Program-made: the position numbers and the translations under genes
IMG/VR virus record: IMGVR_UViG_3300032294_002470
Coordinates: 1-52,793 of that record
DNA: 52,793 bases
Source: a virus
Lineage: Duplodnaviria; Caudoviricetes
Reading direction: 5' to 3' (one strand)
Notes under the pieces: generated by a model
What the model was told of the DNA's origin: nothing
The model's database searches: none
What the model saw: the letters and a program-made list of their open reading frames with translations, nothing else
Shown: piece after piece, positions 1 through 52,793 of the stretch
How the letters are laid out: each line of letters starts with the position of its first letter
Numbering within the stretch: the first letter of the stretch is position 1

Positions 1-72
1 GAAAATTCCTTCGTCTGTGGTTATTTTTATAGTTCCACCATCAAGGAACATTTCAAATTTTTTAATTTCCAT
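1..72 (-). CDS. Partial hypothetical protein (runs off window; probable further array cassette)
   Basis: ATG at 72, MEIKKFEMFLDGGTIKITTDEGIF..., open to the window edge. Confidence 0.6.
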   Translation of the reverse strand, partial: MEIKKFEMFLDGGTIKITTDEGIF

Positions 73-114
73 AATTTATATTTTTTTATAAGGTAAAACA
101 AAAATAATACATAC

Positions 115-168
115 TTATAACAAAGTGTAAAAAACATTAAAACGATTTTTTACACTCAACCGTTAGCG
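115..168. repeat. attC-like site 1
   Basis: TAAC 118-121, stem AGTGTAAAAAA/TTTTTTACACT, GTTA 162-165. Confidence 0.75.
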
Positions 169-174
169 GCAACC

Positions 175-447
175 CTACGACAGTTCTCCGTAAACATTTT
201 TGTAGTATTGAATTTCAGTTTCTCCATTTACTTCATCAGCAGAGTTTTGACCAGCCAAATGTGCATTTTGAATTTGCTCACGTTCTTCTTGAAGCATACC
301 TTTAAATGTAATTTTAGCCATTACTAAATTTGTGATTGCGGCATCAGCACCAAACTTGTATTTAGCATCTTTGCCTTTCTTTGAATTTTCGACAATACTC
401 ATTTGGCTGTCAAGTAATTCAATAACTTTTTGCAATGTTGTTTTCAT
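175..447 (-). CDS. Cassette hypothetical protein
   Basis: 90 aa ORF between sites 1 and 2. Confidence 0.8.
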   Translation of the reverse strand: MKTTLQKVIELLDSQMSIVENSKKGKDAKYKFGADAAITNLVMAKITFKGMLQEEREQIQNAHLAGQNSADEVNGETEIQYYKNVYGELS

Positions 448-490
448 TTTTTATTGTTTAAATTGTTAATCATTCCGAAAGAAGGGCAGC

Positions 491-564
491 CGATAACAGC
501 ACATACACGCTATTTCCCCTCCCTCAATCCAATGCTCACAGCGTGTATCTGCCATACGTTAGTT
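491..564. repeat. attC-like site 2
   Basis: TAAC 494-497, stem ATACACGCT/AGCGTGTAT, GTTA 558-561. Confidence 0.75.
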
Positions 565-789
565 GTAATTTTCATCACACCATTCTAATATACTCAAAAT
601 TTCTTCTGCTCTATCAATATATTTTTCAGATTCAACTTCATTACACATTATTGAAATATTCATATAATAATCATAATCGTTTTTCAATTTAAGTTTAAGT
701 TTATCAAAAAAACTACAACTAACATCAGATATATGTAATTTTTCATTACTCTTATCTAAGTTTTGTTCTAAATTTTTACTTTCTTCCAT
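559..789 (-). CDS. Cassette hypothetical protein (probable start MEESKN inside site 3 loop)
   Basis: Stop TAA coincides with the GTTA core of site 2; ATG at 789. Confidence 0.7.
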   Translation of the reverse strand: MEESKNLEQNLDKSNEKLHISDVSCSFFDKLKLKLKNDYDYYMNISIMCNEVESEKYIDRAEEILSILEWCDENYN

Positions 790-838
790 TTTATTAAATT
801 TTGTGTTAAAAACTACATATATCTGAGTATCGTTAGCA
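717..838. repeat. attC-like site 3
   Basis: TAAC 720-723, stem TCAGATATATGTA/TACATATATCTGA, GTTA 832-835. Confidence 0.75.
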
Positions 839-1177
839 GTCATTGCTACCATACGTTTCTAAATCGACAATTTCGCCAACTTCATTACGATATTGAAATT
901 TAAAATTGTCTGTAAAATTTCTATGCAAAGCCGAGCTTGAAAATACTTTTTTACGTTGAACACAACTTGCAATATCTTCAATCTTTGCCCTGCCAAAATC
1001 GTGACTATCACCGTGCAAAGTGAATATTGAATTATCTCTATCAAGTGTCCACCACCCACCGCCTTTAACCTTTGAAATATCGGTTGCAAGTTGCTTGTGG
1101 TAAGTGCATTTTGCCACTATTAAACAATCGCCTTCTTGGTCGTCTGTTTCTATTATAAATTTTGGGAATACATCCAT
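833..1177 (-). CDS. Cassette hypothetical protein
   Basis: ORF track 833..1210; ATG at 1177 (MDVFPK) preferred; stop lies in site 3 core. Confidence 0.75.
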   Translation of the reverse strand: MDVFPKFIIETDDQEGDCLIVAKCTYHKQLATDISKVKGGGWWTLDRDNSIFTLHGDSHDFGRAKIEDIASCVQRKKVFSSSALHRNFTDNFKFQYRNEVGEIVDLETYGSNDC

Positions 1178-1215
1178 TTTAAATTGAGTTTTATCGTTAA
1201 TAATCCGCAACGAAC

Positions 1216-1346
1216 TGCTAACATAGTGTTGCCAAAATGGGGGCAGACGTGCATTTAATGAACATTTGTACTGTGTTCAGCAGTAGTGCTTTTAATGGGC
1301 TTTTGTGCTATAAATCACCCACTTCGGCAACACTCGACCGTTAGCC
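1216..1346. repeat. attC-like site 4
   Basis: TAAC 1219-1222, stem AGTGTTGCC/GGCAACACT, GTTA 1340-1343. Confidence 0.75.
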
Positions 1347-1574
1347 GCAATTTACGACCTCACCCTCTTCATCGTGCAAATACCATTCGACACCTTTTGC
1401 ATTGCGACTAAGCCAAGCATCATCATAATCCGACTTACCAACTATGCAAACTACTTCACCTATTTCAAATTCGTGTCCGTGAAAGCAATGCAAAACTTTT
1501 ACACACTCACCGAAAGCAAAACTGCGGCTAACATCGGTTTTGTGCAAGTGGGGGTTTTCTACTTTATTCATCAT
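1341..1574 (-). CDS. Cassette hypothetical protein (start inside site 5)
   Basis: 77 aa ORF; N-terminus NPHLHKTDVS is encoded by the repeat arm. Confidence 0.7.
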   Translation of the reverse strand: MMNKVENPHLHKTDVSRSFAFGECVKVLHCFHGHEFEIGEVVCIVGKSDYDDAWLSRNAKGVEWYLHDEEGEVVNCG

Positions 1575-1651
1575 TTGTTCTTTTAATTAAGTTTAGTGGT
1601 GGGTTAAAACTTTCGTATTCCGCTACGATTTCATAGCCTCGACCGTTAGGT
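1526..1651. repeat. attC-like site 5 (chimeric, arms do not pair)
   Basis: TAAC 1529-1532, GTTA 1645-1648; left and right arms non-complementary. Confidence 0.6.
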
Positions 1652-1655
1652 TCAA

Positions 1656-1850
1656 TTAAATTATTGTTTTGATTTCTTTTAAATGTTTTTCATGAACCAA
1701 CCAAATGTTAGGTTCTACATTTTCATCAGTTTTAACAACTAAATAACCATTACCCTTATCTTCAATACATCTTACTACTTTTCCATTTGGTTGTAACTCT
1801 GGTCTATGACTTTCTGATAAACCTGTTTGATAATTCTTTCCTATTTTCAT
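1656..1850 (-). CDS. Cassette hypothetical protein
   Basis: 64 aa ORF. Confidence 0.75.
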   Translation of the reverse strand: MKIGKNYQTGLSESHRPELQPNGKVVRCIEDKGNGYLVVKTDENVEPNIWLVHEKHLKEIKTII

Positions 1851-1888
1851 ATTTCTTTTTTTAATTTGTAAAACAATAATTTAACTAA

Positions 1889-1981
1889 ATATAACAACAA
1901 ATATACCACATTTTTATCAAACAAAAAAATTAATTTGAAACTTTCTACCAAAAAAACGTTGTATATTTGCAACCGTTATAA
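1889..1981. repeat. attC-like site 6 containing TAnnTTTG promoter-like motifs
   Basis: TAAC 1892-1895, stem CAAATATAC/GTATATTTG, GTTA 1975-1978. Confidence 0.7.
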
Positions 1982-2170
1982 AACATTTTTCAATACACCA
2001 AGTTCCTTTGATTTTACCAAAAATTCTGTTTCATCTTCCAAAGAAAGAGTTGAAAACAAATGATGTTCTACTACATAAGGTGCTGCGTTTGATGTAACTA
2101 AATCATTTAAATTAGCTTTATCCCAGAATTTTTCAACTCTTTCTTCTTGTTCTTTTGTTAATTTTTCCAT
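1976..2170 (-). CDS. Cassette hypothetical protein
   Basis: 64 aa ORF, stop in site 6 core. Confidence 0.75.
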   Translation of the reverse strand: MEKLTKEQEERVEKFWDKANLNDLVTSNAAPYVVEHHLFSTLSLEDETEFLVKSKELGVLKNVL

Positions 2171-2181
2171 ATTAAAACGTT

Positions 2182-2273
2182 TTATAACAAGGTATATGTG
2201 AAATACCTCATAAAGTTTCTACTAAATTTAAAGTTCTGCGGTTAGGTACTTCACATATACCCAACCGTTATCG
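2182..2273. repeat. attC-like site 7
   Basis: TAAC 2185-2188, stem GGTATATGTGAAATACCT/AGGTACTTCACATATACC, GTTA 2267-2270. Confidence 0.78.
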
Positions 2274-2279
2274 GCAACC

Positions 2280-2510
2280 CTAAAAGATTGGCGGTACATA
2301 AGACCAATAGACAACGTTTTCAATTTCGTAATCTGAAATCTCATCATAGAAGTTTCTAAAATGACCTCCATCCATACATCCTTCATACATTACACCTACG
2401 TGTATTTTTTCATCATCGGTTGCTAAAAGCAAAGTATCACTTTTCAAACCGTCCCAATTTCCAGACTTTACAGCTATTGGGGTTTCATCACTTAGTTTTT
2501 TCCAAACCAT
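2280..2510 (-). CDS. Cassette hypothetical protein (DUF551-like)
   Basis: MVWKKLSDETP...VVYW pattern typical of DUF551-like phage proteins. Confidence 0.7.
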   Translation of the reverse strand: MVWKKLSDETPIAVKSGNWDGLKSDTLLLATDDEKIHVGVMYEGCMDGGHFRNFYDEISDYEIENVVYWSYVPPIF

Positions 2511-2551
2511 TTTATTTTATGTTTTAAATTAATAATCATAGAAAGGGCAAC

Positions 2552-2635
2552 CGATAACAGGTGTTTGGCAAAATGGCTTCCCAACGCTCAATGCCAACAC
2601 ACAAAGCCACTTCGCCAAGCCGAGAACCGTTAGGC
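2552..2635. repeat. attC-like site 8
   Basis: TAAC 2555-2558, TTGGCAAAATGGCTT...AAGCCACTTCGCCAA, GTTA 2629-2632. Confidence 0.78.
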
Positions 2636-2642
2636 GAAAGTG

Positions 2643-2993
2643 CTACGTCCCTCGTTCTACCCATCGTTCCAATTCTTCGAGTGTTAAATTCCCAAATGAT
2701 TTAATTTGGCTTTCTGTATATGGTTCATCCCAATACTCAATCAACTTACCTTCTTTTGTTGTAAAAGATTGCCATATCTTAAATTCTCTTTGTGTCCAAT
2801 CTTTTACTTTATCTGCCGTTTCAGTTCTGATGCTTAATCCTATTCTGTGGTCAGAAAAGCCAAAATAATGATTTCCGTTTAACACTCTATGTAAGTGCCA
2901 ATAACCAAATAGCGATACTAAATTAACCGCACCTTCGCCTAACAACACATTGCCAAAAGTGGGGTTTTCGTTTTTCAAATCAACATTTTTCAT
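2643..2993 (-). CDS. Cassette hypothetical protein (start inside site 9)
   Basis: 116 aa ORF. Confidence 0.75.
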   Translation of the reverse strand: MKNVDLKNENPTFGNVLLGEGAVNLVSLFGYWHLHRVLNGNHYFGFSDHRIGLSIRTETADKVKDWTQREFKIWQSFTTKEGKLIEYWDEPYTESQIKSFGNLTLEELERWVERGT

Positions 2994-3068
2994 ATTATCA
3001 AGTTTTGTATTTCAATTAAACATTAGTGGTATAATGCCCCACCTTCGGCAATCTGCAAACCGTTATAC
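2937..3068. repeat. attC-like site 9
   Basis: TAAC 2940-2943, ATTGCCAAAAGTGGGG/CCCCACCTTCGGCAAT, GTTA 3062-3065. Confidence 0.75.
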
Positions 3069-3120
3069 ACAATACTACATTAGTTTCAAATTAAGTTTAG
3101 TGATAAAAACTTTTTAAAAA

Positions 3121-3369
3121 TTATTTCTCAAACTTTGGTAAGAATCTAATCAAATTATTTTGAACAGGTGTTGGTAAAGAATTAAAATCATATTCTTGGT
3201 AATATTCTGCATCAGCAAAATCATCCAATGATAAAATTTTATATCTATCCTTTATGCTCAACATATTCCAATAATTTTCAATTTTTTCCCAGTCAATCAA
3301 ACCTTCATTTAATTTCTTATTATTGAAAGTTTTGAAATCATCTATTAATTTTCTCATATCTTTACTCAT
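3121..3369 (-). CDS. Cassette hypothetical protein
   Basis: 82 aa ORF flanked by internal inverted repeats. Confidence 0.75.
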   Translation of the reverse strand: MSKDMRKLIDDFKTFNNKKLNEGLIDWEKIENYWNMLSIKDRYKILSLDDFADAEYYQEYDFNSLPTPVQNNLIRFLPKFEK

Positions 3370-3464
3370 ATTTTTTAGTTTATATATAAATATTCAGAAA
3401 TTGATTTTTTAAAAAGTTTTATTCATGATTCATATCAAACTTCTACTTAATTAATCCGCACTGT

Positions 3465-3518
3465 GTATAACAAATGATAAACAACATTAAAACGATTGTT
3501 TATCATCGGACGTTATCG
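3465..3518. repeat. attC-like site 10
   Basis: TAAC 3468-3471, stem ATGATAAACAA/TTGTTTATCAT, same loop CATTAAAACGA as site 1, GTTA 3512-3515. Confidence 0.75.
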
Positions 3519-3661
3519 GCTATTGTAAGGACGACAGTTTTGTAACCAACATTCAAACCAATATTCGGTAGTTTCTCAACAAACTCCTCGTAGCTTCTAA
3601 CTACGATCCAGCTCTTATCGATTGGGGTCCTAATGTCGTCTAAGTATATTTTATGCTTCAT
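3503..3661 (-). pseudogene. Truncated cyclic-phosphate-processing receiver-like gene running into the array edge
   Basis: MKHKIYLDDIRTPIDKSWIVVRSYEEFVEK..., lacks the downstream DHDLG part and stops inside site 10. Confidence 0.5.
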
Positions 3662-4724
3662 TCAGTAAAAATTTATTTGAAATTACCTTGAACGAAATTT
3701 TTCGATCAAGACTTCTGATGACAACGCCCTCCCTATCAAAATTTGGATTAAGACTTGATTTTGAATCAGCGTACTCGAGTAATTGATCTATTGTATCAGG
3801 CAGAGCGAATTTGGTTTCAACTATTGGAACAATTGGTAAACCAAATCCCAAGACTAGTTTAGTAAACTCTTCAAATCCCAAGTATTCTTGAGTGTCGATA
3901 TTAAAAGCATTAAAGAACTTCACAGTCTGTCCTCTTAATTTATAAGGGTTCTTTTGAATTCCCTCGCCTACCAATTCTCCTTGAATGCAAATATTATAGC
4001 CAACTGACTCTAATTTAGGCTTAATCTCCATTTCTCTAGCGACTTTCCAAAACGTATTTTCATCAGTCTCCAGCAGTTCCAAATTACGTGAACACGCTCC
4101 AAACTCTCCGTCCTTTAAGTAGAAAGTTGCGGACGAACCGTCCAATTTCTCAGTTACGTAAAAAGCCTGATCTTTCCAACTTTCATAATGGTCGGTTAAG
4201 TTCTGTACGCGTTCCTCATCAGTCTTGTGAATGAATGACGGGAACATGCCTTTAACCTTACCTGATAACTCTGCTGGAATTGGTGGTTCATACTTAAGCA
4301 CGCACATGTACTCAGTAACGTCAGTGCCTTCTTCGATAACAAGCGCGTCATCATAGGGTCCAAGCTGAAGCTGATCTCCCCAAGGCTGTTTACTGATTCC
4401 AATCTTCATTTCATCTTCCTTTTCCAGAACACTTAATGGTAAACATAGCCCTTGCGAAACCTGCCCTCTAAGCTTAATTGTTTTTAATCTGAATCCCTCT
4501 AAGTCTCCCATCTTTTTGTATGAAGACTTTCTTAGGAATTCAAAGTCCTTCTCCATCGGTAGAAACGAATCTATTTCAAAATAGACGCAGAGGTCGCCCT
4601 CTGTGAATTCACCTTTTTTTGCAACTACGTTCCAGCTATTGATCTGAACTACTTCGATTGTATCAGCTCCATCAATCGGTTTGATTGCGCGGACTCTTTG
4701 AATGCTTGCTAATTTTCTTTCCAT
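3651..4724 (-). CDS. RNA ligase, DRB0094/Rnl2-like family
   Basis: N-terminal MERKLASIQ OB-like region, motif I TEKLDGSS, QGELVG, REGVV, FKVIS. Confidence 0.9.
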   Translation of the reverse strand: MERKLASIQRVRAIKPIDGADTIEVVQINSWNVVAKKGEFTEGDLCVYFEIDSFLPMEKDFEFLRKSSYKKMGDLEGFRLKTIKLRGQVSQGLCLPLSVLEKEDEMKIGISKQPWGDQLQLGPYDDALVIEEGTDVTEYMCVLKYEPPIPAELSGKVKGMFPSFIHKTDEERVQNLTDHYESWKDQAFYVTEKLDGSSATFYLKDGEFGACSRNLELLETDENTFWKVAREMEIKPKLESVGYNICIQGELVGEGIQKNPYKLRGQTVKFFNAFNIDTQEYLGFEEFTKLVLGFGLPIVPIVETKFALPDTIDQLLEYADSKSSLNPNFDREGVVIRSLDRKISFKVISNKFLLNEA

Positions 4725-4727
4725 TTT

Positions 4728-5030
4728 TTAATCTTTTATTTTTAAAATTAAGGTACCCCAACTAAGACTAATCCAAAATTTGAACCAAATGAAGTCAACT
4801 CCTATCATTAGGTTTGGTGAGTGTGTGTCTTTCCACAACCACTTAGGCAAACCTTTGGTTGAACCTACCGTTCTGTAAGTCTTCCACCAAATTCCCAAGC
4901 GTCTCTCAGTCTTCCACTTTCGTTTGTCCCACCAATTACTGTCATTGTCCTTTTCCCATTGGTGTCTGAGCACTAGGTCGATCTTAAGCTGACCAAGATT
5001 AGTGTGAAGTCCGTGATTACTCTTTCTCAT
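4728..5030 (-). CDS. Hypothetical protein
   Basis: 100 aa Trp-rich ORF in operon. Confidence 0.7.
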   Translation of the reverse strand: MRKSNHGLHTNLGQLKIDLVLRHQWEKDNDSNWWDKRKWKTERRLGIWWKTYRTVGSTKGLPKWLWKDTHSPNLMIGVDFIWFKFWISLSWGTLILKIKD

Positions 5031-5250
5031 GGCCTGAGTTTTTGATTATTGTGTAGGTTCCGCATACTGTTACTGATTGAGGATCTCCACCGCAACCGCA
5101 TTCGTTCTTGAACACAATACAACCGTTCGCATCCTTTGTATAGGAATTTGTCCAGTACTTACCGCCTTCGCTGTTAATCGTGTATTTTGCTGGTTTTCCG
5201 CAGCTTGCAAAAATTAAAGCTACGAATAATAAAATTATTATCTTTTTCAT
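5017..5250 (-). CDS. Putative lipoprotein
   Basis: Signal peptide with FASC lipobox. Confidence 0.75.
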   Translation of the reverse strand: MKKIIILLFVALIFASCGKPAKYTINSEGGKYWTNSYTKDANGCIVFKNECGCGGDPQSVTVCGTYTIIKNSGHEKE

Positions 5251-5251
5251 A

Positions 5252-5989
5252 TTATTCCTCCATTGTTGGTTTCAACCAAATCTTTGTCATAAAAATGTAT
5301 TCAAATAGTGCAGGATACCTCATCAATACTCTGAGAGTTTCGGCAGTATCGTGTTTGAAACATTTAAGTAGCTCTTCCCTGATTCTCTCAGCGGATACGA
5401 CTGCCATGAAGACTTCATAATCGAAGTGCTTGATGTGCTGATGCATGTCGGCTGTGATTACAAAGCCCTTAGTGATCATGAACCTGATCGCTCTTAGGAT
5501 TCTCAAAGGATCGTCCTTGAAAGTAACCTCGCAAGGTAACGGTGTTCTAAGAACTCCATTTTGTAAATCCTCAATTCCGTTGAATGGATCAATCAGTGCT
5601 CCATCCTCGTCCTTTGCGATTGCATTGAGCGTGAAGTCACGTCTTTGTAAATCATCGAATAGAGTTCCAGGCTTCACGATCGGTGTTCTTGTAAAAGGCA
5701 AGTATCCAACCTCTTTTCTAGCCATCACGAAATCCGCAACTCCCTGGTATTTGTGACCATCTGGAAATTTAGCCCTGATCGTATAACAGTCAGCTGTCAC
5801 TAAAAAGATTTGAAACTTCTCACGAGTCAAGTAGTCAACTAGCACTTTGAAAAGGTCTTCTGCTTCCGGAAACTCTTCAATTAAAGACTCCTTGGGAACG
5901 GCAACGAAATCAACGTCCTTTGACTGCAGGCCCAAGATTTCGTCCCTGACCTTGCCTCCTACCTCGTAAAATTTAAAAAATGGTTTCAT
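5252..5989 (-). CDS. tRNA nucleotidyltransferase (CCA-adding/poly(A) polymerase family)
   Basis: VGGKVRD..KDVDF, DLQRRDFTLNA, DDPLRILRAIRF, SAERIREEL. Confidence 0.92.
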   Translation of the reverse strand: MKPFFKFYEVGGKVRDEILGLQSKDVDFVAVPKESLIEEFPEAEDLFKVLVDYLTREKFQIFLVTADCYTIRAKFPDGHKYQGVADFVMARKEVGYLPFTRTPIVKPGTLFDDLQRRDFTLNAIAKDEDGALIDPFNGIEDLQNGVLRTPLPCEVTFKDDPLRILRAIRFMITKGFVITADMHQHIKHFDYEVFMAVVSAERIREELLKCFKHDTAETLRVLMRYPALFEYIFMTKIWLKPTMEE

Positions 5990-6007
5990 ATTACTTTAAT
6001 ATACCAA

Positions 6008-6676
6008 CTATCTGCCTTCATTTGTTTCGTGATGATCGTTTGGCAAAACTAAACACCTAACCGGGCGGTCCATCATGATCTTTGCGATCTCCTGCAGAGA
6101 GTAAGGATTTAGATCGTTTCCGTCCATGCCGACATCCATTGCCTTGCCATCATGTAGTTTATTCTCCGGACCCAAGTGAACGTGACCATGTAGGTGAATG
6201 ACTTCACGGTTCATGTCGTGCCAACTTGCGATTGGGTAATGGCATAGGATCATGGTCTTTTTAATGACCTCGCCAGAGTTTATTGAATTAGGTTCGTTTG
6301 GAACAGTAAGCTCAAGTCTCAAGTAATCGTGTACCGAACTGAATAACTTTCGGATTCCTCCCTTGTCCCTCTCGATGTGATGGTCGTGATTTCCTAGCAA
6401 GAGATGAATATTCTTACACAGAATTCTGTCCCTAAACTCTGCTATATTCTCATATCCTCCGAATGACCAGTCTCCCAAATGGAATAGAATATCGTCTTCC
6501 CTAACTAGGTGATTGAGGTTATTGATTATGGTAGCATTCATCTGTTCCAAGGTATCAAAATCCCTAGTCTTGCTGGACTCAGGCCAATTTGAAGTTCCCC
6601 TACAGATATTTGAGTGTTTATAGTGAGTGTCTGATGTAAACCAGATACGTTGATGAGGATGTAATGTAATTTTCAT
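6008..6676 (-). CDS. Calcineurin-like metallophosphoesterase
   Basis: SDTH, LGD, GNHD, HGHVH motifs. Confidence 0.9.
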   Translation of the reverse strand: MKITLHPHQRIWFTSDTHYKHSNICRGTSNWPESSKTRDFDTLEQMNATIINNLNHLVREDDILFHLGDWSFGGYENIAEFRDRILCKNIHLLLGNHDHHIERDKGGIRKLFSSVHDYLRLELTVPNEPNSINSGEVIKKTMILCHYPIASWHDMNREVIHLHGHVHLGPENKLHDGKAMDVGMDGNDLNPYSLQEIAKIMMDRPVRCLVLPNDHHETNEGR

Positions 6677-6685
6677 GAAGTTAAT

Positions 6686-6889
6686 TTACTCTTCCTCTTG
6701 CCAAATTAGCCCGTCTCCTTCAATTAAAATGTCGTCAGCTATATCTGCTAACAGGTCAGGTGCCTCAATTAAAGCATCATCATTTTGACATATACATTCA
6801 CCTGGCCCATGACTTTCAAAGTACTCGGTGAGTTTGGCAATAGCAGCCTCCCTCTTTTCCGGCGTCCAAATTACTTTCCAATTTCTCAT
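6686..6889 (-). CDS. Hypothetical protein
   Basis: Tightly packed ORF. Confidence 0.7.
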   Translation of the reverse strand: MRNWKVIWTPEKREAAIAKLTEYFESHGPGECICQNDDALIEAPDLLADIADDILIEGDGLIWQEEE

Positions 6890-6898
6890 TGATAAATT

Positions 6899-7153
6899 TT
6901 AAATTCCGTTTTCAATGCAGTATCTTAAATACAGTGCCTGCTGCCTGATTCCAAACTCGCGAGTCAATAGGTTTGCAGGTGCTCCTTCATTCACGACGAA
7001 CGTTACGTAGCCTGCCATTCGTTGAGCATCAAATTCCTTTACTCGACCTTGCACTTTTCCAGTTGCCGGATCAGCAATCAGTCGAATTGCTTTCGTTAAG
7101 TCTTCAGCGGTTTCGCAAAGATTGACCGCTGTAAATTTTTCTAGTTCTGTCAT
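6899..7153 (-). CDS. Hypothetical protein
   Basis: Tightly packed ORF. Confidence 0.75.
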   Translation of the reverse strand: MTELEKFTAVNLCETAEDLTKAIRLIADPATGKVQGRVKEFDAQRMAGYVTFVVNEGAPANLLTREFGIRQQALYLRYCIENGI

Positions 7154-7359
7154 TTCATTTGAATTAAATAATTATTTCTAACTTCAAGAGCGAGCCGACG
7201 TTGAGTGAATGTCGAAGGAGTGTCCATTCCACCTAGTGCTGACACAAAGTGATCGATCTCCTCGTCGGTTATGTTGAATGCGGCCTTTATTGCATTATCG
7301 AATAGGTCTAGTATTCCGCCCTTTGCTGTAAAGTTTATTTCTTCTCTTATATTTTTCAT
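7150..7359 (-). CDS. Hypothetical protein
   Basis: ATGA overlaps with neighbours. Confidence 0.7.
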   Translation of the reverse strand: MKNIREEINFTAKGGILDLFDNAIKAAFNITDEEIDHFVSALGGMDTPSTFTQRRLALEVRNNYLIQMK

Positions 7360-7745
7360 GATGTTGGTTCTTTCAATTTATTCAATTGAGATTCAAGTCT
7401 TTCAATCTCCTTTTGTTTTCTAGCCAGTTCTGCCTCAGCTAGCTTCAATTCATTAGCCTTAACTTCATCTTCAGTTGCCTTCCTAAATTCGTATCCATAC
7501 ATCTTAAGCTCTTGATGGTCACCGTGCCAATCGCAGCTGACATAATTTGCGCCAGCCTGCTTGAGATCGGTCAATTCTTTAATTAGCGCATCAATGTTTA
7601 CAGGCTCTGCCTCTGATTGTCGATAACCATCCTCAAGTACTGTGAAGTCTTCGTGATCATCATAACTGAAACCATTATCTTCCTCAGGCCTAGATTCTAA
7701 GAATTTTTGGTCAATTAATCGTTGTTTGAAATATAATATACTCAT
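7356..7745 (-). CDS. Hypothetical protein with C-terminal coiled coil
   Basis: 129 aa ORF. Confidence 0.8.
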   Translation of the reverse strand: MSILYFKQRLIDQKFLESRPEEDNGFSYDDHEDFTVLEDGYRQSEAEPVNIDALIKELTDLKQAGANYVSCDWHGDHQELKMYGYEFRKATEDEVKANELKLAEAELARKQKEIERLESQLNKLKEPTS

Positions 7746-7939
7746 TAATTATCTTGTTTCAATATTTTTAAAACTTCTTGATTTATTTTTTTCCAATCCT
7801 CAAGGGTCACGGGGAACTTTTCATTTTCGGTTCCGCCGATCGTTATGTCAACGTAATCAGTATGAGCGACAACGTCCATGTACTGACCTGCCGATTCAAA
7901 AGATATTTGCTCAACTCTAACCTTGATGCTCGATTCCAT
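7745..7939 (-). CDS. Hypothetical protein
   Basis: Operon-packed ORF. Confidence 0.7.
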   Translation of the reverse strand: MESSIKVRVEQISFESAGQYMDVVAHTDYVDITIGGTENEKFPVTLEDWKKINQEVLKILKQDN

Positions 7940-7940
7940 T

Positions 7941-8195
7941 CTATGCTGGATTTGTTATTTGTCGAGTTAGAATTTTGCTATCATCGTCTCCTCGAGATTT
8001 GATTCCCAATGAAATTGATTCACCGAAACATTTTGCTACGATAACATCATCGTCGAAGGAATCTTTAACCATCGCAAAGTAAACGAATCCGGCACCTTCG
8101 CATTTTTGACCGGTACCTACCATGTCTTTGTGTTGAATTGCAGCAGAGAAAACTATTGCACTGCCTTCCACTATTACGTATTTTGCATTATACAT
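7941..8195 (-). CDS. Hypothetical phage protein
   Basis: GAGFV...CFGESISLGIKSR motif seen in small phage proteins. Confidence 0.75.
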   Translation of the reverse strand: MYNAKYVIVEGSAIVFSAAIQHKDMVGTGQKCEGAGFVYFAMVKDSFDDDVIVAKCFGESISLGIKSRGDDDSKILTRQITNPA

Positions 8196-8553
8196 TGTCA
8201 GTTAAATTTGATTGTCTTAAATGGCTTTCCATCATCCATTTGAATTCTTCAAGTGGACTAAGCCCAGCCGGCATTAATGTACCATTCTTCATGATGACCG
8301 GTAAAAAGCCTTTAGTATCTCCCTTTTCGATCTGCCACAGAAAATGACCGCCTTCCTTGGTTTTACCCATAATCAAATAGCCTGAATCATCAAAGGCTAC
8401 ATCCATTACCACAACCAGCTGACCGGCTAGGGCCTCCTTGTATTCCTTTTCAAGATCTTGAGTTTCTCCAGTTAAAAAATTGTACTGTGAACTTGGCCAG
8501 AGCTTCGTGTGAACGAACTCTCGATTGATCCATACGTGTTCTTTTGGGTCCAT
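8188..8553 (-). CDS. Hypothetical protein
   Basis: 121 aa ORF. Confidence 0.75.
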   Translation of the reverse strand: MDPKEHVWINREFVHTKLWPSSQYNFLTGETQDLEKEYKEALAGQLVVVMDVAFDDSGYLIMGKTKEGGHFLWQIEKGDTKGFLPVIMKNGTLMPAGLSPLEEFKWMMESHLRQSNLTDNV

Positions 8554-8563
8554 GATTATCTTA

Positions 8564-8983
8564 TTAATTAATGTACTGGATTTTGGTTTTCATGATTGTG
8601 TAGAGACGATTTAGTTCCGGAATCTGCGGACCACCCTGACGCTTCTTTCTTAGCTCTTGGAATTCGGTGTTGAATATTGATGTCAATTCGTCCTTGGTCT
8701 TTGCGGCCTCAATTAGTTCTTCTACCACTTTTGCATAATCCCAAAAGATTTGAGATTTTCTCATCATAGATACCATTAACATAATCATTAATCCAAAGAG
8801 AATTCCGGTAAGTGCTCCCATTTTAATACAATTAATTCCCGTAATTAGCATTTTTGAATTCGGAGGAGCTATTAATTGAAGTCCATAAAAAAGCGCAGCA
8901 ACGAATGCTCCTGTAAAAAACCACCCGAAGATGTAGATTTGCCATAAAGGCGACTTATCGAAAAATTGATTTATCTTATTCAT
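8564..8983 (-). CDS. Membrane protein
   Basis: Two hydrophobic segments. Confidence 0.75.
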   Translation of the reverse strand: MNKINQFFDKSPLWQIYIFGWFFTGAFVAALFYGLQLIAPPNSKMLITGINCIKMGALTGILFGLMIMLMVSMMRKSQIFWDYAKVVEELIEAAKTKDELTSIFNTEFQELRKKRQGGPQIPELNRLYTIMKTKIQYIN

Positions 8984-9016
8984 GATTATTAATATACTAT
9001 AAAAACAAAAAACTGA

Positions 9017-9535
9017 CTACTCAGTGTAGTCAGTTTTCATGATCTCGATTGCATAAGAATTTACGATTGGTCTTCCTGTATTGTAACAACCAAGCGCAAC
9101 GTCCCAGCCACCGTACTTCTTTTTTAAGTGAGCCAGCAACTTCATTGAGGTCTCAACGTTAAGCTCTAGATCTGTCAGTAATTTCTTTGATGTAATCTTT
9201 TTCTTGCCTGCCCAAATGAAATTTGCAGTTGGCACCTGAATCTGCATGGCACCATAGGCGTTGGCTGATGAAGTCAATTGTGGATTGTACCTCCAATGAA
9301 ACGGTCCACCGTAACGAGTCTCCTTGTGAGCGACTCCCATTGCGATTCTAAACGGTACTCCATATTGGTCAGAGTACTTCTTTAAGTAATCGTACATTTG
9401 GATACACGGTGGAGCGTGTTGAATGTCCATCGCTCCGTCCGGTAGTCCATCTGATTCTTGACGCATTTCATAGGCCCACACTGCTCCAAATAGCATGACA
9501 CAGAAGAGGATTACTATGGTTCTTAATGAAAACAT
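9017..9535 (-). CDS. Lytic transglycosylase (SLT domain) with N-terminal anchor
   Basis: KET, GAMQI, CYNTG motifs. Confidence 0.85.
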   Translation of the reverse strand: MFSLRTIVILFCVMLFGAVWAYEMRQESDGLPDGAMDIQHAPPCIQMYDYLKKYSDQYGVPFRIAMGVAHKETRYGGPFHWRYNPQLTSSANAYGAMQIQVPTANFIWAGKKKITSKKLLTDLELNVETSMKLLAHLKKKYGGWDVALGCYNTGRPIVNSYAIEIMKTDYTE

Positions 9536-9541
9536 CTGAAA

Positions 9542-9874
9542 TTACTTTTGTGCAGGAACTGCTTGTTTGTAAATACGATTCGCGTATAGATTGAAGATGA
9601 CCATACCAACTGAATCTTGATAGATTGAGTAGATGCCAGTCTTACGATCAATCACCAGTAACTCATTACGTTCGTTGATCGCAACTGATGTTGTCGTTAA
9701 CGGCTTAATATTATCCCATTGGGACTTATCAACCTTGTTGGTCATGACCCAGTAATAATAGCCAATGAAGAAGCCTGCAACGAGTGCAATCACCAACATT
9801 AATAAGTTACCGAGTTTTTTTGCAAATGCGCTTAACTTGTCAAGCGCTGCAGTTAAAATTTGTTTTTTATCCAT
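9542..9874 (-). CDS. Membrane protein
   Basis: One TM helix. Confidence 0.7.
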   Translation of the reverse strand: MDKKQILTAALDKLSAFAKKLGNLLMLVIALVAGFFIGYYYWVMTNKVDKSQWDNIKPLTTTSVAINERNELLVIDRKTGIYSIYQDSVGMVIFNLYANRIYKQAVPAQK

Positions 9875-9921
9875 AACGTAAGTTTTTGGGTTCTAGATTA
9901 ATATACCCAAAACATACTGGA

Positions 9922-10758
9922 TTAGTGGCCGTTCGTTGTGGTGTTGTAGAATACTAGGCCTGTGACCGTGGTTGTCTTGGCAATGGTGGGAGTAGAATAA
10001 TTAAAGGTCATGATGTCTCCTCCACCGGCTTCTCCAAATTGAATTCTTATAGGATAATAAACTCCTGCAGTTAGAGCTATAGATCCTGAAGCTTCTTGAG
10101 GTGAGTGAGCTCCTCCATTATTCACTACTGCATTTGTTGTTGTAAATCCAGATACAGCAGTTGATCCAACCCAAACATAAGAAGCATCATCAGAGTTAGT
10201 AAAGAATGTATAAGTTTCGGTAGTCGTCGGTTTGAAATAACCTAACCATTGACAGCTAAAGTTAGATCCGTCGTCTGATCCTGGCTCCGTGATTGATGTC
10301 GTTTGTACTGAAGTTGCCGGATTTGTGCCGAATGCTTGTGGAGTCGCGGTCGCAAAGAAACTAACCACATCTGCAAAGTATCCAGAGTAAGTGGTCTTAT
10401 ATAGTCCAGCCGCATAGGGTAGAAATGTTGTGTAATAGCCATTCGCGGTTAACCAAGTATAGGCAGCTGAGGCTGAGGCAAATGTGTTTGTGCCGAATCT
10501 CCTAGCTAGATTATTAGCTAGGCTTAGAAAAGCTAGATCAGTCTTAGCTGTTGATCTCCAGAAAGAAGGATTTGTGCCATCTTGCTTCACGATTAAGTAA
10601 CCAACATCCTCATCCGGACCCATCCACCAAGTAACTGAGCCTGGTCGATTTGACCAGATTGTGGTTGGTGTCCCAGTCCCAACCGCAAAGTTACCAGTTT
10701 GAGTAGTACCTGTGATTGCTGAACCTAGGTTAATTGCATACGGTTTATGAGTTGGCAT
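9922..10758 (-). CDS. PA14/GLEYA carbohydrate-binding domain protein (possible virion decoration/adhesin)
   Basis: WLGYFKP..TYTFFTNSDDASYVWVG...YYPIRIQFGE; late-type promoter upstream. Confidence 0.8.
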   Translation of the reverse strand: MPTHKPYAINLGSAITGTTQTGNFAVGTGTPTTIWSNRPGSVTWWMGPDEDVGYLIVKQDGTNPSFWRSTAKTDLAFLSLANNLARRFGTNTFASASAAYTWLTANGYYTTFLPYAAGLYKTTYSGYFADVVSFFATATPQAFGTNPATSVQTTSITEPGSDDGSNFSCQWLGYFKPTTTETYTFFTNSDDASYVWVGSTAVSGFTTTNAVVNNGGAHSPQEASGSIALTAGVYYPIRIQFGEAGGGDIMTFNYSTPTIAKTTTVTGLVFYNTTTNGH

Positions 10759-10803
10759 GTGTCTGGGTGCTTTCGATTATTTATTAGAAGAGCACCGGAC
10801 CTG

Positions 10804-11793
10804 CTAGCACGAGTATACGTCTAACCAGTGCTGAATCATTTCATCTAACATCGTTTCAAACGTGTAATCATGAGACCAACTGGTTGCTCTAACTAATTTA
10901 CTAGGATCTCCCTTCAGATCATGTAGCTCTTCAGGTCTAAGAAACTTCTCATCAGTTTTAACCCAGTCTTTCCAATTCAAGGCTAGTTTAGAAAAGACGT
11001 ATTCACATAGATCCCTAACTGAATGAGATACACCGGTTGCACAAACGTAATCACCGGGTTCTTTTAACTGTAGGATTTCCCACATCGCTCTAACGTAATC
11101 CTTGGCATGGCCCCAATCTCGTGTTGCGGATAAATTGCCAAGCCTAAGTTCGGTCGAGAGCCCCAATTTAATCTTAACTGCCTCCTTACATACTTTATTA
11201 GTAACGAAGTTCGTACCGCGTCTTGGAGACTCGTGATTGAATAGGATTCCGTTTGACACGTACATTCCATAAGAGTTTCGGTAATTTCTTGCAATGTTAT
11301 ACGAGAAAACTTTTGCACAACCATACGGAGAGACAGGAGTCATTTGAGTAGTTTCCCTCTGGTACCCGTCCCGGTCAATCGAGTTTCCGAACATCTCAGA
11401 CGAAGAGGCTTGATAGACTCTAGCCTCAGGCTTAATTAGTCTTACGACCTCCAATAGATTTAATGTGCTTAAGCCTGTTGCATGCGCAGTATAGACGGGT
11501 TGATCAAACGAAATTCGAACATGCGACTGTGCAGCTAAGTTATAGATCTCGTCTGGCATGATTTCTTGAACAACTCTGATTAACGAAGATAAGTCAGTAA
11601 CGTCAGCATAGTGTAGCTTGACCTTTGCGTAAACATCATCTGTCAATCGAGCGGTTTGATTCTCAGAGATTGAATTTCTTTTTAGGGTGCCGTGTACTTC
11701 GTAACCCTTGTCTAATAAAAACTCGGCTAAGTACGAGCCATCCTGCCCGTTTATTCCGGTGATTAGTGCTTTTTTATTTTCGTGCTGTTTCAT
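10804..11793 (-). CDS. gmd: GDP-mannose 4,6-dehydratase
   Basis: ALITGINGQDGSYLAE, YNLAAQSHV, SPYGCAK, RDWGHAKDYV. Confidence 0.97.
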   Translation of the reverse strand: MKQHENKKALITGINGQDGSYLAEFLLDKGYEVHGTLKRNSISENQTARLTDDVYAKVKLHYADVTDLSSLIRVVQEIMPDEIYNLAAQSHVRISFDQPVYTAHATGLSTLNLLEVVRLIKPEARVYQASSSEMFGNSIDRDGYQRETTQMTPVSPYGCAKVFSYNIARNYRNSYGMYVSNGILFNHESPRRGTNFVTNKVCKEAVKIKLGLSTELRLGNLSATRDWGHAKDYVRAMWEILQLKEPGDYVCATGVSHSVRDLCEYVFSKLALNWKDWVKTDEKFLRPEELHDLKGDPSKLVRATSWSHDYTFETMLDEMIQHWLDVYSC

Positions 11794-12676
11794 AATTGTC
11801 TATAAACCATTTTACTGTCTCCTTGAGGCCTTCCTCAATCGGTGTGAATTTAAAATCAGGTAGGTAACTCTTCAACTTTGAATTGTCTGAAGGTTTTCGG
11901 TGTTGGCCGTTTGGTTTTGACTTATCAAATCTAACTGCGCCCTTAAAATTAAATGCCTCAACTAGTAGTTCAACTACTTCAGCAATTGAAATTTCTTCTG
12001 ATGTGCTAAATATTATTGGCTCAGCCTCATCGTAGTTATCTACTGCCCATTCAGCAAGTCGAGCAACGTCCTTTGAGTATATGAATTCCCTAAGCGGCGA
12101 TCCATCTCCCCAAATGACGAGCTCGCTCTTGTTTTGTTGAGCTTTGTGTATCTTATGCATCAACATCGGAATGACATGCCCATGGTCCAGCGAAAAATTA
12201 TCGTTTGGCCCGTAGATGTTACACGGAATTACTGATGTGTACTTCACGCCATACTGTTCGCGATAGGCTCTGATTTGAATGTCCGACATCCGCTTTGCAT
12301 AGGCATAAGGATAGTTCGATGAGTGAGGTTCACCTAAGTGAATCTTCTTTTCAGTTAACGGATATTCGATTGCGTCCGGAAAAACGCAAGTTGAGAGAAA
12401 TGCTACTAGATTAGTAACTCCGGCTTTACGTGCCTCCTCAATGACGTTTGTGTTAATCATCAAGTTATCGTAAAAGTATTCTCCCTTATAATTCATGTTG
12501 CCGCCTAGTCCTCCGACTTTGCCAGCGCAGTGAATGACATGAGTAGGTTTATGGAGCTCGAATGCATTTTGAGTTTGAGCAGTATTAGTCAAGTCGAATT
12601 CTCTACCGATCTTAACGTCAGCCTCTATTGCTGATCCGACTAGCCCATTGCCACCGGTCACAAGTAATTTACGCAT
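11774..12676 (-). CDS. fcl: GDP-L-fucose synthase
   Basis: GGNGLVG, KVGGLGGN, YAYAKR, NIYGPNDNF, LREFIYS. Confidence 0.93.
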   Translation of the reverse strand: MRKLLVTGGNGLVGSAIEADVKIGREFDLTNTAQTQNAFELHKPTHVIHCAGKVGGLGGNMNYKGEYFYDNLMINTNVIEEARKAGVTNLVAFLSTCVFPDAIEYPLTEKKIHLGEPHSSNYPYAYAKRMSDIQIRAYREQYGVKYTSVIPCNIYGPNDNFSLDHGHVIPMLMHKIHKAQQNKSELVIWGDGSPLREFIYSKDVARLAEWAVDNYDEAEPIIFSTSEEISIAEVVELLVEAFNFKGAVRFDKSKPNGQHRKPSDNSKLKSYLPDFKFTPIEEGLKETVKWFIDNYETARK

Positions 12677-12713
12677 GTTAGATTGAGTCTTTTTATATTA
12701 TACTCTCAATCAG

Positions 12714-13790
12714 TTAACGGTTCCAGAAAGGTTTTTGATAGTCAGGTCGAATCATTCGCCAAATGGTTTGACTGTAGTCTCTGTCATGTAACATTGAGAA
12801 TACTAGACCTTGGTATTCCTTTGGGCAATTTGCTTGAATCCACAGTGCGTCATCCTTCTTGGTATCGAGAGGTTGGCTCAACAATTCAGCAAAGATCTTT
12901 TTTGCATCAATTTCCTTCATGACGAATGCAAATTTAAGAGCCCTGATCCAGTCTCTAACCCATGCATCAAATTCATCGGGCACGCTTTCAAGATACTCGC
13001 CTAGATCATCACCGTTTCGCAAGCACTCCCAAATATCAATGTTTGAAAAATTGGTCAACAGTCGGTGTAGTCTAACGTACTCGTCGAACTTGATCTTAAC
13101 TCGGTAATTTGATGGATGGAATCGTAGGACGAAACCTTCCTTATCAGATTCATTAAGGTTCTTATATCGTTTAAAAATATTCTCAGTAATGGTATCCATC
13201 GCCGTCCAAACAATATCCTCTTCAAGGATCCCAGATGAGTGAAATAGCGCTTTAGCCGTTCCCCAATTTACTTCACGCCCTTCCATGACGGCTGACAGAA
13301 ACATAAGCTTTTCTTCCGCATAGTCAACGACTATTCTATTTTCAGGATAGATGATCTCACAAATGTAACAAACAGTTGAATGAAACTTTCCAAGATCGTA
13401 CTTCTTTTTTAGAATCGCTAGACCTGCTTTGGCTTGATCGGATTCAAAGGACCCTCTTGTGGCCATGTGCCAATCGTTATCGTAATGAAATAGGATTCCC
13501 AACGAGCCGTCCATTTTTTCTTGCACATAAACGTACTCATCATTGACCGGAATCTCTCCCTTATTCTCGACCTCCTCGTAGTTAAAGAACTTATTGAAGC
13601 CTCTAGCGACTATTCGGTTCTCATGATCAAGAATCAAACCTCGACACTGTAAGGTCACTTGATCCCAACGTTGTTCGAACTGGCACTCTCTTGAGTAATT
13701 ATAAATGGTGAGTGGAAGCTTAGGATGGTCCTTTGCTTCCACTAATCCGTTATCAACGTAAGGCTGTATGATTTCTCTAGATAAGATCAT
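12714..13790 (-). CDS. T4 Rnl1-like RNA ligase
   Basis: CRGLILD, ARGFNKFFN, EKMDGSLG, KEGFV, VKIKF; ATG at 13790 preferred. Confidence 0.9.
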   Translation of the reverse strand: MILSREIIQPYVDNGLVEAKDHPKLPLTIYNYSRECQFEQRWDQVTLQCRGLILDHENRIVARGFNKFFNYEEVENKGEIPVNDEYVYVQEKMDGSLGILFHYDNDWHMATRGSFESDQAKAGLAILKKKYDLGKFHSTVCYICEIIYPENRIVVDYAEEKLMFLSAVMEGREVNWGTAKALFHSSGILEEDIVWTAMDTITENIFKRYKNLNESDKEGFVLRFHPSNYRVKIKFDEYVRLHRLLTNFSNIDIWECLRNGDDLGEYLESVPDEFDAWVRDWIRALKFAFVMKEIDAKKIFAELLSQPLDTKKDDALWIQANCPKEYQGLVFSMLHDRDYSQTIWRMIRPDYQKPFWNR

Positions 13791-13971
13791 AGTCTTTAGT
13801 TTTTTCAATTTGATGCCACATGATTCCGTCGAAACCTTCAATCACGTAACGATTTACGATTTTATAAATGGTCATGATACCTTTAAGACTATCAAGACTT
13901 GGTGAGAACGTTATTCCATGGGAAAATCCCTTAACTTCTCGATATTGTGCCCGGTATTCTATAAAGATCAT
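13777..13971 (-). CDS. Hypothetical protein
   Basis: Operon-packed ORF. Confidence 0.6.
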   Translation of the reverse strand: MIFIEYRAQYREVKGFSHGITFSPSLDSLKGIMTIYKIVNRYVIEGFDGIMWHQIEKTKDYDLI

Positions 13972-14288
13972 GAGGTTAGTAATTGAATAAGTAGATAAGA
14001 CAATTTGTAACCGGTGAATGCTCCGAGAGCCGACGGAATTGGAAACACTATTAGTTTTCCTAATTGGGTTACGTATTTCGGCCTATTCACGATTGTGCCC
14101 ATGTAAAAGTAGTAGGCAATGTATCCGAATAAAACAGCAACATCAGTTCTTGTTGCAATGAATACTACAAGAGTTGCGCCAATAAAACCGAATGTGAAGT
14201 TATCTCTGATACCTTCCCAGACTTCAGCAGCGGTTGCCTCGTTCCAATCCTTTACTATTTTTTTGAATGTTGCTTTTTGTCTTCTCAT
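13968..14288 (-). CDS. Membrane protein
   Basis: Several hydrophobic segments. Confidence 0.75.
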   Translation of the reverse strand: MRRQKATFKKIVKDWNEATAAEVWEGIRDNFTFGFIGATLVVFIATRTDVAVLFGYIAYYFYMGTIVNRPKYVTQLGKLIVFPIPSALGAFTGYKLSYLLIQLLTS

Positions 14289-14701
14289 AATTTAACTTCA
14301 AAACGATCTCTCATCTCCTGTACCTTCTCATCGGGTACTTCGTGGACGTTCTTGCCACCGTGGCGATTCTCAACGATTAAGGAAACGACATGATACTCGA
14401 ATTGCTTTGCTAAATCTAAGTATGCCTGCATCTCCCATTCTCTGGTGAATGTGTTTGACACTACTATTTCCGGATAGTGTTGACCTGCGCTTAGATGGTT
14501 CTGTTCCATTGCCTCCTGTACGGATCGACGACACCATTCATGGGCATCTTTTAATCTAGAACCGTCGAATTGGTATTTACCTTCCTCATCATAGAAGAAT
14601 TTGTCGGCTTCAAACACGACTCCGCTTGACCACATGTGATTAGCAAATGTGCTCTTACCTGAACCGGGAACTCCACGTAGGAGAATTAATACTCTACTCA
14701 T
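14285..14701 (-). CDS. P-loop polynucleotide-kinase-like protein (AAA_33)
   Basis: LRGVPGSGKST, VSNTF, NVHEVP motifs. Confidence 0.85.
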   Translation of the reverse strand: MSRVLILLRGVPGSGKSTFANHMWSSGVVFEADKFFYDEEGKYQFDGSRLKDAHEWCRRSVQEAMEQNHLSAGQHYPEIVVSNTFTREWEMQAYLDLAKQFEYHVVSLIVENRHGGKNVHEVPDEKVQEMRDRFEVKL

Positions 14702-15369
14702 TACTTAGTCTTCTTTAATATTACTTGATCAATTATGCCATACTTAACTGCTTCGTCTGCTGTCAACCAGAAATCTCTAGTTGCGTCTTTCTTAACTTGG
14801 TCAGGTTTTTTACCGCAGTACTTGCCTAAGAGAATGAAGAGTTCATCATTGATTTTCTTCCACTCTTCCATGTCAACTTCAGCATCCTGGATGTTTCCGC
14901 TAAAACCTCCGCTTGATTGATGTAACATCGTACGTGAGTGCTTTAGTGAGAATCGCTTGCCTTTAGTTCCAGCGCCAAGAAGAACTGATCCCATTGATGC
15001 GGCCATTCCGGTATTAACTGTGATTATATCGGCATTGATGTAGTCCATCACATCGACCATTGAGAGGCCTGACTTGACTGATCCGCCTGGAGAGTCAATG
15101 TGCATTGTGATATCTGCTCCACCGACCGAGTCAAGAAACATTAGCTGAGCCTGAACGATTGTTGACATGTAATCATTCACCGGTCCAGCAACCCATAAGA
15201 TACGATCACGCATTAATCTGGAGAAAATGTCCATTTGAGTAACACGTAGCTCGCGTTCCTCTAGGATATACGGCGTCATTGACGCTTCAACTTGTTTTTG
15301 ATAATTATGCAAATTCAGCGATGACACACCGTGCTCGCTCATTGCGTACTTTTGAAATTCGCTCTTCAT
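14701..15369 (-). CDS. clpP: ATP-dependent Clp protease proteolytic subunit
   Basis: MDIFSRLMRDRI, DSPGGSV, GMAASMGS, MLHQ, RDFWL. Confidence 0.95.
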   Translation of the reverse strand: MKSEFQKYAMSEHGVSSLNLHNYQKQVEASMTPYILEERELRVTQMDIFSRLMRDRILWVAGPVNDYMSTIVQAQLMFLDSVGGADITMHIDSPGGSVKSGLSMVDVMDYINADIITVNTGMAASMGSVLLGAGTKGKRFSLKHSRTMLHQSSGGFSGNIQDAEVDMEEWKKINDELFILLGKYCGKKPDQVKKDATRDFWLTADEAVKYGIIDQVILKKTK

Positions 15370-15373
15370 ACTA

Positions 15374-15757
15374 TTAATTTTCAGAATTATTTGCGAAAAA
15401 ATTTAACAAACTTCTAATGTTACGTTGATCATTGCTCAACTTTTCAATCTCAATACGTTTTTCTGAGATTTCACGTTGCATGTAATCATAGTCTGTTTTT
15501 AGGTCCATCAACTCTTGAGTCTCATTGGCATCCTCAATGAAGGCTGCTTCACGAGCTTCAGCATTCGAATAGACTTTCTTTCCGTTGCCATCGATCGCAT
15601 TGTTAATATCAGCTTTAATTTTTGACTCAATCGTGGTAATTTTGTCCTGTACCTGTTTAGAGGCTTCGGTTCTTTCCAAGATTTCCAATTGGATCTCGCT
15701 GATTGCTTGAGGCAGTTCCATTAAACGGTCCGCCATTTCTGAGAATTTTTGATTCAT
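15374..15757 (-). CDS. Coiled-coil hypothetical protein
   Basis: 127 aa ORF. Confidence 0.75.
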   Translation of the reverse strand: MNQKFSEMADRLMELPQAISEIQLEILERTEASKQVQDKITTIESKIKADINNAIDGNGKKVYSNAEAREAAFIEDANETQELMDLKTDYDYMQREISEKRIEIEKLSNDQRNIRSLLNFFANNSEN

Positions 15758-15789
15758 GATTTCTATTTTTAGGTTAATATACCAAACGG

Positions 15790-15863
15790 TGGACCTTTCA
15801 GGATTTGAACCTGAGACCTTCGCATTATGAGTGCGCTGCTCTAACCAGCTGAGCTAAAAGTCC
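15790..15863 (-). tRNA. tRNA-Ile2/Met (CAT)
   Basis: Cloverleaf, loop CTCATAA; body resembles Ile2. Confidence 0.85.
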
Positions 15864-15865
15864 AA

Positions 15866-15950
15866 TGGTGCCGCCGGCAGGACTCGAACCTGCGAAGCCC
15901 GAAGGCAAGGGATTTACAGTCCCTCGTAATTGCCACTATACGACGTCGGC
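15866..15950 (-). tRNA. tRNA-Tyr (GTA)
   Basis: Long variable arm, loop CTGTAAA, CCA encoded. Confidence 0.92.
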
Positions 15951-15959
15951 ATGATTTTG

Positions 15960-16031
15960 CTGGGATAGGAGGGATCGAACCTCCGACCTTAGAGTTAACA
16001 GCTCTCTGCTCTACCGCTGAGCTATATCCCA
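15960..16031 (-). tRNA. tRNA-Asn (GTT)
   Basis: Loop CTGTTAA. Confidence 0.92.
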
Positions 16032-16036
16032 ATTTG

Positions 16037-16113
16037 TGGTTGGCAATGCAGGACTCGAACCTGCGGCCTCCTCCGTATCAGAGAGGTGCTCTAACCAACT
16101 GAGCTAATTGCCA
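16037..16113 (-). tRNA. tRNA-Ile (GAT)
   Basis: Loop CTGATAC, CCA encoded. Confidence 0.92.
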
Positions 16114-16121
16114 ATTTATTG

Positions 16122-16196
16122 TCGGGATAGGAGGATTCGAACCTCCAGCCTCCTGCTCCCAAAGCAGGCGCGATAACCTGGTTACGCTATATCCCG
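16122..16196 (-). tRNA. tRNA-Pro (TGG)
   Basis: Loop TTTGGGA. Confidence 0.92.
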
Positions 16197-16199
16197 AAA

Positions 16200-16462
16200 T
16201 TTGCTCCATGCTGAGACGTGTACGAAGGCTAGATTTTAACGGGTTACTCTGACTGTTTCGAGAACCATCACCGTGCAGCTTTTGCCGCTTCAGCTTTTTC
16301 ATTAGTGTCTTACCACATAAAAACCTGTCAATCCTTACGTCGGCGATGCAGGATCTTGCTATCGTTAGTCCGAATCGATACCTCATTAGGTCGAGGATTT
16401 TTTTACCACCATCGCTTTATTTAAAGAATGCGACCAATCTTACTGAGCATCTCTTACTCATT
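16200..16462 (-). ncRNA. Candidate structured ncRNA (~260 nt)
   Basis: Non-coding spacer between tRNAs; ends ATGCTCAG...CTCAGCAT near-complementary. Confidence 0.4.
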
Positions 16463-16463
16463 G

Positions 16464-16536
16464 TACAACCTGCAAGATTCGAACTTGCGACCTTTTCCAT
16501 GTCAAGGAAACGCTCTTCCAGCTGAGCTAAGGCTGC
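16464..16536 (-). tRNA. tRNA-Val (GAC)
   Basis: Loop TTGACAT. Confidence 0.92.
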
Positions 16537-16537
16537 A

Positions 16538-16592
16538 TGGAGTCGGAAAGACATGCTGGCTCATATTGAGTTTGGACGCAAGCCCTTCCGAC
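16538..16592 (-). ncRNA. CCA-ended minihelix RNA candidate
   Basis: GTCGGAAGGGC/GTCTTTCCGAC 11-bp stem followed by TCCA. Confidence 0.45.
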
Positions 16593-16598
16593 ATTTAG

Positions 16599-16670
16599 TA
16601 GTCCCTGAGAATTTCGAAATCCCGACCCTCGCCATGTAAAGACGATGCTCTGCCTCTGAGCTAAAGGACT
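16599..16670 (-). tRNA. tRNA-Val (TAC)
   Basis: Loop TTTACAT. Confidence 0.88.
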
Positions 16671-16752
16671 AGTTGACACGCTTTCGCCCCCTGTATGACG
16701 TGTCTTAGATGCCCGTGGTCCGCCACAGCGAATAAGGGAGCCACCCACATTC

Positions 16753-17211
16753 TTATTTGCAAATCTTGTCCGCGATGTATGTTGCTGAGATTGCATACGG
16801 TTTGCAGCGTGGAGTGTAACCTGAACCTTCAACGTAACCTAATGCTGCTCTTAGTAAAGAGTTAGAGCCGTATCGAGGATCAGGGTTTAGGTCAACATCA
16901 ATGAAGGTTGGTTTACAGACGCCATTCGCTTCCAAGTACTGAGCGAGCTCAACAGAGTCCTCAACCTCTTGCCATAGTCTCGTGAATCGGTTAACGACCT
17001 TTGGAAGGGTCTTTTTTGAATAGATCACGTGCCCACCGCTATTTCCGTAATGTAGAACAATGACTAACGCGTAAACTGTTTTCTCACCAATCGTTTGACT
17101 ATCCGATCCGATATACATTCTGATATTATCAGCTTCCGCTAGTTTTGTTTCCAAATAGGGAATGAGATCGATGTAGGCTCCGTTTGTTAGTGATTGAAAT
17201 TTACGGTCCAT
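16753..17211 (-). CDS. RNase H-like YkuK (DUF458) family protein
   Basis: YIGSDSQ, RLWQEV..SV, DVDLN, KPYAISATYIAD; ATG at 17211 (longer ORF overlaps tRNA-Gly). Confidence 0.85.
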   Translation of the reverse strand: MDRKFQSLTNGAYIDLIPYLETKLAEADNIRMYIGSDSQTIGEKTVYALVIVLHYGNSGGHVIYSKKTLPKVVNRFTRLWQEVEDSVELAQYLEANGVCKPTFIDVDLNPDPRYGSNSLLRAALGYVEGSGYTPRCKPYAISATYIADKICK

Positions 17212-17229
17212 TGTTTTAGGTGTTATTTT

Positions 17230-17304
17230 TGGAGCAGGTGGGGAGAATCGAACTCCCATCTCCAGATTGGAAGTCTGGAGTAATAGCCGTTATACGACAC
17301 CTGC
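17230..17304 (-). tRNA. tRNA-Gly (TCC)
   Basis: Loop CTTCCAA, CCA encoded. Confidence 0.92.
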
Positions 17305-17440
17305 ATTACAACTTTTGTATTATCCTAAGAGTTGCCAACTTCGCCGACATACGATTCGGGGGACGTCCACGCCAACACACGTTAAGTGTCTGTAATTCCC
17401 ATCTTCGATCCTTAATTGTGCACCACCAGAGGGCTGTTTG

Positions 17441-17513
<73 letters not shown>

Positions 17514-17523
17514 AATTTGGGTT

Positions 17524-17631
17524 GGATCAGAGGCCTTCTGCCAACCGAGACCTTGTCGTTAACTTTCGTCAGAGCGTACCAAGACACCATTTAATTTTTC
17601 GACTTGAGGTAGTCACGGCCGCCTCTGATCC
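17524..17631 (-). ncRNA. Candidate ~108 nt structured RNA
   Basis: Perfect 11-bp terminal stem GGATCAGAGGC/GCCTCTGATCC. Confidence 0.5.
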
Positions 17632-17685
17632 TCTCAAGTCTATTTCGTATCTTGGCAAAATGCGGCTCGACCCTGATACGCTGTG

Positions 17686-17758
17686 AGCCTCCTGCCGGGA
17701 TCGAACCAGCGACCTACTGATTACAAATCAGTTGCTCTACCAGCTGAGCTAAGGAGGC
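17686..17758 (-). tRNA. tRNA-Thr (TGT)
   Basis: Loop TTTGTAA. Confidence 0.95.
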
Positions 17759-17811
17759 AGTTTAGCGATTATGTTGCAACCAACGTTTTCTTGGTGAAGA
17801 ACGACCTGGTG

Positions 17812-17885
17812 TGGACCGTGAGAGACTCGAACTCTCGACCCCCTGCGTGCAAGGCAGGTGCTCTAGCCATCTGAGCTAACAGCCC
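17812..17885 (-). tRNA. tRNA-Ala (TGC)
   Basis: Loop TTTGCAC-type, G3:U70. Confidence 0.93.
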
Positions 17886-17889
17886 TTAA

Positions 17890-18030
17890 AAGAACAACGT
17901 TGGAGTACCCGTCTCGCTCCAATCTTAACAGCTTCATCAGAGTTTTCTCTGGGCCCAGGCTGAGGGTGATGACCTCTTTGGTCCGGCCGTGATTGTCGAC
18001 ATCACATTGGCCGGAGAGACCGTCATTCTT
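17890..18030 (-). ncRNA. Candidate multi-stem structured RNA (~140 nt)
   Basis: Closing stem AAGAATGACG/CGTTGTTCTT; internal CCGGCC..GTGAT/ATCAC..GGCCGG and TTGGAG/CTCCAA stems. Confidence 0.5.
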
Positions 18031-18032
18031 AG

Positions 18033-18128
18033 TAGCGATAGAGGGATTCGAACCGGTGAAAGATCTTCATGAAACTCTTTCCTCTGCATCGGTGCTCATG
18101 ACTGCGACCGACTCTCCAAGGTATCGCC
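18033..18128 (-). ncRNA. Aberrant tRNA-like element
   Basis: Acceptor GGCGATA/TATCGCT, GGTTCGAATCC T-loop, no canonical D/anticodon arm. Confidence 0.5.
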
Positions 18129-18231
18129 ATTTGGATATTTCAGAAGAGGTTACTAAACTTCAGCTCTTCAAAGCTTCTCAGCTTACAACGTTCCGTCAAT
18201 TGTTTACGCTGCTAACTTATTCGATAAAGCG

Positions 18232-18303
18232 TAGTCCGTACGGGAATCGAACCCGTATTTCACCCGTGAAAGGGGCGTGTCCTAACCGTTAGACGAACGG
18301 ACC
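18232..18303 (-). tRNA. tRNA-Glu (TTC)
   Basis: Loop CTTTCAC. Confidence 0.93.
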
Positions 18304-18336
18304 ATTATCTAAGACTAGGTATAGAAATACCTGGAG

Positions 18337-18410
18337 CGGACTGGACGGGACTCGAACCCGCGACCTCCGCCGTGACAGGGCGGCATTCTAACCAGCTGAA
18401 CTACCAGTCC
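18337..18410 (-). tRNA. tRNA-Asp (GTC)
   Basis: Loop CTGTCAC. Confidence 0.95.
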
Positions 18411-18519
18411 GTTTCTCTTTAGTTCACTCCTGCCCCGTAGAGCATACCTTGAAGGGCTGTTTATCCATGCAAATCTACCTGAAGAGCAATTGGTTTGTGC
18501 TCGACGTACATGGATCCGG

Positions 18520-18597
18520 TGGTAGGTGCACCAGGATTTGAACCTGGATCTTTTTTACTTAACGTAAAATTGCTCTAACCGCTTGAGCTATACACCT
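18520..18597 (-). tRNA. Atypical tRNA, best-pairing anticodon TTA (ochre-suppressor-like or pseudo)
   Basis: Intact acceptor, D and T arms, CCA; anticodon arm TTTTA-CGTTAAG-TAAAA with G33. Confidence 0.6.
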
Positions 18598-18598
18598 A

Positions 18599-18707
18599 TG
18601 GTGATTAGAGCCGGACTCGAACCGGATACCGTGCAGGACGGAATAGACAACCTTACCTCTTTCGAGTTGGGGACTTGGAAACCATCCCGCATTACGTCCA
18701 TCTAATC
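18599..18707 (-). ncRNA. tRNA-like element with non-canonical centre
   Basis: Acceptor GATTAGA/TCTAATC-ACCA, CCGGTTCGAGTCCGG T arm. Confidence 0.55.
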
Positions 18708-18741
18708 AATGATCTAAGACTAGTTACAAAAATGGTCACGG

Positions 18742-18813
18742 TTGCGAGGGATGGATTCGAACCACCGACCCTTGGGTTATGAGCCCAATGAGATACCACT
18801 TCTCCACCTCACA
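18742..18813 (-). tRNA. tRNA-fMet (CAT)
   Basis: Three consecutive G-C pairs in anticodon stem, loop CTCATAA. Confidence 0.88.
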
Positions 18814-18822
18814 ATATATTTG

Positions 18823-18924
18823 CTGACTAAAAAGGATTTGAACCTTAATCCTGAGCTCCAGTTAACCGTTTGCTAAAGCAACTGCCATTACTCCGTTCCT
18901 CTGTGCACCATTACACCATAATCA
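18823..18924 (-). ncRNA. tRNA-like element with expanded anticodon region
   Basis: Acceptor TGATTA/TAGTCA, D arm GTG..CAC, T arm AAGGTTCAAATCCTT, ~50 nt central insert. Confidence 0.55.
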
Positions 18925-18974
18925 ATCGGATGCTTCGAATCATCCAGTCTTAGGGTAATTAATCCCAAGATTTG

Positions 18975-19045
18975 TTGTCCCGCAAGGATTCGAACCTCAA
19001 TTCTCTGGACCAAAACCAGATGTGCTGCCGTTACACCACAGGACA
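18975..19045 (-). tRNA. tRNA-Gln (TTG)
   Basis: Loop TTTTGGT. Confidence 0.93.
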
Positions 19046-19057
19046 ATTTGCGATCTT

Positions 19058-19075
19058 CAATATGTCAAAGAACTC
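19058..19075 (-). promoter_or_regulatory. boxA-like antitermination motif
   Basis: GAGTTCTTTGACATATTG just 5' of tRNA-Gln; resembles rrn-leader boxA. Confidence 0.55.
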
Positions 19076-19145
19076 TCTTTGTTTGTTATTAATAATATAC
19101 CATAATTTGTATTAACTTAATTACTTTCTTTCGAAAGATTTTTAA

Positions 19146-19829
19146 TTATTTAGTAGACTCAATCCGTTTCCTAAGATTGTCAATTGAAATTCCATCATTT
19201 TTGAATCTAGAGTCTGACCCTACTACTATTATTAATGATAAATCATTTTCAGCTACTGCTGACTTCATTTTTTTTCTCATTTGGTTAGTTACCCAACCTT
19301 TATATTCAACGTATGCATTTAATTCCTTCACGTAAAAATCAGGATAAAACGTTCGTATTCTCCCTTCATCTTTATATTTGAAGCCTCTATTATTTCTATT
19401 CCACGTAACATTTAACTCATCAAATAGATTCGCAATTAATATTTCTTCAGAGTTTAAAAACATTTTTTCATTACTTGATGAAATATATTCATAAACTTTA
19501 CTTTTACCGCCTCCTTCTCTTAATCCGCCTGATCCCTTTTTTCTAAGTTCTCCACTTTTTGGCTTAATTCCAGTTAAACACTTTGATCTATATAATTTTC
19601 GGCAATCAATTGATTCACATACTTTCGTTCTAGTGATTCTACTAGTAAATTCGATACCGCAAATTACACAATCTTTAGTTTTCGAATGCTTAGTTAACGA
19701 TTTCGAAACTTTTTCAGATATTTCAGATCGTTTAGCTTTAGTACTAAACGATCTGCTACATTTCACAGAACAAAATCTACTGCTACCATATTCTCCAGTA
19801 TGCGAATTTTGGCAAGTTTCACAAATCAT
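19146..19829 (-). CDS. Putative free-standing homing endonuclease (Zn fingers + PD-(D/E)XK)
   Basis: CxxC clusters, FYPDFY...VEYKG; AT-rich, inserted in tRNA cluster. Confidence 0.75.
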   Translation of the reverse strand: MICETCQNSHTGEYGSSRFCSVKCSRSFSTKAKRSEISEKVSKSLTKHSKTKDCVICGIEFTSRITRTKVCESIDCRKLYRSKCLTGIKPKSGELRKKGSGGLREGGGKSKVYEYISSSNEKMFLNSEEILIANLFDELNVTWNRNNRGFKYKDEGRIRTFYPDFYVKELNAYVEYKGWVTNQMRKKMKSAVAENDLSLIIVVGSDSRFKNDGISIDNLRKRIESTK

Positions 19830-19887
19830 AACATCAAAGTTTAATATTATTTATACTCGAACTAATGATTTTAGTTTTGATAGTTTG

Positions 19888-19958
19888 CACGAGTACCAGG
19901 ACTCGAACCTGGAACAACGATTTTGGAGATCGGCATGATACCATTTCACCATACTCGT
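19888..19958 (-). tRNA. tRNA-Trp (CCA)
   Basis: Loop CTCCAAA. Confidence 0.92.
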
Positions 19959-19975
19959 GTATTTCAAAGAACTAG

Positions 19976-20049
19976 TTGCGGGACCCGGACTTGAACCGGG
20001 AACTTCAGCTTATGAGACTGACGAGATAGCCGTTTCTACGCATCCCGCA
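19976..20049 (-). tRNA. tRNA-Met (CAT)
   Basis: Loop CTCATAA. Confidence 0.85.
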
Positions 20050-20067
20050 ATTTTATATTTTTGTTAG

Positions 20068-20142
20068 TGATCCCGACAGGATTCGAACCTGTGACTCCCA
20101 TATTAAAAGTATGGTACTCTAAACCTGCTGAGTTACGAGATC
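20068..20142 (-). tRNA. tRNA-Lys (TTT)
   Basis: Loop CTTTTAA. Confidence 0.92.
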
Positions 20143-20203
20143 ATAGTGAGGCCCGTAACTCCATGAGAGTCATTAGGCCTTTATCGTTTTCGTTTCATAT
20201 TTT

Positions 20204-20398
20204 TCATTTTCTATATTTTGTTTTTCTGTTGTGTTTCCAAGTTTTGAACTCTCTCCATTTATGATTGGGCAGATCGCCATGATGCCATGACCAGCCTTCT
20301 TCGTAATACGGAGGATACAACCATTTTAATAGAGTTCGATTGTACGCTTTACTATTTTCTGCTTTGTTCAGTTTTGCTCTGTTTCGATTTTTTGACAT
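20204..20398 (-). CDS. Small basic protein (C-terminal WKHNRKTKY)
   Basis: 64 aa K/R-rich ORF between tRNA-Phe and tRNA-Lys. Confidence 0.7.
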   Translation of the reverse strand: MSKNRNRAKLNKAENSKAYNRTLLKWLYPPYYEEGWSWHHGDLPNHKWREFKTWKHNRKTKYRK

Positions 20399-20457
20399 TT
20401 CGCCTTAGGTTTTTTTACCTAATGCATTGTGTACTTCTTCATCTTATTTTATTTTTT

Positions 20458-20533
20458 TGGCGGTGCGGGGCAGGATCGAACTGCCGACACCAGGATTTTC
20501 AGTCCTGTGCTCTACCGTCTGAGCTACCGCACC
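20458..20533 (-). tRNA. tRNA-Phe (GAA)
   Basis: Loop CTGAAAA, CCA encoded. Confidence 0.95.
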
Positions 20534-20537
20534 ATAT

Positions 20538-20574
20538 AAAACAAAAAACCTCGAATTTTTTAGGTTCGAGGTTC
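20538..20574 (-). terminator. Intrinsic terminator/attenuator directly upstream of first tRNA
   Basis: AACCTCGAA-loop-TTCGAGGTT followed by TTTTGTTTT. Confidence 0.75.
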
Positions 20575-20600
20575 GTTGTTTTCATAGTTAATATTTTTAT

Positions 20601-20729
20601 TTAACTTCGTCCACTTGAACCTCGCATAACCCCAAAATCTTTAATCTCAGCTGTCATCACAATCGATGTGCCTGCCGGATACTGATTCCAGTTTTGAGTA
20701 TTTTTTGATATGTTCGTTGTTGTTTGCAC
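20601..20729 (-). CDS. Putative attenuator leader peptide (42 aa)
   Basis: GTG start, MQTTTNISKNTQNWNQYPAGTSIVMTAEIKDFGVMRGSSGRS*; contains CGAGGTTC complementary to the terminator 5' arm. Confidence 0.65.
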   Translation of the reverse strand: MQTTTNISKNTQNWNQYPAGTSIVMTAEIKDFGVMRGSSGRS

Positions 20730-20752
20730 GAGTATTTGAATTTTTGTTTAGT

Positions 20753-20794
20753 TATTTATAAAGCTATTATACCTACTTTTTGAAAAAAGGTTTT
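20753..20794 (-). promoter_or_regulatory. Tandem promoters of tRNA operon (AAAACC-N15-GGTATAAT and T4-late-like TATAAATA)
   Basis: Both motifs recur upstream of genes elsewhere in the window. Confidence 0.6.
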
Positions 20795-21272
20795 ATTCTT
20801 TTCCAACCTTTTTTACGTTTGCCCAAGATTTACTAGGAGACGCTGAATTTACTCTTGCCATTGCCCATTGATGTGCTGTCATTCCAGGTCTTGAACCTGA
20901 AGAGTAAAAAGCACCTAGTCCCTTAACGTATTCTCTTTTAAGATCAGCGAATGAATAACCTTTTTTGGTCGCAACCGCTCTAATCTTTGCAAGAGTTTCC
21001 TTGCTTAAGTTCTTACCTGACTTTTTAGCTTCATCAACTTGTGAATCCTTGCGAGGAGTGTTCTTCCAATCCGGTTTAGATCGTTCCTTTTTTTCCATCT
21101 CGTCACGCAACTTGTAAGCTTGATCCTTTTTGTCAGCTTTCAATAGGGCCTGGGCCTTATCTAGCTTGGCATCTCGGGAACTTCCCTCAGGAGCTTTGTA
21201 TTTAGCTGGGTGACTTGATTTGGCCTCGTTGATTAAGTATTCATTGAAGCTTTGAACTAGTGGCTTAATCAT
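20793..21272 (-). CDS. Basic protein with QWAMARVNS motif (DUF5824-like), capsid-targeting-like N-terminus
   Basis: SFNEYLINE; SGSRPGMTAHQWAMARVNS. Confidence 0.75.
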   Translation of the reverse strand: MIKPLVQSFNEYLINEAKSSHPAKYKAPEGSSRDAKLDKAQALLKADKKDQAYKLRDEMEKKERSKPDWKNTPRKDSQVDEAKKSGKNLSKETLAKIRAVATKKGYSFADLKREYVKGLGAFYSSGSRPGMTAHQWAMARVNSASPSKSWANVKKVGKE

Positions 21273-21282
21273 TGGGGTTTAA

Positions 21283-21846
21283 TTATTTTTTGATAGCTGC
21301 AAGCTTTTCGTTAGCTGCATCAATCTTAGAGATCTTAGAATCAAAGAAGCTCTTGAATTTAGTAACGATTGATTTAATCTTGTCAGAAATCTTAGAGATT
21401 ACAGCCTTAGCCTTATCGGTTAACTTACCTTCGTCTAATTTATTGATTTCAAAAGAGTGCTTAACTGATGTGATTGCAGTATTCTGTCTAACGCATTCGT
21501 TAATGATTGCTTGAGCAGCTTCATCAACCATTGTTAGAGCCTGTTCTACAGCTTTTCCGTAAGCGACTGAAGTTCCTTCTCCACCGTATCTTGTTATTTT
21601 CATTACGTACTTCTCAGTAGTTGCCAATTTATCGTTAAGAACTTTCATTGCATCAAAGATTGGTTTAACTGATGCGTCGAACTCCTTTAGCTCTCCTTCG
21701 ATAGCTTTAGTTTCAGTAGTTAACACTTTCAATCTTTCTTTGATTTCGTGAATTCTTTCTAACTTAGCAATGATTGCCTTGTCTTTTAGTTGTGCTTCAT
21801 TAACTTTTGATTCGTTAACAAATTCTGTGAACTTTAACAGTTTCAT
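21283..21846 (-). CDS. Putative internal virion protein
   Basis: MKLLKFTEFVNE N-terminus; ATAAATAA upstream. Confidence 0.7.
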   Translation of the reverse strand: MKLLKFTEFVNESKVNEAQLKDKAIIAKLERIHEIKERLKVLTTETKAIEGELKEFDASVKPIFDAMKVLNDKLATTEKYVMKITRYGGEGTSVAYGKAVEQALTMVDEAAQAIINECVRQNTAITSVKHSFEINKLDEGKLTDKAKAVISKISDKIKSIVTKFKSFFDSKISKIDAANEKLAAIKK

Positions 21847-21906
21847 GTAGATTCGTGTAATTTTAGGTTATTTATTCGGTGAAGATTATTATTTATCATC
21901 GTAATC

Positions 21907-22434
21907 CTAATAATCATCAGGCTTATCAATTTTATCAACTGCCGCCTGTAATTCGGTCGAAAAGTCACCGACTATCTGTTTAAGCTGATTCGTATTATAT
22001 AGACTTATGAATCTATCGGAGAATGCCTTTAGCTCTTCGCCTTTCAAGTCTTTCCAGTTTTGTTGCCAATTTCCTGAGTACGCAATATCCGCGATAAGAT
22101 CTTCACTTGCTTCTTCTTTGAATCCGAAATCTGCAAGCTCAGCTGAAATATCATCACTAGGCGGATTCACTAGATCAATGATTTCGTCTCTGATCTCAAG
22201 ATTAGTTAATTGTATAACCTCATTTACTCCATATAACTGGTAATCCTCAACGAAATCAAATGAGACCGGTATTCCAACCTCTGGATCAGCCGATTCATGG
22301 TCCCATGTTAAGTCTACATCAAAGTAGTGAACATCGTAAATTTCACCGTCGATTATGAAAAGTTGCTCTTCTATCTCAACTCCATGAAGAGATTCATTTA
22401 TTGCTATGAATTCATTAAATTTCTTTAGTTTCAT
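21907..22434 (-). CDS. Acidic putative internal virion protein
   Basis: MKLKKFNEFIAINE. Confidence 0.7.
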   Translation of the reverse strand: MKLKKFNEFIAINESLHGVEIEEQLFIIDGEIYDVHYFDVDLTWDHESADPEVGIPVSFDFVEDYQLYGVNEVIQLTNLEIRDEIIDLVNPPSDDISAELADFGFKEEASEDLIADIAYSGNWQQNWKDLKGEELKAFSDRFISLYNTNQLKQIVGDFSTELQAAVDKIDKPDDY

Positions 22435-22458
22435 CCGATATTGCGGAATTTTTATTAT

Positions 22459-22722
22459 TTATTCCACCCGGTTTAAAACTTGAACCTGAATTGACATTCC
22501 ATCAGGATTCTTACTGACCTTGATGGTTGCCTCGGAGAATCCTCTAACAAAGAAAAGATCTTCAATTACCTCCTGTAAATCGTCAGGATAAACTTCCGGG
22601 TGTACCATACCCGGCTGGTAGGGATCATGTTCTAGCTTTTCTGTGAACTCTTCAACAAGCCGTGCAAGTTCAATGTCCCTTTGTTTTCGATTTTGTTCTG
22701 AACCTCTGATCATTTCCAACAT
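22459..22722 (-). CDS. Hypothetical protein
   Basis: 87 aa ORF. Confidence 0.7.
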   Translation of the reverse strand: MLEMIRGSEQNRKQRDIELARLVEEFTEKLEHDPYQPGMVHPEVYPDDLQEVIEDLFFVRGFSEATIKVSKNPDGMSIQVQVLNRVE

Positions 22723-23048
22723 AATTGTATTGCGAGTATTGTGAGACCTAGCATAAGACAGATCACGGTTTTTAGACTAAGGCCTTCAGAGAACAGCCAT
22801 TGGGACATTATCGTGAATACTGTGATCCCAATTGAGAATCCTATTAATCTACTCGGCCAAATAAGACCGTCGAATGCCAACACGAAATTTTTTACTGAAT
22901 TCATAAAAAGCCAAGAAACTGGCAGTCCAAGTAGGATCAGCCAGTTTCTATGATTTTTTAACAGGTCCCATCTCATTGGCCCCTGTAGTTGAATGAATGT
23001 TAATACTTGAGCAATGAAGCCGTAAAGAAAACCTAGAAACAACTTCAT
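22710..23048 (-). CDS. Small four-TM membrane protein (SMR/DMT-like)
   Basis: 112 aa, four hydrophobic helices. Confidence 0.7.
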   Translation of the reverse strand: MKLFLGFLYGFIAQVLTFIQLQGPMRWDLLKNHRNWLILLGLPVSWLFMNSVKNFVLAFDGLIWPSRLIGFSIGITVFTIMSQWLFSEGLSLKTVICLMLGLTILAIQLCWK

Positions 23049-23737
23049 TAACCTATGTATTTAGCAAAATTAACGGCAGCTTTATAGGCATCTTCGTAAG
23101 AGTGAATTGTTTTACTTCCGCGTAATTTGAAAGGAATGTGGCCTACTGCCCATGTATTCAAAGTGAATTCTTCGTCCTTATGGTCAGAGCCGCTCTGTAA
23201 CCATTCGGTGTATTCGATTTGAAATTCTCCCAAGTGTTTCACGTAGTGTTTTTCAAGAGCAAACAGCTCATCATCATTTGGAACCCAACTTGCATCGAAT
23301 AACTTATCGCCCTTACCGAATGCACAAGCTCCACGATGAGAGTAACCTATCCACTGCTTTGCCTCCTTGCTCCATGCAGTATGAGGATGAGAACCTTTAG
23401 TTGATCGGAGTCCGTTATTGTAATACCACCAACCTTCTTCAATAGAGCCAACGTAGTGGCCGTCAGCGTTCATGCATGAATTGGTTAATGTGTACTCATT
23501 ATTTGGGCCAAACGTGTGAGTTTGGACCTTAAGGCCGGTGTTCTTTCTGATCAGGTCAATGCAATCGGGGTTTACTACTAAACCGTTCTCATCTCTGAAC
23601 GGTGTTATGCGGCTGACCAACTTGGTGAATCCAAGGTTTAGGTGAATTTTATTCAGCTTATCTTTTCCTGAATAGTGAGGAAACTTTTCAAACTTAAGTC
23701 TGATCTTTCCTAAATATGGTGTTGTGTTTTTAATCAT
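23048..23737 (-). CDS. Hypothetical phage protein
   Basis: WIGYSHRG..FGKGDKLF motif. Confidence 0.8.
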   Translation of the reverse strand: MIKNTTPYLGKIRLKFEKFPHYSGKDKLNKIHLNLGFTKLVSRITPFRDENGLVVNPDCIDLIRKNTGLKVQTHTFGPNNEYTLTNSCMNADGHYVGSIEEGWWYYNNGLRSTKGSHPHTAWSKEAKQWIGYSHRGACAFGKGDKLFDASWVPNDDELFALEKHYVKHLGEFQIEYTEWLQSGSDHKDEEFTLNTWAVGHIPFKLRGSKTIHSYEDAYKAAVNFAKYIG

Positions 23738-23760
23738 CGTTATTATTTAGTTTTATGTAG

Positions 23761-23845
23761 CGGAGAGGGAGGGATTCGAACCCCCGTTAGAGTTACCTAA
23801 AACGGTTTTCAAGACCGCCGCGTTCAACCGCTCTGCCACCTCTCC
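23761..23845 (-). tRNA. tRNA-Ser (TGA)
   Basis: Long variable arm, loop CTTGAAA. Confidence 0.93.
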
Positions 23846-24019
23846 GTTGATTAAATTCCTCTTTCGATTTCTTGTTGAAGAATGTTAATCGTTGTTTCAA
23901 TGAGATCTTGATTATGGAACTCCTTGACTTCTTTAATTTGATCGTAACCAAGGACAGCCTTTACGGTTTGACCGTCCTTAGTTAATGATACAATTATTTC
24001 AATTTTTTCTGCTGAATTA

Positions 24020-24856
24020 CTACTTGACATTGTACATCATGTTTGTACCAGCTCCCAATTGGGTGGTCGGTAATGTACCGTTCCATTTCTCAATCCACAT
24101 TTGCTGTAAGAGCATTGGAGTGATTGCGGATTGCTTAAGTCTATAAGATTCTGCCTCAGCCTTTGAAGTTGCTAGCATGGCTTGAGCATTACCTTCGGCT
24201 GTCGCTACTTTGATCTTGGCTTGAGCCTCAGCTGTTTTTACCTGATTCTCTGCAGTTAGCGCAGCTTGAACCGCATTGTTCTTTGCCTCAATAGCTTTCT
24301 TAAATGTTTCAGGATAGCCTAAGTTCGAGGTCAATTGACTTATTGTGAAACCCTCGTTAAGAAGATCTGTGTCTAATTTAGATCTCACCTTAGTCTCAAA
24401 GGTTTGACGATTAGAGATAAGCTCCTCAGCTGTGTAGGCATTAGCCGTCATACGGAAAGCATCGTATATTGTAGTCTTTAAGAAACCTTCTTCAATGGAT
24501 TCTAGGGTTCTACGATACTTGCTAAAGATTGCTGGCACCTTGTCTCGTTGAACCGAGTAGTTTATGATTGGGCTCACGTGAAATTCGCTACCGTCTTTGG
24601 AATTAACCACGAAAGAATTATCTTCTGTGTATTCCTTGTGTTGAATGTAGGTTGGGAACTCGTAAATTTTGGTTGAGATCGGGTTATAGAATACCCAGCC
24701 TGTGCACTCGGTGATGTCTCCAACGCCCTTACCGGTTCCATACAGGTTTACTCTGACTCCGACGTGTCCAGCGTCGATACGTTCGCATGAGTTCATCAAT
24801 AGAGTCAATGCGGTAAAAAAGCCGATTGCGGCTAAGATTAATTTTCCTTTGTTCAT
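24020..24856 (-). CDS. SPFH/band 7 (prohibitin) family protein
   Basis: RIDAGHVGV, coiled AEA repeats, WIEKWNGTLP. Confidence 0.92.
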   Translation of the reverse strand: MNKGKLILAAIGFFTALTLLMNSCERIDAGHVGVRVNLYGTGKGVGDITECTGWVFYNPISTKIYEFPTYIQHKEYTEDNSFVVNSKDGSEFHVSPIINYSVQRDKVPAIFSKYRRTLESIEEGFLKTTIYDAFRMTANAYTAEELISNRQTFETKVRSKLDTDLLNEGFTISQLTSNLGYPETFKKAIEAKNNAVQAALTAENQVKTAEAQAKIKVATAEGNAQAMLATSKAEAESYRLKQSAITPMLLQQMWIEKWNGTLPTTQLGAGTNMMYNVK

Positions 24857-24885
24857 GTATATTTGTTTTTAAAATGTTGACTAAA

Positions 24886-25110
24886 TTATTCTGGATCCTC
24901 CGTTTGATTAAACTTCTTTTCGATCCATTCTCCCACCTTTTTCCAAATGTAAGTTCCTGATAGAAAAGCAATTCCAGTAAAGGCTAGAATTCCAAGCCAA
25001 AATAGCGGAGTGCTAGGTTGATTCATTAGCCAAAAGGCCAAGTGAATTGATTCGAAACCTATAGCTAAGCATAGGACGAATATTGCGATTTGTTTGATTT
25101 TATTCTTCAT
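24886..25110 (-). CDS. Membrane protein
   Basis: Two TM segments. Confidence 0.7.
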   Translation of the reverse strand: MKNKIKQIAIFVLCLAIGFESIHLAFWLMNQPSTPLFWLGILAFTGIAFLSGTYIWKKVGEWIEKKFNQTEDPE

Positions 25111-25117
25111 ACGGTTA

Positions 25118-25801
25118 TTATACTAAATCTTGAGAATTTGGTTCAACGTCTATCGTGTATGGAGTTTCGTATCGAAGTTCGTACTTTAACGTAACCATTG
25201 ATGCATTTATGAAAACTGTTCCATCGATCTCTTCCTTGCCTCTAGCCTCATGAATGTGGCCAAAGACATGAACTTTAGGTTTTACTTGCTTGACCTTATT
25301 CAATAGAGTCGGACAGCCGACATGGTCACGATCGTATTCGGTGAAATCTAATATTCCATTTGGCGGGCCGTGAGTTATCAAGACATCGATGCCTTCTGGA
25401 ATCAAGTCCCAATGCGGTTTAATTTCATGTGGATATCGATTGAATGCCCAGTTATGAAAGTACGGCGTGATTGGACTACCCCAAAACTTTATGCCCTCAA
25501 TTGTTACTCCGCTATCGTTTAGATAAGTAATTCCCGGATACTCAGCAATCAAGGCCGCAACCTCCTCAGGTTTGGCCACTTCAAAAAAGAAGTCATGATT
25601 GCCTGAGATTAGAATCTTATGAGCGTACGGTAATTTACTAAACCAGTCAAGAAACTGTCGAATCTCAGATTCGGTGCCTCGACCGCTAACGTTGCCTGCG
25701 TGCACCAAAATCGGGCCTCCTGGTAGAAGATCATTCATGTCTCTGCGGTCCTGAGCATCTCTCACCAGCCAGTGAGTGTCAGATATGAAAGTTATTTGCA
25801 T
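25118..25801 (-). CDS. Metallophosphoesterase (MPPED-like)
   Basis: ISDTH, HAGN (usually HAGD), GNHD, THGPP, FGHIHE. Confidence 0.88.
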   Translation of the reverse strand: MQITFISDTHWLVRDAQDRRDMNDLLPGGPILVHAGNVSGRGTESEIRQFLDWFSKLPYAHKILISGNHDFFFEVAKPEEVAALIAEYPGITYLNDSGVTIEGIKFWGSPITPYFHNWAFNRYPHEIKPHWDLIPEGIDVLITHGPPNGILDFTEYDRDHVGCPTLLNKVKQVKPKVHVFGHIHEARGKEEIDGTVFINASMVTLKYELRYETPYTIDVEPNSQDLV

Positions 25802-26076
25802 TAGTCTTTCAGATTTTCGATTATTTCTTTAATTTTAGCATGAGGTAGAATTCCGGTTCTACGATCAACCTCATCCCCGTTCTTTTCAAATACTAGCGTA
25901 GGAATCGAACGAATTCCAAACTTGGCTGCAATTTCCGAGTCTTCATCGACGTTCACCTTTTTGATTTGAACTTCGCTATCCGGAACATTATATTCCTCTG
26001 CTAGTTTTTCAATTGTTGGCATTAGCATTGTGCAAGGGCCACACCATGGAGCCCAGTAGTCAGTTACGGTTATCAT
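25801..26076 (-). CDS. Thioredoxin
   Basis: WCGPC, SIPT. Confidence 0.93.
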   Translation of the reverse strand: MITVTDYWAPWCGPCTMLMPTIEKLAEEYNVPDSEVQIKKVNVDEDSEIAAKFGIRSIPTLVFEKNGDEVDRRTGILPHAKIKEIIENLKD

Positions 26077-26300
26077 TTAATTTGATTTTTTTGATCCTTT
26101 AATTGGAATTGTTCGTTTACGTGATTGCAGTTCGAGCATGCAAACGCAGGAATTGGCACGATCATGTCTTCCGGAGCACCGGTCAATAATCGAGAAATAC
26201 GTCTAAGGTAAGTAACCTCCTTGAATGTTTGGCTTCCGCACTCGTCACAGACAATTGCTGTTGAGTTTTCCAAGCCAACCTTAATGTTAGATTGATCCAT
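26073..26300 (-). CDS. Zn-ribbon protein
   Basis: CDEC...CSNC. Confidence 0.75.
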   Translation of the reverse strand: MDQSNIKVGLENSTAIVCDECGSQTFKEVTYLRRISRLLTGAPEDMIVPIPAFACSNCNHVNEQFQLKDQKNQIK

Positions 26301-26394
26301 GAATAGAATTTTAGACTATTCTACTCAATTTCCCTCAATTGGTTTAGTTGTGGGCATCTTTTTTACGACTTTTTTGTCATTTATATAAAACAAC

Positions 26395-26420
26395 TCTGCC
26401 CGAACCTAGGTTCGGGCAGA
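26395..26420. terminator. Perfect 26-bp palindrome, probable terminator
   Basis: TCTGCCCGAACCTAGGTTCGGGCAGA downstream of lipoprotein gene. Confidence 0.55.
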
Positions 26421-26444
26421 AATAGTCGTAAAAAGTTTAACTGA

Positions 26445-26618
26445 TTACTCTGAGCAACAAGCAGTATCGGCCTTGATACTAGTAGTATCAACTGCAGTTG
26501 CAGTCGTGTCAACCTGTGTAGTGTCTTGGCTAGTTGAAGTTGCCTCAGTCGTAGTATTTTGACAGCTTGTCAAAGCTACAGCGAAGATCATTGCGATCGC
26601 GAAAAATAGATTTTTCAT
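26445..26618 (-). CDS. Small lipoprotein (not in ORF track)
   Basis: MKNLFFAIAMIFAVALTSC + T/D-rich tail, Bacteroidota-style. Confidence 0.75.
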   Translation of the reverse strand: MKNLFFAIAMIFAVALTSCQNTTTEATSTSQDTTQVDTTATAVDTTSIKADTACCSE

Positions 26619-26657
26619 GTCTGTGTGTATTTTTTTATTTTAAAGATATTTATTATA

Positions 26658-27062
26658 CTACTTTTTAGGTCGAAGTTTCCCTAGAACGAATCTACGAGCC
26701 TCAAGTTTATCTCTTTTAGCTCGATTATTGCATGTTATCTCATAGGGATGATTCTCGTAACTGTTTCGATATTCTAGGTATTTGCACATGTCCTGAGTAA
26801 AATGAGTGTATTCATGAATCACAGTCCCACACCATTCTAATAGAGAGCGATGGTTCTTTGGATTAATCACAATCTCGTTAGGATAAGGAAAATATTGACC
26901 TAGACTATCAAGCGTTAAATCTAATCTAATTTTTAGAGTCTTAATGTTTTGATAATGACTTGGTCCGTATTTTTCTTTACACCAATTGAGAAGAAGACTT
27001 GCGCTTCGCTTATTAATGTAGGGGCTCATACCGGGTTTATTTATTAGACCGTTTAGGTCCAT
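26658..27062 (-). CDS. HExxH zincin-like protein
   Basis: VIHEYTH...HPYE. Confidence 0.7.
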   Translation of the reverse strand: MDLNGLINKPGMSPYINKRSASLLLNWCKEKYGPSHYQNIKTLKIRLDLTLDSLGQYFPYPNEIVINPKNHRSLLEWCGTVIHEYTHFTQDMCKYLEYRNSYENHPYEITCNNRAKRDKLEARRFVLGKLRPKK

Positions 27063-27096
27063 GCAGTTCTAATAAATAACAAAAAAAATCATACTT

Positions 27097-27921
27097 ATGT
27101 TACTAAAAAATGGATCTTCAGGAGCTGAAGTTAAACAGCTTCAGGAAAAACTTGGTCTTACAGCAGACGGTCAATTTGGACCAGGCACTGAGGCTAAGGT
27201 AAAAGAATGGCAAGCTGCTAACGGCCTATCTGCTGATGGTATTGTCGGCCCAGCCTCTTGGTCAAAATTAATGGGAGCAGCCCCAGCTCAAGCAGCAGCC
27301 CCAGTTGCAATCCCAGCTAGTAATTTTAAACTAGCTAATCTAAAAGGTCATATCCCTGAGGCAGTTATTGCTCAAATCCCGGACACAGCCGCTAAATTCA
27401 ATATTACAACCCCATTGCGTTTAGCTCATTTCTTGGCACAATGTGGTCATGAATCAGCTGGATTTAAAGCTGTATCTGAAAATTTAAACTATTCTGCAGA
27501 TGGATTAGTTAAAATATTTGGAAAGTATTTCAACGCATCAACAGCAGCAGGTTATGCTCGTAACCCTGAAAAGATTGCAAACAAAGTATACTCATCAAGA
27601 ATGGGTAATGGAAATGAAGCATCTGGTGAGGGTTGGAAACATAGAGGTCGTGGATACATCCAATTAACTGGTAAAGACAACTACAAAGCATTTGATGCAA
27701 CGGTAGAAGACGATATCTTAGCAAACCCAGATCTAGTAGCTACTAAATATCCTTTAGCATCAGCTGCATTCTTCTTTAACAAAAACGGATTGTGGGCTAT
27801 TTGTGATAAAGGAGCCGACGATGCTACCGTGACGGCTGTTACTAAACGAGTTAACGGCGGAACTATCGGATTGGCTGATCGCTTAAAACACTTTAAAGAG
27901 TATTACGCGCTATTAAAATAA
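27097..27921 (+). CDS. Endolysin: peptidoglycan-binding domain + glycoside hydrolase family 19
   Basis: DGQFGPGT/DGIVGP, HFLAQCGHES, RGRGYIQLTG, VNGG. Confidence 0.92.
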   Translation: MLLKNGSSGAEVKQLQEKLGLTADGQFGPGTEAKVKEWQAANGLSADGIVGPASWSKLMGAAPAQAAAPVAIPASNFKLANLKGHIPEAVIAQIPDTAAKFNITTPLRLAHFLAQCGHESAGFKAVSENLNYSADGLVKIFGKYFNASTAAGYARNPEKIANKVYSSRMGNGNEASGEGWKHRGRGYIQLTGKDNYKAFDATVEDDILANPDLVATKYPLASAAFFFNKNGLWAICDKGADDATVTAVTKRVNGGTIGLADRLKHFKEYYALLK

Positions 27922-27931
27922 CGATTAGGCA

Positions 27932-28096
27932 ATGCCAGCACAACCACAACCGAGGAGAATAATACCAGCGAAAGCAGTTGGAGAAATATTTACAGCGTTA
28001 AGCAAAAGACAATCTAATTGGCTACTTTGCAACGGTTCGACTTACGATGTTGCGACCTACATAGTCGTTGCTTCAGTTGGAAATTACATTGTCTAA
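27932..28096 (+). pseudogene. Tail-collar domain fragment
   Basis: 54 aa ORF with VGEI...WLLCNGSTYDVATY then early stop. Confidence 0.45.
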
Positions 28097-28119
28097 TTTG
28101 CTCAAAAATGTCGCTTTGA

Positions 28120-28296
28120 CTATTTAAACTCAATGGAGTTTTTCTCAATGAATTCAATGAAAGCAGCTTCGGCTGCTTTTTTTGTCGTAAAAGGACCATC
28201 AACCAGGATTTGGTCAAATGCAGTTGGATCAGTTACTTCAAATTCTCCGTTAAGTGTTTCATAAATGAAAGAGTCTAGGATTTCTTGGGTTATCAT
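28120..28296 (-). CDS. Hypothetical protein (58 aa, not in ORF track)
   Basis: MITQEILDSFIYETLNGEFEV... directly after prs. Confidence 0.6.
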   Translation of the reverse strand: MITQEILDSFIYETLNGEFEVTDPTAFDQILVDGPFTTKKAAEAAFIEFIEKNSIEFK

Positions 28297-28300
28297 GTGA

Positions 28301-29254
28301 CTATATTTTTGCTAAGTGATTGTCCATTGAGATTGAATTAACTATTGCTTCGATTGCAGCTGCAATTGCTGGAGCACAGCTTACGACCTGGATCTTGGGA
28401 TTCGAGATTTGCTCAATGGTGTCAGTAATGATTAGCTTGTCAAGATCAGTTGAACCTGCAATTCTTTCGTGACCGACTCCTGAGAGTACTCCATGCGAGA
28501 TTACGGCAGTTACCTTTTTTGCACCGCCTTCTTTTAAGAGTCGAGCTGCATTAACTAAGGTTCCACCGGTGTCTATCATATCATCAACTAAGATCACGTG
28601 GCGATCCTTAACGTCTCCAATTAGGTCCATTCTCTCAATTGAGTTGGGTTTATCTCTTAATTTTGATAGCATTGCAAAATGAGTGTCCGCGAACTTATGT
28701 AGAAACTTCTGATAAAAACGGCTTGCTCTTTTTACTCCACCTGCATCTGGTGAACAGATACAATAATCATCAGTGGCGATTGTCCTAATGAATGGAGCGA
28801 ATGCTACATGGCCAGGAATCATGTTTACTGGAATGTCAAAGAAACCTTGAATCTGTTCTGCATGAAGATCAATTGAAATGATTCGGCTTGCTCCAGCCGT
28901 TTGTAAAAGATCGGCCATTAATTTTGCACCGATTGCTCCGCGCATGCCTTCCTTACGGTCCTGTCTTGAGTAGCCGAAGTATGGCAATACTACTATTACT
29001 TCAGAAACGGATGCACGTTTTGCCGCATCAATTGAGAGTAATAGGGTCAGCATTTTTTCAGAAGAGGTTGTGCTTGAGACCAGGAAAACCTTCTTGTCCC
29101 TAACCGACTCCATGAATTGTGGGCTAATCTCGCCATCAGAAAAGGTGTCCACCTTAAATTTGCCTAGGATTTGATCGTAGTTGTCAGCGTCCAATTGGAT
29201 TGCGATGTTTGTGGCCAGATTAGAGCCATCGATTGAGAAAATTTTATAATTCAT
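28301..29254 (-). CDS. prs: Ribose-phosphate pyrophosphokinase
   Basis: FSDGE, PYFGYSRQDR, DLHAEQIQGFF, SPDAGG, VDDMIDTGGT. Confidence 0.96.
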   Translation of the reverse strand: MNYKIFSIDGSNLATNIAIQLDADNYDQILGKFKVDTFSDGEISPQFMESVRDKKVFLVSSTTSSEKMLTLLLSIDAAKRASVSEVIVVLPYFGYSRQDRKEGMRGAIGAKLMADLLQTAGASRIISIDLHAEQIQGFFDIPVNMIPGHVAFAPFIRTIATDDYCICSPDAGGVKRASRFYQKFLHKFADTHFAMLSKLRDKPNSIERMDLIGDVKDRHVILVDDMIDTGGTLVNAARLLKEGGAKKVTAVISHGVLSGVGHERIAGSTDLDKLIITDTIEQISNPKIQVVSCAPAIAAAIEAIVNSISMDNHLAKI

Positions 29255-29715
29255 TATTGCTTTTTAGAATGAGTTTTCTTTGTAATCATTTCTTCTGGCG
29301 TGAGCAGTGCTCTGCCGTATTCTTTCATGCGCTCAATGTATCTCTCCTTGACTCTTTCACTAATCGCAAGCGGTGTACCTTCATCGTCAATTCTTACGAA
29401 CTTGATATTGGTATGAGTGACCACTGTCTGAAGTCCAGTGTAAACGTTGTGCTTACGAACCTCAATGTAGAGAGTAACTGAGGTTTTTCCGAAATCCTTG
29501 ACCTCACCGTAAACTTTTAGGATATTACCGACCTTTACTGGTTTTGCAAAGATGAGCTCATCTATTTTTAGGGTAACGACTCTCTGAGTATCGCAGATTT
29601 GAGATGCGTAGCTAGCAGAGGCATCGTCTATTACTGAAAGGATTAGTCCGCCGAACATGGTATCATGAACTCCGATCTCGCTCTGTTTACAAATATGAGT
29701 TGTAATAAGTTCCAT
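29254..29715 (-). CDS. Acyl-CoA thioesterase (hotdog fold)
   Basis: MFGGLILSVID, FAKPVKVG, FVRID. Confidence 0.85.
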   Translation of the reverse strand: MELITTHICKQSEIGVHDTMFGGLILSVIDDASASYASQICDTQRVVTLKIDELIFAKPVKVGNILKVYGEVKDFGKTSVTLYIEVRKHNVYTGLQTVVTHTNIKFVRIDDEGTPLAISERVKERYIERMKEYGRALLTPEEMITKKTHSKKQ

Positions 29716-30419
29716 TATTTGTTCTTTCTTTTTTTAGCAGTCATTTCTTCCTTTTTCATATCGGCTATTTTAACTCCATATTTTTCAACCCATATATTGT
29801 AAACGGATTTTCCATACATTGGATTTTTATTACCTGAGAAATCAATTTTACTCATTGGATTATTTTTACCTCTAATATCTCTAGTCTCAGCTGCTTCTTT
29901 TAATTTGATCTTATGCTCTTCTGTAAATATTTTACCCTTATTTGATTCGCTTATTTTCTTTTTGGTTTCGTCTGAATGAGTTTTTCCTTGAAGTGGAGCA
30001 ATTCCTCCATTTTCATAATACTTATTTAAACCTTTACTAATTCCAACTTTATTTTTTTCAGATAATGGAAGACCTTTAGTTTTTCCAGTTCTATTATCTG
30101 AGATATTTTTTTTCCACTGATTAATTTCTTCAATTGTTAAGTATTCTCTAATATCTCCGCCTTGACCGCCTTCATGTACATTGTAAAAGTCTCGTCTATT
30201 TACTGCATCCATTTTTTCAATCCAATATTTTTCTCGACTTAATAAAATTTCACGAGTTTTGCAAGTTTCAAGAATTTCCTTTTTAAAATTAGTCCTTCCG
30301 TATTTTTTAATAGCGATCTTTATATACTTCCCTGATCCAAAATAATTAGGATTATCAATTGAGTCTATTCCAATGTATTTTTTTCCGTTAATTAAATTAG
30401 TTACTAAATATACTAGCAT
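29715..30419 (-). CDS. GIY-YIG homing endonuclease with NUMOD3 repeats
   Basis: VYLVTNLINGKKYIG, YFGSG, HSDETKKKIS, NPMYG. Confidence 0.9.
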   Translation of the reverse strand: MLVYLVTNLINGKKYIGIDSIDNPNYFGSGKYIKIAIKKYGRTNFKKEILETCKTREILLSREKYWIEKMDAVNRRDFYNVHEGGQGGDIREYLTIEEINQWKKNISDNRTGKTKGLPLSEKNKVGISKGLNKYYENGGIAPLQGKTHSDETKKKISESNKGKIFTEEHKIKLKEAAETRDIRGKNNPMSKIDFSGNKNPMYGKSVYNIWVEKYGVKIADMKKEEMTAKKRKNK

Positions 30420-30469
30420 ACGATGAATTATTTTTAATTTATTTATCCACCATACAAGTTAAGGTTAAA

Positions 30470-31021
30470 TTAGTTCCATGCTTCTTCTATGCGGTCGCCG
30501 CCTGGTTTTGAGTAAACGATTTTGTTTGGATTTACTTCATACGTTTTATTATTGAATTTCTCAACGTATTTCTTGCCCATTCCAGATTTCAAGTAACCTA
30601 TCGTCGCGTGAGGATGATAGTCTGGAAAATTGGTGGTGTGAGGTAGTTCACAAAGCTTGGCATTAATTTCATATAGTGCCGAGTTCTGCACATCGAACTT
30701 AAGTACATCATAGTTCTCATTTTCAAATAGGGAAGCATTGACTAACATTAGCGGGCCTATTGGTTGAGACCTGCAAATGTCCATTACAGTATCATCATCA
30801 ATTTCGTTTGAGTGTAGTCCGTAAAGTAGAGTGGTATGAGGTTCGTCCTCTAATCCAAAAGATCGATCGCCCTCTTCGGTATAAACGTCGTCTAAATCTA
30901 TTTCAGAATGAAATTCCTGCATTTGTGGAAAATCGAAATACACCATGGCACAGCCATAGGAATGAGAATCGCCCTTCTTTTCAAAAAGACCTGCGATGAA
31001 TTGTGTGAATGATTTTATCAT
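30470..31021 (-). CDS. 2H phosphoesterase, T4 57B/Acb1-like
   Basis: EPHTTLLYG and YHPHATIGY HxT motifs. Confidence 0.8.
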   Translation of the reverse strand: MIKSFTQFIAGLFEKKGDSHSYGCAMVYFDFPQMQEFHSEIDLDDVYTEEGDRSFGLEDEPHTTLLYGLHSNEIDDDTVMDICRSQPIGPLMLVNASLFENENYDVLKFDVQNSALYEINAKLCELPHTTNFPDYHPHATIGYLKSGMGKKYVEKFNNKTYEVNPNKIVYSKPGGDRIEEAWN

Positions 31022-31024
31022 AGG

Positions 31025-31408
31025 TTAAGCGGTTTTACGGGTTAAACTTTCTGAATCTAGGTATTCTTCGTAGAGTTCGCCTATTTTACACGAGCCGTCC
31101 TGTCTGAATACGACTAATGCATTTTCCAATTTAGGAGATTCTTCATTCTCGAATCTAGCATCCATCTCATAAAGAACATAAACATCGGTCTCTAATAGTC
31201 TAGCTAGTTCAGATAGTTCTTCGCGACTTAGAGTTAAGTCAACATCGCCGTACCAGATCTTTCCTTCGTTCTTGGTGCAGACGTTTGCATTGAATACTGC
31301 AAGGTTTTTTGGATTGCGATTTCGATAGTTACTCTTTGAACCGGAAATCATTCGACCGTTCATGCCTAATATTTTACTGGCAGTTTCTTTAAATATTTTC
31401 ATTTTCAA
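31025..31408 (-). CDS. Hypothetical phage protein
   Basis: 127 aa ORF. Confidence 0.75.
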   Translation of the reverse strand: MKMKIFKETASKILGMNGRMISGSKSNYRNRNPKNLAVFNANVCTKNEGKIWYGDVDLTLSREELSELARLLETDVYVLYEMDARFENEESPKLENALVVFRQDGSCKIGELYEEYLDSESLTRKTA

Positions 31409-31547
31409 TTATTTCCTTTAATCGTTTAATTTCTTCAATAACGTCATCTCCTAATTCAATCTTTGACATCATAGTCAAATCAACTATTTGAGATTCGTAC
31501 AATTCGATCAATTGATCCTTTGCTGTTTGTATATTCATAAGTTTATT

Positions 31548-32909
31548 TTACTTTAATGTGGTTTTAAGGTTTTTCTTTAGTTCAACTAAATCTTCTCTGT
31601 ACATATCAATCGGCTCCTTCTTTTTAATCTCAGCCAATTCAGCCTTCTTTTCAGCAACCTCTTTTAAGAGCTGCTCGTAAGTCTCTTTAGTTAATGAATG
31701 AATCGGCATGTTCAATAGGTAATTATACGATCCATTAACCTCATCAAAACCTGCGGTCTGTAAGTAACTAACGATTTCTTTACGAGGAACATTATTGATC
31801 TTTAGTTTACCATCAATGATTAACTTTACGAACTTCGCTCTGTTTGATAAGTAGACCAATTCTTCGCCGTATTTCTTTATTAGAAATGCCTTACGTTTTG
31901 AATAGAAACCTAATCTGAAATTAACGAAGTATTCCACCACCTGCGAAACATCTTCGAATATGATTAGCTTGCCCTTTTCGTTCAAGCACGTCAAGTTCTC
32001 AGTCTCAGTCTCAGTCATCTTTAGAGTCTGATCCAATTTACCCTTTGCGATTAAGTCGGCAAGAGTTGCTCTTGCGAATTTAATGGTGTAATTGATTCCA
32101 TCAGTTGAGTTATCTTCATAAGAGTAAATGATACCCCTGTCCTGTAAGGAATTAAGATGAGTCTCGTACTTCTGAAAGGTCATTGACGGCGGCAACTCTG
32201 TGATGTTGACAGTTGTCGTATTTTGAATCTCATAGACTCCACGCATTACGTACTGATTCGTTCCAGTAACGTTCTCAACTGGGCCAGAGTATTCCTTCCA
32301 CCAAGGCAGGAGCTTACCAATCTTTTTTCCATCAAGCACCTTTAGGCAAGAATCAACAAGATCAAGAGGATTTCTGTTTAGGATATTAGTAGCGAATCCT
32401 ACTGCAATTCCCGAACTACCGTTTAATAAAACGGTCGGAATGATTGGTAAAAAGAATTTGGGTTCAATCGTATTGCCCTCTTCTACCTGATTTTCCAATA
32501 GTTCAAAGTCTTTATACAAGAGTCTGAAATTACCGGTCAATTTAGTAGAGATGTAACGCGCAGCACCCGCTTCAGGCGATCTTAGGGAACCGAACTGGCC
32601 GATCTCTTCAAGTAAAGGTAGGGAATTCTTAAATGATTGTGCCATTCCAATGATTGCACCATTTAATGAGCCATCGCCATGATGATAATGAGCATCGGCT
32701 GCAATCTTTCCGCCTAACTGAAATATCTTTAGTGGCTTCTCATTGCCTGACCTCCAAACTTTATCAGCAATGTAAATGATCTTACGAGCCGTAGGTTTAA
32801 ATCCATCAATTACTGAGGGGATCGCTCGATTTTCTAACGTGTACATACCGTACATCGCGTAATCTTGATCGAGGTATTCAGTTACAGTTTTATTCTTTAA
32901 TTGAATCAT
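31548..32909 (-). CDS. DNA topoisomerase II medium subunit (T4 gp52-like)
   Basis: RAIPSVIDGFKP, YHHGD, GAARY catalytic Tyr, GIAVGFAT. Confidence 0.95.
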   Translation of the reverse strand: MIQLKNKTVTEYLDQDYAMYGMYTLENRAIPSVIDGFKPTARKIIYIADKVWRSGNEKPLKIFQLGGKIAADAHYHHGDGSLNGAIIGMAQSFKNSLPLLEEIGQFGSLRSPEAGAARYISTKLTGNFRLLYKDFELLENQVEEGNTIEPKFFLPIIPTVLLNGSSGIAVGFATNILNRNPLDLVDSCLKVLDGKKIGKLLPWWKEYSGPVENVTGTNQYVMRGVYEIQNTTTVNITELPPSMTFQKYETHLNSLQDRGIIYSYEDNSTDGINYTIKFARATLADLIAKGKLDQTLKMTETETENLTCLNEKGKLIIFEDVSQVVEYFVNFRLGFYSKRKAFLIKKYGEELVYLSNRAKFVKLIIDGKLKINNVPRKEIVSYLQTAGFDEVNGSYNYLLNMPIHSLTKETYEQLLKEVAEKKAELAEIKKKEPIDMYREDLVELKKNLKTTLK

Positions 32910-32923
32910 GTGTTATTAATATA

Positions 32924-33301
32924 CTAATTTAGGTCTAAACAGACCGTTGTTAAAAATCGATGGTCTTCAGGTAGAGTCAACAGATCTTTGATGTGATCGT
33001 CACAGGCCGCTTGGAATTTCTCAGGCTCACTATTACTCCAAAGAGTTACCTGATCGTAATGATTTAGCTTGGCCAGTCTAATCAGCTCAGCATAATCCTT
33101 ATCTCTTAAATGGCCCTTGAGCGGCATGAGTCCACCGACGCAAGTATTCCACTTGAGTTTGCGGCCGTTGTAGGTTATCCAATAGTAATCCATCTCATCT
33201 TCGCCGACCGCAACCAGTCTTTCGATTTCCCAGCAGGCATTGATTACGAACTGGCCTTTGAGCTTTTCAAACTCGGCAATAATTAGGGTTTTATTATCCA
33301 T
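32924..33301 (-). CDS. Hypothetical protein
   Basis: 125 aa ORF. Confidence 0.75.
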   Translation of the reverse strand: MDNKTLIIAEFEKLKGQFVINACWEIERLVAVGEDEMDYYWITYNGRKLKWNTCVGGLMPLKGHLRDKDYAELIRLAKLNHYDQVTLWSNSEPEKFQAACDDHIKDLLTLPEDHRFLTTVCLDLN

Positions 33302-33313
33302 CTATTTGAATTA

Positions 33314-33841
33314 TTATTTAAAAACGTAAACTAGAGTACCGCCCTTAACCAGGTCAATTATCTGCCGGTTAGTTTCATCAGGCGTTGCGAAACAGCCAGC
33401 AGACCAAGCAAATTCCATTTTCTTATTTGAATGGAAAATTATATTTCTGGAATAGGCATTTGAATTTTGAGATTCAAGTCCACGAACGTACATTGAATAA
33501 CCGAACTTTCCGTATTTCGTTCCGCCGGTAGTGTAAGCGCCTAGACTTGACTTTTCTGAACCTGGTACATTACTAAAATCGGTGGCATGAATTAATCCGC
33601 TATTATATGCATGACTTACTCTTGACGATATTACTATCCTTTTTTTGGCCATGTCAACAACGTAAAGTCGTTCGGATAAAATTGATTTAGAATAGTCAAT
33701 TATGACCACGTAATCTCGTTTTTTAACATCGTACTTTTTTGACATCTCGGTTGCTAAGTTAATGACTCTTGAGTCAGTATCACAAGAGAATCCCACGCAG
33801 GTCAATACGGCCAGCAAAAATACAATAGTAAATAATTTCAT
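33314..33841 (-). CDS. Murein L,D-transpeptidase-like (YkuD_2) lipoprotein
   Basis: IIDYSK, VSH, FSN...SSLG, IFH...SAGC. Confidence 0.82.
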   Translation of the reverse strand: MKLFTIVFLLAVLTCVGFSCDTDSRVINLATEMSKKYDVKKRDYVVIIDYSKSILSERLYVVDMAKKRIVISSRVSHAYNSGLIHATDFSNVPGSEKSSLGAYTTGGTKYGKFGYSMYVRGLESQNSNAYSRNIIFHSNKKMEFAWSAGCFATPDETNRQIIDLVKGGTLVYVFK

Positions 33842-33862
33842 ATAAAAAGTTTTTAATGGTGA

Positions 33863-34633
33863 TTAAATTTTACCAATGTCAAAAGTTATTGGAGTTTGGG
33901 CTGTTTTCCACAGCTGACTCACCAAGCTATTCTCGTTTGGTTTTTTATAATTTACCAATAATTCAATCGATTGTTTCTTATTGGCCGCCAACCAAGTACC
34001 GTAGAACTTTGCAAAATCTTCCATTTGATCGGTCAGGTCGATGCAGCCATGAGAACCGGCAAGGGATCCGCCGTGTACGTAAAAGCTTCCACGACCATAA
34101 GTCTCTGTTCCTGGCGCGATCTTGATTGGGGCCCTAAAGTTACCCCAACCTATTTTACTGTAAAGTGTGTCAGCCTGAAACGCTTTGCCAGCATCAGTCT
34201 TTGCGCTTGCAGTACCGGTAATTTGATTCCATAGAGCTTCAAGCGAACCAATTTCAGATTTATCACCCACTCGAGTTTCAATTCGACCGACCGTGTACTT
34301 TCCTGGTGGAATTGGACCGGCGTTTTTATCCTTGGACCATTCTTCTGGGCTCTTGACAAGACGGCTAATTAGTTTACCCCAATCTCCAGGAGGTGTGTTT
34401 CTCCAAGTCAAACCGCTAATTGCTTTCCATGCTTTAACGACAGCACCATTAACAATCCATTTTAATTGATCTCCATCAAATAGTAGTGAGGCGTTTGGTA
34501 TCAAGACCTGGTCCGTACCAACCTTCTTTTTAGCAACATCCTTGCCTGCTTGAGAGGTTGCCGCTAATGAGTCAGCTGCCTCAGCTATCAACTGCGAGGC
34601 TTTAAAATTGTTGAATGACATTATTTGATTCAT
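33863..34633 (-). CDS. DUF2778/Tlde1-like L,D-transpeptidase-fold protein
   Basis: GPIPPGKY, RGSFYVHGG..GSHGCI. Confidence 0.75.
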   Translation of the reverse strand: MNQIMSFNNFKASQLIAEAADSLAATSQAGKDVAKKKVGTDQVLIPNASLLFDGDQLKWIVNGAVVKAWKAISGLTWRNTPPGDWGKLISRLVKSPEEWSKDKNAGPIPPGKYTVGRIETRVGDKSEIGSLEALWNQITGTASAKTDAGKAFQADTLYSKIGWGNFRAPIKIAPGTETYGRGSFYVHGGSLAGSHGCIDLTDQMEDFAKFYGTWLAANKKQSIELLVNYKKPNENSLVSQLWKTAQTPITFDIGKI

Positions 34634-34705
34634 GGAAATCTGTATTTTTCAGGGTTATTTATCCACAGGTTTTACTAAAATCGATCAATCTAGTAAGCCG
34701 GTTTA

Positions 34706-36541
34706 TTAAATTGAAAGCTTGAGCAGCTTTTCCTTACGCGGTTCAGAATCTGATCCGAACCAATCGCTTAGGCTATCTTTGTATTGCTTATCGTTCTGTA
34801 ATTTAACCAAGACTGGATTATGAATAATATCTCGATACTCAACGTCTTCCAAGGCAGCAAGACCTTTCTTGTATTCAACATCCCAGCCCTTTGCACCAGT
34901 TTTCTTTTCCCATTCTGAGTATTCTTCGTTTGAATAGAACGGCTTTACTTCCTTGCCCTTCTTTGCAACGACCAATGGGGTCATTACCTTAAAGACTCTG
35001 TTCTGTTCAAAGAGTTCTGGCCAATACTTATTAAAGAAATTAATTAGTAGACCGGCAATTGAGTCTCCGTCCGGATCAGCATCAGTGTATATGTACACTT
35101 TTCCATATCTCAGATCACCCGGTTCCTCTCCTAATTTGATTCCTAATGATGCCATAAGCTGGACGACCTCATCATTCTGGATGACCCCAGAGTTTGTCAT
35201 CTCGCTAACGTTTAAGAACTTACCCTTTAGCGGAAAGGCTCCGAACGTTTGCGGATCTCTGAACTTACGTACAGCCGAAAGCGCTGACATTCCTTCAAAT
35301 ATTCCAAGCACGCATTTATTACGGTCCTTGCCCTTTGCATCAATTAACTTGAGCACTTTAGTGCTAGCTAGAGATTTATTAAGCTTACGTAGTTCAGCAC
35401 GCTCTTCGGCATTCTTTTTCTGTTCAATCCAATCAAGTAACGATTGGATTACCTCTGACCCAAATACAGCCTTTGCGAATTTCTCAGTCACATCATGCTT
35501 TGTACCAAAATCTTTAGGTTCAGTGATTAACTTCTCCTTTGTTTGAGATGAGAACGCTGGATTAATTACTGTACAGTTTATGAAAAGAAATACATGATTC
35601 TTTATTTCAGAAGGTTTAACATCAACCTTGTGTTTTTTCTTGATCATGGCTCTAAGATACTCGATTACCTGATTCAAGACGTAGTTCTCATGAGTTCCTC
35701 CATCCTTTGTATGGATTGAATTAACAAATGACACTGACTGGAAACCATCCTTTGAAACTCCAAAAGAAATTTCCCAGTCCTTTGATCTTTCCCAAATTGA
35801 ATCATTTACGTAGAGATCAACATATTCCTTGAATGTTTTAAACTTATATTTCTCACCGTTGAATTCAAGCTTAAGACCTGGATTAGCGGCAGCAATATCG
35901 ATTACTCGTTTGCGCATCATCTTACAATGAGCATCATCTATTTTCTTCATTTCAAATCTTGAAAGATCTGGAACGTAGGTTATTTCAGTAAAGCCTTGAG
36001 AAGTTCTGCTTGTCTTTGGAGTGGTTCTCTTTGACATGTTATCTGTGAATGTCTGTAAGAAACGATTCTTTCCGTCAGCCGTATCAATCACGAATCTCTT
36101 TGAGAAAATATTAACTAATGAAGCTCCCACTCCATTCGTTCCAGCAACGGTTCTGCCCTCATCATCATTGAAATTTGATCCAGCTCTTAAGTTAGAGAAG
36201 ATTAATTCAGGAATCCAAACTTTATGTTGTGGGTGTTGAACTACTGGAATTCCACCATTGTCCCATACGGTGATGGTGTCTGAACTCACAGATACTTTTA
36301 TTGTATTAATTTTACCAGATCTTTTGTGCTCGTCAACTGAATTCGAAATGATTTCGTCAAACAGCTTTAGAAACCCAGGATTGTAGGTCAACTCCTCTTT
36401 TGAATAGAGGCCGTCTCCGAGAATCCATTCATTTGCGGTGTGTGGCTTTGTGGAGCCAATGTACATTCCAGGTCTTTTGAGAACGTGTTCAATCTCATCG
36501 AGTAACTGGTATTTCTTTCCTATTTCTTTAGTAGATGCCAT
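34706..36541 (-). CDS. DNA topoisomerase II large subunit (T4 gp39+gp60-like, GHKL + TOPRIM)
   Basis: HVLKRPGMYIGS, EIISNSVD, GTNGVG, EGMSA, PLKGK, TDADPDG, YKKGL. Confidence 0.95.
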   Translation of the reverse strand: MASTKEIGKKYQLLDEIEHVLKRPGMYIGSTKPHTANEWILGDGLYSKEELTYNPGFLKLFDEIISNSVDEHKRSGKINTIKVSVSSDTITVWDNGGIPVVQHPQHKVWIPELIFSNLRAGSNFNDDEGRTVAGTNGVGASLVNIFSKRFVIDTADGKNRFLQTFTDNMSKRTTPKTSRTSQGFTEITYVPDLSRFEMKKIDDAHCKMMRKRVIDIAAANPGLKLEFNGEKYKFKTFKEYVDLYVNDSIWERSKDWEISFGVSKDGFQSVSFVNSIHTKDGGTHENYVLNQVIEYLRAMIKKKHKVDVKPSEIKNHVFLFINCTVINPAFSSQTKEKLITEPKDFGTKHDVTEKFAKAVFGSEVIQSLLDWIEQKKNAEERAELRKLNKSLASTKVLKLIDAKGKDRNKCVLGIFEGMSALSAVRKFRDPQTFGAFPLKGKFLNVSEMTNSGVIQNDEVVQLMASLGIKLGEEPGDLRYGKVYIYTDADPDGDSIAGLLINFFNKYWPELFEQNRVFKVMTPLVVAKKGKEVKPFYSNEEYSEWEKKTGAKGWDVEYKKGLAALEDVEYRDIIHNPVLVKLQNDKQYKDSLSDWFGSDSEPRKEKLLKLSI

Positions 36542-36577
36542 ATAGTTTCTATTGTATCTGATTTTTTATAAAAAGTT

Positions 36578-37036
36578 TTATCTAAATTGTTGCATGCGAT
36601 TCTTGGAATATTCAATTAATGCGGGGTCTGCTCCAGGCAAATTCTTTAGGAACTGCCATTCGTACATGTAGGCCAAGTGCTCTTCCTTTCTCGGCGGAAT
36701 AGAATATCCTTGCATTAACATGCTTAGGTGTAGACTCTCATGAACCAAGACCGCTGCAATATTCTGAACCCCCAGCCTAACATCGTTTGCTGAAACAAAA
36801 ATGGTTCCTTTTTTGTTTAAGGAACCTTCACAGCTTGAAAAACTTGCATTGAAAAATGATATTGAATCACAAACTTCGAGTAACCCTTTGTAATAAAAAG
36901 CCGGAGCGGTCTTAATTAACGAAATTGCTGAATCTGCTTTGGCTCTCCAATCATCGCCGGCCTGATCAATATGGATTTGAGCATGTGATACACTGGTTGC
37001 TGCCAATAAAATTAGCGTTAAAAATAGTTTTCGCAT
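36578..37036 (-). CDS. Secreted HExxH protein
   Basis: Signal peptide, LVHESLH...EE. Confidence 0.7.
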   Translation of the reverse strand: MRKLFLTLILLAATSVSHAQIHIDQAGDDWRAKADSAISLIKTAPAFYYKGLLEVCDSISFFNASFSSCEGSLNKKGTIFVSANDVRLGVQNIAAVLVHESLHLSMLMQGYSIPPRKEEHLAYMYEWQFLKNLPGADPALIEYSKNRMQQFR

Positions 37037-37102
37037 AATGCTATTATACCAAAATAACTTTTAACAATTGTTAAACTGATATTTGGCACTTAAAATTTAT
37101 CG

Positions 37103-38257
37103 TCAAATGGGGTTGACTAGGGAAATTTGTTCTACACTATGTAGTGCTCCGTCGACCCAACCTTGCTTCTGAGCTACCATTTCACCGATAACCCAAACAA
37201 GGCTATTTGGATTCTGGGCCCGTCTGATAAATTCCTCTCTCGATTTATATTTACTGGATAGAGGTTTGTAATAGTGGGTGCCTTCTTTCCAATAAAACTT
37301 CTTCATTCCGGAAAGCGTTGCTCCCGTAAAGTCATCGTTAAGAAGATTTTGAAAATAGGATTCTGGTTTAGACTTAAGGGCTTCTGCATCTGCATTATCG
37401 GAGTATGCAACATTAAAAACGTTTCCTTTTATTGGAATTATTTTTCTTAAATTAGAATTAACTATCGTATACGTATTGACTTCTAAATTTTCAACATTAG
37501 CAAAAGCTTTTATAAAACTCTGAGATTCTATATCGTCGTATATTGAGTCCTTTAAAAATTTTCTTAAAACATTCACAGTAACTGCAAAGACTATTCCGTC
37601 TGCTGCATACTTTCCGTTAACTAAAAACTTATCTTCGTTTTTCGTAATTTTGTTTACTTCAACATTAAGCTCAATATTCTTTTCTCCAATTTCTTGGATA
37701 AGTTTTTCGACTACAACAGACCAGTCTACATTTTCAGCTTCATAGCCGGAAACATTATCGTCTAGCCCGTAGTTGTTAATGGTGTCCATAAACCCAGCAT
37801 TCTCGAAATCTGTGTAACCCATTCCTTTAACAAAGCTCTCATATCTCTCGCCTAAAGCTTTTTGACCAAACTCTTTAAAGGTCATTTTCTCCCCTTGATA
37901 ATCTTTAGACTTTTTCTTGAGTTCTTTAATCATCTCTTTCAAGGGCGGCTCGGGAAATGAGTAGTTCATTTCTATCTCGTAAGTCTTTCTCTTTATTCCT
38001 AAATCCTTAAGAAGTTTCTGAAGAGTTTTATCTTTGTCTACTCTAGAAAATTGAGCACCAGTTGGAACTTTAACTCCATCTACTTCTTCCATAGATACTC
38101 GTCCGCCACATTTACTTTCTTTTTCAAGAATAGTCACTTTAACTTCAGGCCTTCTTTTCTTTAAAAGATAAGCACAATAAAGGCCGGCAATCCCTCCTCC
38201 AATAATAACGATAGACTGGGGATTTTTAAAATCTTCGAATAGTTTTATCAATTTCAT
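37103..38257 (-). CDS. Flavin-dependent amine oxidase-like oxidoreductase
   Basis: IIGGGIAGL, GGRV, IGE...QGWVDGAL; MKLIKLFEDF N-terminus. Confidence 0.85.
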   Translation of the reverse strand: MKLIKLFEDFKNPQSIVIIGGGIAGLYCAYLLKKRRPEVKVTILEKESKCGGRVSMEEVDGVKVPTGAQFSRVDKDKTLQKLLKDLGIKRKTYEIEMNYSFPEPPLKEMIKELKKKSKDYQGEKMTFKEFGQKALGERYESFVKGMGYTDFENAGFMDTINNYGLDDNVSGYEAENVDWSVVVEKLIQEIGEKNIELNVEVNKITKNEDKFLVNGKYAADGIVFAVTVNVLRKFLKDSIYDDIESQSFIKAFANVENLEVNTYTIVNSNLRKIIPIKGNVFNVAYSDNADAEALKSKPESYFQNLLNDDFTGATLSGMKKFYWKEGTHYYKPLSSKYKSREEFIRRAQNPNSLVWVIGEMVAQKQGWVDGALHSVEQISLVNPI

Positions 38258-39420
38258 TAGGATTTAGGTAGCTTGACTCCTGGAATTCCCATCAACTGAT
38301 TGCTTAATGCCCTAATCATTTGAACATGATTTGAAAATTTAACGGTTTCAAACCAGAAAGGAGTTTTAGTCTTTGAATTTAGAACAATTTGATAATCGCT
38401 TAGTCCTGCATATTTCTGTAGAGTCTGAGGATTGAACGCAACTGGCTTTGCAACCAAGTTTCCGCCTTCCTGACGAATCATCATTGGCGAAGTAAGCCCT
38501 ACCATGTTTACCCAACGACCCGCTCTTTCAACTTCTCTGGCCCAATCAATATAGAACACAAAAAGACGACGACCTCCCTCAACATCAGGGCCCATCACAA
38601 CGACGGTGTTACCCTTACCGAATGAAACGGACTCGTCTACTACATCAGCTTCAGTTGAGAATTTAGAATCAAGCGCGCCGGCTGGTTCTGAATAAATGTG
38701 AGAGTAAGCTTGCGATTTTAGATCAATTAATTTTCCGATCCAACCTTCATTACGTAATCTCTTAAAAACTAGATTTTCAACAGAGAACTCTCCGCCCTTG
38801 TGTGCAAGCTGTTCGTCTCTTGATCTTGAGATCTTCTTTTTTAGAACAGATGCTCGTTCCATAATATCTTTAGCTTCTTCAGGCCCAGCTCCTTGAATCT
38901 CTTCCATCATTTGCTTGATTGCATAAATGTAGTGGTCTGATTTTACCTGAACGTCTTTTGGATCGACAGTTGGTTGACTGTATTCCGGTTTTCTAAGCCA
39001 TTCACCTTTTAATAGAGAATAAAGGCCAGACGCCAAGTGTAACTGATTTATGTCTTGTGCATAGAGTTCAACATCATATCCTCCAATATTTACTGGATGT
39101 CTTTGATTCCAAACTGTCTTTAAACCTTCCATTGCAATCTTTACTAGTTCGACGTCCGGGTTTATCTTGGAAAGATCCATGATGACATGTACGTCAAAAT
39201 CAGAGTACTTGGTCCAGTTATAGTTGGCTAGGGATCCAGTAAGTTGAATGTCCTCAATTGGAGAACTAACTTTTAGGTCCTCGTAGAAATCATGAGCGAT
39301 CTGCAGAAGCTTGGTTCTGAGCTCAGGGTTAATTTCTTCTCCATCCCAGACCATTGGATTCAATTGATCTTGATAGAATTGACCCTCATTTATGAATTCG
39401 GTAAATTTAAAAAGTTTCAT
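38257..39420 (-). CDS. Pol-beta superfamily nucleotidyltransferase
   Basis: LTGSLANYNW..SDFDVH, DVELY; MKLFKFTEFINE N-terminus. Confidence 0.8.
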   Translation of the reverse strand: MKLFKFTEFINEGQFYQDQLNPMVWDGEEINPELRTKLLQIAHDFYEDLKVSSPIEDIQLTGSLANYNWTKYSDFDVHVIMDLSKINPDVELVKIAMEGLKTVWNQRHPVNIGGYDVELYAQDINQLHLASGLYSLLKGEWLRKPEYSQPTVDPKDVQVKSDHYIYAIKQMMEEIQGAGPEEAKDIMERASVLKKKISRSRDEQLAHKGGEFSVENLVFKRLRNEGWIGKLIDLKSQAYSHIYSEPAGALDSKFSTEADVVDESVSFGKGNTVVVMGPDVEGGRRLFVFYIDWAREVERAGRWVNMVGLTSPMMIRQEGGNLVAKPVAFNPQTLQKYAGLSDYQIVLNSKTKTPFWFETVKFSNHVQMIRALSNQLMGIPGVKLPKS

Positions 39421-39429
39421 CAGGATTAT

Positions 39430-40320
39430 TTATCTAACGTCACTAAGCTTCAAATATTCCTTGATTAGGTACTCGGTTGAGAAGTAAGGTTTATTTTCAG
39501 AATCCAACCTCTCCAGGACGTAGGGGCTTACGTATTTTGCCCATAGTTCCGGATCGTAATTGTTTTTAGTGTTAGATAAAAATTCGTAGAACCTGTTATA
39601 GAACGGATCAATTACTGACTGGCCGCAGCGATTCAAGGGTTTTGCTGAAACATCAGTAGATGCGATCTTGTGATTGTCAAAATTAGACGGATTATTAATA
39701 TCACCTGACTGCTTGTGACCTGCCATGTCTGAAGGATCTGACCAGTTAAAACAGTAAGACGGAACGTAATGGGTAAAATGTTCGTCCAAGTGTTTCTCAT
39801 CCCTAAGCTTGGTGTACCAGCTTAAACCTTCATAACCTGTCATATCATCTCTAAAACCGATTTCTCTAATACGATTCATCTTTACGATTACTGATGCTTC
39901 TAGAGTATTTCGAGTAAGTTCAATCTTGTGAGGAGTCGCAAAGATACTTCTTTCAGGCTTCCATGCATCCTTGCCGTTTGCAGAGATTCCATCAACCGCT
40001 TGGCGAATATGCCAAGGCAAGTAAGCGTCATCGTCATCCGCTAACATGAAGTACTCTCCAGTTGCATGAGTTACTGCATCTCTACAAATGGCTCCACGAT
40101 TAGTGTAAGATTTGCCAGTTACATAATCTGTATCATTATTGAAAAGCTTTATGTTTAAATTAACTAGATCAGGATCAAGGCTCAACGGATTCTCAACATC
40201 AGTGTTGAAGATAATTAATTCTTTATGTGGGTAATCTTGTTGAATGAATTGTTCTATAATTCGCTCAACGCATCTGTATCTGCGATATGTGGTGCAAATG
40301 AAACTTACTTTGTTAGTCAT
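39430..40320 (-). CDS. Glycosyltransferase family 2
   Basis: SFICTTY, QQDYPHKELII, GEYFMLADDDD. Confidence 0.85.
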   Translation of the reverse strand: MTNKVSFICTTYRRYRCVERIIEQFIQQDYPHKELIIFNTDVENPLSLDPDLVNLNIKLFNNDTDYVTGKSYTNRGAICRDAVTHATGEYFMLADDDDAYLPWHIRQAVDGISANGKDAWKPERSIFATPHKIELTRNTLEASVIVKMNRIREIGFRDDMTGYEGLSWYTKLRDEKHLDEHFTHYVPSYCFNWSDPSDMAGHKQSGDINNPSNFDNHKIASTDVSAKPLNRCGQSVIDPFYNRFYEFLSNTKNNYDPELWAKYVSPYVLERLDSENKPYFSTEYLIKEYLKLSDVR

Positions 40321-41695
40321 GGAGTTTTCTTTTTAAAGTGAAGGTTAAAATATTTTTATCGCTATCGACTGGAACACGTATTGAATCTTCGAGATTACAA
40401 AAGTTAATCACTTCATAACCAATTGTTTTCGCGAAGTTAAAAATGCTAGATTCATCAAAAAACCAAAGATGTTCATTAGGTCGACGGTGTTTCCATTTAT
40501 TGAACCATTCACTCGAATGATAATGACACCAAGGTAGAGAGACTACAATGTATTCGGCTTGACAATTCTTCAGAATGTACGGATCTTCCATGTGTTCAAG
40601 GACGTCAAATAGGGTTAAGACTTCAACCTTATTAGAAACCCAATCTTCAACAAATGTTGCACTTTTTGGAATAGGATATCCGGTTACGTCATACCCATAA
40701 CATGAGTTAATGGCATTTGAGCAAGTAGATAAGAAGGATCCGTTTCCATAACCGACGTCCATTATAGAGTCAGGAATCTTTCCTATTGAACCGATCACAT
40801 AACCTAATCTTAAGTTACTCATTAAATCATTTAGAATGCCGTACGTATTGTATCGGGCATTCACGTACTCAGTATCGTAAGTAATCAAATTTCTTTCAAT
40901 TTGATAGATTAGTCCATCTGAATTTTTATTGTAATTAGGAAGCATGCGTTCTTTTTCAAAATTATAGAATCTCATCTCACTATTATCTGAGTTAATGTAA
41001 AATGGCGCTGTGAATAAACTCGGCCATGAACCGTGCATTCCGTCATTGTAGTAATATGCAAGCTTTCGATTTGGATTATCAAGTACGCTTGCGAGTAGAG
41101 ATAAGCCGGTTGCACCACCAATGAAGTATTCGCAAGTTAAAATGTGTTCCAAGTTCTCAGAAAAATCAGTGCTTACTGTGAAAGCTTTCAGGTCTATGTT
41201 AGCAGGCAGTTTTTTAATGCATAGTATTCTAGAGTAGTCAGAGTATTCAGCCTTAGAGTATTCATCAATTATTCCTTGAAGAACCGACTGTGGCCAATTT
41301 CGCTGAGGATCGTATTCTGCATCAACTAATGGGAATAGACATAACTTTCTTTCAGTATTTTCTGGATTTGAAATCCTTATCCATTCTCCTTCTCTTTTTC
41401 GATAGTCCCATAAATTTCCGTAAGGCACAAGACTTATCTCACCTGGAGATTCATCAAAATAATCAGTTCTAGACATTACGAACTCTAAAAAAAGTCTAAC
41501 GTAATCTCTCTTTTGGATTGAAGATTCAGCTAAATGAAATTTGATTACGCAATTCAGATTCTTTCTTCTAATATCACAAACTACATTCAAAACGGAAATT
41601 AAGTCTCCCATTTTAAATCCTCCTTGAAAGGTAGTCTCGTCAATATTTACAGTCAAATCAGGTCCAGAATAGGACCATAGGTCGAATACGTGCAT
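40313..41695 (-). CDS. Fused glycosyltransferase-like + class I SAM methyltransferase
   Basis: N-half MGD...FIGGATGLS; C-half MDVGYGNG, FDVLEH, PNEHLWFF. Confidence 0.7.
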   Translation of the reverse strand: MHVFDLWSYSGPDLTVNIDETTFQGGFKMGDLISVLNVVCDIRRKNLNCVIKFHLAESSIQKRDYVRLFLEFVMSRTDYFDESPGEISLVPYGNLWDYRKREGEWIRISNPENTERKLCLFPLVDAEYDPQRNWPQSVLQGIIDEYSKAEYSDYSRILCIKKLPANIDLKAFTVSTDFSENLEHILTCEYFIGGATGLSLLASVLDNPNRKLAYYYNDGMHGSWPSLFTAPFYINSDNSEMRFYNFEKERMLPNYNKNSDGLIYQIERNLITYDTEYVNARYNTYGILNDLMSNLRLGYVIGSIGKIPDSIMDVGYGNGSFLSTCSNAINSCYGYDVTGYPIPKSATFVEDWVSNKVEVLTLFDVLEHMEDPYILKNCQAEYIVVSLPWCHYHSSEWFNKWKHRRPNEHLWFFDESSIFNFAKTIGYEVINFCNLEDSIRVPVDSDKNILTFTLKRKLHD

Positions 41696-41704
41696 TTGAA
41701 TTAT

Positions 41705-41914
41705 TTATCTTGTCCAGTAAACTTCACCGTCCACTAGGGTCTTAACGATGGTCTCATCCTTCATAATAGAATTGATGTAGGCCTTTGGATTCTTTACGTT
41801 GTTGTAAACTCTTTGAGTTCCATTTGAATAAACGACGGTCACTGAGTATCCGCCGGGTCTAAGACTTAGTTCATTGGTTCTAAATCTTTCGTGTACGATT
41901 ATTGTTTTTGACAT
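41705..41914 (-). CDS. Hypothetical protein
   Basis: 69 aa ORF. Confidence 0.7.
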   Translation of the reverse strand: MSKTIIVHERFRTNELSLRPGGYSVTVVYSNGTQRVYNNVKNPKAYINSIMKDETIVKTLVDGEVYWTR

Positions 41915-41919
41915 ATTTC

Positions 41920-42126
41920 TTATTTTCCAGTTAATAAATTTCGAATCATTCCCAATATCATTATGAAAACGGTTATCGGCCAGGTTAGGACGACAACTAC
42001 TCTAGCGATTAGAGTTTTAGGGATCTGACGATTTGCTTGTTTAGATTCAGTGTACTCAATGAATGCTCCCCAAATGAGGCCAAGTATTAAGTATGTTGCT
42101 AGATCGTGTAATAACTTAGTTTGCAT
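41920..42126 (-). CDS. Small membrane protein
   Basis: Two TM segments, WP motif. Confidence 0.7.
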   Translation of the reverse strand: MQTKLLHDLATYLILGLIWGAFIEYTESKQANRQIPKTLIARVVVVLTWPITVFIMILGMIRNLLTGK

Positions 42127-42718
42127 ATAAAATTGTTGGATTATCTTTGTGAACGTCTATTTTTGGATATAGGTTTTTAAATTTCTTAAGATTAAAGGGT
42201 CGGCAGATCAAGTGAATTCCATTCTTGCTATTGACGGTCCACACAGTATCGTCTCTATCGGTTTCAGCGATTAGAGTTTGCACTGAGTGGATTACTTCAT
42301 TGATTGCCTGATCGAGATCTCCTTCAAGATCCTTGTAGTCAATATCAATTATCCAGGTCTTATCGGGATCGGAATGATGGGTGTCAGCGGCTGAGTCAAA
42401 TGCTTTTCGTACCGCTCGGTAATTACCGTCCTCTATGTAACCTGCGATCATCTTCAAGGCTTTAAGTGAGGTCTTACGATAGCTTCGACGATTGAGTCTG
42501 AAATAGGCTCTAGCATTATTATCTTGACACTGTTTGATTATATCAGGTAAAAGCGTATCAAAATGATCTAATGACTTGACACAGTAATTCGCAAGAACAA
42601 TCATGTCCTTGGCCATGTCAGGATTATCCTTACGTCTCTTAAAGATCTGTAAAAAGTAAAAAGTATCTTCAGAATCAAATTGTAGCATTGATCTGATCTG
42701 CTCAGTATTATTGACCAT
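42116..42718 (-). CDS. Conserved phage protein (possible prim-pol-like fold)
   Basis: WIIDID, SKNGIHLI..PF motifs. Confidence 0.6.
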   Translation of the reverse strand: MVNNTEQIRSMLQFDSEDTFYFLQIFKRRKDNPDMAKDMIVLANYCVKSLDHFDTLLPDIIKQCQDNNARAYFRLNRRSYRKTSLKALKMIAGYIEDGNYRAVRKAFDSAADTHHSDPDKTWIIDIDYKDLEGDLDQAINEVIHSVQTLIAETDRDDTVWTVNSKNGIHLICRPFNLKKFKNLYPKIDVHKDNPTILYAN

Positions 42719-42751
42719 ACTGGCTTATTATACTAAATATTGGGCAAAAGG

Positions 42752-44224
42752 TTATTGCTTTGAAATCATGGTTAGGATCTGATCCTTAACTGCAAGGATT
42801 GCCTCAATCTTACGTTTAGTATTTGCCTGTCTTTCGAAAGTACCAGCAGCAATTGCAGTCTCCATCAACTTGAAACCTCTTGCTGTCTTGGCCAAGATTG
42901 CTTCATTATCCTCTTGGGAAATGGCTGAACCTGCGATTAATTTATTGTAGAGCTTAGCAGCAAATGTCGATACAACACCGTACTGTTTGAATGCATCAAT
43001 AACGTCCTGCATCTTGATTAGCTGACCCATTTCCTGATCAACCACATTAACGATTTCTTGTTCAGCATAGCTTGACATTGTTTGATCGACTATTTGTAAG
43101 CTATGACCGGCTGTCATGATCTTGTCTACAATAGCTTTACCAGTTTTAGCAGAGGCTCCTTCGTCTAATACCTGTTTAACTGCGCATTCAGCAGAAAGAG
43201 GTTTAACGATTGAATCTACGACATCTGTCGGATATCCCAATTTGGTGAAGTGTTCTGCTGGGTCTTCTGATTTCTTGATACTATAATCGTTAATGTCATG
43301 TGAGGTTCTAACCTTACCGTTGTAGTAAATTGTTGTACCAACAATGTGTAAAGGATCCGTACTAGGAACTCCGAAATCAAAGATGTTTATTTGTACTGCA
43401 CCGGTCGCGTACTGTTTCCATGCCCATGTGTTAATACACCAATTCGCAGCAGAACATAGAGCCTTTTGCGCAGCTTCGGTTCTGATTGACATTACTACGT
43501 AACGCTCATCATCGTATAATACATTAACAGCCGGTGCAAGATCTTCAGCCTGTGCAGCCAACTTCGGTGCACCTTCTGTGTTTTGAGCATCAGCGAAATT
43601 ACGAGCATAGGCAATGAAATCTGAGATTGGTTTGCCTAAAAAGCGATTGACCTTTTTCATTAATCGCTTTTGAATTTCCGGATCCTGATCCGCAAGAGTA
43701 GCTCCAATTCTTAATAGTTCCTGTTGCTCTTCAGGACTCGCCTCTCTAGCTTTAGTTCTTATAACTCCAGGCAATTTATCAATGATCCACTTGCCCTTTC
43801 TACGAAACTTGATTTGTGCGAATTGGTCCATTAGTGCCTCAAAACCTGAAATCCATGAAGCCTGATCGGGATTACCTTTCGAATATGCCTCAATCGTATG
43901 AGGTAATGAGCTGATGAATTCGCGATTCGATTCAATCTCAGTCAATAGGAGTTGTAATTGTTGAATTGATATTCTTTGGAGAAACACGAAATTAACGAAA
44001 GATCCAGCATATCCTCTGTACTTTTCACCAAGTAGAGCAAGAATCTCCTTGTACTTTGGATCACTTAGAGCCTGGGTCTGTTCTTCAGGAGAAAGCTCTT
44101 GAACTGGCTTACGTAAACGATCAGCAAGTCTTTTTAGCATGAATGACTTTGCAGCCTGCATGTTTTCATCGATCATCTGATCTTCGCCGGTCATCCAACT
44201 TTCAAATATCTTTAGGTACTTCAT
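42752..44224 (-). CDS. Putative internal virion protein
   Basis: MKYLKIFESW; ANWCI motif. Confidence 0.7.
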   Translation of the reverse strand: MKYLKIFESWMTGEDQMIDENMQAAKSFMLKRLADRLRKPVQELSPEEQTQALSDPKYKEILALLGEKYRGYAGSFVNFVFLQRISIQQLQLLLTEIESNREFISSLPHTIEAYSKGNPDQASWISGFEALMDQFAQIKFRRKGKWIIDKLPGVIRTKAREASPEEQQELLRIGATLADQDPEIQKRLMKKVNRFLGKPISDFIAYARNFADAQNTEGAPKLAAQAEDLAPAVNVLYDDERYVVMSIRTEAAQKALCSAANWCINTWAWKQYATGAVQINIFDFGVPSTDPLHIVGTTIYYNGKVRTSHDINDYSIKKSEDPAEHFTKLGYPTDVVDSIVKPLSAECAVKQVLDEGASAKTGKAIVDKIMTAGHSLQIVDQTMSSYAEQEIVNVVDQEMGQLIKMQDVIDAFKQYGVVSTFAAKLYNKLIAGSAISQEDNEAILAKTARGFKLMETAIAAGTFERQANTKRKIEAILAVKDQILTMISKQ

Positions 44225-44258
44225 TTTATTAAATTTTATATTTTATGTTAAGCTTCGG

Positions 44259-45134
44259 TTAGCTATATCCGCATCGATTGTGAATAATTAATCTTGGATC
44301 GTTTAATAAGATCGGTTGAAGTTCTCCATCAAGCGGACGATACGAGCATATGGTCAGATTTACCGCCTTATTGGTGGTTAACCATGTCTTTAGTGCTTTT
44401 GTTGCAGGTTTGATCTCTGCAAGGTTCCATCCAATCAAAGAGTGAATATCTTCTGTCCATTTTCGGATTTGCGAATCAGCTGTATTTGGCATTTTCGTCT
44501 TAATGAATTCTGCAATAACTCTTTCAAATTCAGCAATTGCCTCTTGTTTTGAAAGATTTGATTGCACTGTACGCTTTGTTGAAAAGTCAGCAGTCGTAAA
44601 ATCGACAGACTCAGCTGTCCATGCCATTGCCTGTTTAAAGAAATCTACCTCTGATAAATTTCCGTCAAATTTCTTGATTACCATGTCCATGTCTCTCATT
44701 CTAGTCTTAGGCACAAGTCTTCGTACTACATTCATACTGCCGAAGAAACCTATCGCAAAGTCGGCCTTGATATTTCTATCAACATCCCTTGAAAAGACTA
44801 GTGTGTGATTGAGTAGTTGAGTGAATGATGATGATAGAACAACACCATTCTCAATTAGAGCGGAGTATTCCGGAGAATCAATAACTTCAATTAGCCATCC
44901 GAATTCAGGTTTCTTTCTAAGATCTTCGAACCATTCGTCTGAATAAACTTGGTGTTGCGAGTTGGTCTTTAATATTCTTTTTGCCTGGATAGCAATCTGA
45001 CGTTTAATAAGAGATACGCGTTCGGCATACTCTGCCGGATCAATGATTCCCATTGACCTTAATTCCTCAAGGTCTTTTAATTCTTGAATACGTGGATCAA
45101 CTGAATGTTCTTCAAATAGTTTAATATATTTCAA
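44259..45134 (-). CDS. Putative internal virion protein (SHOCT-like segment)
   Basis: MKYIKLFEE; LEELRSMGIIDPAEY. Confidence 0.7.
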   Translation of the reverse strand: MKYIKLFEEHSVDPRIQELKDLEELRSMGIIDPAEYAERVSLIKRQIAIQAKRILKTNSQHQVYSDEWFEDLRKKPEFGWLIEVIDSPEYSALIENGVVLSSSFTQLLNHTLVFSRDVDRNIKADFAIGFFGSMNVVRRLVPKTRMRDMDMVIKKFDGNLSEVDFFKQAMAWTAESVDFTTADFSTKRTVQSNLSKQEAIAEFERVIAEFIKTKMPNTADSQIRKWTEDIHSLIGWNLAEIKPATKALKTWLTTNKAVNLTICSYRPLDGELQPILLNDPRLIIHNRCGYS

Positions 45135-45143
45135 AATTAATTA

Positions 45144-46025
45144 TTATTTTGTAGCAGCAGTGCCAGCCGAACCTGATGTTCCAGCAGAACCAACATTAAG
45201 GGCTGCACCGAACTGAGGTTTATAATTTTTTAGTAAAGAGTCTAATTGTAAAGCTTTGTCTTGGGCCTGCTTTTGTAAATTTGGATCTTGGGTTGCTCTA
45301 TATTCAGATTGAGCTTGGACTAATTTTGCAGTTAGAGCAGCTTTAACCTTAGGCTCTATTTCCTTTTCTTTAGCGTCCTTGTCGGCTGGAGTAGCAGCAG
45401 AGGCCTGAGCATCAAGTAGAGCCTTGATTGTAGCATCTTGGCCAGCAGCGGCTTGCAAGGCTGGATCGTTTATCATTCGTAAGTAAGCAGCGACCTGTTG
45501 TACACCAGCCGCTTGCATTGCTTTATCAAAACCAGCAGAAGCGGTTCCGAACATTTTATCAGCAGCATTGCTAGCTGAACCCGAAGTCCCAGCTTTCCCA
45601 GCTGAACCGGCTGAGCCAGTAGAATTGACTCCATCTAAAATATCAGAGATTGCATCGATCTTTGCAACCCCGTCCTGTTCGGTTACTTTGAATCCGTATC
45701 GAGCTGAAAACGCATAGTCTGGCTCTCCGTTAGGTAATGCAGGTAGTTTCCCAGACTGCTCAACTAATGCAATTCCGCCGATAGCTTTTAATTTAGAATT
45801 GACCGCATTATCCGAGATTGTTAACATTGCAACTATATTACTGCCTAAATCTTTAACTTTTGCAGCATCAGTTACTGCCATCATTTTGCCAAGTTTTTTA
45901 TTAGACAATTTGAAGATTTTTAAATAATCAGTCCATTTAACTTTGCCCGTATCTGCGAAAGTTGTCATTGGATCATTGGCTCCTTCTCTAATGAACGATT
46001 CAAATAATTTTATGTATTTTGGCAT
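45144..46025 (-). CDS. Ala-rich putative internal virion protein
   Basis: MPKYIKLFESFIRE. Confidence 0.7.
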   Translation of the reverse strand: MPKYIKLFESFIREGANDPMTTFADTGKVKWTDYLKIFKLSNKKLGKMMAVTDAAKVKDLGSNIVAMLTISDNAVNSKLKAIGGIALVEQSGKLPALPNGEPDYAFSARYGFKVTEQDGVAKIDAISDILDGVNSTGSAGSAGKAGTSGSASNAADKMFGTASAGFDKAMQAAGVQQVAAYLRMINDPALQAAAGQDATIKALLDAQASAATPADKDAKEKEIEPKVKAALTAKLVQAQSEYRATQDPNLQKQAQDKALQLDSLLKNYKPQFGAALNVGSAGTSGSAGTAATK

Positions 46026-46077
46026 TTATTGAGTAATTTATTTCAGGTTTATTTATTTTAGCCGAACGCTCTAAGAA

Positions 46078-46623
46078 TTATCGAAGCTCAGTCCTAGATA
46101 ACTTTTTTCTTAATTTGACCTTGGCATCATGAACGTTTGACTTGACAGCACCGACTGTTGTACCCATGTGAACTGCTGCTTTATCGTAAGACAGTTCCTC
46201 GTACACAACCAATTTAAAAGCAAGTCTTTGACGAGCTGGTAACCTATCCACGAGATCTCCGATTAGGCTCAATGCTCTATGGTCCGAATAGTGATCCTTA
46301 GCTGCAGCCTCGTAATTTTCAATGTCTTGACAGTTTTTTACCTTGTCCTTAACTAATCTAATCCAGTCAATGGTTTCATTACGAACTACTTGTGCAAGCC
46401 ATGCAGCAAATGGGCCGGTGCCTTTCCACTTATCCAAGTTCATAATTACCTTTGACAGCCCCTGACCGACTGCTTGATCAAGATCATCTTTCTCAGTTAA
46501 GTATTTCCTAGCACTTTTATAGGCAAGAGGTTTCCAAGTATTCCATAATTCAGATAGCGCACGTTCATCACCGGCGCGAGCAGCATCGACCATGGGGTCC
46601 ATGTAGCGCGTATTTAGATCCAT
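46078..46623 (-). CDS. ECF-type RNA polymerase sigma factor
   Basis: GDERAL, FAAWLAQVVRN, LPARQR..L...LSY..GAVKSNVHDAK. Confidence 0.9.
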   Translation of the reverse strand: MDLNTRYMDPMVDAARAGDERALSELWNTWKPLAYKSARKYLTEKDDLDQAVGQGLSKVIMNLDKWKGTGPFAAWLAQVVRNETIDWIRLVKDKVKNCQDIENYEAAAKDHYSDHRALSLIGDLVDRLPARQRLAFKLVVYEELSYDKAAVHMGTTVGAVKSNVHDAKVKLRKKLSRTELR

Positions 46624-46649
46624 AAGTAGGATTAATATACTAAAATAAG

Positions 46650-47474
46650 TTAAGCAGATTTAATGATGTCAGCTAGAGTTTGTGCTCTATTGCCTACTTG
46701 CTTTGCCCAAGCAGATCTTAGCATTTCTTCAGATGCTGCATCAAAGTTTTTTCGATTGATGTGAGTTAAAAAGTTCTTGAACTCCGAAAGTCCCTTTTTA
46801 CCTAGATTGAAAACCATTTCAGTTAGGACTCCCTGAACCTGAGAAGGCAGAGCTTGCATGTTCGGAACCAATTCCTGCGCATTGGCCTTGGCTTGAGTAA
46901 GATCAGTAAAGAGCAGAGCATTTATCTGATCTTGGGTTAATGCGGATATACCAGCCTTAACCTTTTCAGGATTAGCTCCTACCTTTTTTAATTGAGCAGT
47001 CGCATCTTCACGATTAAGATTAAAACCGACTCCGATGGTTGGGATCTTTCTTGAATCCAAGTACTTGAAAGGTTTTAATCCCTCATGTCTTATAACCCGG
47101 TCCTTGATTGAAGCAATAACTGGATCGGTTGGAGGCGGCGGTGCTTTGAATGAACTGATGTACTGTTCAGCCTTAATGTTCTTGATGTGGGTCATTATTT
47201 GGTTCTTATAGCTAGCATCTAGAATTCCAAGTTCTCCATTGATTGCATCTCCGACGCTTGGATACGCCCATGCTTTTTTAGGATCAGCATGACCGGCCTT
47301 TAAGGCTTGATTGATTTTAACTAATGAAGCTGCATCTGGAATTGATCGAATTGCGGAAGTCAGAGCCTCCTCGTCCGTACCCATACCAGCTGAAGCTGCC
47401 TGAATCTGTGCAGCGATTTGATCTGCAGTTAAGGCCTCATTTATTCAGCTTTCAAATAGTTTTAAGTGTTTCAT
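46650..47474 (-). CDS. Lysozyme (T4-type/GH24-like) with capsid-targeting-like N-terminus interrupted by in-frame TGA
   Basis: HEG..YLDS..PTIGVG, MVFNLG, SAWAKQVGNRA; upstream in-frame MKHLKLFES*INE (TGA 47445-47447); uninterrupted ORF 46650..47384. Confidence 0.8.
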
Positions 47475-48905
47475 TTAATTAAATTGATTTGAATGCGAAA
47501 CCTGTGCAGATCTATTCTCCTTTAGTAGTTTAGAAAGTCTTTCGACTTCAGCAAAGTCTCGATTGTCTAGTGCTTGGTCAATTAGGTCTTGAATTTCAGA
47601 CTGACTTATTTCGCCGCTAGCTGCTCTTGGTTCAAAATTATTATCAAATGCAGTATCAAAGCTAGAGTCCCCGTACTCTTCATCGTCGTAGCCAGAACCT
47701 GAAACTGAGTCTTCCCATTCAGCGAGCTCGTCCTGTATTAACTGGATTAATTTTTGAACGATTGCTTGAGCCTTAGGCATTGCTTCACGAGCATCGGCTA
47801 CTTCAGATTCAGTGTAAGCGGGTTCGTTCCCAAGAACTTGTCTGTAAAGCGGAGCAGCTGTGAAGATTAATCGCATTAGTTCAAGGAACTTTGTATCGGG
47901 TAGAACGCTTGCATCAATCATCTTACCCCAAACGTATTCGCGACCGTTTTCGATATTCGCAACCTCTGGGAAACTATTAATAAAATCTCTAAGATCAGCA
48001 GCAGTTAGCTTGGCTCTCTTAAGATCCTGTACCTCGTCCTTAGCAGTATCGGCATTCATAAAGACCTTAGCGATCGTCTCATCATCTAGATGCGCAAGGC
48101 CACCCTGATTGATTAGTCCGTATATTGCTTTAATCGCTTCATGAAACAACATCGCCTGGTCCATACCAAGGATTATTAACTTAGCCGTATCTGATTCATG
48201 CTCTTCTTCCTGATTCATATCATCCTCTTTAGGAGTTTCATCAGCGTTCTTTTCTTCTTTGGGTTTCCATTCAATTTTAGAGATCCCGCTCAATCCGTTT
48301 CCGTTTTCGATCATTGCAGCACCAACCTCTTCTGGAATTCTCCAGTCTCGTGCATTACAAATATCAGTTATCTTTATTAAGAGATCAACCATACGATTGG
48401 CCTTTTCTTCTCCGAATAGTTCAGTTAAGCCTGCCATATTGGTATCGCCAATTAGCATCTTCTTTGAATTGATTGCCTCGCCTTGAGCGATCATGTTTAG
48501 GATCTTACGCTTGTGGATTGCAGTTTTAGTATCCTCGTCCTCGATCTCCTTAAAGCTTGGAGTTTCCGGGTCTTCAGGTTTTTCCTGGTCCATTTTCTGC
48601 TTCATTTCCCTAGGATTGGTTGGGATTCTAATATCAAGCTCGGTCTCTCCAAGAATGGAACCGTATTGCTCTTCAATTACTGAGCGAGTTAGGTCTTCAA
48701 GTTGTTTTTCCTTGCCTCTTTGCATTGACTGCACTTCCATTACGAAACGCATTAGGCTTCCCATTTCTCTACCGAAACGCTGTTCAATATCTCGAGCACT
48801 GCCCTCAGCTCTCTTGTTTAAGGAGGTTAAGTATTCAGGAGAAACCGCAGGATTTCCCTTGATGTCTGCCTCGTTCATGAATTGTTTAAACGATTTCATT
48901 ATCAT
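47475..48905 (-). CDS. Putative internal virion protein
   Basis: MKSFKQFMNE; C-terminal LIDQALDNRDF motif. Confidence 0.7.
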   Translation of the reverse strand: MIMKSFKQFMNEADIKGNPAVSPEYLTSLNKRAEGSARDIEQRFGREMGSLMRFVMEVQSMQRGKEKQLEDLTRSVIEEQYGSILGETELDIRIPTNPREMKQKMDQEKPEDPETPSFKEIEDEDTKTAIHKRKILNMIAQGEAINSKKMLIGDTNMAGLTELFGEEKANRMVDLLIKITDICNARDWRIPEEVGAAMIENGNGLSGISKIEWKPKEEKNADETPKEDDMNQEEEHESDTAKLIILGMDQAMLFHEAIKAIYGLINQGGLAHLDDETIAKVFMNADTAKDEVQDLKRAKLTAADLRDFINSFPEVANIENGREYVWGKMIDASVLPDTKFLELMRLIFTAAPLYRQVLGNEPAYTESEVADAREAMPKAQAIVQKLIQLIQDELAEWEDSVSGSGYDDEEYGDSSFDTAFDNNFEPRAASGEISQSEIQDLIDQALDNRDFAEVERLSKLLKENRSAQVSHSNQFN

Positions 48906-49110
48906 TCTCTAGTTCTTTTAGGCGATCCAACACGTCTTCAGCTTGAGCTTTTGCTGGCTCAGGTTGTTTGAACGGTTTCTTTGTAGGAATTGGGCCCGGT
49001 TTCGGTCTTGTAGCAGGCTTGGGTGGAGCAATGGTCGGTGCCGGTTTGGTAGCCGGTTCCGCTGCGTAGAATTCAGTTATGAATTGCTCAAATAGTTTGA
49101 TGTGCTTCAT
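48886..49110 (-). CDS. Pro-rich putative internal virion protein
   Basis: MKHIKLFEQFITE. Confidence 0.7.
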   Translation of the reverse strand: MKHIKLFEQFITEFYAAEPATKPAPTIAPPKPATRPKPGPIPTKKPFKQPEPAKAQAEDVLDRLKELENDNEIV

Positions 49111-49162
49111 TTAGAGTTACTAATTATTTACCTAGTTATTTATTTGCCGAACTCCGTAAAAT

Positions 49163-49191
49163 AAAAACGGGATCAAGAGGACCCCGTTTTT
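49163..49191. terminator. Bidirectional intrinsic terminator
   Basis: AAAAACGGG...CCCGTTTTT. Confidence 0.6.
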
Positions 49192-49354
49192 AAAATAAGC
49201 ATGCCTAGATCAGAACTACTTAATACGCGTGATAGTTACCACGGCGTATTTGATAATCTCTATTTGCAAAGTGCTTGAATCTCAAGCAAAGTAATCTCTT
49301 AATTGTTTCTAACAGAAAGTCCATTTATTAAGGTTCTTCATGAAGTTAATGTAC

Positions 49355-49378
49355 AAAAAACCGGCCGCATGGGCCGGT
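49355..49378 (-). terminator. Intrinsic terminator
   Basis: ACCGGCC-CATGC-GGCCGGT-TTTTT after 49402..49734. Confidence 0.7.
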
Positions 49379-49401
49379 CAGTTATAAAGATCTATTGATT
49401 A

Positions 49402-49734
49402 TTAGTACAGGTCATTGAGTAAAATGTACTCGAACCAACCGATATCATCAATTCCACTGGAATCATACATCCAGGTTTTAACCTGTTCAAGTTCTTCCGC
49501 ATCTTCATCAGACTCAGAGTCTATGTGCTTTTCAAAAAGTTCTCGGAACTTATTCTTTAATGTATCAATTGCAGCATTTACTTCAGGATCAGAACTCCAT
49601 TCATCAACTAAAGTTTCGTAACGTTCTTTGAAAGGTGCAGAGTAGTCAGAGAAACCCATGTTCCTAAGCTCAGCCTGGTCTTCCCTATCGAGTTCTTCAT
49701 GTACGAATTGATTGAATGCTTTTAAATTTTTCAT
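49402..49734 (-). CDS. Acidic putative internal virion protein
   Basis: MKNLKAFNQFVHEE. Confidence 0.7.
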   Translation of the reverse strand: MKNLKAFNQFVHEELDREDQAELRNMGFSDYSAPFKERYETLVDEWSSDPEVNAAIDTLKNKFRELFEKHIDSESDEDAEELEQVKTWMYDSSGIDDIGWFEYILLNDLY

Positions 49735-50360
49735 GAATGATTTATTATTTTGTTCCTGTTTTTTTGGGTGCCGAATTCGGCTGCAACTTGCTTTGAGAGT
49801 TCAATGTCTTGATCGGTCGCTCGATTGATTGCCTCCTTTTCCATTCTTCTCATGAAGTCCGGAAACTCGGCTCCAACCTTGAGCACGCATTCTGTCCAAG
49901 GTTTTGGATCGTATTCTCTCTTTTTGGTGTAGTACTCACGAGCAATCTCGCCAGCAGTATCATTGTCCAAATACACGGTATTCTCTCCGAGTTTAAAGCT
50001 TGCCTCAACTGTTGGATAATCCTCCATTGAGATTGACCATTGGCATGATGTTCCGTTCTCAAGTTCTGCCCAACACTTCACGCTCTGATCGGTCTCTTCG
50101 CACTCCACAAGCTTTTTTACTTTACCGGTAAGCCAGTCCTTGAATGTTTTGGGTTCCTCAGCAACCGGTGCTTCAGTCGTGTCCTCTTCTGGCCCGGTTT
50201 CAGCGGGTTCTTGAACCTCAATCGGCGCTTCTTTAGGCTCGGCTGCTGGTTCAGGCTTGGGCTTCTTCTCCGGCTTCTTGAAAGGCACGGGCTTGTGAGC
50301 TTGATCCGCTGCTCGTTCCATATCCTCAAAGAAGTTCTCGTATAGTTTAACGTATTTCAA
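49731..50360 (-). CDS. Putative internal virion protein
   Basis: MKYVKLYENFFE. Confidence 0.7.
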   Translation of the reverse strand: MKYVKLYENFFEDMERAADQAHKPVPFKKPEKKPKPEPAAEPKEAPIEVQEPAETGPEEDTTEAPVAEEPKTFKDWLTGKVKKLVECEETDQSVKCWAELENGTSCQWSISMEDYPTVEASFKLGENTVYLDNDTAGEIAREYYTKKREYDPKPWTECVLKVGAEFPDFMRRMEKEAINRATDQDIELSKQVAAEFGTQKNRNKIINHS

Positions 50361-50448
50361 ATTATAGGTCTTGAATTTTTAGTAATGATAGCGGCCCAGA
50401 GTATAGCCTGACTATTTTATATTTATTTAGAGTCACTAAGTTTTTATT

Positions 50449-50658
50449 TACGGAGTCAATGGATCTGGGCTTGTCCATTCAGGCGTTGATAAAATAGTTA
50501 ACATTTCACTATACGTATATGGTCCTTCTGCTGTAGTTAAAGTCTGAACGAACGTTGGAATTGTGCTTCCATCCCATTTAACTAGAGTTTTTTTGGTTAT
50601 TAATTGATTTCCTTAACCATTGTTCAGATGATTGTAGTACTTTATTACGTTTGGCATT
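50449..50658 (-). pseudogene. Disrupted gene remnant
   Basis: MPNVIKYYNHLNNG* followed by protein-like TLVKWDGSTIPTFV...PEWTSPDP. Confidence 0.4.
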
Positions 50659-50660
50659 AT

Positions 50661-51212
50661 TTAGATTTCAGTGTTTTTTGGATTTGAGCCTTGAGCTGAC
50701 TCAAGGTCCTGTCTAAGCATGAAGTAGCCTAGATAGGCTTGGTCCTCCCATTCAACCGCTCTCAGCCCGTTCTTGTCCTCAAAGAGCACCACCCTAACCT
50801 CGTCCCCGTATTCTGGTGATTCAACAAAGATCTCTTCAAGCTGTCGTGAACTCTCAGGTCGACGATACTCGTCGGTGTCCGGATCGTATGCTAGTATACC
50901 AGGAAAGCGGCGGCAGAATTCACGAACTCTCGGCTCGTTCTGGTGGGTGAGAGCCAGTATGTTAAAGACCTCAACCACAGAGTCCAGCGGTAAGCTGTCC
51001 ATGAGGTCACGCTGGTCAATGAGACCAAGATCATTGATCTCTGCGACATCCGGAGGTAGTGAAACGTTAAGCATTTTACAGGTCTCAAGCGCGGCCTCTG
51101 AGTACATCTCAAGGCGGCCTTCCGCCTCGGCAAAATGGTCAGGATTGAGCAAGTCCCGTAGGGTTGCAAGTTCTGAATTATTGAATTCTTCGAATATCTT
51201 AAGGTATTTCAT
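50661..51212 (-). CDS. Putative internal virion protein
   Basis: MKYLKIFEEF; ATAAATAA upstream. Confidence 0.7.
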   Translation of the reverse strand: MKYLKIFEEFNNSELATLRDLLNPDHFAEAEGRLEMYSEAALETCKMLNVSLPPDVAEINDLGLIDQRDLMDSLPLDSVVEVFNILALTHQNEPRVREFCRRFPGILAYDPDTDEYRRPESSRQLEEIFVESPEYGDEVRVVLFEDKNGLRAVEWEDQAYLGYFMLRQDLESAQGSNPKNTEI

Positions 51213-51249
51213 AGAGTTATTTATTCGGCTGCAGCCTGACCAGTTTATC

Positions 51250-51597
51250 TTAATTCTTTACCACCTTAAATAGGGCTTTCTCGATGGAGTAGCCGTTATT
51301 AATGAAGTATTTTAAACTATCCACATTACAGTGAGCATAGATCATTTTATCCGAGTCTTTTATTTTAGAGTCTCGATAGTTCCAGAGCAGTTTGTATATG
51401 CCCTTTTGTCGATGTTCTTCTTTAACATAGGCATGGCACAGATAGATTACGGCAGGATGTTCCAAGTATGACACAATACCTACCAGTTCGTCTTTAATAA
51501 AACAGCCATAGTAGGTCGCGTATTCATCCAACAGGTCGGGTTTAATCTCAGCTAATTCTTTGTGAACCTCTCCGTATGTTATTTTCTTTATTTCCAT
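51250..51597 (-). CDS. GNAT acetyltransferase
   Basis: YVKEEHRQKGIYKLL, YFINNGY. Confidence 0.85.
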   Translation of the reverse strand: MEIKKITYGEVHKELAEIKPDLLDEYATYYGCFIKDELVGIVSYLEHPAVIYLCHAYVKEEHRQKGIYKLLWNYRDSKIKDSDKMIYAHCNVDSLKYFINNGYSIEKALFKVVKN

Positions 51598-51616
51598 GTT
51601 CTATTTTATTTTTAGG

Positions 51617-51724
51617 AGTCAGGACAGGATTCGAACCTATGCGTAGTTTTCAAATTAGGCGTTCATCTCTTTTACATCAAAGCTTGGAGACGGCTTACTT
51701 GGTAGTACCATTTACCACCTGACT
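51617..51724 (-). repeat. tRNA-like repeat copy 1 (degenerate)
   Basis: AGTCAGGTGG...AGGTTCGAATCCTGTCCTGACT. Confidence 0.7.
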
Positions 51725-51732
51725 ATTTTTTA

Positions 51733-51924
51733 TTACTCTTTTTTTATTCCACTCAAAGTTAGAAGTTCATCTTTATCCAAATGATTATAACATTCTACAA
51801 CATTTTCTAAAGTGTAGAGATGTTTACCCGTTTCTTTAAAGAACTTATCTTCTAATGTGTTTTGTTGATGCCATGTAAGATTATCCCACTAAGCCTCAAT
51901 TTTATTTTCTATTTCTGTAGCCAT
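51733..51924 (-). pseudogene. Small ORF with in-frame TAG
   Basis: MATEIENKIEA*WDNLTWHQQ...GIKKE*; TAG at 51889-51891. Confidence 0.55.
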
Positions 51925-51938
51925 ATTTATATTTTTAG

Positions 51939-51964
51939 TAGTCAGGACAGGAATCGAACCTGTA
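51939..51964 (-). repeat. tRNA-like repeat copy 2 (3' half only)
   Basis: TACAGGTTCGATTCCTGTCCTGACTA without 5' half. Confidence 0.7.
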
Positions 51965-52004
51965 AATAGTTAGTAATTCTTGTGCTGTTGGTAATTTTTC
52001 CATC

Positions 52005-52187
52005 TTATTTCTTTTTACATTTACAATCTGGATTATGTATTCCCCACGTAGCTCTTTCTTTGTTAAACTCTATATACTGATGCCCTCTAAATTCAAATTC
52101 AATAAGCTCTGCACCGTTAACAACAACTGGTTCTTTAACTTCAGTACATGATGCAAGAACAAGTAAAATTACTATTAATTTTTTCAT
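52005..52187 (-). CDS. Small lipoprotein
   Basis: LASC lipobox, HNPDCKC. Confidence 0.75.
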   Translation of the reverse strand: MKKLIVILLVLASCTEVKEPVVVNGAELIEFEFRGHQYIEFNKERATWGIHNPDCKCKKK

Positions 52188-52198
52188 CTTTATAGTTT

Positions 52199-52303
52199 TT
52201 ATTTCTTTTTACCAAGACGTTTATCAAGTTCTTCTATTTCTTCTTGAGGCATTGCCCAAGCAAATCCAATTGCAATTACACTAAACATAATCAATACTTC
52301 CAT
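52199..52303 (-). CDS. Small membrane peptide (34 aa)
   Basis: MEVLIMFSVIAIGFAWAMPQEEIEELDKRLGKKK*. Confidence 0.5.
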   Translation of the reverse strand: MEVLIMFSVIAIGFAWAMPQEEIEELDKRLGKKK

Positions 52304-52320
52304 AATTTAATTTTAATTAG

Positions 52321-52448
52321 TAGTCAGGACAGGATTCGAACCTGTATTTAATCTGTTTCGTTAGTGCTTTTGCAGAATAACTATTCTGATTAATCCCCAC
52401 CTTTCGGCTGTTATTTGGGTAGCGTCTACCAATTCCGCCACCTGACTA
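52321..52448 (-). repeat. tRNA-like repeat copy 3
   Basis: TAGTCAGGTGGCGGAATTGGTAGACGCT-variable-TACAGGTTCGAATCCTGTCCTGACTA. Confidence 0.8.
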
Positions 52449-52451
52449 TAT

Positions 52452-52649
52452 TTAATAATCACCACTTTGTTTCAAAACAATAATACCGTTTGAAATTTCT
52501 TTTTCGGTAATTGAAAGTTCTTCGTCTGGTAAACCCATATCATATAAAGATTGTCCGATTATATCCTCAGCGTTTTCTAAATTATCAGAAACCACTATTA
52601 CACAACTACCTATGTAGTGTCCTTTACCTTCGTGAATGTAGATTTTCAT
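52452..52649 (-). CDS. Hypothetical protein
   Basis: 65 aa ORF between repeats. Confidence 0.75.
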   Translation of the reverse strand: MKIYIHEGKGHYIGSCVIVVSDNLENAEDIIGQSLYDMGLPDEELSITEKEISNGIIVLKQSGDY

Positions 52650-52672
52650 AACTTTTAATTTTTAATTTTAAG

Positions 52673-52768
52673 TAGTCAGGACAGGAATCGAACCTGTAAT
52701 ACCAACCAGTAACTCCTTTGGTCATCGTTGGACTTACGTATAGCGTCTACCGTTTCGCCACCTGACTA
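52673..52768 (-). repeat. tRNA-like repeat copy 4
   Basis: TAGTCAGGTGGCGAAACGGTAGACGCT-variable-TACAGGTTCGATTCCTGTCCTGACTA. Confidence 0.8.
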
Positions 52769-52793
52769 TAGAGGCTAATATACCCAGACCCGC

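Follow-up and report, generated by a model that had tools for sequence, protein, structure and literature searches.

An integron-like cassette array in a large T4-like phage fragment and its association with a compact tyrosine recombinase in related phages

Integrons count as bacterial devices, with the integrase IntI as their defining component, and to our knowledge the only integron elements previously known from phages were stray attC clusters and bacterial integrons that had been captured. Whether a phage can possess a gene-capture system of this type is the question raised by a 52,793 nt stretch of DNA from a Caudoviricetes virus (IMG/VR record IMGVR_UViG_3300032294_002470). The whole of this 52.8 kb contig is called the window below; it represents about 20% of a genome. 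Topoisomerase II subunits, RNA ligases and a tRNA cluster show that the carrier is a lytic-type, T4-like phage. At one end of the fragment (nt 115–3518), ten sites of the form TAAC–hairpin–(C)CGTTA enclose nine single ORFs, each of them on the minus strand, so that nine small cassettes lie in a row (Table 1). The region is very probably the inner section of an integron-like cassette platform in the genome of this large phage.

Table 1. Features of the cassette array (nt positions in the window; site hairpins run from the start of TAAC to the end of GTTA on the plus strand).
Feature	Position	Strand	ORF	Site hairpin	Remarks
Partial further cassette	1–161	-	from 72, off contig	site 1, upstream on gene strand	nt 79–165 86% identical to L001:12328–12414
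attC-like site 1	118–165	-		118–165 (48 nt, short class)	loop motif TCGTTTTAATG on gene strand
Cassette 1	162–557	-	175–447 (90 aa)	site 2, 494–561	ORF without family
Cassette 2	558–831	-	559–789 (76 aa)	site 3, 720–835	ORF starts within site 3 hairpin and reads across GTTA core; nt 718–822 85% identical to LR756500; leader common to L085
Cassette 3	832–1339	-	833–1177 (114 aa)	site 4, 1219–1343	
Cassette 4	1340–1644	-	1341–1574 (77 aa)	site 5, 1529–1648	weak hybrid hairpin; site 5 encodes first 17 residues, phrog_10201 matches residues 18–74 only
Cassette 5	1645–1974	-	1656–1850 (64 aa)	site 6, 1892–1978	unit ends form a 26-nt inverted repeat; site 6 95.6% identical to L001:13092–13180
Cassette 6	1975–2266	-	1976–2170 (64 aa)	site 7, 2185–2270	site 7 89% identical to L001:13399–13510
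Cassette 7	2267–2628	-	2280–2510 (76 aa)	site 8, 2555–2632	
Cassette 8	2629–3061	-	2643–2993 (116 aa)	site 9, 2940–3065	ORF starts within site 9 hairpin
Cassette 9	3062–3511	-	3121–3369 (82 aa)	site 10, 3468–3515	short class; site 10 96% identical to L001:18112–18161
Truncated cREC_REC gene	3503–3661	-	52 aa		inner edge of array; final codons extend into y'-TAAC of site 10

The layout of ten sites and nine single ORFs had been described in an initial annotation of the sequence, and it was reproduced here. A strand-symmetric hairpin detector, made for this analysis and distinct from IntegronFinder, found nine sites in nt 1–3600, compared with a mean of 0.56 and a maximum of five in 200 dinucleotide shuffles, and returned only three weak matches in the remaining 49 kb of the contig. 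The tenth (site 5), missed by the detector, has a weak, apparently hybrid hairpin (-5.1 kcal/mol). The motif CGTTA occurs 47 times in the contig, 11 of them inside the first 3.6 kb, and none of the 52 occurrences of TAACG falls there. Three further claims of the annotation also held: the stop codon TAA lies within the core in four of the nine ORFs (those ending at 559, 833, 1341 and 1976), the array leaves the contig at its start, where another ORF begins at 72 and exits at position 1, and the contig carries no PF00589 (tyrosine recombinase) gene.

An Rfam search returned no match for the sites. Their consensus (292 sites) is TAAC-G..TATA..loop..TATA..T-GTTA with an asymmetric spacer, and compensatory changes were seen in 17 of 20 pairs (77 sites). 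As in attC sites, these are imperfect hairpins with R''/R' boxes and an unpaired spacer, in which structure is conserved above sequence. Folding of both strands, a check proposed with the annotation, revealed a preference for one of them: of 268 sites, 242 folded more stably on the gene strand under RNA parameters and 238 under DNA parameters, although part of this bias could be due to site selection, as the first detector gave slight weight to gene-strand G·T pairs.

The two ends of a unit were said to match each other while the two flanks of a site do not, and the data agree. In the window, GTTA+N6 is perfectly complementary to N6'+TAAC in five of nine units and nearly so in the rest, and in eight of the nine the pairing runs on past a G·T at position 7. 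Among relatives, all six end bases are complementary in 126 of 239 units, as against 0 of 312 flank pairs from the same site and 1.4% of shuffled partners. This is the signature of integron cassettes: R' is complementary to the R'' of its own cassette, and every site in the array is a hybrid. On the gene strand each cassette runs G–imperfect hairpin–T-GTTA–N6–small ORF–N6'–TAAC, and would be excised and inserted by site-specific recombination within the TAAC/GTTA core; exchange at that point would leave the ends of one cassette able to pair and the two flanks of one site not. The substrate is presumably folded single-stranded DNA, and circles may serve as intermediates. In assembled contigs of public runs neither circles nor excision junctions were seen, the joints there having sides of less than 30 nt.

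Inverted GTTA...TAAC ends on every unit, and hairpins adjoining a conserved tetranucleotide, could also suggest small terminal-inverted-repeat transposable elements, or single-strand 'peel and paste' elements of the IS200/IS605 type, that were inserted serially. However, only the 4–5 terminal bases are conserved between units, the remaining inverted repeat being unit-specific, no transposase was found in the array, and no flanking direct repeats were noticed when the site flanks were read by eye. The conserved neighbour gene of such arrays is, moreover, a tyrosine recombinase (see below), and serial transposition is a most improbable origin for the region.

The annotation had named a fixed gene order in relatives, and breakpoints lying away from the cores, as observations that would speak against cassette shuffling, along with the lack of an associated recombinase; on all three points the outcome was in its favour. 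The closest relative, contig L001, is 95.7% identical to the window over nt 3569–6000, but within the array the two have only site hairpins in common and the order is different. Identity stops near nt 3569, at the truncated cREC_REC gene, which covers only profile positions 2–30 of 88 of Pfam PF20274; the L001 copy is full length (135 aa). For shared blocks with at least 95% identity and diverging flanks, 9 of 16 right ends fall at TAAC or TAACG and 13 of 24 left ends begin at TAAC or at the base preceding it, the other seven and eleven not being at a core. The crossover, which the annotation put at G^TT, can be placed no more finely than within TAAC(G). Whole cassettes recur in different settings. 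Cassette 3 is found in L126 (92.4% identity over 524 nt; protein 94% identical), where homology stops at TAACG. A 315-nt cassette bounded by TAAC...TAACG is common to L001 and L155 at 100% identity, and the recombinases of these two contigs are about 59% identical. A 960-nt block (99.9% identity) is the last in the array in L086 and L087 but internal in L094.

A tyrosine recombinase near similar sites, which the annotation had recommended searching for, is present in relatives. The L001 array (about 17–20 sites at 11750–18160) is followed by a recombinase gene at 18831–19643 (270 aa), the product of which matches PF00589 (3e-34) and PF13495, with NF040815 'tyrosine recombinase/integron integrase' as the best NCBIfam match. 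The catalytic residues R, K, H, R, H and Y are invariant across 24 homologues. At 37 of 45 related recombinase loci (non-redundant, each with at least 2 kb of sequence upstream), at least three sites lie immediately upstream, and the same orientation is found in 307 of 333 upstream sites; arrays downstream of the recombinase were seen at only 3 of 68 loci. In a control set of 80 RNA-ligase loci, an array was found in L001 only, as was the recombinase. The arrays of relatives end at a conserved attI-like junction, TAAC followed directly by TATNATATAT, ahead of the recombinase gene, and comparison of near-identical recombinase loci shows a different cassette next to each, with TAAC as the breakpoint. 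As a point against, Flavobacterium phage filifjonk and the huge phage LR756500 carry arrays, but neither is among the matches listed for a tblastn search with P0001 (E ≤ 1e-20). The linkage of arrays and recombinase points to the recombinase as the likely catalyst of exchange, encoded in relatives directly after the last cassette and behind the junction. The phage of the window probably encodes such an enzyme too, in which case the gene would be expected beyond contig position 1.

By its sequence the recombinase is a compact (about 268–270 aa) Xer/IntI-like protein without the IntI-specific insertion. Its scores lie below the integron-integrase cut-offs (TIGR02249, 151 vs 265; NF040815, 176 vs 220), and IntegronFinder expects an integrase with the IntI-specific additional domain, which it lacks. 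Alignment to VchIntIA (2a3v) covers residues 22–181 and 213–266 and skips about 50 IntI residues, while among solved structures Pyrococcus XerA (4a8e) matches best, with 122 bits over a single stretch. Smyshlyaev et al. describe the insertion, in IntI, as indispensable for integron function. The phage enzyme shares its simple two-domain architecture and complete catalytic set with archaeal XerA and XerC/D, but is encoded beside cassette arrays, whereas Xer recombinases act at the chromosomal dif site.

Taken alone, the window fits the definition of a CALIN (at least two attC sites in a row, no integron integrase nearby), having ten sites, as called with our own detector, and no tyrosine recombinase in its 52.8 kb. 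It might then be a passive fragment of a host's chromosomal integron that no longer recombines in the phage, and the available text of PMC9892861 does report 17 CALINs, of two or three attC sites each, in as many phages, including a virulent Polaribacter (Flavobacteriia) phage. That text includes DNA methyltransferases among the cargo and mentions no phage-specific recombinase family. The present arrays also carry methyltransferases (6 of the 20 largest cassette ORFs) but, compared with what is reported there, run to at least 17–18 sites, with a dedicated recombinase and an attI-like junction linked to them. With a median of 392 nt the cassettes are small, their cargo is of phage type, and near-identical ones move among related phage contigs. 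The recombinases encoded on phage contigs fall on one side of a single branch in the tree (SH-aLRT 94). Orientation differs as well: cassette ORFs are antisense to the canonical attC polarity in all nine units of the window, and in phage relatives 218 of 225 unit ORFs are sense to the recombinase and on the strand opposite to the canonical one, whereas all 17 ORFs scored in bacterial arrays are canonical. A captured, inert fragment is on these grounds very unlikely. With a dedicated recombinase adjoining arrays in related phages, these phages seem to own a gene-capture system of a kind hitherto known chiefly from bacteria.

The better-folding strand is the equivalent of the attC bottom strand and at the same time the mRNA strand, so that all cassette ORFs are inverted relative to bacterial cassettes. 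For some ORFs the attC provides the start codon, lying within a loop, together with a short leader. The better folding of the mRNA strand with conserved G·U-type pairs, these start codons, and hairpin families that are common to several phages while the ORFs differ, could also mean that the hairpins act as RNA-level or regulatory elements (terminator/promoter or processing), with shuffling by ordinary homologous recombination between repeats. PeSLs, terminator/promoter composites exchanged in this way in hyperplastic regions, are documented in the available text of PMC4122927. They resemble the present case in the T4-like carrier, the short stem-loops flanking small accessory ORFs of unknown function and the modular swapping between close relatives. 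Yet a stem-loop terminator joined to an early promoter was not what the array displayed: sigma-70-like promoters were not in excess (18 vs 17.2 expected, in a scan that is blind to phage-specific and Bacteroidota promoters except TANNTTTG), nor were intrinsic terminators (1 vs 1.3). The motif TANNTTTG, which we take to be a Bacteroidota-type promoter element, was likewise at its expected level in the array (56 vs 54.4). Breakpoints cluster at a 4-nt core and not within the long homologous hairpin bodies, complementary cassette ends are not a product of homologous exchange, the arrays are accompanied by a recombinase and a conserved junction, and bacterial arrays have the same sites with ORFs on the other strand. 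Regulatory hairpins shuffled by homology are thus an improbable explanation of the array, though the hairpins may have a secondary RNA role.

Set against bacterial integrons, the integron-like platform agrees in its single-ORF cassettes separated by imperfect hairpin sites with AAC/GTT cores, in full R''/R' pairing only within one cassette, in conservation of structure rather than sequence with one strand folding better, and in gain, loss and reordering at the cassette level. The geometry also appears canonical, with the recombinase gene and a non-hairpin, attI-like site that may be the primary one at the same array end relative to attC polarity. The integron reading of the annotation is in these respects supported and extended. 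It needs amending for the recombinase, which is Xer-like and lacks the IntI insertion, for the ORFs, which are not co-oriented with the attC top strand, are directed towards the recombinase and have no Pc-type promoter that a promoter scan of the array could find, for the start codons inside attC and for the carrier, a lytic-type T4-like phage. The fuller proposal, for which we judge the chances to be about even, is a phage-specific integron lineage built on a compact Xer-like recombinase, in which the recombinogenic attC strand is the mRNA strand, inverted cassettes receive 5' leaders and start codons from attC, and the array is a swappable store of counter-defence genes (orphan methyltransferases, RNA-repair enzymes).

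If true, a platform of this kind, owned by phages and equipped with a recombinase clade of its own, would provide a mechanism by which small accessory genes turn over fast in the hyperplastic regions of large phages. It would also indicate that candidate anti-defence genes form a large, modular pool, and it would make one ask how an enzyme that lacks the IntI insertion recognises attC-type sites. The bacterial relatives of the recombinase adjoin attC arrays with identical TAAC/GTTA cores and the same end signature, and in genomes of Bacteroidota and Bacillota XerA-like recombinases are found next to canonical attC arrays. Surveys based on IntI recovered almost no complete integrons in Bacteroidetes or Firmicutes, according to the available text of PMC9024848, which suggests that a class of arrays, with XerA-like enzymes serving them, escapes such surveys. 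Together with the phage lineage, these arrays would mean that integron-type gene capture is not confined to IntI and is far more widespread than IntI-based searches show.

Homologues of seven of the nine window cassettes were not found in about 240 related loci. Orphan DNA methyltransferases are among the cargo. A Bacteroidota connection is suggested by similarity to Flavobacterium phages and to Bacteroidota recombinases. The leader of cassette 4 and its GTTAGCCGCA/TGCGGCTAAC ends flank a DNA methyltransferase in Flavobacterium phage filifjonk9-1.

The left end of the contig carries a genuine array that departs strongly from chance. Ten + strand sites, each built as TAAC(A)-imperfect hairpin-(C)CGTTA, are spread over positions 118–3515 and separate nine single ORFs of 64–116 aa, all of which (9/9) are on the minus strand, as are all genes in window 1–6000; the minus strand is referred to below as the gene strand. 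Of the 47 CGTTA motifs in the contig, 11 fall within the first 3.6 kb; none of the 52 TAACG motifs does. A strand-symmetric detector called nine sites in window 1–3600, against a mean of 0.56 (maximum 5) in 200 dinucleotide shuffles, and returned only three weak matches in the other 49 kb. The site that was not called (1529–1648) has mismatched arms and folds at only −5.1 kcal/mol. The core carries the TAA stop of four of the nine ORFs. Searches of the nine cassette ORFs against Pfam gave no family above cut-off, and one of them matches a PHROG (phrog_10201, function unknown). An Rfam scan of window 1–6000 (E ≤ 10) returned just three matches, all at chance level.

On the gene strand, every unit starts with GTTA+N6 and ends with N6'+TAAC. 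The two hexamers are perfectly complementary in five of the nine window units and nearly so in the remainder; at position 7, G stands opposite T in 8/9 units, and pairing resumes beyond. Related loci yielded 239 units, of which 126 pair over the full hexamer and 184 over at least four bases, while six-base pairing was found in 0/312 comparisons of the two flanks of one site and in 1.4% of shuffled partners. The initial annotation, which had described ten sites around nine single ORFs, complementarity between the ends of a unit rather than the flanks of a site, and stop codons within the TAAC core, is confirmed in every particular, and the array appears to behave as an integron-type cassette array. 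A reading of the units as transposons or as IS200/IS605-like elements was rejected, as only 4–5 terminal bases are common to them and the array contains no transposase.

Related contigs reveal a putative recombinase and an attI-like site, both of which are missing from the window. The closest relative, the 180-kb contig L001, is 95.7% identical to window 3569–6000; inside the array only the site hairpins match, ordered differently, and the ORFs are unrelated. Its array of about 17–20 sites is followed by a tyrosine recombinase gene (see table). The protein matches PF00589 (3e-34) and PF13495, and its best NCBIfam model is NF040815 ('site-specific tyrosine recombinase/integron integrase'; 176 bits, cut-off 220). 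It scores 151 on TIGR02249 (integron integrase; cut-off 265). The nearest solved structure is Pyrococcus XerA, and alignment to a Vibrio integron integrase falls into two pieces that skip ~50 residues, the IntI-specific insertion. The catalytic residues R, K, H, R, H and Y are invariant across 24 homologues.

Coordinates of features in the window and in related phage contigs
Feature	Locus	Position (nt)	Strand	Remarks
tRNA cluster	window	15788–23845		21 genes
tRNA with anticodon TTA	window	18520–18597	−	ARAGORN; within the 21-tRNA cluster; would read stop TAA
22nd tRNA gene	window	52672–52767		
cREC_REC gene	window	3503–3661	−	52 aa; cut relative to L001; adjoins RNA ligase
cREC_REC gene	L001	11064–11471		135 aa
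Array	L001	11750–18160		
'Empty cassette'	L001	18772–18800		directly before attI-like junction
Tyrosine recombinase gene	L001	18831–19643	same as array	270 aa; after the array
RNA ligase	L085	4816–5880		cassette ORF; PHA02142 OB fold + RNA_ligase

IMG/VR contains 206 relatives, of which 80 loci were fetched, and co-occurrence was counted with the strand-symmetric detector in 72 non-redundant loci (8 duplicates dropped). Where the recombinase gene has 2 kb or more of sequence before it (45 loci), at least three sites lie immediately upstream in 37 and at least two in 41. These upstream sites share one orientation in 307 of 333 cases, and their density drops as the distance from the gene grows. 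Arrays downstream of the gene were found at only 3/68 loci. In 80 control loci, fetched via the RNA ligase, L001 alone had an array and L001 alone the recombinase. A tyrosine recombinase near similar sites, for which the initial annotation had proposed a search, is thus present in relatives. In every case the final cassette runs up to a conserved junction, TAAC|TATNATATAT, which lies some tens of bases ahead of the recombinase start and would appear to behave like an attI. An 'empty cassette', GTTA-N5-TCGTTTTAATG-N5'-TAAC, was seen in L001 and likewise just before the recombinase gene in three other relatives (L098, L107 and L113). Its 11-nt loop is shared by the short sites of 48 nt (sites 1 and 10 in the window), and the window ORF at 1976–2170 has a near-copy immediately ahead of its start codon.

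In a tree of 125 proteins (midpoint root only), one branch (SH-aLRT 94) separates the 67 phage-contig recombinases from the rest. Bacterial recombinases with arrays show no clustering in it (7 changes vs 7.9 in shuffles); a single origin is not claimed. Among cultured phages, Cellulophaga phage Ingeline (39.5% identity) and Polaribacter phage Freya (36%) have the nearest integrases, and neither carries an array: the detector called no site at the Ingeline locus, and the Freya_10 locus has one isolated match (4097–4256) that overlaps the start of the integrase gene. Among the Polaribacter phage isolates Freya_1 to Freya_10 (44.0–48.9 kb), the integrase starts at 83, 84, 544, 1016, 3278, 3873 or 4180, so the length of the region before it varies between isolates. 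Arrays of at least 8–9 sites are present in Flavobacterium phage filifjonk9-1 (L081) and in the 462-kb phage LR756500 (L082), neither of which was among the matches when the recombinase (P0001) was searched against the phage collection (tblastn, E ≤ 1e-20); a more divergent recombinase, or an enzyme provided in trans, may serve these cassettes. Flavobacterium phage mumin also has arrays and, like filifjonk, is in culture.

The consensus of 292 sites is A-T(97%)-T-R-C-N-N-M-TAAC-G-K-T-T-G...TATA...loop...T-A-T-A(98%)-Y-N-N-G-T-T(99%)-GTTA-K-N-N-G-Y-A-G-T, in which the core-adjacent spacer is asymmetric, and site lengths group near 48, 88 and 125 nt. In the 80–92-nt class (77 sites), compensatory double changes occur at 17 of the 20 predicted pairs; the gene strand keeps several conserved G.U-type pairs, one of them in 74/77 sites. 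The gene strand is the stabler one in 242/268 sites with RNA parameters (mean difference −5.2 kcal/mol) and in 238/268 with DNA parameters (−2.0), a bias to be read with the caveat that the detector that collected these sites credited gene-strand G.T pairs half a point. In the window it is stabler at 10/10 sites, by as little as 0.1 in some.

Cassette movement is visible between relatives. A 1828-nt block is 100% identical in L086 and L094 and ends exactly after TAACG, and a 960-nt block (99.9%), with TAAC at its start and end, is the last cassette in L086 and L087 and internal in L094. A 315-nt cassette is 100% identical between L001 and L155, whose recombinases are only ~59% identical. Window 831–1352 (site 4 and the third ORF) was found in L126 at 92.4% identity, ending at TAACG. 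Among shared blocks of at least 150 nt and at least 95% identity with diverging flanks, 9/16 right ends are at TAAC or TAACG and 13/24 left ends at, or one base before, TAAC, with the rest elsewhere. Together with the different order in L001, these counts agree with the order changes and core breakpoints that the initial annotation had proposed to look for. On the gene strand the moving unit is a hairpin and its downstream ORF, and therefore exchange is placed at the 5' side of the hairpin. On the + strand this corresponds to C|GTTA, in agreement with the G^TTA of the initial annotation; the resolution of this placement is the shared TAAC(G). In Logan contigs from four runs, backbone 3572–6000 turns up in three further lake metagenomes, where something else stands in place of the array; each joint inside the array had a side shorter than 30 nt and none counts for circles or deletions. 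Unitigs of the source sample break at the sites. Summed contig depth at site 10 (window 3401–3600) exceeds the phage-backbone depth ~15-fold in four lake metagenomes (public runs), and therefore many genomes in these samples must carry the short hairpin family in highly repeated form.

Cassettes are small, with medians of 392 nt for the whole unit and 89 aa for its ORF. In relatives, the 20 largest of these ORFs comprise six DNA methyltransferases, an RNA ligase, an Rv2179c-like exoribonuclease, one sub-threshold PARP-like similarity and 11 without family. An RNA ligase of the type found beside the window array is itself a cassette ORF in phage contig L085. Only one of the nine window ORFs has a homologue among ~240 fetched loci. 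The PHROG match of the fourth ORF starts only at residue 18, and its leader and GTTAGCCGCA/TGCGGCTAAC ends also flank a DNA methyltransferase in filifjonk9-1. Scans of the array for sigma-70 promoters, intrinsic terminators and the TANNTTTG motif showed no enrichment.

If the window + strand is read as the 'top' strand of attC, the recombinase gene agrees with canonical integrons in both its end of the array and its orientation, and the bottom strand folds better, also as in integrons; in all features accessible from sequence, the phage array would work like an integron. It does not belong to the integron family as defined by IntI. Unlike in integrons, its recombinase lacks the IntI insertion and falls below IntI cut-offs, ORFs are on the bottom strand (9/9 window units, 218/225 in relatives; top strand 17/17 in four bacterial arrays examined), and some ORFs, including some in the window, begin within the hairpin and read through the core. 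We infer that the recombinase would catalyse exchange, that single-stranded DNA would be its substrate and that circles would be intermediates. The nearest phage phenomenon, the PeSLs of T4-like phages, is described as operating via homologous recombination (PMC4122927). Qi et al. 2023 (PMC9892861) report 17 CALINs and three complete integrons in phages, including a Polaribacter phage and methyltransferase cargo, and recombination of phage attC sites with IntI1; no phage recombinase family is described there. A phage recombinase-linked attC platform was not found described in the open-access literature and bioRxiv consulted. Complete integrons are reported to be almost absent from Bacteroidetes and Firmicutes (IntegronFinder 2.0, PMC9024848). 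Bacterial relatives of the recombinase (L180, Desulfitobacterium sp. Sab5; L204, Flavobacterium sp. NRK F7; L167; L219) are 353–385 aa long, with an N-terminal extension and no IntI insertion, and score just above the NF040815 cut-off. Directly downstream of them come attC arrays that have TAAC/GTTA cores, complementary cassette ends and ORFs in the canonical orientation; such loci may be integrons classed as CALINs by IntI-based tools.

The window is an entire IMG/VR contig (52,793 bp, an estimated ~20% of the genome) from a T4-like large phage, and encodes topoisomerase II subunits, two RNA ligases, a tRNA nucleotidyltransferase and 22 tRNAs. The last codons of the window cREC_REC gene make up an ordinary cassette end (A-T-N6-TAAC) joined to site 10, and identity to L001 at this gene ends near 3569, which suggests that the inner edge of the array has undergone a deletion or an off-target recombination. 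Despite a tRNA with anticodon TTA, general recoding looks unlikely because large genes are intact under the standard code; even so, TAA of the core terminates 4/9 cassette ORFs.

What the first reader, a model, noticed from the sequence alone, without database searches (positions are those of the whole stretch)
20538..20794. Candidate tRNA-census attenuator: leader peptide matches the phage tRNA set
Seen: promoters (20753-20794), then a 42-codon ORF (20729-20601), then an intrinsic terminator (AACCTCGAA/TTCGAGGTT + U tract) ending a few nt before the first tRNA. Codons 36-38 contain CGAGGTTC, a perfect 8-nt complement of the terminator 5' arm GAACCTCG (antiterminator). Codons 1-35 use exactly M,Q,T,N,I,K,W,Y,P,A,G,V,E,D,F and S. 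The downstream cluster encodes tRNAs for the first 15, and tRNA-Ser(TGA) at 23761 reads the leader's TCA/TCG. L, R, H and C are absent from both these codons and the window's tRNAs. W, Y, P, E, D, F occur once each, and isoacceptor pairs are sampled (GGC/GGG, GTG/GTT, ATA/ATT). Established: this is the architecture of trp/his ribosome-mediated attenuation, which senses one or a few amino acids. Inference: stalling at any depleted or cleaved host tRNA frees the antiterminator and switches on the replacement tRNA operon, an inducible counter to anticodon-nuclease defence. I know of no description of this.
Basis: partly seen in the sequence, partly recalled or inferred. Interest (0 to 1): 0.93.

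Follow-up and report, generated by a model that had tools for sequence, protein, structure and literature searches.

The report
Leader-peptide attenuators before phage tRNA clusters
A lake phage seems to control its own tRNA genes with short test peptides whose codons match the tRNAs encoded just downstream, a kind of control that eleven literature look-ups did not find described for tRNA genes.

Summary
On the minus strand lie a promoter-like TATAAT plus TATAAATA, a 42-codon GTG ORF (20729-20601), an 8-nt segment in codons 36-38 complementary to the terminator's 5' arm, and a hairpin with U tract ending 4 nt before tRNA-Phe.

The unit recurs in 10 DNA variants and 5 further peptide variants. 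The frame is always open, and it is the only open frame of six.

- Near-complete relatives hold a second tRNA cluster (Cys-His-Leu-Arg) about 20 kb away, beyond this window. It has its own 23-codon leader, 11-13 codons of which are L/R/H/C, with its own terminator and covarying antiterminator.
- A diverged homologous leader precedes a cluster that includes His, Cys, Arg and Ser(GCU) but lacks Pro. That leader has H, C, CGT and AGC and lacks only Pro.
- Composition-matched nulls give 2e-4 to 1e-2 per leader.

Evidence against:
- Relatives with reduced clusters keep an unchanged leader.
- pN/pS is weak.
- Within this leader type only one compensatory change occurs.
- Translation and readthrough are untested.

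Best reading: a ribosome-mediated attenuator that gives demand-driven tRNA expression. The link to anticodon-nuclease defence is speculation. Eleven literature look-ups found no description.

The parts
20783..20812 (-). Hairpin plus T run overlapping the stop codon of the upstream 159-aa gene (21272-20793). Probably that gene's terminator.
   Evidence: Read. The 3' half and T run are kept in relatives that have other upstream genes.
20766..20771 (-). -10-like hexamer TATAAT, preceded by GG
   Evidence: Present in 9 of 10 aligned variants; in L073 it is replaced by other DNA. The same GTATAAT/GTATATT motif lies 6-10 nt before the start codons of several window genes. The sigma-70 scan did not call it.
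20753..20760 (-). TATAAATA, the shape of a T4-type late promoter (consensus recalled, not tested)
   Evidence: The last 7 of its 8 bases, and the two bases that follow, are invariant in 10 type A variants and in type B. ATAAATAA motifs also lie just upstream of other window genes.
20601..20729 (-). Leader ORF: 42 codons plus TAA, GTG start
   Evidence: Open in 10 of 10 DNA variants and the only open frame of six. One in-frame 3-nt indel. Five further peptide variants, three beginning with M rather than V.
20631..20698 (-). Predicted stem P1 enclosing codons 11-33. Possible pause hairpin.
   Evidence: RNAalifold consensus. 98.6% of cells paired, but almost no variation, so the counts say little.
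20617..20624 (-). Region 2: 5' strand of the antiterminator, in codons 36-38
   Evidence: 8 of 8 pairs kept in 10 of 10 variants, with one pair changed on both sides in L061.
20586..20606 (-). Small hairpin that contains the stop codon, between regions 2 and 3
   Evidence: 94% of cells paired. Kept in a shifted register in L060 and L072 (read).
20567..20574 (-). Region 3: partner of region 2, and at the same time the 5' arm of the terminator
20547..20573 (-). Intrinsic terminator hairpin: 9-bp stem, 9-nt loop
   Evidence: The exact 27-mer occurs in 14 viral contigs.
20538..20546 (-). U tract of the terminator, ending 4 nt before tRNA-Phe
15788..20533 (-). tRNA cluster 1: 20 tRNA genes from Phe to Met covering 15 amino acids, with none for Leu, Arg, His, Cys or Ser. 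Several ORFs are interspersed.
23760..23845 (-). tRNA-Ser(UGA). It reads the leader's TCA and TCG codons but lies 3 kb upstream of the leader, directly after an ORF and without a leader of its own.

Best explanation
The element is a ribosome-mediated (leader-peptide) transcription attenuator placed in front of a phage tRNA operon.

Proposed mechanism:
1. Transcription starts at the conserved TATAAT or TATAAATA motifs.
2. A ribosome translates the 42-codon leader while RNA polymerase approaches the terminator that abuts tRNA-Phe.
3. If the ribosome runs smoothly into codons 36-42 or waits at the stop codon, it masks region 2. The terminator then forms and the transcript ends 4 nt before the first tRNA.
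4. If the ribosome stalls further upstream because some decoding tRNA is scarce, or if it is absent, region 2 pairs with the terminator's 5' arm and polymerase reads into the tRNA genes.

The leader codons upstream of region 2 sample the amino acids whose tRNAs the operon supplies. The circuit would therefore make phage tRNAs on demand and shut down when supply suffices.

Related phages split the task. One leader without L/R/H/C codons guards the 15-amino-acid cluster. A second, L/R/H/C-rich leader guards the Cys-His-Leu-Arg cluster.

Shown here: the architecture, its conservation, the complementarity and the codon-to-tRNA correspondence. Inferred: translation of the leader, the effect of stalling, the direction of control and the biological role.
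For: 1. Conservation. The whole unit is kept next to the first tRNA of the cluster in 10 distinct DNA variants behind different upstream genes. The frame is open in 10 of 10, and the other five frames carry 1-4 stops each. The only indel inside the ORF is 3 nt, while indels in the flanks are 1-2 nt. Three of 5 further peptide variants begin with M rather than V.

2. Alternative folds. Cut before the 3' arm, the RNA folds with region 2 paired to region 3. The full RNA folds with the terminator. RNAalifold on 10 variants picks the 2:3 pairing.

3. Second cluster and second leader. Three near-complete relatives carry a Cys-His-Leu-Arg cluster. It is preceded by a promoter-like motif, a 23-codon ATG ORF with 12, 13 or 11 L/R/H/C codons, and a terminator abutting tRNA-Cys. 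The ORF's last codons pair with that terminator's 5' arm. Two adjacent pairs are swapped on both strands between variants (read). The full-length fold also shows a 1:2 stem over the early codons.

4. Diverged leader (type B). It shares the 5' UTR, the start region and the pre-terminator flank, but its peptide is unrelated. It has 19 amino acids in 33 codons and lacks only Pro. Its cluster supplies 19 amino acids within 7.5 kb and lacks only Pro (4 of 4 loci). Its Ser codon upstream of region 2 is AGC, matching Ser(GCU) in the cluster, and its Arg codon there is CGT, matching Arg(ACG). A different 8-mer pairs with a different terminator arm.

5. Coverage. In 17 of 17 leader-cluster pairs every amino acid of the cluster occurs in the leader.

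6. Null models, own-composition Markov, out of 20,000 open frames each:
- this leader with no L/R/H/C in its first 35 codons: 4;
- leader 2 at least as L/R/H/C-rich as observed: 156, 31 and 269 for the three variants;
- type B with exactly all amino acids but Pro: 36.

Proteome null, out of 200,000 segments: 0.0076, 6e-5 and 0 for the corresponding tests.

7. No Shine-Dalgarno is not an objection. Only 2 of 56 window genes have such a motif, and several genes start 6-10 nt after the same promoter-like motifs.

8. Weak hint of readthrough. One metatranscriptome contig (depth 2.1) spans 20468-20718, from the leader through the terminator into tRNA-Phe. A second spans 20454-20584. DNA carry-over is not excluded.
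Against: - Fine scale. Relatives with reduced clusters keep codons for amino acids the cluster no longer serves. G003 lacks tRNAs for Lys, Asn and Val. L058 lacks Asn, Ala, Gly, Val and Asp. L062 lacks Lys, Asn, Ala and Val. Two variants have Leu at codon 4.
- Weak coding signal. Variable columns by codon position are 15, 16 and 19, and pairwise pN/pS is 0.10-0.98. Blocks are invariant at all three codon positions.
- Covariation within this leader type is one pair in one sequence, reached by 57 of 500 shuffles.
- The six type B loci are nearly identical, so they count as one observation.
- Leader 2 is rich in L, S and R, the six-codon amino acids. Its excess is therefore only 0.002-0.013 under its own composition.
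- Ser codons in this leader are served by a tRNA outside the operon.
- The single Asp and Phe codons lie only about 10-13 nt before region 2, so a ribosome stalled there may mask it (my reading).
- Promoter-like motifs inside the clusters, and one directly before tRNA-Leu(UAA) in type B, could bypass the attenuator.
- No region 1 that pairs convincingly with region 2 was found in this leader type.
- No similar arrangement was seen in a more distant relative (G007) or in Xanthomonas phage XacN1.
- There are no Ribo-seq, Term-seq or reporter data.
Confidence: 0.6

Rival explanations
1. It is a translation-coupled attenuator that senses only overall translation capacity, that is, how closely the ribosome follows the polymerase. 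It has no codon-specific census, and the amino-acid make-up of the leaders is incidental.
For: The architecture needs only a translated ORF that ends over region 2. Reduced clusters keep unchanged leaders. Leader-only amino acids are common in leader 2 and in reduced type A clusters.
Against: It does not explain three features. This leader avoids L/R/H/C (4 of 20,000). The leader of the Cys-His-Leu-Arg cluster is enriched in just those four. The type B leader lacks just Pro (36 of 20,000).
Confidence: 0.15
2. The conserved 200-nt transcript is a structured RNA: a small stable RNA, or an attenuator switched by a protein, tRNA or ligand. The open frame is a by-product.
For: Blocks are invariant at all codon positions. 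A conserved stem P1 and a stop-codon hairpin are predicted. pN/pS is weak. The start is GTG with no Shine-Dalgarno. Fold z-scores are -3.1 and -2.9. Small stable RNAs beside the T4 tRNA genes are known (recalled, not checked).
Against: The frame is open in 10 of 10 DNA variants and is the only open frame of six. The one indel is in frame. Some variants begin with M, and type B adds an ATG. In the conserved core, 5 of 9 changes are synonymous (counted by hand). The ORF body is wholly replaced between types A and B yet stays open. No Rfam family reaches its threshold: the best are 33.6 bits against 50 and 23.7 bits against 55, both on the terminator part. The phage's genes in general lack Shine-Dalgarno motifs.
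Confidence: 0.1
3. The ORFs are ordinary small phage genes, each with its own leaky terminator. The tRNAs are made by constitutive readthrough or from internal promoters. The complementarity and the codon match are coincidence.
For: Phage tRNA regions often hold small ORFs (general knowledge). Promoter-like motifs exist inside the clusters. The peptide core of type A is conserved in 15 variants.
Against: The peptide is not conserved between types A and B while the non-coding flanks are. Three different leaders each put an 8-9-nt complement of their own terminator arm in their last codons. The terminator leaves 4 nt or less for a promoter before the first tRNA in type A and in leader 2. The composition tests argue against coincidence.
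Confidence: 0.08

Closest known systems
Leader-peptide attenuators of amino-acid biosynthesis operons (trp, his, leu, thr, ilv, pheA of enterobacteria). Their features are recalled from established knowledge.
   Same: A short ORF close to the promoter, an intrinsic terminator before the first structural gene, an antiterminator that excludes the terminator and whose availability depends on ribosome position. Leader 2 also has a 1:2 stem over the regulatory codons.
   Different: The controlled genes are tRNAs, not enzymes. The leader samples up to 15-19 amino acids, mostly once or a few times each, instead of a run of one or a few. The antiterminator strand lies inside the last codons. This leader type shows no clear region 1.
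pheST (pheM) leader-peptide attenuation and T-box riboswitches, which are controls of aminoacyl-tRNA synthetase genes (recalled)
   Same: The translation apparatus regulates a component of decoding according to tRNA status.
   Different: Those systems control synthetases for one amino acid. T-boxes bind uncharged tRNA directly and need no ribosome. No T-box or other Rfam leader family reaches its threshold here.
Phage-encoded tRNAs as counter-measures to tRNA-cleaving defences (retron effectors, PARIS). PMC11555353 and PMC11464382 were seen as listings and abstract starts. PMC11555353 and PMC12482277 were searched for terms.
   Same: Phage tRNA genes that replace host tRNAs. The window also carries an Rnl1-type RNA ligase and a Tad6-like gene.
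   Different: In the two papers I term-searched (PMC11555353, PMC12482277), 'attenuat' and 'leader' do not occur. No inducible control of phage tRNA genes was found in print.

Membership tests
Ribosome-mediated (leader-peptide) transcription attenuator | Short ORF between the promoter and the first structural gene, kept open in relatives | tested here: met
   42-43 codons, open in 10 of 10 DNA variants and 5 more peptide variants, and the only open frame of six. Translation itself was not shown.
Ribosome-mediated (leader-peptide) transcription attenuator | Intrinsic terminator directly upstream of the regulated genes | tested here: met
   9-bp stem plus U tract ending 4 nt before tRNA-Phe. 100% of cells paired in 10 variants. 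Termination activity was not measured.
Ribosome-mediated (leader-peptide) transcription attenuator | An antiterminator that excludes the terminator and can be masked by a ribosome at the end of the ORF | tested here: met
   8 of 8 pairs between codons 36-38 and the 5' arm. Analogous pairings with other sequences exist in type B and in leader 2. Covariation within type A is a single event, reached by 57 of 500 shuffles.
Ribosome-mediated (leader-peptide) transcription attenuator | Anti-antiterminator or pause stem (1:2) over the regulatory codons | tested here: inconclusive
   Present in the full-length folds of leader 2, and as a 6-bp pairing in type B. In this window only P1, which does not include region 2, is predicted.
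Ribosome-mediated (leader-peptide) transcription attenuator | Regulatory codons that correspond to the product of the controlled genes | tested here: met
   Coverage is 17 of 17 leader-cluster pairs. The two leaders are complementary in L/R/H/C content. Type B lacks only Pro. This is not met at fine scale in reduced clusters.
Ribosome-mediated (leader-peptide) transcription attenuator | Readthrough rises when the sampled tRNA or amino acid is limiting | not testable with these tools
   Needs reporter, Term-seq or in vitro assays. Two RNA-library contigs bridging the terminator are only a weak hint.
T-box riboswitch and other curated RNA leaders (Rfam 15) | Match to a curated covariance model at its gathering score | tested here: not met
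   In 15000-24500 only tRNA models pass. On 20539-20605 the best are ohsC_RNA at 33.6 bits against 50 and Thr_leader at 23.7 bits against 55.

The most novel reading that the evidence does not exclude
A clade of large freshwater T4-like phages governs its tRNA operons with multi-codon 'census' attenuators. Each tRNA cluster is preceded by a leader peptide that samples the amino acids which that cluster serves. Depletion of any one of them, whether by host shut-off, codon mismatch or a tRNA-cleaving defence, then induces just the operon that can replace it. Sufficiency shuts the operon off. This would be the first leader-peptide control of tRNA genes and the first attenuator that reads out most of the genetic code at once.
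Probability: 0.45. Interest if true: 0.92.

Novelty: new variant of a known kind. Interest (0 to 1): 0.87.

Why it matters
Phage tRNAs are now studied as counter-measures to tRNA-targeting immunity and as codon-usage helpers. I found nothing in print on how their expression is set.

A leader peptide that samples many amino acids and gates the matching tRNA operon would be three things:
- a feedback sensor of decoding capacity;
- a new use of classical attenuation;
- a compact natural part for reporting the depletion of individual tRNAs.

The split into two complementary leader-cluster pairs gives a clean prediction for the bench. Depleting Leu, Arg, His or Cys decoding should open only leader 2. 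Depleting the other amino acids should open only leader 1.

Tried and rejected
- Cultured relatives. blastn of 20100-21300 against 50,697 phage records matched only the tRNA-Phe part, in 52 records. The nearest topoisomerase II matches are below 57% identity. No cultured relative is at hand.
- Neighbour gene as a guide. Of the 53 loci with a relative of the upstream 159-aa gene, only 2 have tRNAs within the 4-kb flank. That gene is therefore not a fixed neighbour of the element.
- More leader-2 variants. Three viral scans returned only the same three variants. The pattern was too strict and found 2 loci.
- More leader types. Three tRNA scans covered fourteen records. All four records had tRNAs. 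Two and all five had none. Only G009 and G013 gave a type B unit. G006 is cut at the contig end. G007, a more distant relative, shows no similar unit upstream of its 7 tRNAs.
- Xanthomonas phage XacN1. The 28 tRNA genes in 21 kb have no leader-terminator unit abutting a tRNA.
- Ribosomal-binding-site argument. Dropped, because only 2 of 56 window genes have such a motif.
- A leader for tRNA-Ser(UGA). None; it follows an ORF directly.
- RNA runs. Only assembled contigs were available, at depths 2.1 and 3.3. They cannot show ends, strand or level.
A first-order Markov model replaced it.
Supplements of papers were not consulted.

Full report
WHAT THE WINDOW IS

The window is one viral contig of 52,793 bases, estimated at about 20% of a genome. 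Nearly all long ORFs lie on the minus strand. It encodes T4-type topoisomerase II subunits and an Rnl1-type RNA ligase. The nearest cultured phages are distant, below 57% identity for topoisomerase II. ARAGORN finds 22 tRNA genes. Twenty form a cluster at 20533-15788, and tRNA-Ser(UGA) lies at 23760-23845. Rfam confirms 21 of them.

THE OBSERVATION

Read on the minus strand, the order of features is:
- a hairpin overlapping the stop of the upstream 159-aa gene (20812-20783);
- TATAAT (20771-20766);
- TATAAATA (20760-20753);
- a GTG ORF of 42 codons (20729-20601);
- an 8-mer in codons 36-38 (20624-20617) that is exactly complementary to 20574-20567;
- a small hairpin holding the stop codon (20606-20586);
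- a terminator with a 9-bp stem and 9-nt loop (20573-20547);
- a U tract (20546-20538);
- tRNA-Phe, starting at 20533.

The consensus scan found no sigma-70 promoter there. It listed the hairpin only on the + strand, because the minus-strand loop exceeds its limit. Folding gives the terminator in the full RNA (z = -3.07). When the RNA stops before the 3' arm, folding gives the region 2:3 pairing.

IS IT CONSERVED?

The exact hairpin occurs in 14 viral contigs. A codon-degenerate pattern for nine leader residues found 13 of them and nothing else. A looser pattern found 9 metagenome contigs. Together with the window they give 10 distinct variants.

In nine of them the promoter-like motifs, the leader and the terminator sit directly before tRNA-Phe, although the upstream genes differ. 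The tenth (L073) has other DNA in place of the promoter-like motifs and a different first tRNA. Of 53 loci that carry a relative of the upstream gene, only 2 have tRNAs nearby.

Evidence for a coding frame:
- The leader frame is open in 10 of 10 variants. The other five frames carry 1-4 stops each.
- The one indel inside the ORF is 3 nt.
- A protein search added five peptide variants. Three of them start with M rather than V.

The coding signature is weak. Variable columns by codon position are 15, 16 and 19, and pN/pS is 0.10-0.98. In the conserved core (codons 7-21 and 30-34 of the aligned ORF) I count 5 synonymous and 4 non-synonymous changes by hand.

Within this leader type the antiterminator has one pair changed on both sides, in one sequence. 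That result is reached by 57 of 500 shuffles. The terminator never varies except for one G-U to A-U change.

THE WINDOW EDGE

Three near-complete relatives (253, 271 and 252 kb) carry this leader and cluster 1. They also carry a second cluster about 20 kb further along: Cys, His, Leu(UAA), in one genome Leu(UAG), Arg(UCU), and in two genomes Arg(ACG). A lone Leu(UAG) lies in between. By the same spacing, the second cluster would fall about 4 kb beyond this window's first base. The absence of L, R, H and C tRNAs from the window therefore does not describe the phage. It does describe the operon behind this leader.

FIRST OUT-OF-SAMPLE TEST: LEADER 2

Upstream of tRNA-Cys in all three relatives lies a GTATATT motif 6 nt before an ATG. 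A 23-codon ORF follows, then a terminator whose U tract abuts the tRNA.
- The peptides hold 12, 13 and 11 L/R/H/C residues of 23, against 15.9% in the window's proteins.
- The first seven codons are conserved, with two synonymous changes. The middle is replaced, yet the length is kept.
- The last codons pair with the terminator's 5' arm. Between variants, two adjacent pairs are exchanged on both strands, while the terminator's 3' arm absorbs the change by G-U pairs (read).
- The full-length fold adds a stem between codons 5-8 and the stop region, which is the classical 1:2 element.

SECOND OUT-OF-SAMPLE TEST: TYPE B

Another group of contigs (six loci, nearly identical) has a leader with the same 5' UTR, start region and pre-terminator flank, but an unrelated 33-codon body. 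Its cluster runs Phe, His, Ser(GCU), Ile, Arg(ACG), Cys, Trp, Asn, Lys, Val, Tyr, Gln, Thr, Ala, Glu, Asp, Gly. Met and Leu(UAA) follow further on. tRNA-Pro lies about 18 kb away, directly behind its own promoter-like motif.
- The leader holds 19 amino acids and lacks only Pro.
- By hand: 29 of its 32 codons after the first are read by standard wobble by a cluster tRNA, including AGC by Ser(GCU) and CGT by Arg(ACG). Two need four-box U34 reading. One (AGG) lies inside region 2.
- Its region 2 and its terminator have different sequences from type A, but they pair in the same way.

STATISTICS

Against 200,000 segments of the window's proteins:
- no L/R/H/C in 35 residues: 0.0076;
- all 15 cluster amino acids covered in 35 residues: 0.031;
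- both together: 0;
- at least 12 L/R/H/C in 23: 6e-5;
- at least 19 distinct amino acids in 33: 0.0135;
- exactly all but Pro: 0.

Against open frames generated from each ORF's own dinucleotide make-up, 20,000 each:
- this leader, no L/R/H/C in the first 35 codons: 4;
- leader 2, at least as L/R/H/C-rich as observed: 156, 31 and 269;
- type B, at least 19 distinct amino acids: 406;
- type B, exactly all but Pro: 36.

The products of these figures should be read loosely. The leader 2 and type B tests were fixed by the hypothesis before I saw those sequences.

WHAT SPEAKS AGAINST A STRICT CENSUS

- Coverage holds everywhere: 17 of 17 pairs. Exclusivity does not. Clusters that lack tRNAs for Lys/Asn/Val (G003), Asn/Ala/Gly/Val/Asp (L058) or Lys/Asn/Ala/Val (L062) keep those codons in the leader.
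- Two variants have Leu at codon 4.
- One peptide variant has lost Pro. Its context could not be fetched.
- Ser codons of this leader are served by a tRNA outside the operon.
- The type B figure of 19 of 19 depends on a 7.5-kb span that crosses ORFs and promoter-like motifs. The contiguous cluster covers 17 amino acids.
- A natural deletion variant (L002/L066) joins the promoter to the terminator without the ORF and without tRNA-Phe.

MECHANISM

The geometry is the same in all three leaders. Region 2 lies in the last codons: 13, 4 and 0 nt before the stop codon. The terminator abuts the first tRNA in type A and in leader 2, and lies about 50 nt before it in type B.

By analogy with enterobacterial attenuators (established knowledge), a ribosome that reaches the end of the ORF masks region 2 and the terminator forms. 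A ribosome held up earlier leaves region 2 free to pair with region 3, and polymerase reads on. In this leader type I find no region 1, so a leader with no ribosome on it would also read through (inference).

Two RNA-library contigs bridge the terminator. They are compatible with readthrough but prove nothing.

COMPARISON AND NOVELTY

This works like a trp- or his-type attenuator and meets the features of that class that can be tested on sequence. It differs in its target (tRNA genes), in sampling most amino acids rather than one, and in the placement of region 2.

No Rfam family fits. Nine full-text searches and term searches in two papers on phage tRNAs found no description of leader-peptide control of tRNA genes. 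The library lacks many subscription journals, and older work on T4 and T5 tRNA regions was not checked.

The defence reading rests only on context: an Rnl1-type ligase at 12714-13841 and a Tad6-like gene at 23048-23737.

VERDICT

The element is a new variant of a known kind. Confidence is 0.6 for a ribosome-mediated attenuator with codon-to-tRNA matching, and about 0.45 for the full demand-driven census reading.

Noticed in passing
window 18520-18597 (-): ARAGORN calls a tRNA with anticodon UUA ('tRNA-Stop'). Rfam tRNA scores it at 50.3 bits. By eye the anticodon loop looks enlarged. ARAGORN lists no such gene in the closest relative's cluster (L056). The leader's own stop codon is UAA.
   Followed up: partly
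window 18600-18740 (-): Between two tRNAs lies a stretch that ends in what looks like a T arm, acceptor strand and CCA. No tRNA is called there. It may be a degraded or interrupted tRNA gene.
   Followed up: no
window 19146-19829 (-) and 16753-17259 (-): ORFs sit inside the tRNA cluster. One has PHROG matches to HNH and other endonucleases, in the manner of a homing endonuclease. The other is RNaseH-like, and as listed its 5' end overlaps tRNA-Gly(UCC) by 30 nt.
   Followed up: partly
window 23048-23737 (-) and 12714-13841 (-): A Tad6-like protein (a Pfam family of Thoeris inhibitors, 75.5 bits) lies next to tRNA-Ser. An Rnl1-type RNA ligase lies 2 kb past the tRNA cluster. A ClpP-like protease lies at 14701-15369.
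   Followed up: partly
whole window, gene starts: Only 2 of 56 long ORFs have a Shine-Dalgarno-like motif. Several start 6-10 nt after GTATAAT/GTATATT or ATAAATAA motifs, which suggests leaderless or nearly leaderless mRNAs as the norm in this phage.
   Followed up: partly
L002/L066 (deletion) and L073 (replacement): Two natural rearrangements. In one relative the promoter is joined to the terminator, with the leader ORF and most of tRNA-Phe gone. In another the promoter is replaced by other DNA, and the first tRNA is a hybrid with a Lys anticodon.
   Followed up: partly
window 52672-52767 (-): ARAGORN calls a 96-nt tRNA-Asp(GUC) at the very end of the window, unusually long for that tRNA. It lies outside the stretch scanned with Rfam.
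   Followed up: no
L095 (G007) about 4050-5400: Long, similar structured inserts lie next to or inside tRNA genes of a more distant relative. They may be introns or a repeated element.
   Followed up: no
window 20197-20454: DNA contigs of two lake runs, and one loose end in an RNA run, skip this 256-nt stretch and have 26 other letters there instead. The 64-codon ORF between tRNA-Phe and tRNA-Lys (20204-20398) is therefore variable among strains.
   Followed up: no

Follow-up and report, generated by a model that had tools for sequence, protein, structure and literature searches.

On the minus strand of IMGVR_UViG_3300032294_002470, a record from a T4-like lake phage whose whole analysed stretch of 52,793 nucleotides is called here the window, there are three full tRNA-shaped elements and one 3′ half. 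The pattern of the 3′ shell, GGTTCGAWTCCTGTCCTGACT, had four matches with no mismatches, all on the minus strand (51617-51637, 51940-51960, 52322-52342, and 52674-52694), and none in the dinucleotide-shuffled window. The 5′ shell, AGTCAGGTGGYRRA, was matched three times (51711-51724, 52434-52447, and 52754-52767) with 0.05 matches expected; therefore, three copies are full and one is a 3′ half. The acceptor stem AGTCAGG/CCTGACT and a canonical T arm were common to the copies, the full ones having in addition a Leu-type D arm, and the centres of the three full copies showed no mutual similarity at E ≤ 1e-3. This agrees with what an earlier reading of the letters (the sequence-only reading) had described, that is, four tRNA-like copies, one of them halved, with a shared shell and unrelated centres.

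Copy 4, the right-most (52672-52767, minus strand), runs 94 nt from A1 at 52767 to U72 at 52674, followed by the trailer A73 C74 at 52673-52672, and its centre of 45 nt forms a single long irregular hairpin. Copy 3 (52320-52447, minus strand) measures 126 nt from A1 (52447) to U72 (52322), with the trailing AC at 52321-52320; its 75 nt centre folds into two hairpins, one of them with a GAAA loop. Copy 1 (51617-51724, minus strand), identified by matches to both shell patterns, is 108 nt long. The lengths of 108, 128, and 96 nt proposed before are thus right for copy 1, and for copies 3 and 4 they hold when the trailing AC is counted (128 and 96 nt). Copy 1 has an atypical D arm, in which the GG is still present, one G-U pair in the T stem, and a C as discriminator, and it may be a decaying element. 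The half copy (51940-51963, minus strand, 24 nt, detected with GGTTCGAWTCCTGTCCTGACT) consists of the T arm and the 3′ acceptor strand followed by AC, and the scan of the window with AGTCAGGTGGYRRA found no 5′ shell upstream of it. We consider it most likely a recombination scar; its likening to an att duplication was left unsupported, as no integrase (PF00589) was matched in the window, which as a fragment represents an estimated 20% of a genome, and a scar fits equally well.

The motif GGTATATT, which had been called promoter-like, is indeed located upstream of the right-most copy (52781-52774), but did not score as a promoter of sigma-70 type: the scan of 50500-52793 gave one promoter-like site against 5.9 in shuffles. 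In the same region one terminator-like site was detected, which is a T arm, against 1.4 in shuffles. A PeSL (promoter-early stem-loop) cassette was rejected given that promoter and terminator signals in the array were not above chance. The tRNA cluster of the window lies about 28 kb away from the array, and among the 21 ordinary tRNAs of the window tRNA-Leu is absent.

The alternation of the copies with ORFs of 34-65 aa was also confirmed, all of them on the minus strand. The 65-aa ORF (52452-52649) has its ATG 24 nt past copy 4 and its stop 4 nt ahead of copy 3; the 34-aa hydrophobic ORF (52199-52303) starts 18 nt past copy 3 and is followed by a 60-aa ORF (52005-52187), whose N-terminus looks by eye like a lipoprotein signal. 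No family in Pfam or PHROG was found for the 65-aa and 60-aa products. In the RNA-library run X20 there was a 151-nt contig, with a depth of 3.5, identical to 51987-52137, in the region of the 60-aa ORF. Between the half copy and copy 1 lies a 62-codon frame (51733-51924, minus strand) with an in-frame TAG at codon 12 (51891-51889), which is either a broken gene or a gene needing read-through, and had no homolog among the family loci compared. Global recoding of TAG was rejected because 9 of the 56 long ORFs end in TAG. Past copy 1, a 115-aa GNAT-type acetyltransferase (51250-51597, minus strand; PF00583, E 1.4e-6) starts 19 nt away. The spacings between element and ORF in the window were 4-8 nt and 15-24 nt, and in the family as a whole an ATG was present within 80 nt downstream in 115 of 201 elements (median 22 nt) and a stop within 45 nt upstream in 89 (median 8 nt), the ORFs beside the elements having a median length of 61-65 aa. 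The window also encodes two RNA ligases and, at 5546-5968, a PF01743 nucleotidyltransferase (CCA-adding family; a protein of 245 aa), which was found in one of five other element-bearing genomes. Partner proteins were searched for among 148 neighbouring ORF clusters, sampled from the 479 clusters formed by 545 ORFs; each Pfam family was found in at most 4 of the 148, and no homing-endonuclease or recombinase family was prominent. An integron attC array was rejected, with no PF00589 in the window and none among the top families of the sampled clusters.

What the elements keep is the top half of a tRNA: the 7-bp acceptor stem, the D arm, whose GG docks on the T loop, the T arm with a TTCGAAT-type loop, discriminator A, and a C next to it. 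The Rfam tRNA model RF00005 scored copy 3 with 38.4 bits and copy 4 with 37.0 bits through the acceptor, D, and T arms only, and in the alignments 17-18 positions of the anticodon arm were replaced by unaligned inserts of 71 nt (copy 3) and 40 nt (copy 4). Measured by what defines this model, the acceptor stem of 7 bp, the D arm with GG, and the T arm were there, and the 5-bp anticodon stem with its 7-nt loop was not found in copies 3 and 4. Two of the three full copies were called by Rfam, as plain tRNA, and one by ARAGORN (copy 4, as Asp(gtc)), which is a forced fit. With introns allowed, ARAGORN called 118 of 176 elements, with anticodons across all amino acids, including unnatural ones. 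Some short members resemble real tRNAs, such as a Lys(ttt) with 66.3 bits in L050. Intron-bearing tRNAs, with a group I intron in the anticodon loop or a bulge-helix-bulge intron at 37/38, were rejected, since the insertion points ranged over positions 29-42, the anticodons were scattered, and Rfam found no intron family. tmRNA was likewise rejected, neither ARAGORN nor Rfam having found any in the window.

That the shell pairs as RNA is shown by the compensatory substitutions of its acceptor, D, and T stems and of the first stem of the centre. In a sub-family of 13 sequences, both sides changed in 8 of 23 pairs, against 1.9 in shuffles (0 of 500 reached 8), and 97.7% of the cells were paired; slid controls gave 0-2. 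The same centre was found with fully swapped acceptor stems (ACCAAAG/CTTTGGT in L149 and L151) and, around one centre, there was a second swap (AACAGAG/CTCTGTT in L191 and L194), while L162 had one swapped T-stem pair and 5′ shell variants retained pairing via G-U. The D arm is like that of phage tRNA-Leu genes. The position after the shell was A in 92% and the following one C in 98%; in 284 ordinary tRNAs of the same loci, C74 was present in 99%, and position 75 was A or T in 92% and C in 2%. By this comparison the 3′ trailer (A73, C74, then A or T) is shown to match that of the genuine tRNAs in these phages.

Beyond the window, the exact 3′ 21-mer was present in at least 120 IMG/VR contigs and in 23 contigs of the genome collection, almost all of them MAGs. 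The family sample comprised 194 matches, 182 with the full shell, of which 176 were distinct and 53-181 nt long; the invariance of the 3′ half in this sample is by construction, because the search pattern fixed it. Shells were near-identical in at least 140 contigs. Isolated 3′ halves are rare: 6 of the 194 matches had no 5′ half, and clean halves were seen by eye only in the window and in L071. Oversize (95 nt or more) is specific to this shell, as it was observed in 110 of 179 tRNA-shaped candidates with the acceptor CCTGACT and in 14 of 213 with other acceptors from the same 1.27 Mb. In L015, L021, and L146, members stand among ordinary tRNAs, and the phages that carry the family are dissimilar and differ in base composition, with T4-like surroundings in the window and a structural-gene cluster in L023. 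In five large genomes the 20 copies were all on one strand. When the array was compared by blastn with 50,697 GenBank phage records, T4 included, there was no match to shell or centre; the sole related match was a weak one to the D arm of a tRNA-Leu (E 0.4). Mimicry of host tRNAs was rejected, as none of the 23 genome-collection matches was an ordinary tRNA with this 3′ end; the one match in an isolate genome (Hymenobacter, L135) was a 3′ fragment not called by ARAGORN. Full-text searches of the published literature turned up no account of this shell family.

Hundreds of unrelated inserts of about 20-130 nt replace the anticodon and variable arms, 139 of 176 centres being unlike any other. The centre of copy 3 was nearly invariant in 13 IMG/VR contigs with 7 flank contexts (the window counted), two of which contigs had a different acceptor stem around it. 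Orthologs of the copy 4 centre occurred in 6 IMG/VR contigs, where the usual form of the element has 109 nt, the window copy missing 15 nt between two GATGACC repeats. For the copy 1 centre no relative was found in IMG/VR, and its only match in JGI metagenome contigs, in an unrelated GC-rich contig, was dismissed as chance. Six pairs had the same allele and alignable flanks, and in five of them conservation of the centre equalled or exceeded that of both flanks; the exception is L015/L042, in which the centre diverges more than the flanks. Such conservation across contexts could reflect recent spread instead of selection. By a small margin only, the centres were thermodynamically more stable than segments taken at random from these loci (mean z −0.56 versus −0.21). 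Searches of the array with Rfam at E ≤ 1, and of 18 loci (128,586 bases) at the gathering score, returned RF00005 only. Regarding capture from other DNA, in 1.4 Mb of loci the matches listed (60 of 66, inspected by eye) were to other elements only, and as for antisense targets, perfect complements of the window centres to the sense strand of the window reached at most 9-11 nt, no better than with shuffled centres.

The suggestion that the repeats act as recombination anchors was borne out by comparison of related contigs. Seven contigs with flanks about 90% identical (L023, L092, L085, L099, L031, L065, and L120) carried five unrelated centres inside the same shell; the upstream 49-aa ORF was 98-100% identical, the downstream ORF 80-93% identical in the three pairs scored, and one of the contigs had an extra spacer-plus-element inserted at the 3′ end of the shell. 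Exchange of ORFs at the repeat boundaries was also visible: L037 and L061 share an upstream ORF (99% identical) and differ in their centres, L061 and L087 have an identical element behind upstream ORFs that are 39% identical, and in L050 a 31-aa homolog of the 34-aa ORF of the window (36.7% identity over 30 aa) immediately follows a shell that holds another centre. In another sample (X2 record 12), 202 other bases stand in place of window positions 51610-51934, that is, copy 1 and the 62-codon frame. Between the window and L060 or L078 the homology is limited to the element and the flanks are unrelated. These comparisons show that phages trade inserts and adjoining small ORFs, that the breakpoints fall within the shell or at its edge, and that the shell acts as an anchor for recombination. 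The locus behaves as a fast-swapping accessory locus.

Taking these results into account, the array probably belongs, as a local cluster, to a large family of tRNA-Leu-derived RNA genes in phages, with the top half kept and the centre as the payload. The elements would be transcribed together with the surrounding small ORFs and excised by the tRNA-maturation machinery, with RNase P cutting at A1, followed by 3′ trimming and CCA completion, beside which the PF01743 nucleotidyltransferase of the phage is to be noted. Excision would yield stable L-shaped RNAs carrying the insert as a functional payload; incidentally, it would also part the small mRNAs on either side from one another. The idea that the elements are scaffolds for variable RNA inserts holds in form, with centres conserved across unrelated flanks and compensatory changes in the stems. 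A role as RNase P/Z punctuation, which had been proposed too, would be compatible with the trailer signature that the elements have in common with real tRNAs. Regarding expression, an RNA-library contig with a depth of 676 contained a family member with a different centre of 69 nt, although contigs assembled from such a library may also derive from contaminating DNA. Both RNA contigs over the 3′ half of the shell stop at C74 or one base further, which is a weak hint, as assembled contigs from one library cannot show ends.

As a leading but tentative guess, the payload might bind or decoy host factors that handle tRNA, for example, the tRNA-cleaving nucleases of defence systems. Charging by E. 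coli LeuRS depends on A73 and on tertiary elements of the D and T loops, not on the anticodon. We offer only tentatively, and as rather doubtful, the wider proposal that phages of lake bacteria keep a natural tRNA-scaffold display, with a Leu chassis that provides processing, stability, and perhaps charging, and hundreds of structured RNA payloads that replace the anticodon and variable arms and are traded among unrelated phages via the shells, as an arsenal against tRNA-directed immunity or for host takeover.

If the shells were pure punctuation, they would only be signals for RNase P and 3′ processing by which a polycistronic transcript is divided into small mRNAs or the ends of these are protected, and the centres would be neutral filler shuffled through recombination. 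Tight packing with co-oriented small ORFs, both in the window and across the 201 elements, fits this, as do the weak structure of the centres and the uniqueness of 139 of the 176. Filler is expected to drift, however, and the centre of copy 3 stayed nearly invariant in 7 contexts, the first stem of the centre has compensatory changes, and centres matched or exceeded both flanks in conservation in 5 of 6 pairs. Moreover, a shell of 53-70 nt is enough for processing, yet most elements reach at least 95 nt, and many stand among ordinary tRNAs instead of ahead of ORFs. We regard this explanation as unlikely. tRNA punctuation in mitochondria and the t-elements of plant mitochondria, where tRNA-like structures between frames are cleavage marks for RNase P/Z, are organellar and do not combine a conserved shell with a hypervariable interior, whereas the elements are phage-borne.

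Decidedly unlikely is that they are selfish mini-elements in the shape of a tRNA, spread among co-infecting phages via shell homology, and perhaps by homing endonucleases, with the centre hitch-hiking and no benefit to the phage. Homology of the window with L060 and L078 does stop at the element edges, the phages that bear elements differ greatly in type and base composition, and in L021 an ORF that by eye looks like GIY-YIG is surrounded by tRNAs and shells; SegB is documented to drive rearrangement in the tRNA regions of T-even phages (PMC13096335). Against it, no homing-endonuclease or recombinase family stood out in the 148 sampled clusters, the window has no integrase, and spread at the DNA level needs neither RNA pairing nor a tRNA-type trailer.

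The elements might instead be working decoder tRNAs, for Leu or another amino acid, with an intron or an exotic anticodon arm, spliced or used directly, a possibility to which the lack of tRNA-Leu among the 21 ordinary tRNAs, the Leu-like D arm and discriminator A, the few short members that are real-tRNA-like (Lys(ttt) in L050), and the two RNA ligases all lend something. We hold it to be quite improbable considering that the ARAGORN anticodons are scattered and its "intron" positions spread over 29-42, that Rfam returned neither a group I intron nor a further family for 18 loci and the window array, and that syntenic alleles would then differ in amino-acid identity. Centres of 20-130 nt are, besides, too short for group I introns.

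DNA-only recombination sites, like attC or PeSL and free of any RNA role, would explain cassette swaps bounded by shells and a half copy at a junction; they would not explain acceptor, D, and T helices kept by compensatory changes, 5′ variants that still pair through G-U, a trailer equal to that of real tRNAs, 20 of 20 copies on one strand in five large genomes, or a window without integrase, and we consider them very improbable. That the copies are decaying duplicates of one tRNA-Leu gene, with the alignable centres and fixed gene order that this would bring, is barely credible and already contradicted for copies 3 and 4: copy 1, which lacks relatives and has an unusual D arm and C as discriminator, and the in-frame stop in the adjoining ORF would suit it, but the centres are unalignable while shells are near-identical in at least 140 contigs, and centres are conserved across contexts.

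For the reading we prefer, a family of tRNA-Leu-derived RNA genes with an exchangeable payload, the closest known relative in form is species 1 RNA of phage T4. The small stable RNAs of species 1 (rnaC) and species 2 (rnaD), whose genes close the T4 tRNA cluster, are phage-encoded and associated with tRNAs, as the elements are. Like the elements, rnaC lacks an anticodon and has a canonical T arm, behind which a 3′ strand is paired with the 5′ end; long hairpins occupy the places of its D and anticodon arms. Blastn found no sequence homology between them, the T-loop consensus alone being shared by eye, and rnaC is without the complete 7-bp acceptor stem and the Leu-type D arm of the elements. 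Furthermore, rnaC is a single fixed gene, whereas the elements are a family with interchangeable centres. To our knowledge, the role of species 1 RNA is still unknown. tmRNA also keeps acceptor stem and T arm and has the anticodon arm replaced by another RNA domain; the elements have much shorter inserts, showed neither a tag reading frame nor a pseudoknot ring, possess an intact, Leu-like D arm, and lack the alanine identity pair G3-U70. In engineered tRNA scaffolds a foreign RNA to be expressed takes the place of the anticodon arm, while processing and stability come from the top half; these are laboratory constructs of the same design, of which the elements would be the natural counterpart. 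A tRNA-Spinach fusion is one example of them (PMC5397188).

The PeSLs of T4-type phages (PMC2839356) are a promoter and a terminator hairpin flanking small non-essential ORFs in hyperplastic regions, and recombination between them shuffles modules among phages. Short conserved noncoding units, small ORFs, and module shuffling are thus common to both, but the repeated unit here is a tRNA-shaped RNA gene with a variable interior, not a promoter plus terminator. The tRNA-rich region of phages has been described as an anti-defence locus rearranged by recombination, and phage tRNAs altered in their variable loop or in the region of the anticodon as resisting, or competing with, host nucleases (PMC13096335; PMC11555353). 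Such tRNAs decode, replacing the cleaved host tRNA, whereas most elements have no anticodon loop. A catalogue of structured RNAs from IMG/VR lists, in its available part, five tRNA-like candidates, one of which overlaps an ARAGORN tRNA-Asp in 1 of 27 places (PMC10690425). Single sub-families may already be included in it, because copy 4 is also called tRNA-Asp by ARAGORN, but that part describes no shared shell, variable centre, or swapping.

If they are processed and stable, the elements would be a class of phage small RNAs both abundant and very diverse, which standard tRNA finders miss or mislabel. The family is a natural test of which parts of a tRNA are needed for maturation, supplies ready-made hundreds of natural inserts that a tRNA scaffold tolerates, and gives a new example of the movement of small modules between phage genomes, and it may shed light on the role of T4 species 1 RNA. 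In lake metagenomes, shell depth reached 2671, compared with about 20-30 for the body of the window phage. A 27-mer at the window end, used to search for continuation of the array, had no metagenome match. Positions 52470-52579 were without coverage by any contig of four sequencing runs, from which nothing was inferred, and a contig of 6,597 nt from run X1 runs on past the end of the window.

The right end of the window carries an array of elements on the minus strand, which is also the strand of the tRNA genes. Each element consists of a shell, the top half of a tRNA (acceptor stem AGTCAGG/CCTGACT, a Leu-type D arm and a T arm), and a centre, the insert that replaces the anticodon and variable arms. 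The 3′ shell pattern matched the window four times with no mismatches and shuffled windows not at all; the 5′ shell matched three times, against 0.05 in shuffled windows. From right to left, these are copy 4 (52767-52674, 94 nt), copy 3 (52447-52322, 126 nt), a 3′ half copy (51963-51940, 24 nt) and copy 1 (51724-51617, 108 nt). The sequence-only reading, which saw a tRNA-like array with variable centres and tiny ORFs, was correct: three of the elements are complete, the fourth is a 3′ half, and the centres are mutually unrelated. Copies 3 and 4 were aligned by the Rfam tRNA model via the acceptor, D and T arms, and the model skipped 71 and 40 nt, respectively, in place of the 17-18 positions of the anticodon arm. 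Small ORFs are packed between the shells, with the stop codon 4-8 nt upstream of a shell and the ATG 15-24 nt downstream. At codon 12, the small frame that separates the half copy from copy 1 (51924-51733, minus strand) is interrupted by an in-frame TAG (51891-51889). This frame has no alternative start and no homolog among the fetched loci; either the gene is broken or its TAG is read through by the suppressor tRNA at 18520-18597. A gene for a 115-aa GNAT acetyltransferase (51250-51597, minus strand) begins 19 nt past copy 1, and its homolog in the fetched locus L036 has no adjoining shell. Charged tRNAs are acetylated by some GNAT toxins.

The elements belong to a widespread family. Used as a probe, the exact 21-mer formed by the T arm and the 3′ acceptor strand matched at least 120 contigs of IMG/VR. 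The genome collection contributed another 23, almost exclusively from MAGs and many binned as Bacteroidota, and none of these 23 held an ordinary tRNA with this 3′ end. The array had no shell or centre match among cultured phages in GenBank. The sole match in a cultured genome, on a Hymenobacter montanus isolate contig (L135, 6860-6880), consists of a 3′ shell fragment that follows a degenerate, tRNA-like stretch without an ARAGORN call, and it may be an integration scar. The window and the loci fetched from the matches listed gave 194 hits, of which 182 had the 5′ shell at most 260 nt away, 6 had none within that distance and 6 were themselves at a locus edge. The same matches listed yielded 176 distinct full elements, whose length varied continuously from 53 to 181 nt. 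A length of at least 95 nt was reached by 110 of the 179 tRNA-shaped candidates with this acceptor versus only 14 of the 213 with other acceptors over the same 1.27 Mb, several of the latter 14 being shell variants whose acceptor stem has changed in a paired manner. In five large phage genomes (174-271 kb) the copies numbered 1-8 per genome, with 20 of 20 copies on the same strand. In lake metagenomes, the summed contig depth of the shell halves was up to 2671 versus about 20-30 for the phage body.

The shell is a tRNA-type RNA structure. Its pairing was analysed in a sub-family gathered with a centre-specific 17-mer, for which 25 of 45 matches were elements (15 distinct sequences) and the rest chance matches to coding DNA. 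Two sequences with large D-loop insertions were excluded, and in the alignment of the other 13 both sides had changed in 8 of the 23 cloverleaf pairs, versus 1.9 in shuffles, none of 500 reaching 8. In this alignment 97.7% of the cells were paired, and slid controls gave 0-2 pairs changed on both sides. A common centre was also seen inside wholly different, still complementary acceptor stems (contigs L149/L151 and L191/L194), and one T-stem pair was swapped in L162. The D arm is similar to those of tRNA-Leu genes in the same phages, and the acceptor of one of these genes, ACTCAGG/CCTGAGT, is nearly identical to that of the shell. A few short family members resemble working tRNAs, for example Lys(ttt), with 66.3 bits. 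Some members hold a second large insertion between GGAA and GGTAGACGC (L031 484-642, L176 3152-3288, L179 168-293, L080 and L124), making the D loop another site that tolerates inserts.

Immediately past the shell come an A (92%) and then a C (98%). In the 284 ordinary tRNAs with a placeable acceptor stem, taken from 203 fetched loci, C74 is present in 99%; position 75 is occupied by A/T in 92% but by C in only 2%, and 70% have A at position 76. Since the trailer of the shell matches this unusual trailer, the elements bear the 3′ signature of genes matured as tRNAs by these phages. The partial-CCA ending of the ordinary tRNAs, N73-C74-(A/T)75-A76, suggests a particular route of 3′-end maturation. 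At the RNA level, the evidence comes from assembled contigs of the one RNA library with related sequence. A contig of 1,085 nt (depth 676) has a family member with a different, 69-nt centre, and another of 151 nt (depth 3.5) is identical to the 60-aa ORF of the window. Both of the two RNA contigs covering the 3′ half of a shell stop at C74 or one base past it, a weak hint of a 3′ end near C74.

Seven contigs (L023, L092, L085, L099, L031, L065 and L120) have common flanking genes, with an upstream 49-aa ORF 98-100% identical, a downstream ORF 80-93% identical (three pairs scored) and flanking DNA 84-91% identical (two pairs measured). Their same shell holds five unrelated centres, of 116/118, 89, 159, 109 and 96 nt, and the D arm also differs; identity ends just past AGTCAGGT and resumes at the T arm. 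In L085 there is also an insertion ahead of the common downstream flank, made up of a spacer of 56 nt and a further element that has the same shell and resembles tRNA-Ile. L037 and L061 have different centres and upstream ORFs 99% identical, and L061 and L087 have an identical element and upstream ORFs only 39% identical. A contig from another sample matches the window at 51539-51609, continues with 202 foreign bases and then matches 51935-52209; therefore, copy 1 and the TAG-interrupted frame are replaced there. In L050, a homolog of the 34-aa ORF of the window lies behind a shell with a different centre. Taking into account these swaps, the shell acts as a portable homology for the exchange of centres and neighbouring ORFs, as PeSL (promoter-early stem-loop) cassettes do for module exchange in T4-type phages (PMC2839356). 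For the half copy, the best reading is a scar left by shell-mediated exchange. An ORF with a GIY-YIG-like motif, recognised by eye amid tRNAs and shells in L021 (4408-5085, plus strand), recalls segB of the T4 tRNA cluster.

Most centres (139 of 176) are unlike any other in the sample, and the other 37 form 16 small groups; in the window array and in 18 loci, Rfam found no RNA family other than tRNA. Centres as introns were rejected: with introns allowed, ARAGORN called 118 of the 176 elements, with anticodons across the whole code and "intron" sites from 29 to 42. The stability of the centres is slightly above that of random segments (mean z −0.56 versus −0.21, p ~1e-4), and constraining the shell gave a fold of four branches (D arm, two hairpins in the centre and T arm) for 62 of 153 elements, versus 28 of 153 when the centres were shuffled. 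For those centres that have relatives, the centre behaves like a sequence under selection. In 13 contigs with 7 different flank contexts, window included, the copy-3 centre hardly varies, and the homology that L060 or L078 has with the window does not extend beyond the element. Conservation of the centre equalled or exceeded that of both flanks in five of six same-allele pairs with alignable flanks and was lower in the sixth, L015/L042. In this last pair, with a 115-nt element, the flanks are 99-100% identical and the centre has 3 differences, each an A in one contig and a G in the other. Copy 4 differs by a 15-nt deletion from a 109-nt form present in 6 contigs, and the centre of copy 1 had no relatives in IMG/VR or JGI metagenome contigs.

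Considering that the shell keeps the tRNA parts recognised by RNase P, the 3′-end enzymes and CCA addition, and that the variable part is the one these ignore, we read the elements as tRNA-Leu-derived RNA genes, in which the shell would secure tRNA-type maturation and doubles as a recombination anchor, and the centre would be the payload it carries. Since processing of the elements would also separate the flanking small mRNAs, punctuation of these mRNAs is likely a side effect and not the whole story. The window contained no antisense target of its centres, and none of the protein families in the 148 neighbouring ORF clusters sampled stood out as a partner. The most attractive guess is that the payload would be a decoy or a binder, because the tRNA regions of phages are known to serve in anti-defence and the variable loops of class II tRNAs are known targets of host nucleases (PMC13096335). 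Full-text searching found no description of the family in the literature; single sub-families may be among the five tRNA-like motifs of a 2023 catalogue of IMG/VR structured-RNA candidates (PMC10690425). The closest known RNA in form is T4 species 1 RNA.

The window, a complete IMG/VR record, is a linear fragment estimated at 20% of a genome. The phage is T4-type, with genes for the two topoisomerase II subunits and for two RNA ligases; no integrase was found in the window. It also encodes a short nucleotidyltransferase of the CCA-adding family (245 aa, 5252-5989), present in only one of five other element-bearing genomes, which adjoins the Rnl2-type RNA ligase (3651-4724). Together with the Rnl1-type ligase further on (12714-13841), all on the minus strand, they form a tRNA repair/maturation gene set. 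The 21 ordinary tRNA genes (15.8-23.8 kb) are all on the minus strand. One tRNA of this main cluster (18520-18597, minus strand; ARAGORN, Rfam 50.3 bits) is a suppressor: its anticodon, TTA, pairs with the stop codon TAA and, by wobble, with TAG, yet 40 of the 56 long ORFs of the window end in TAA.
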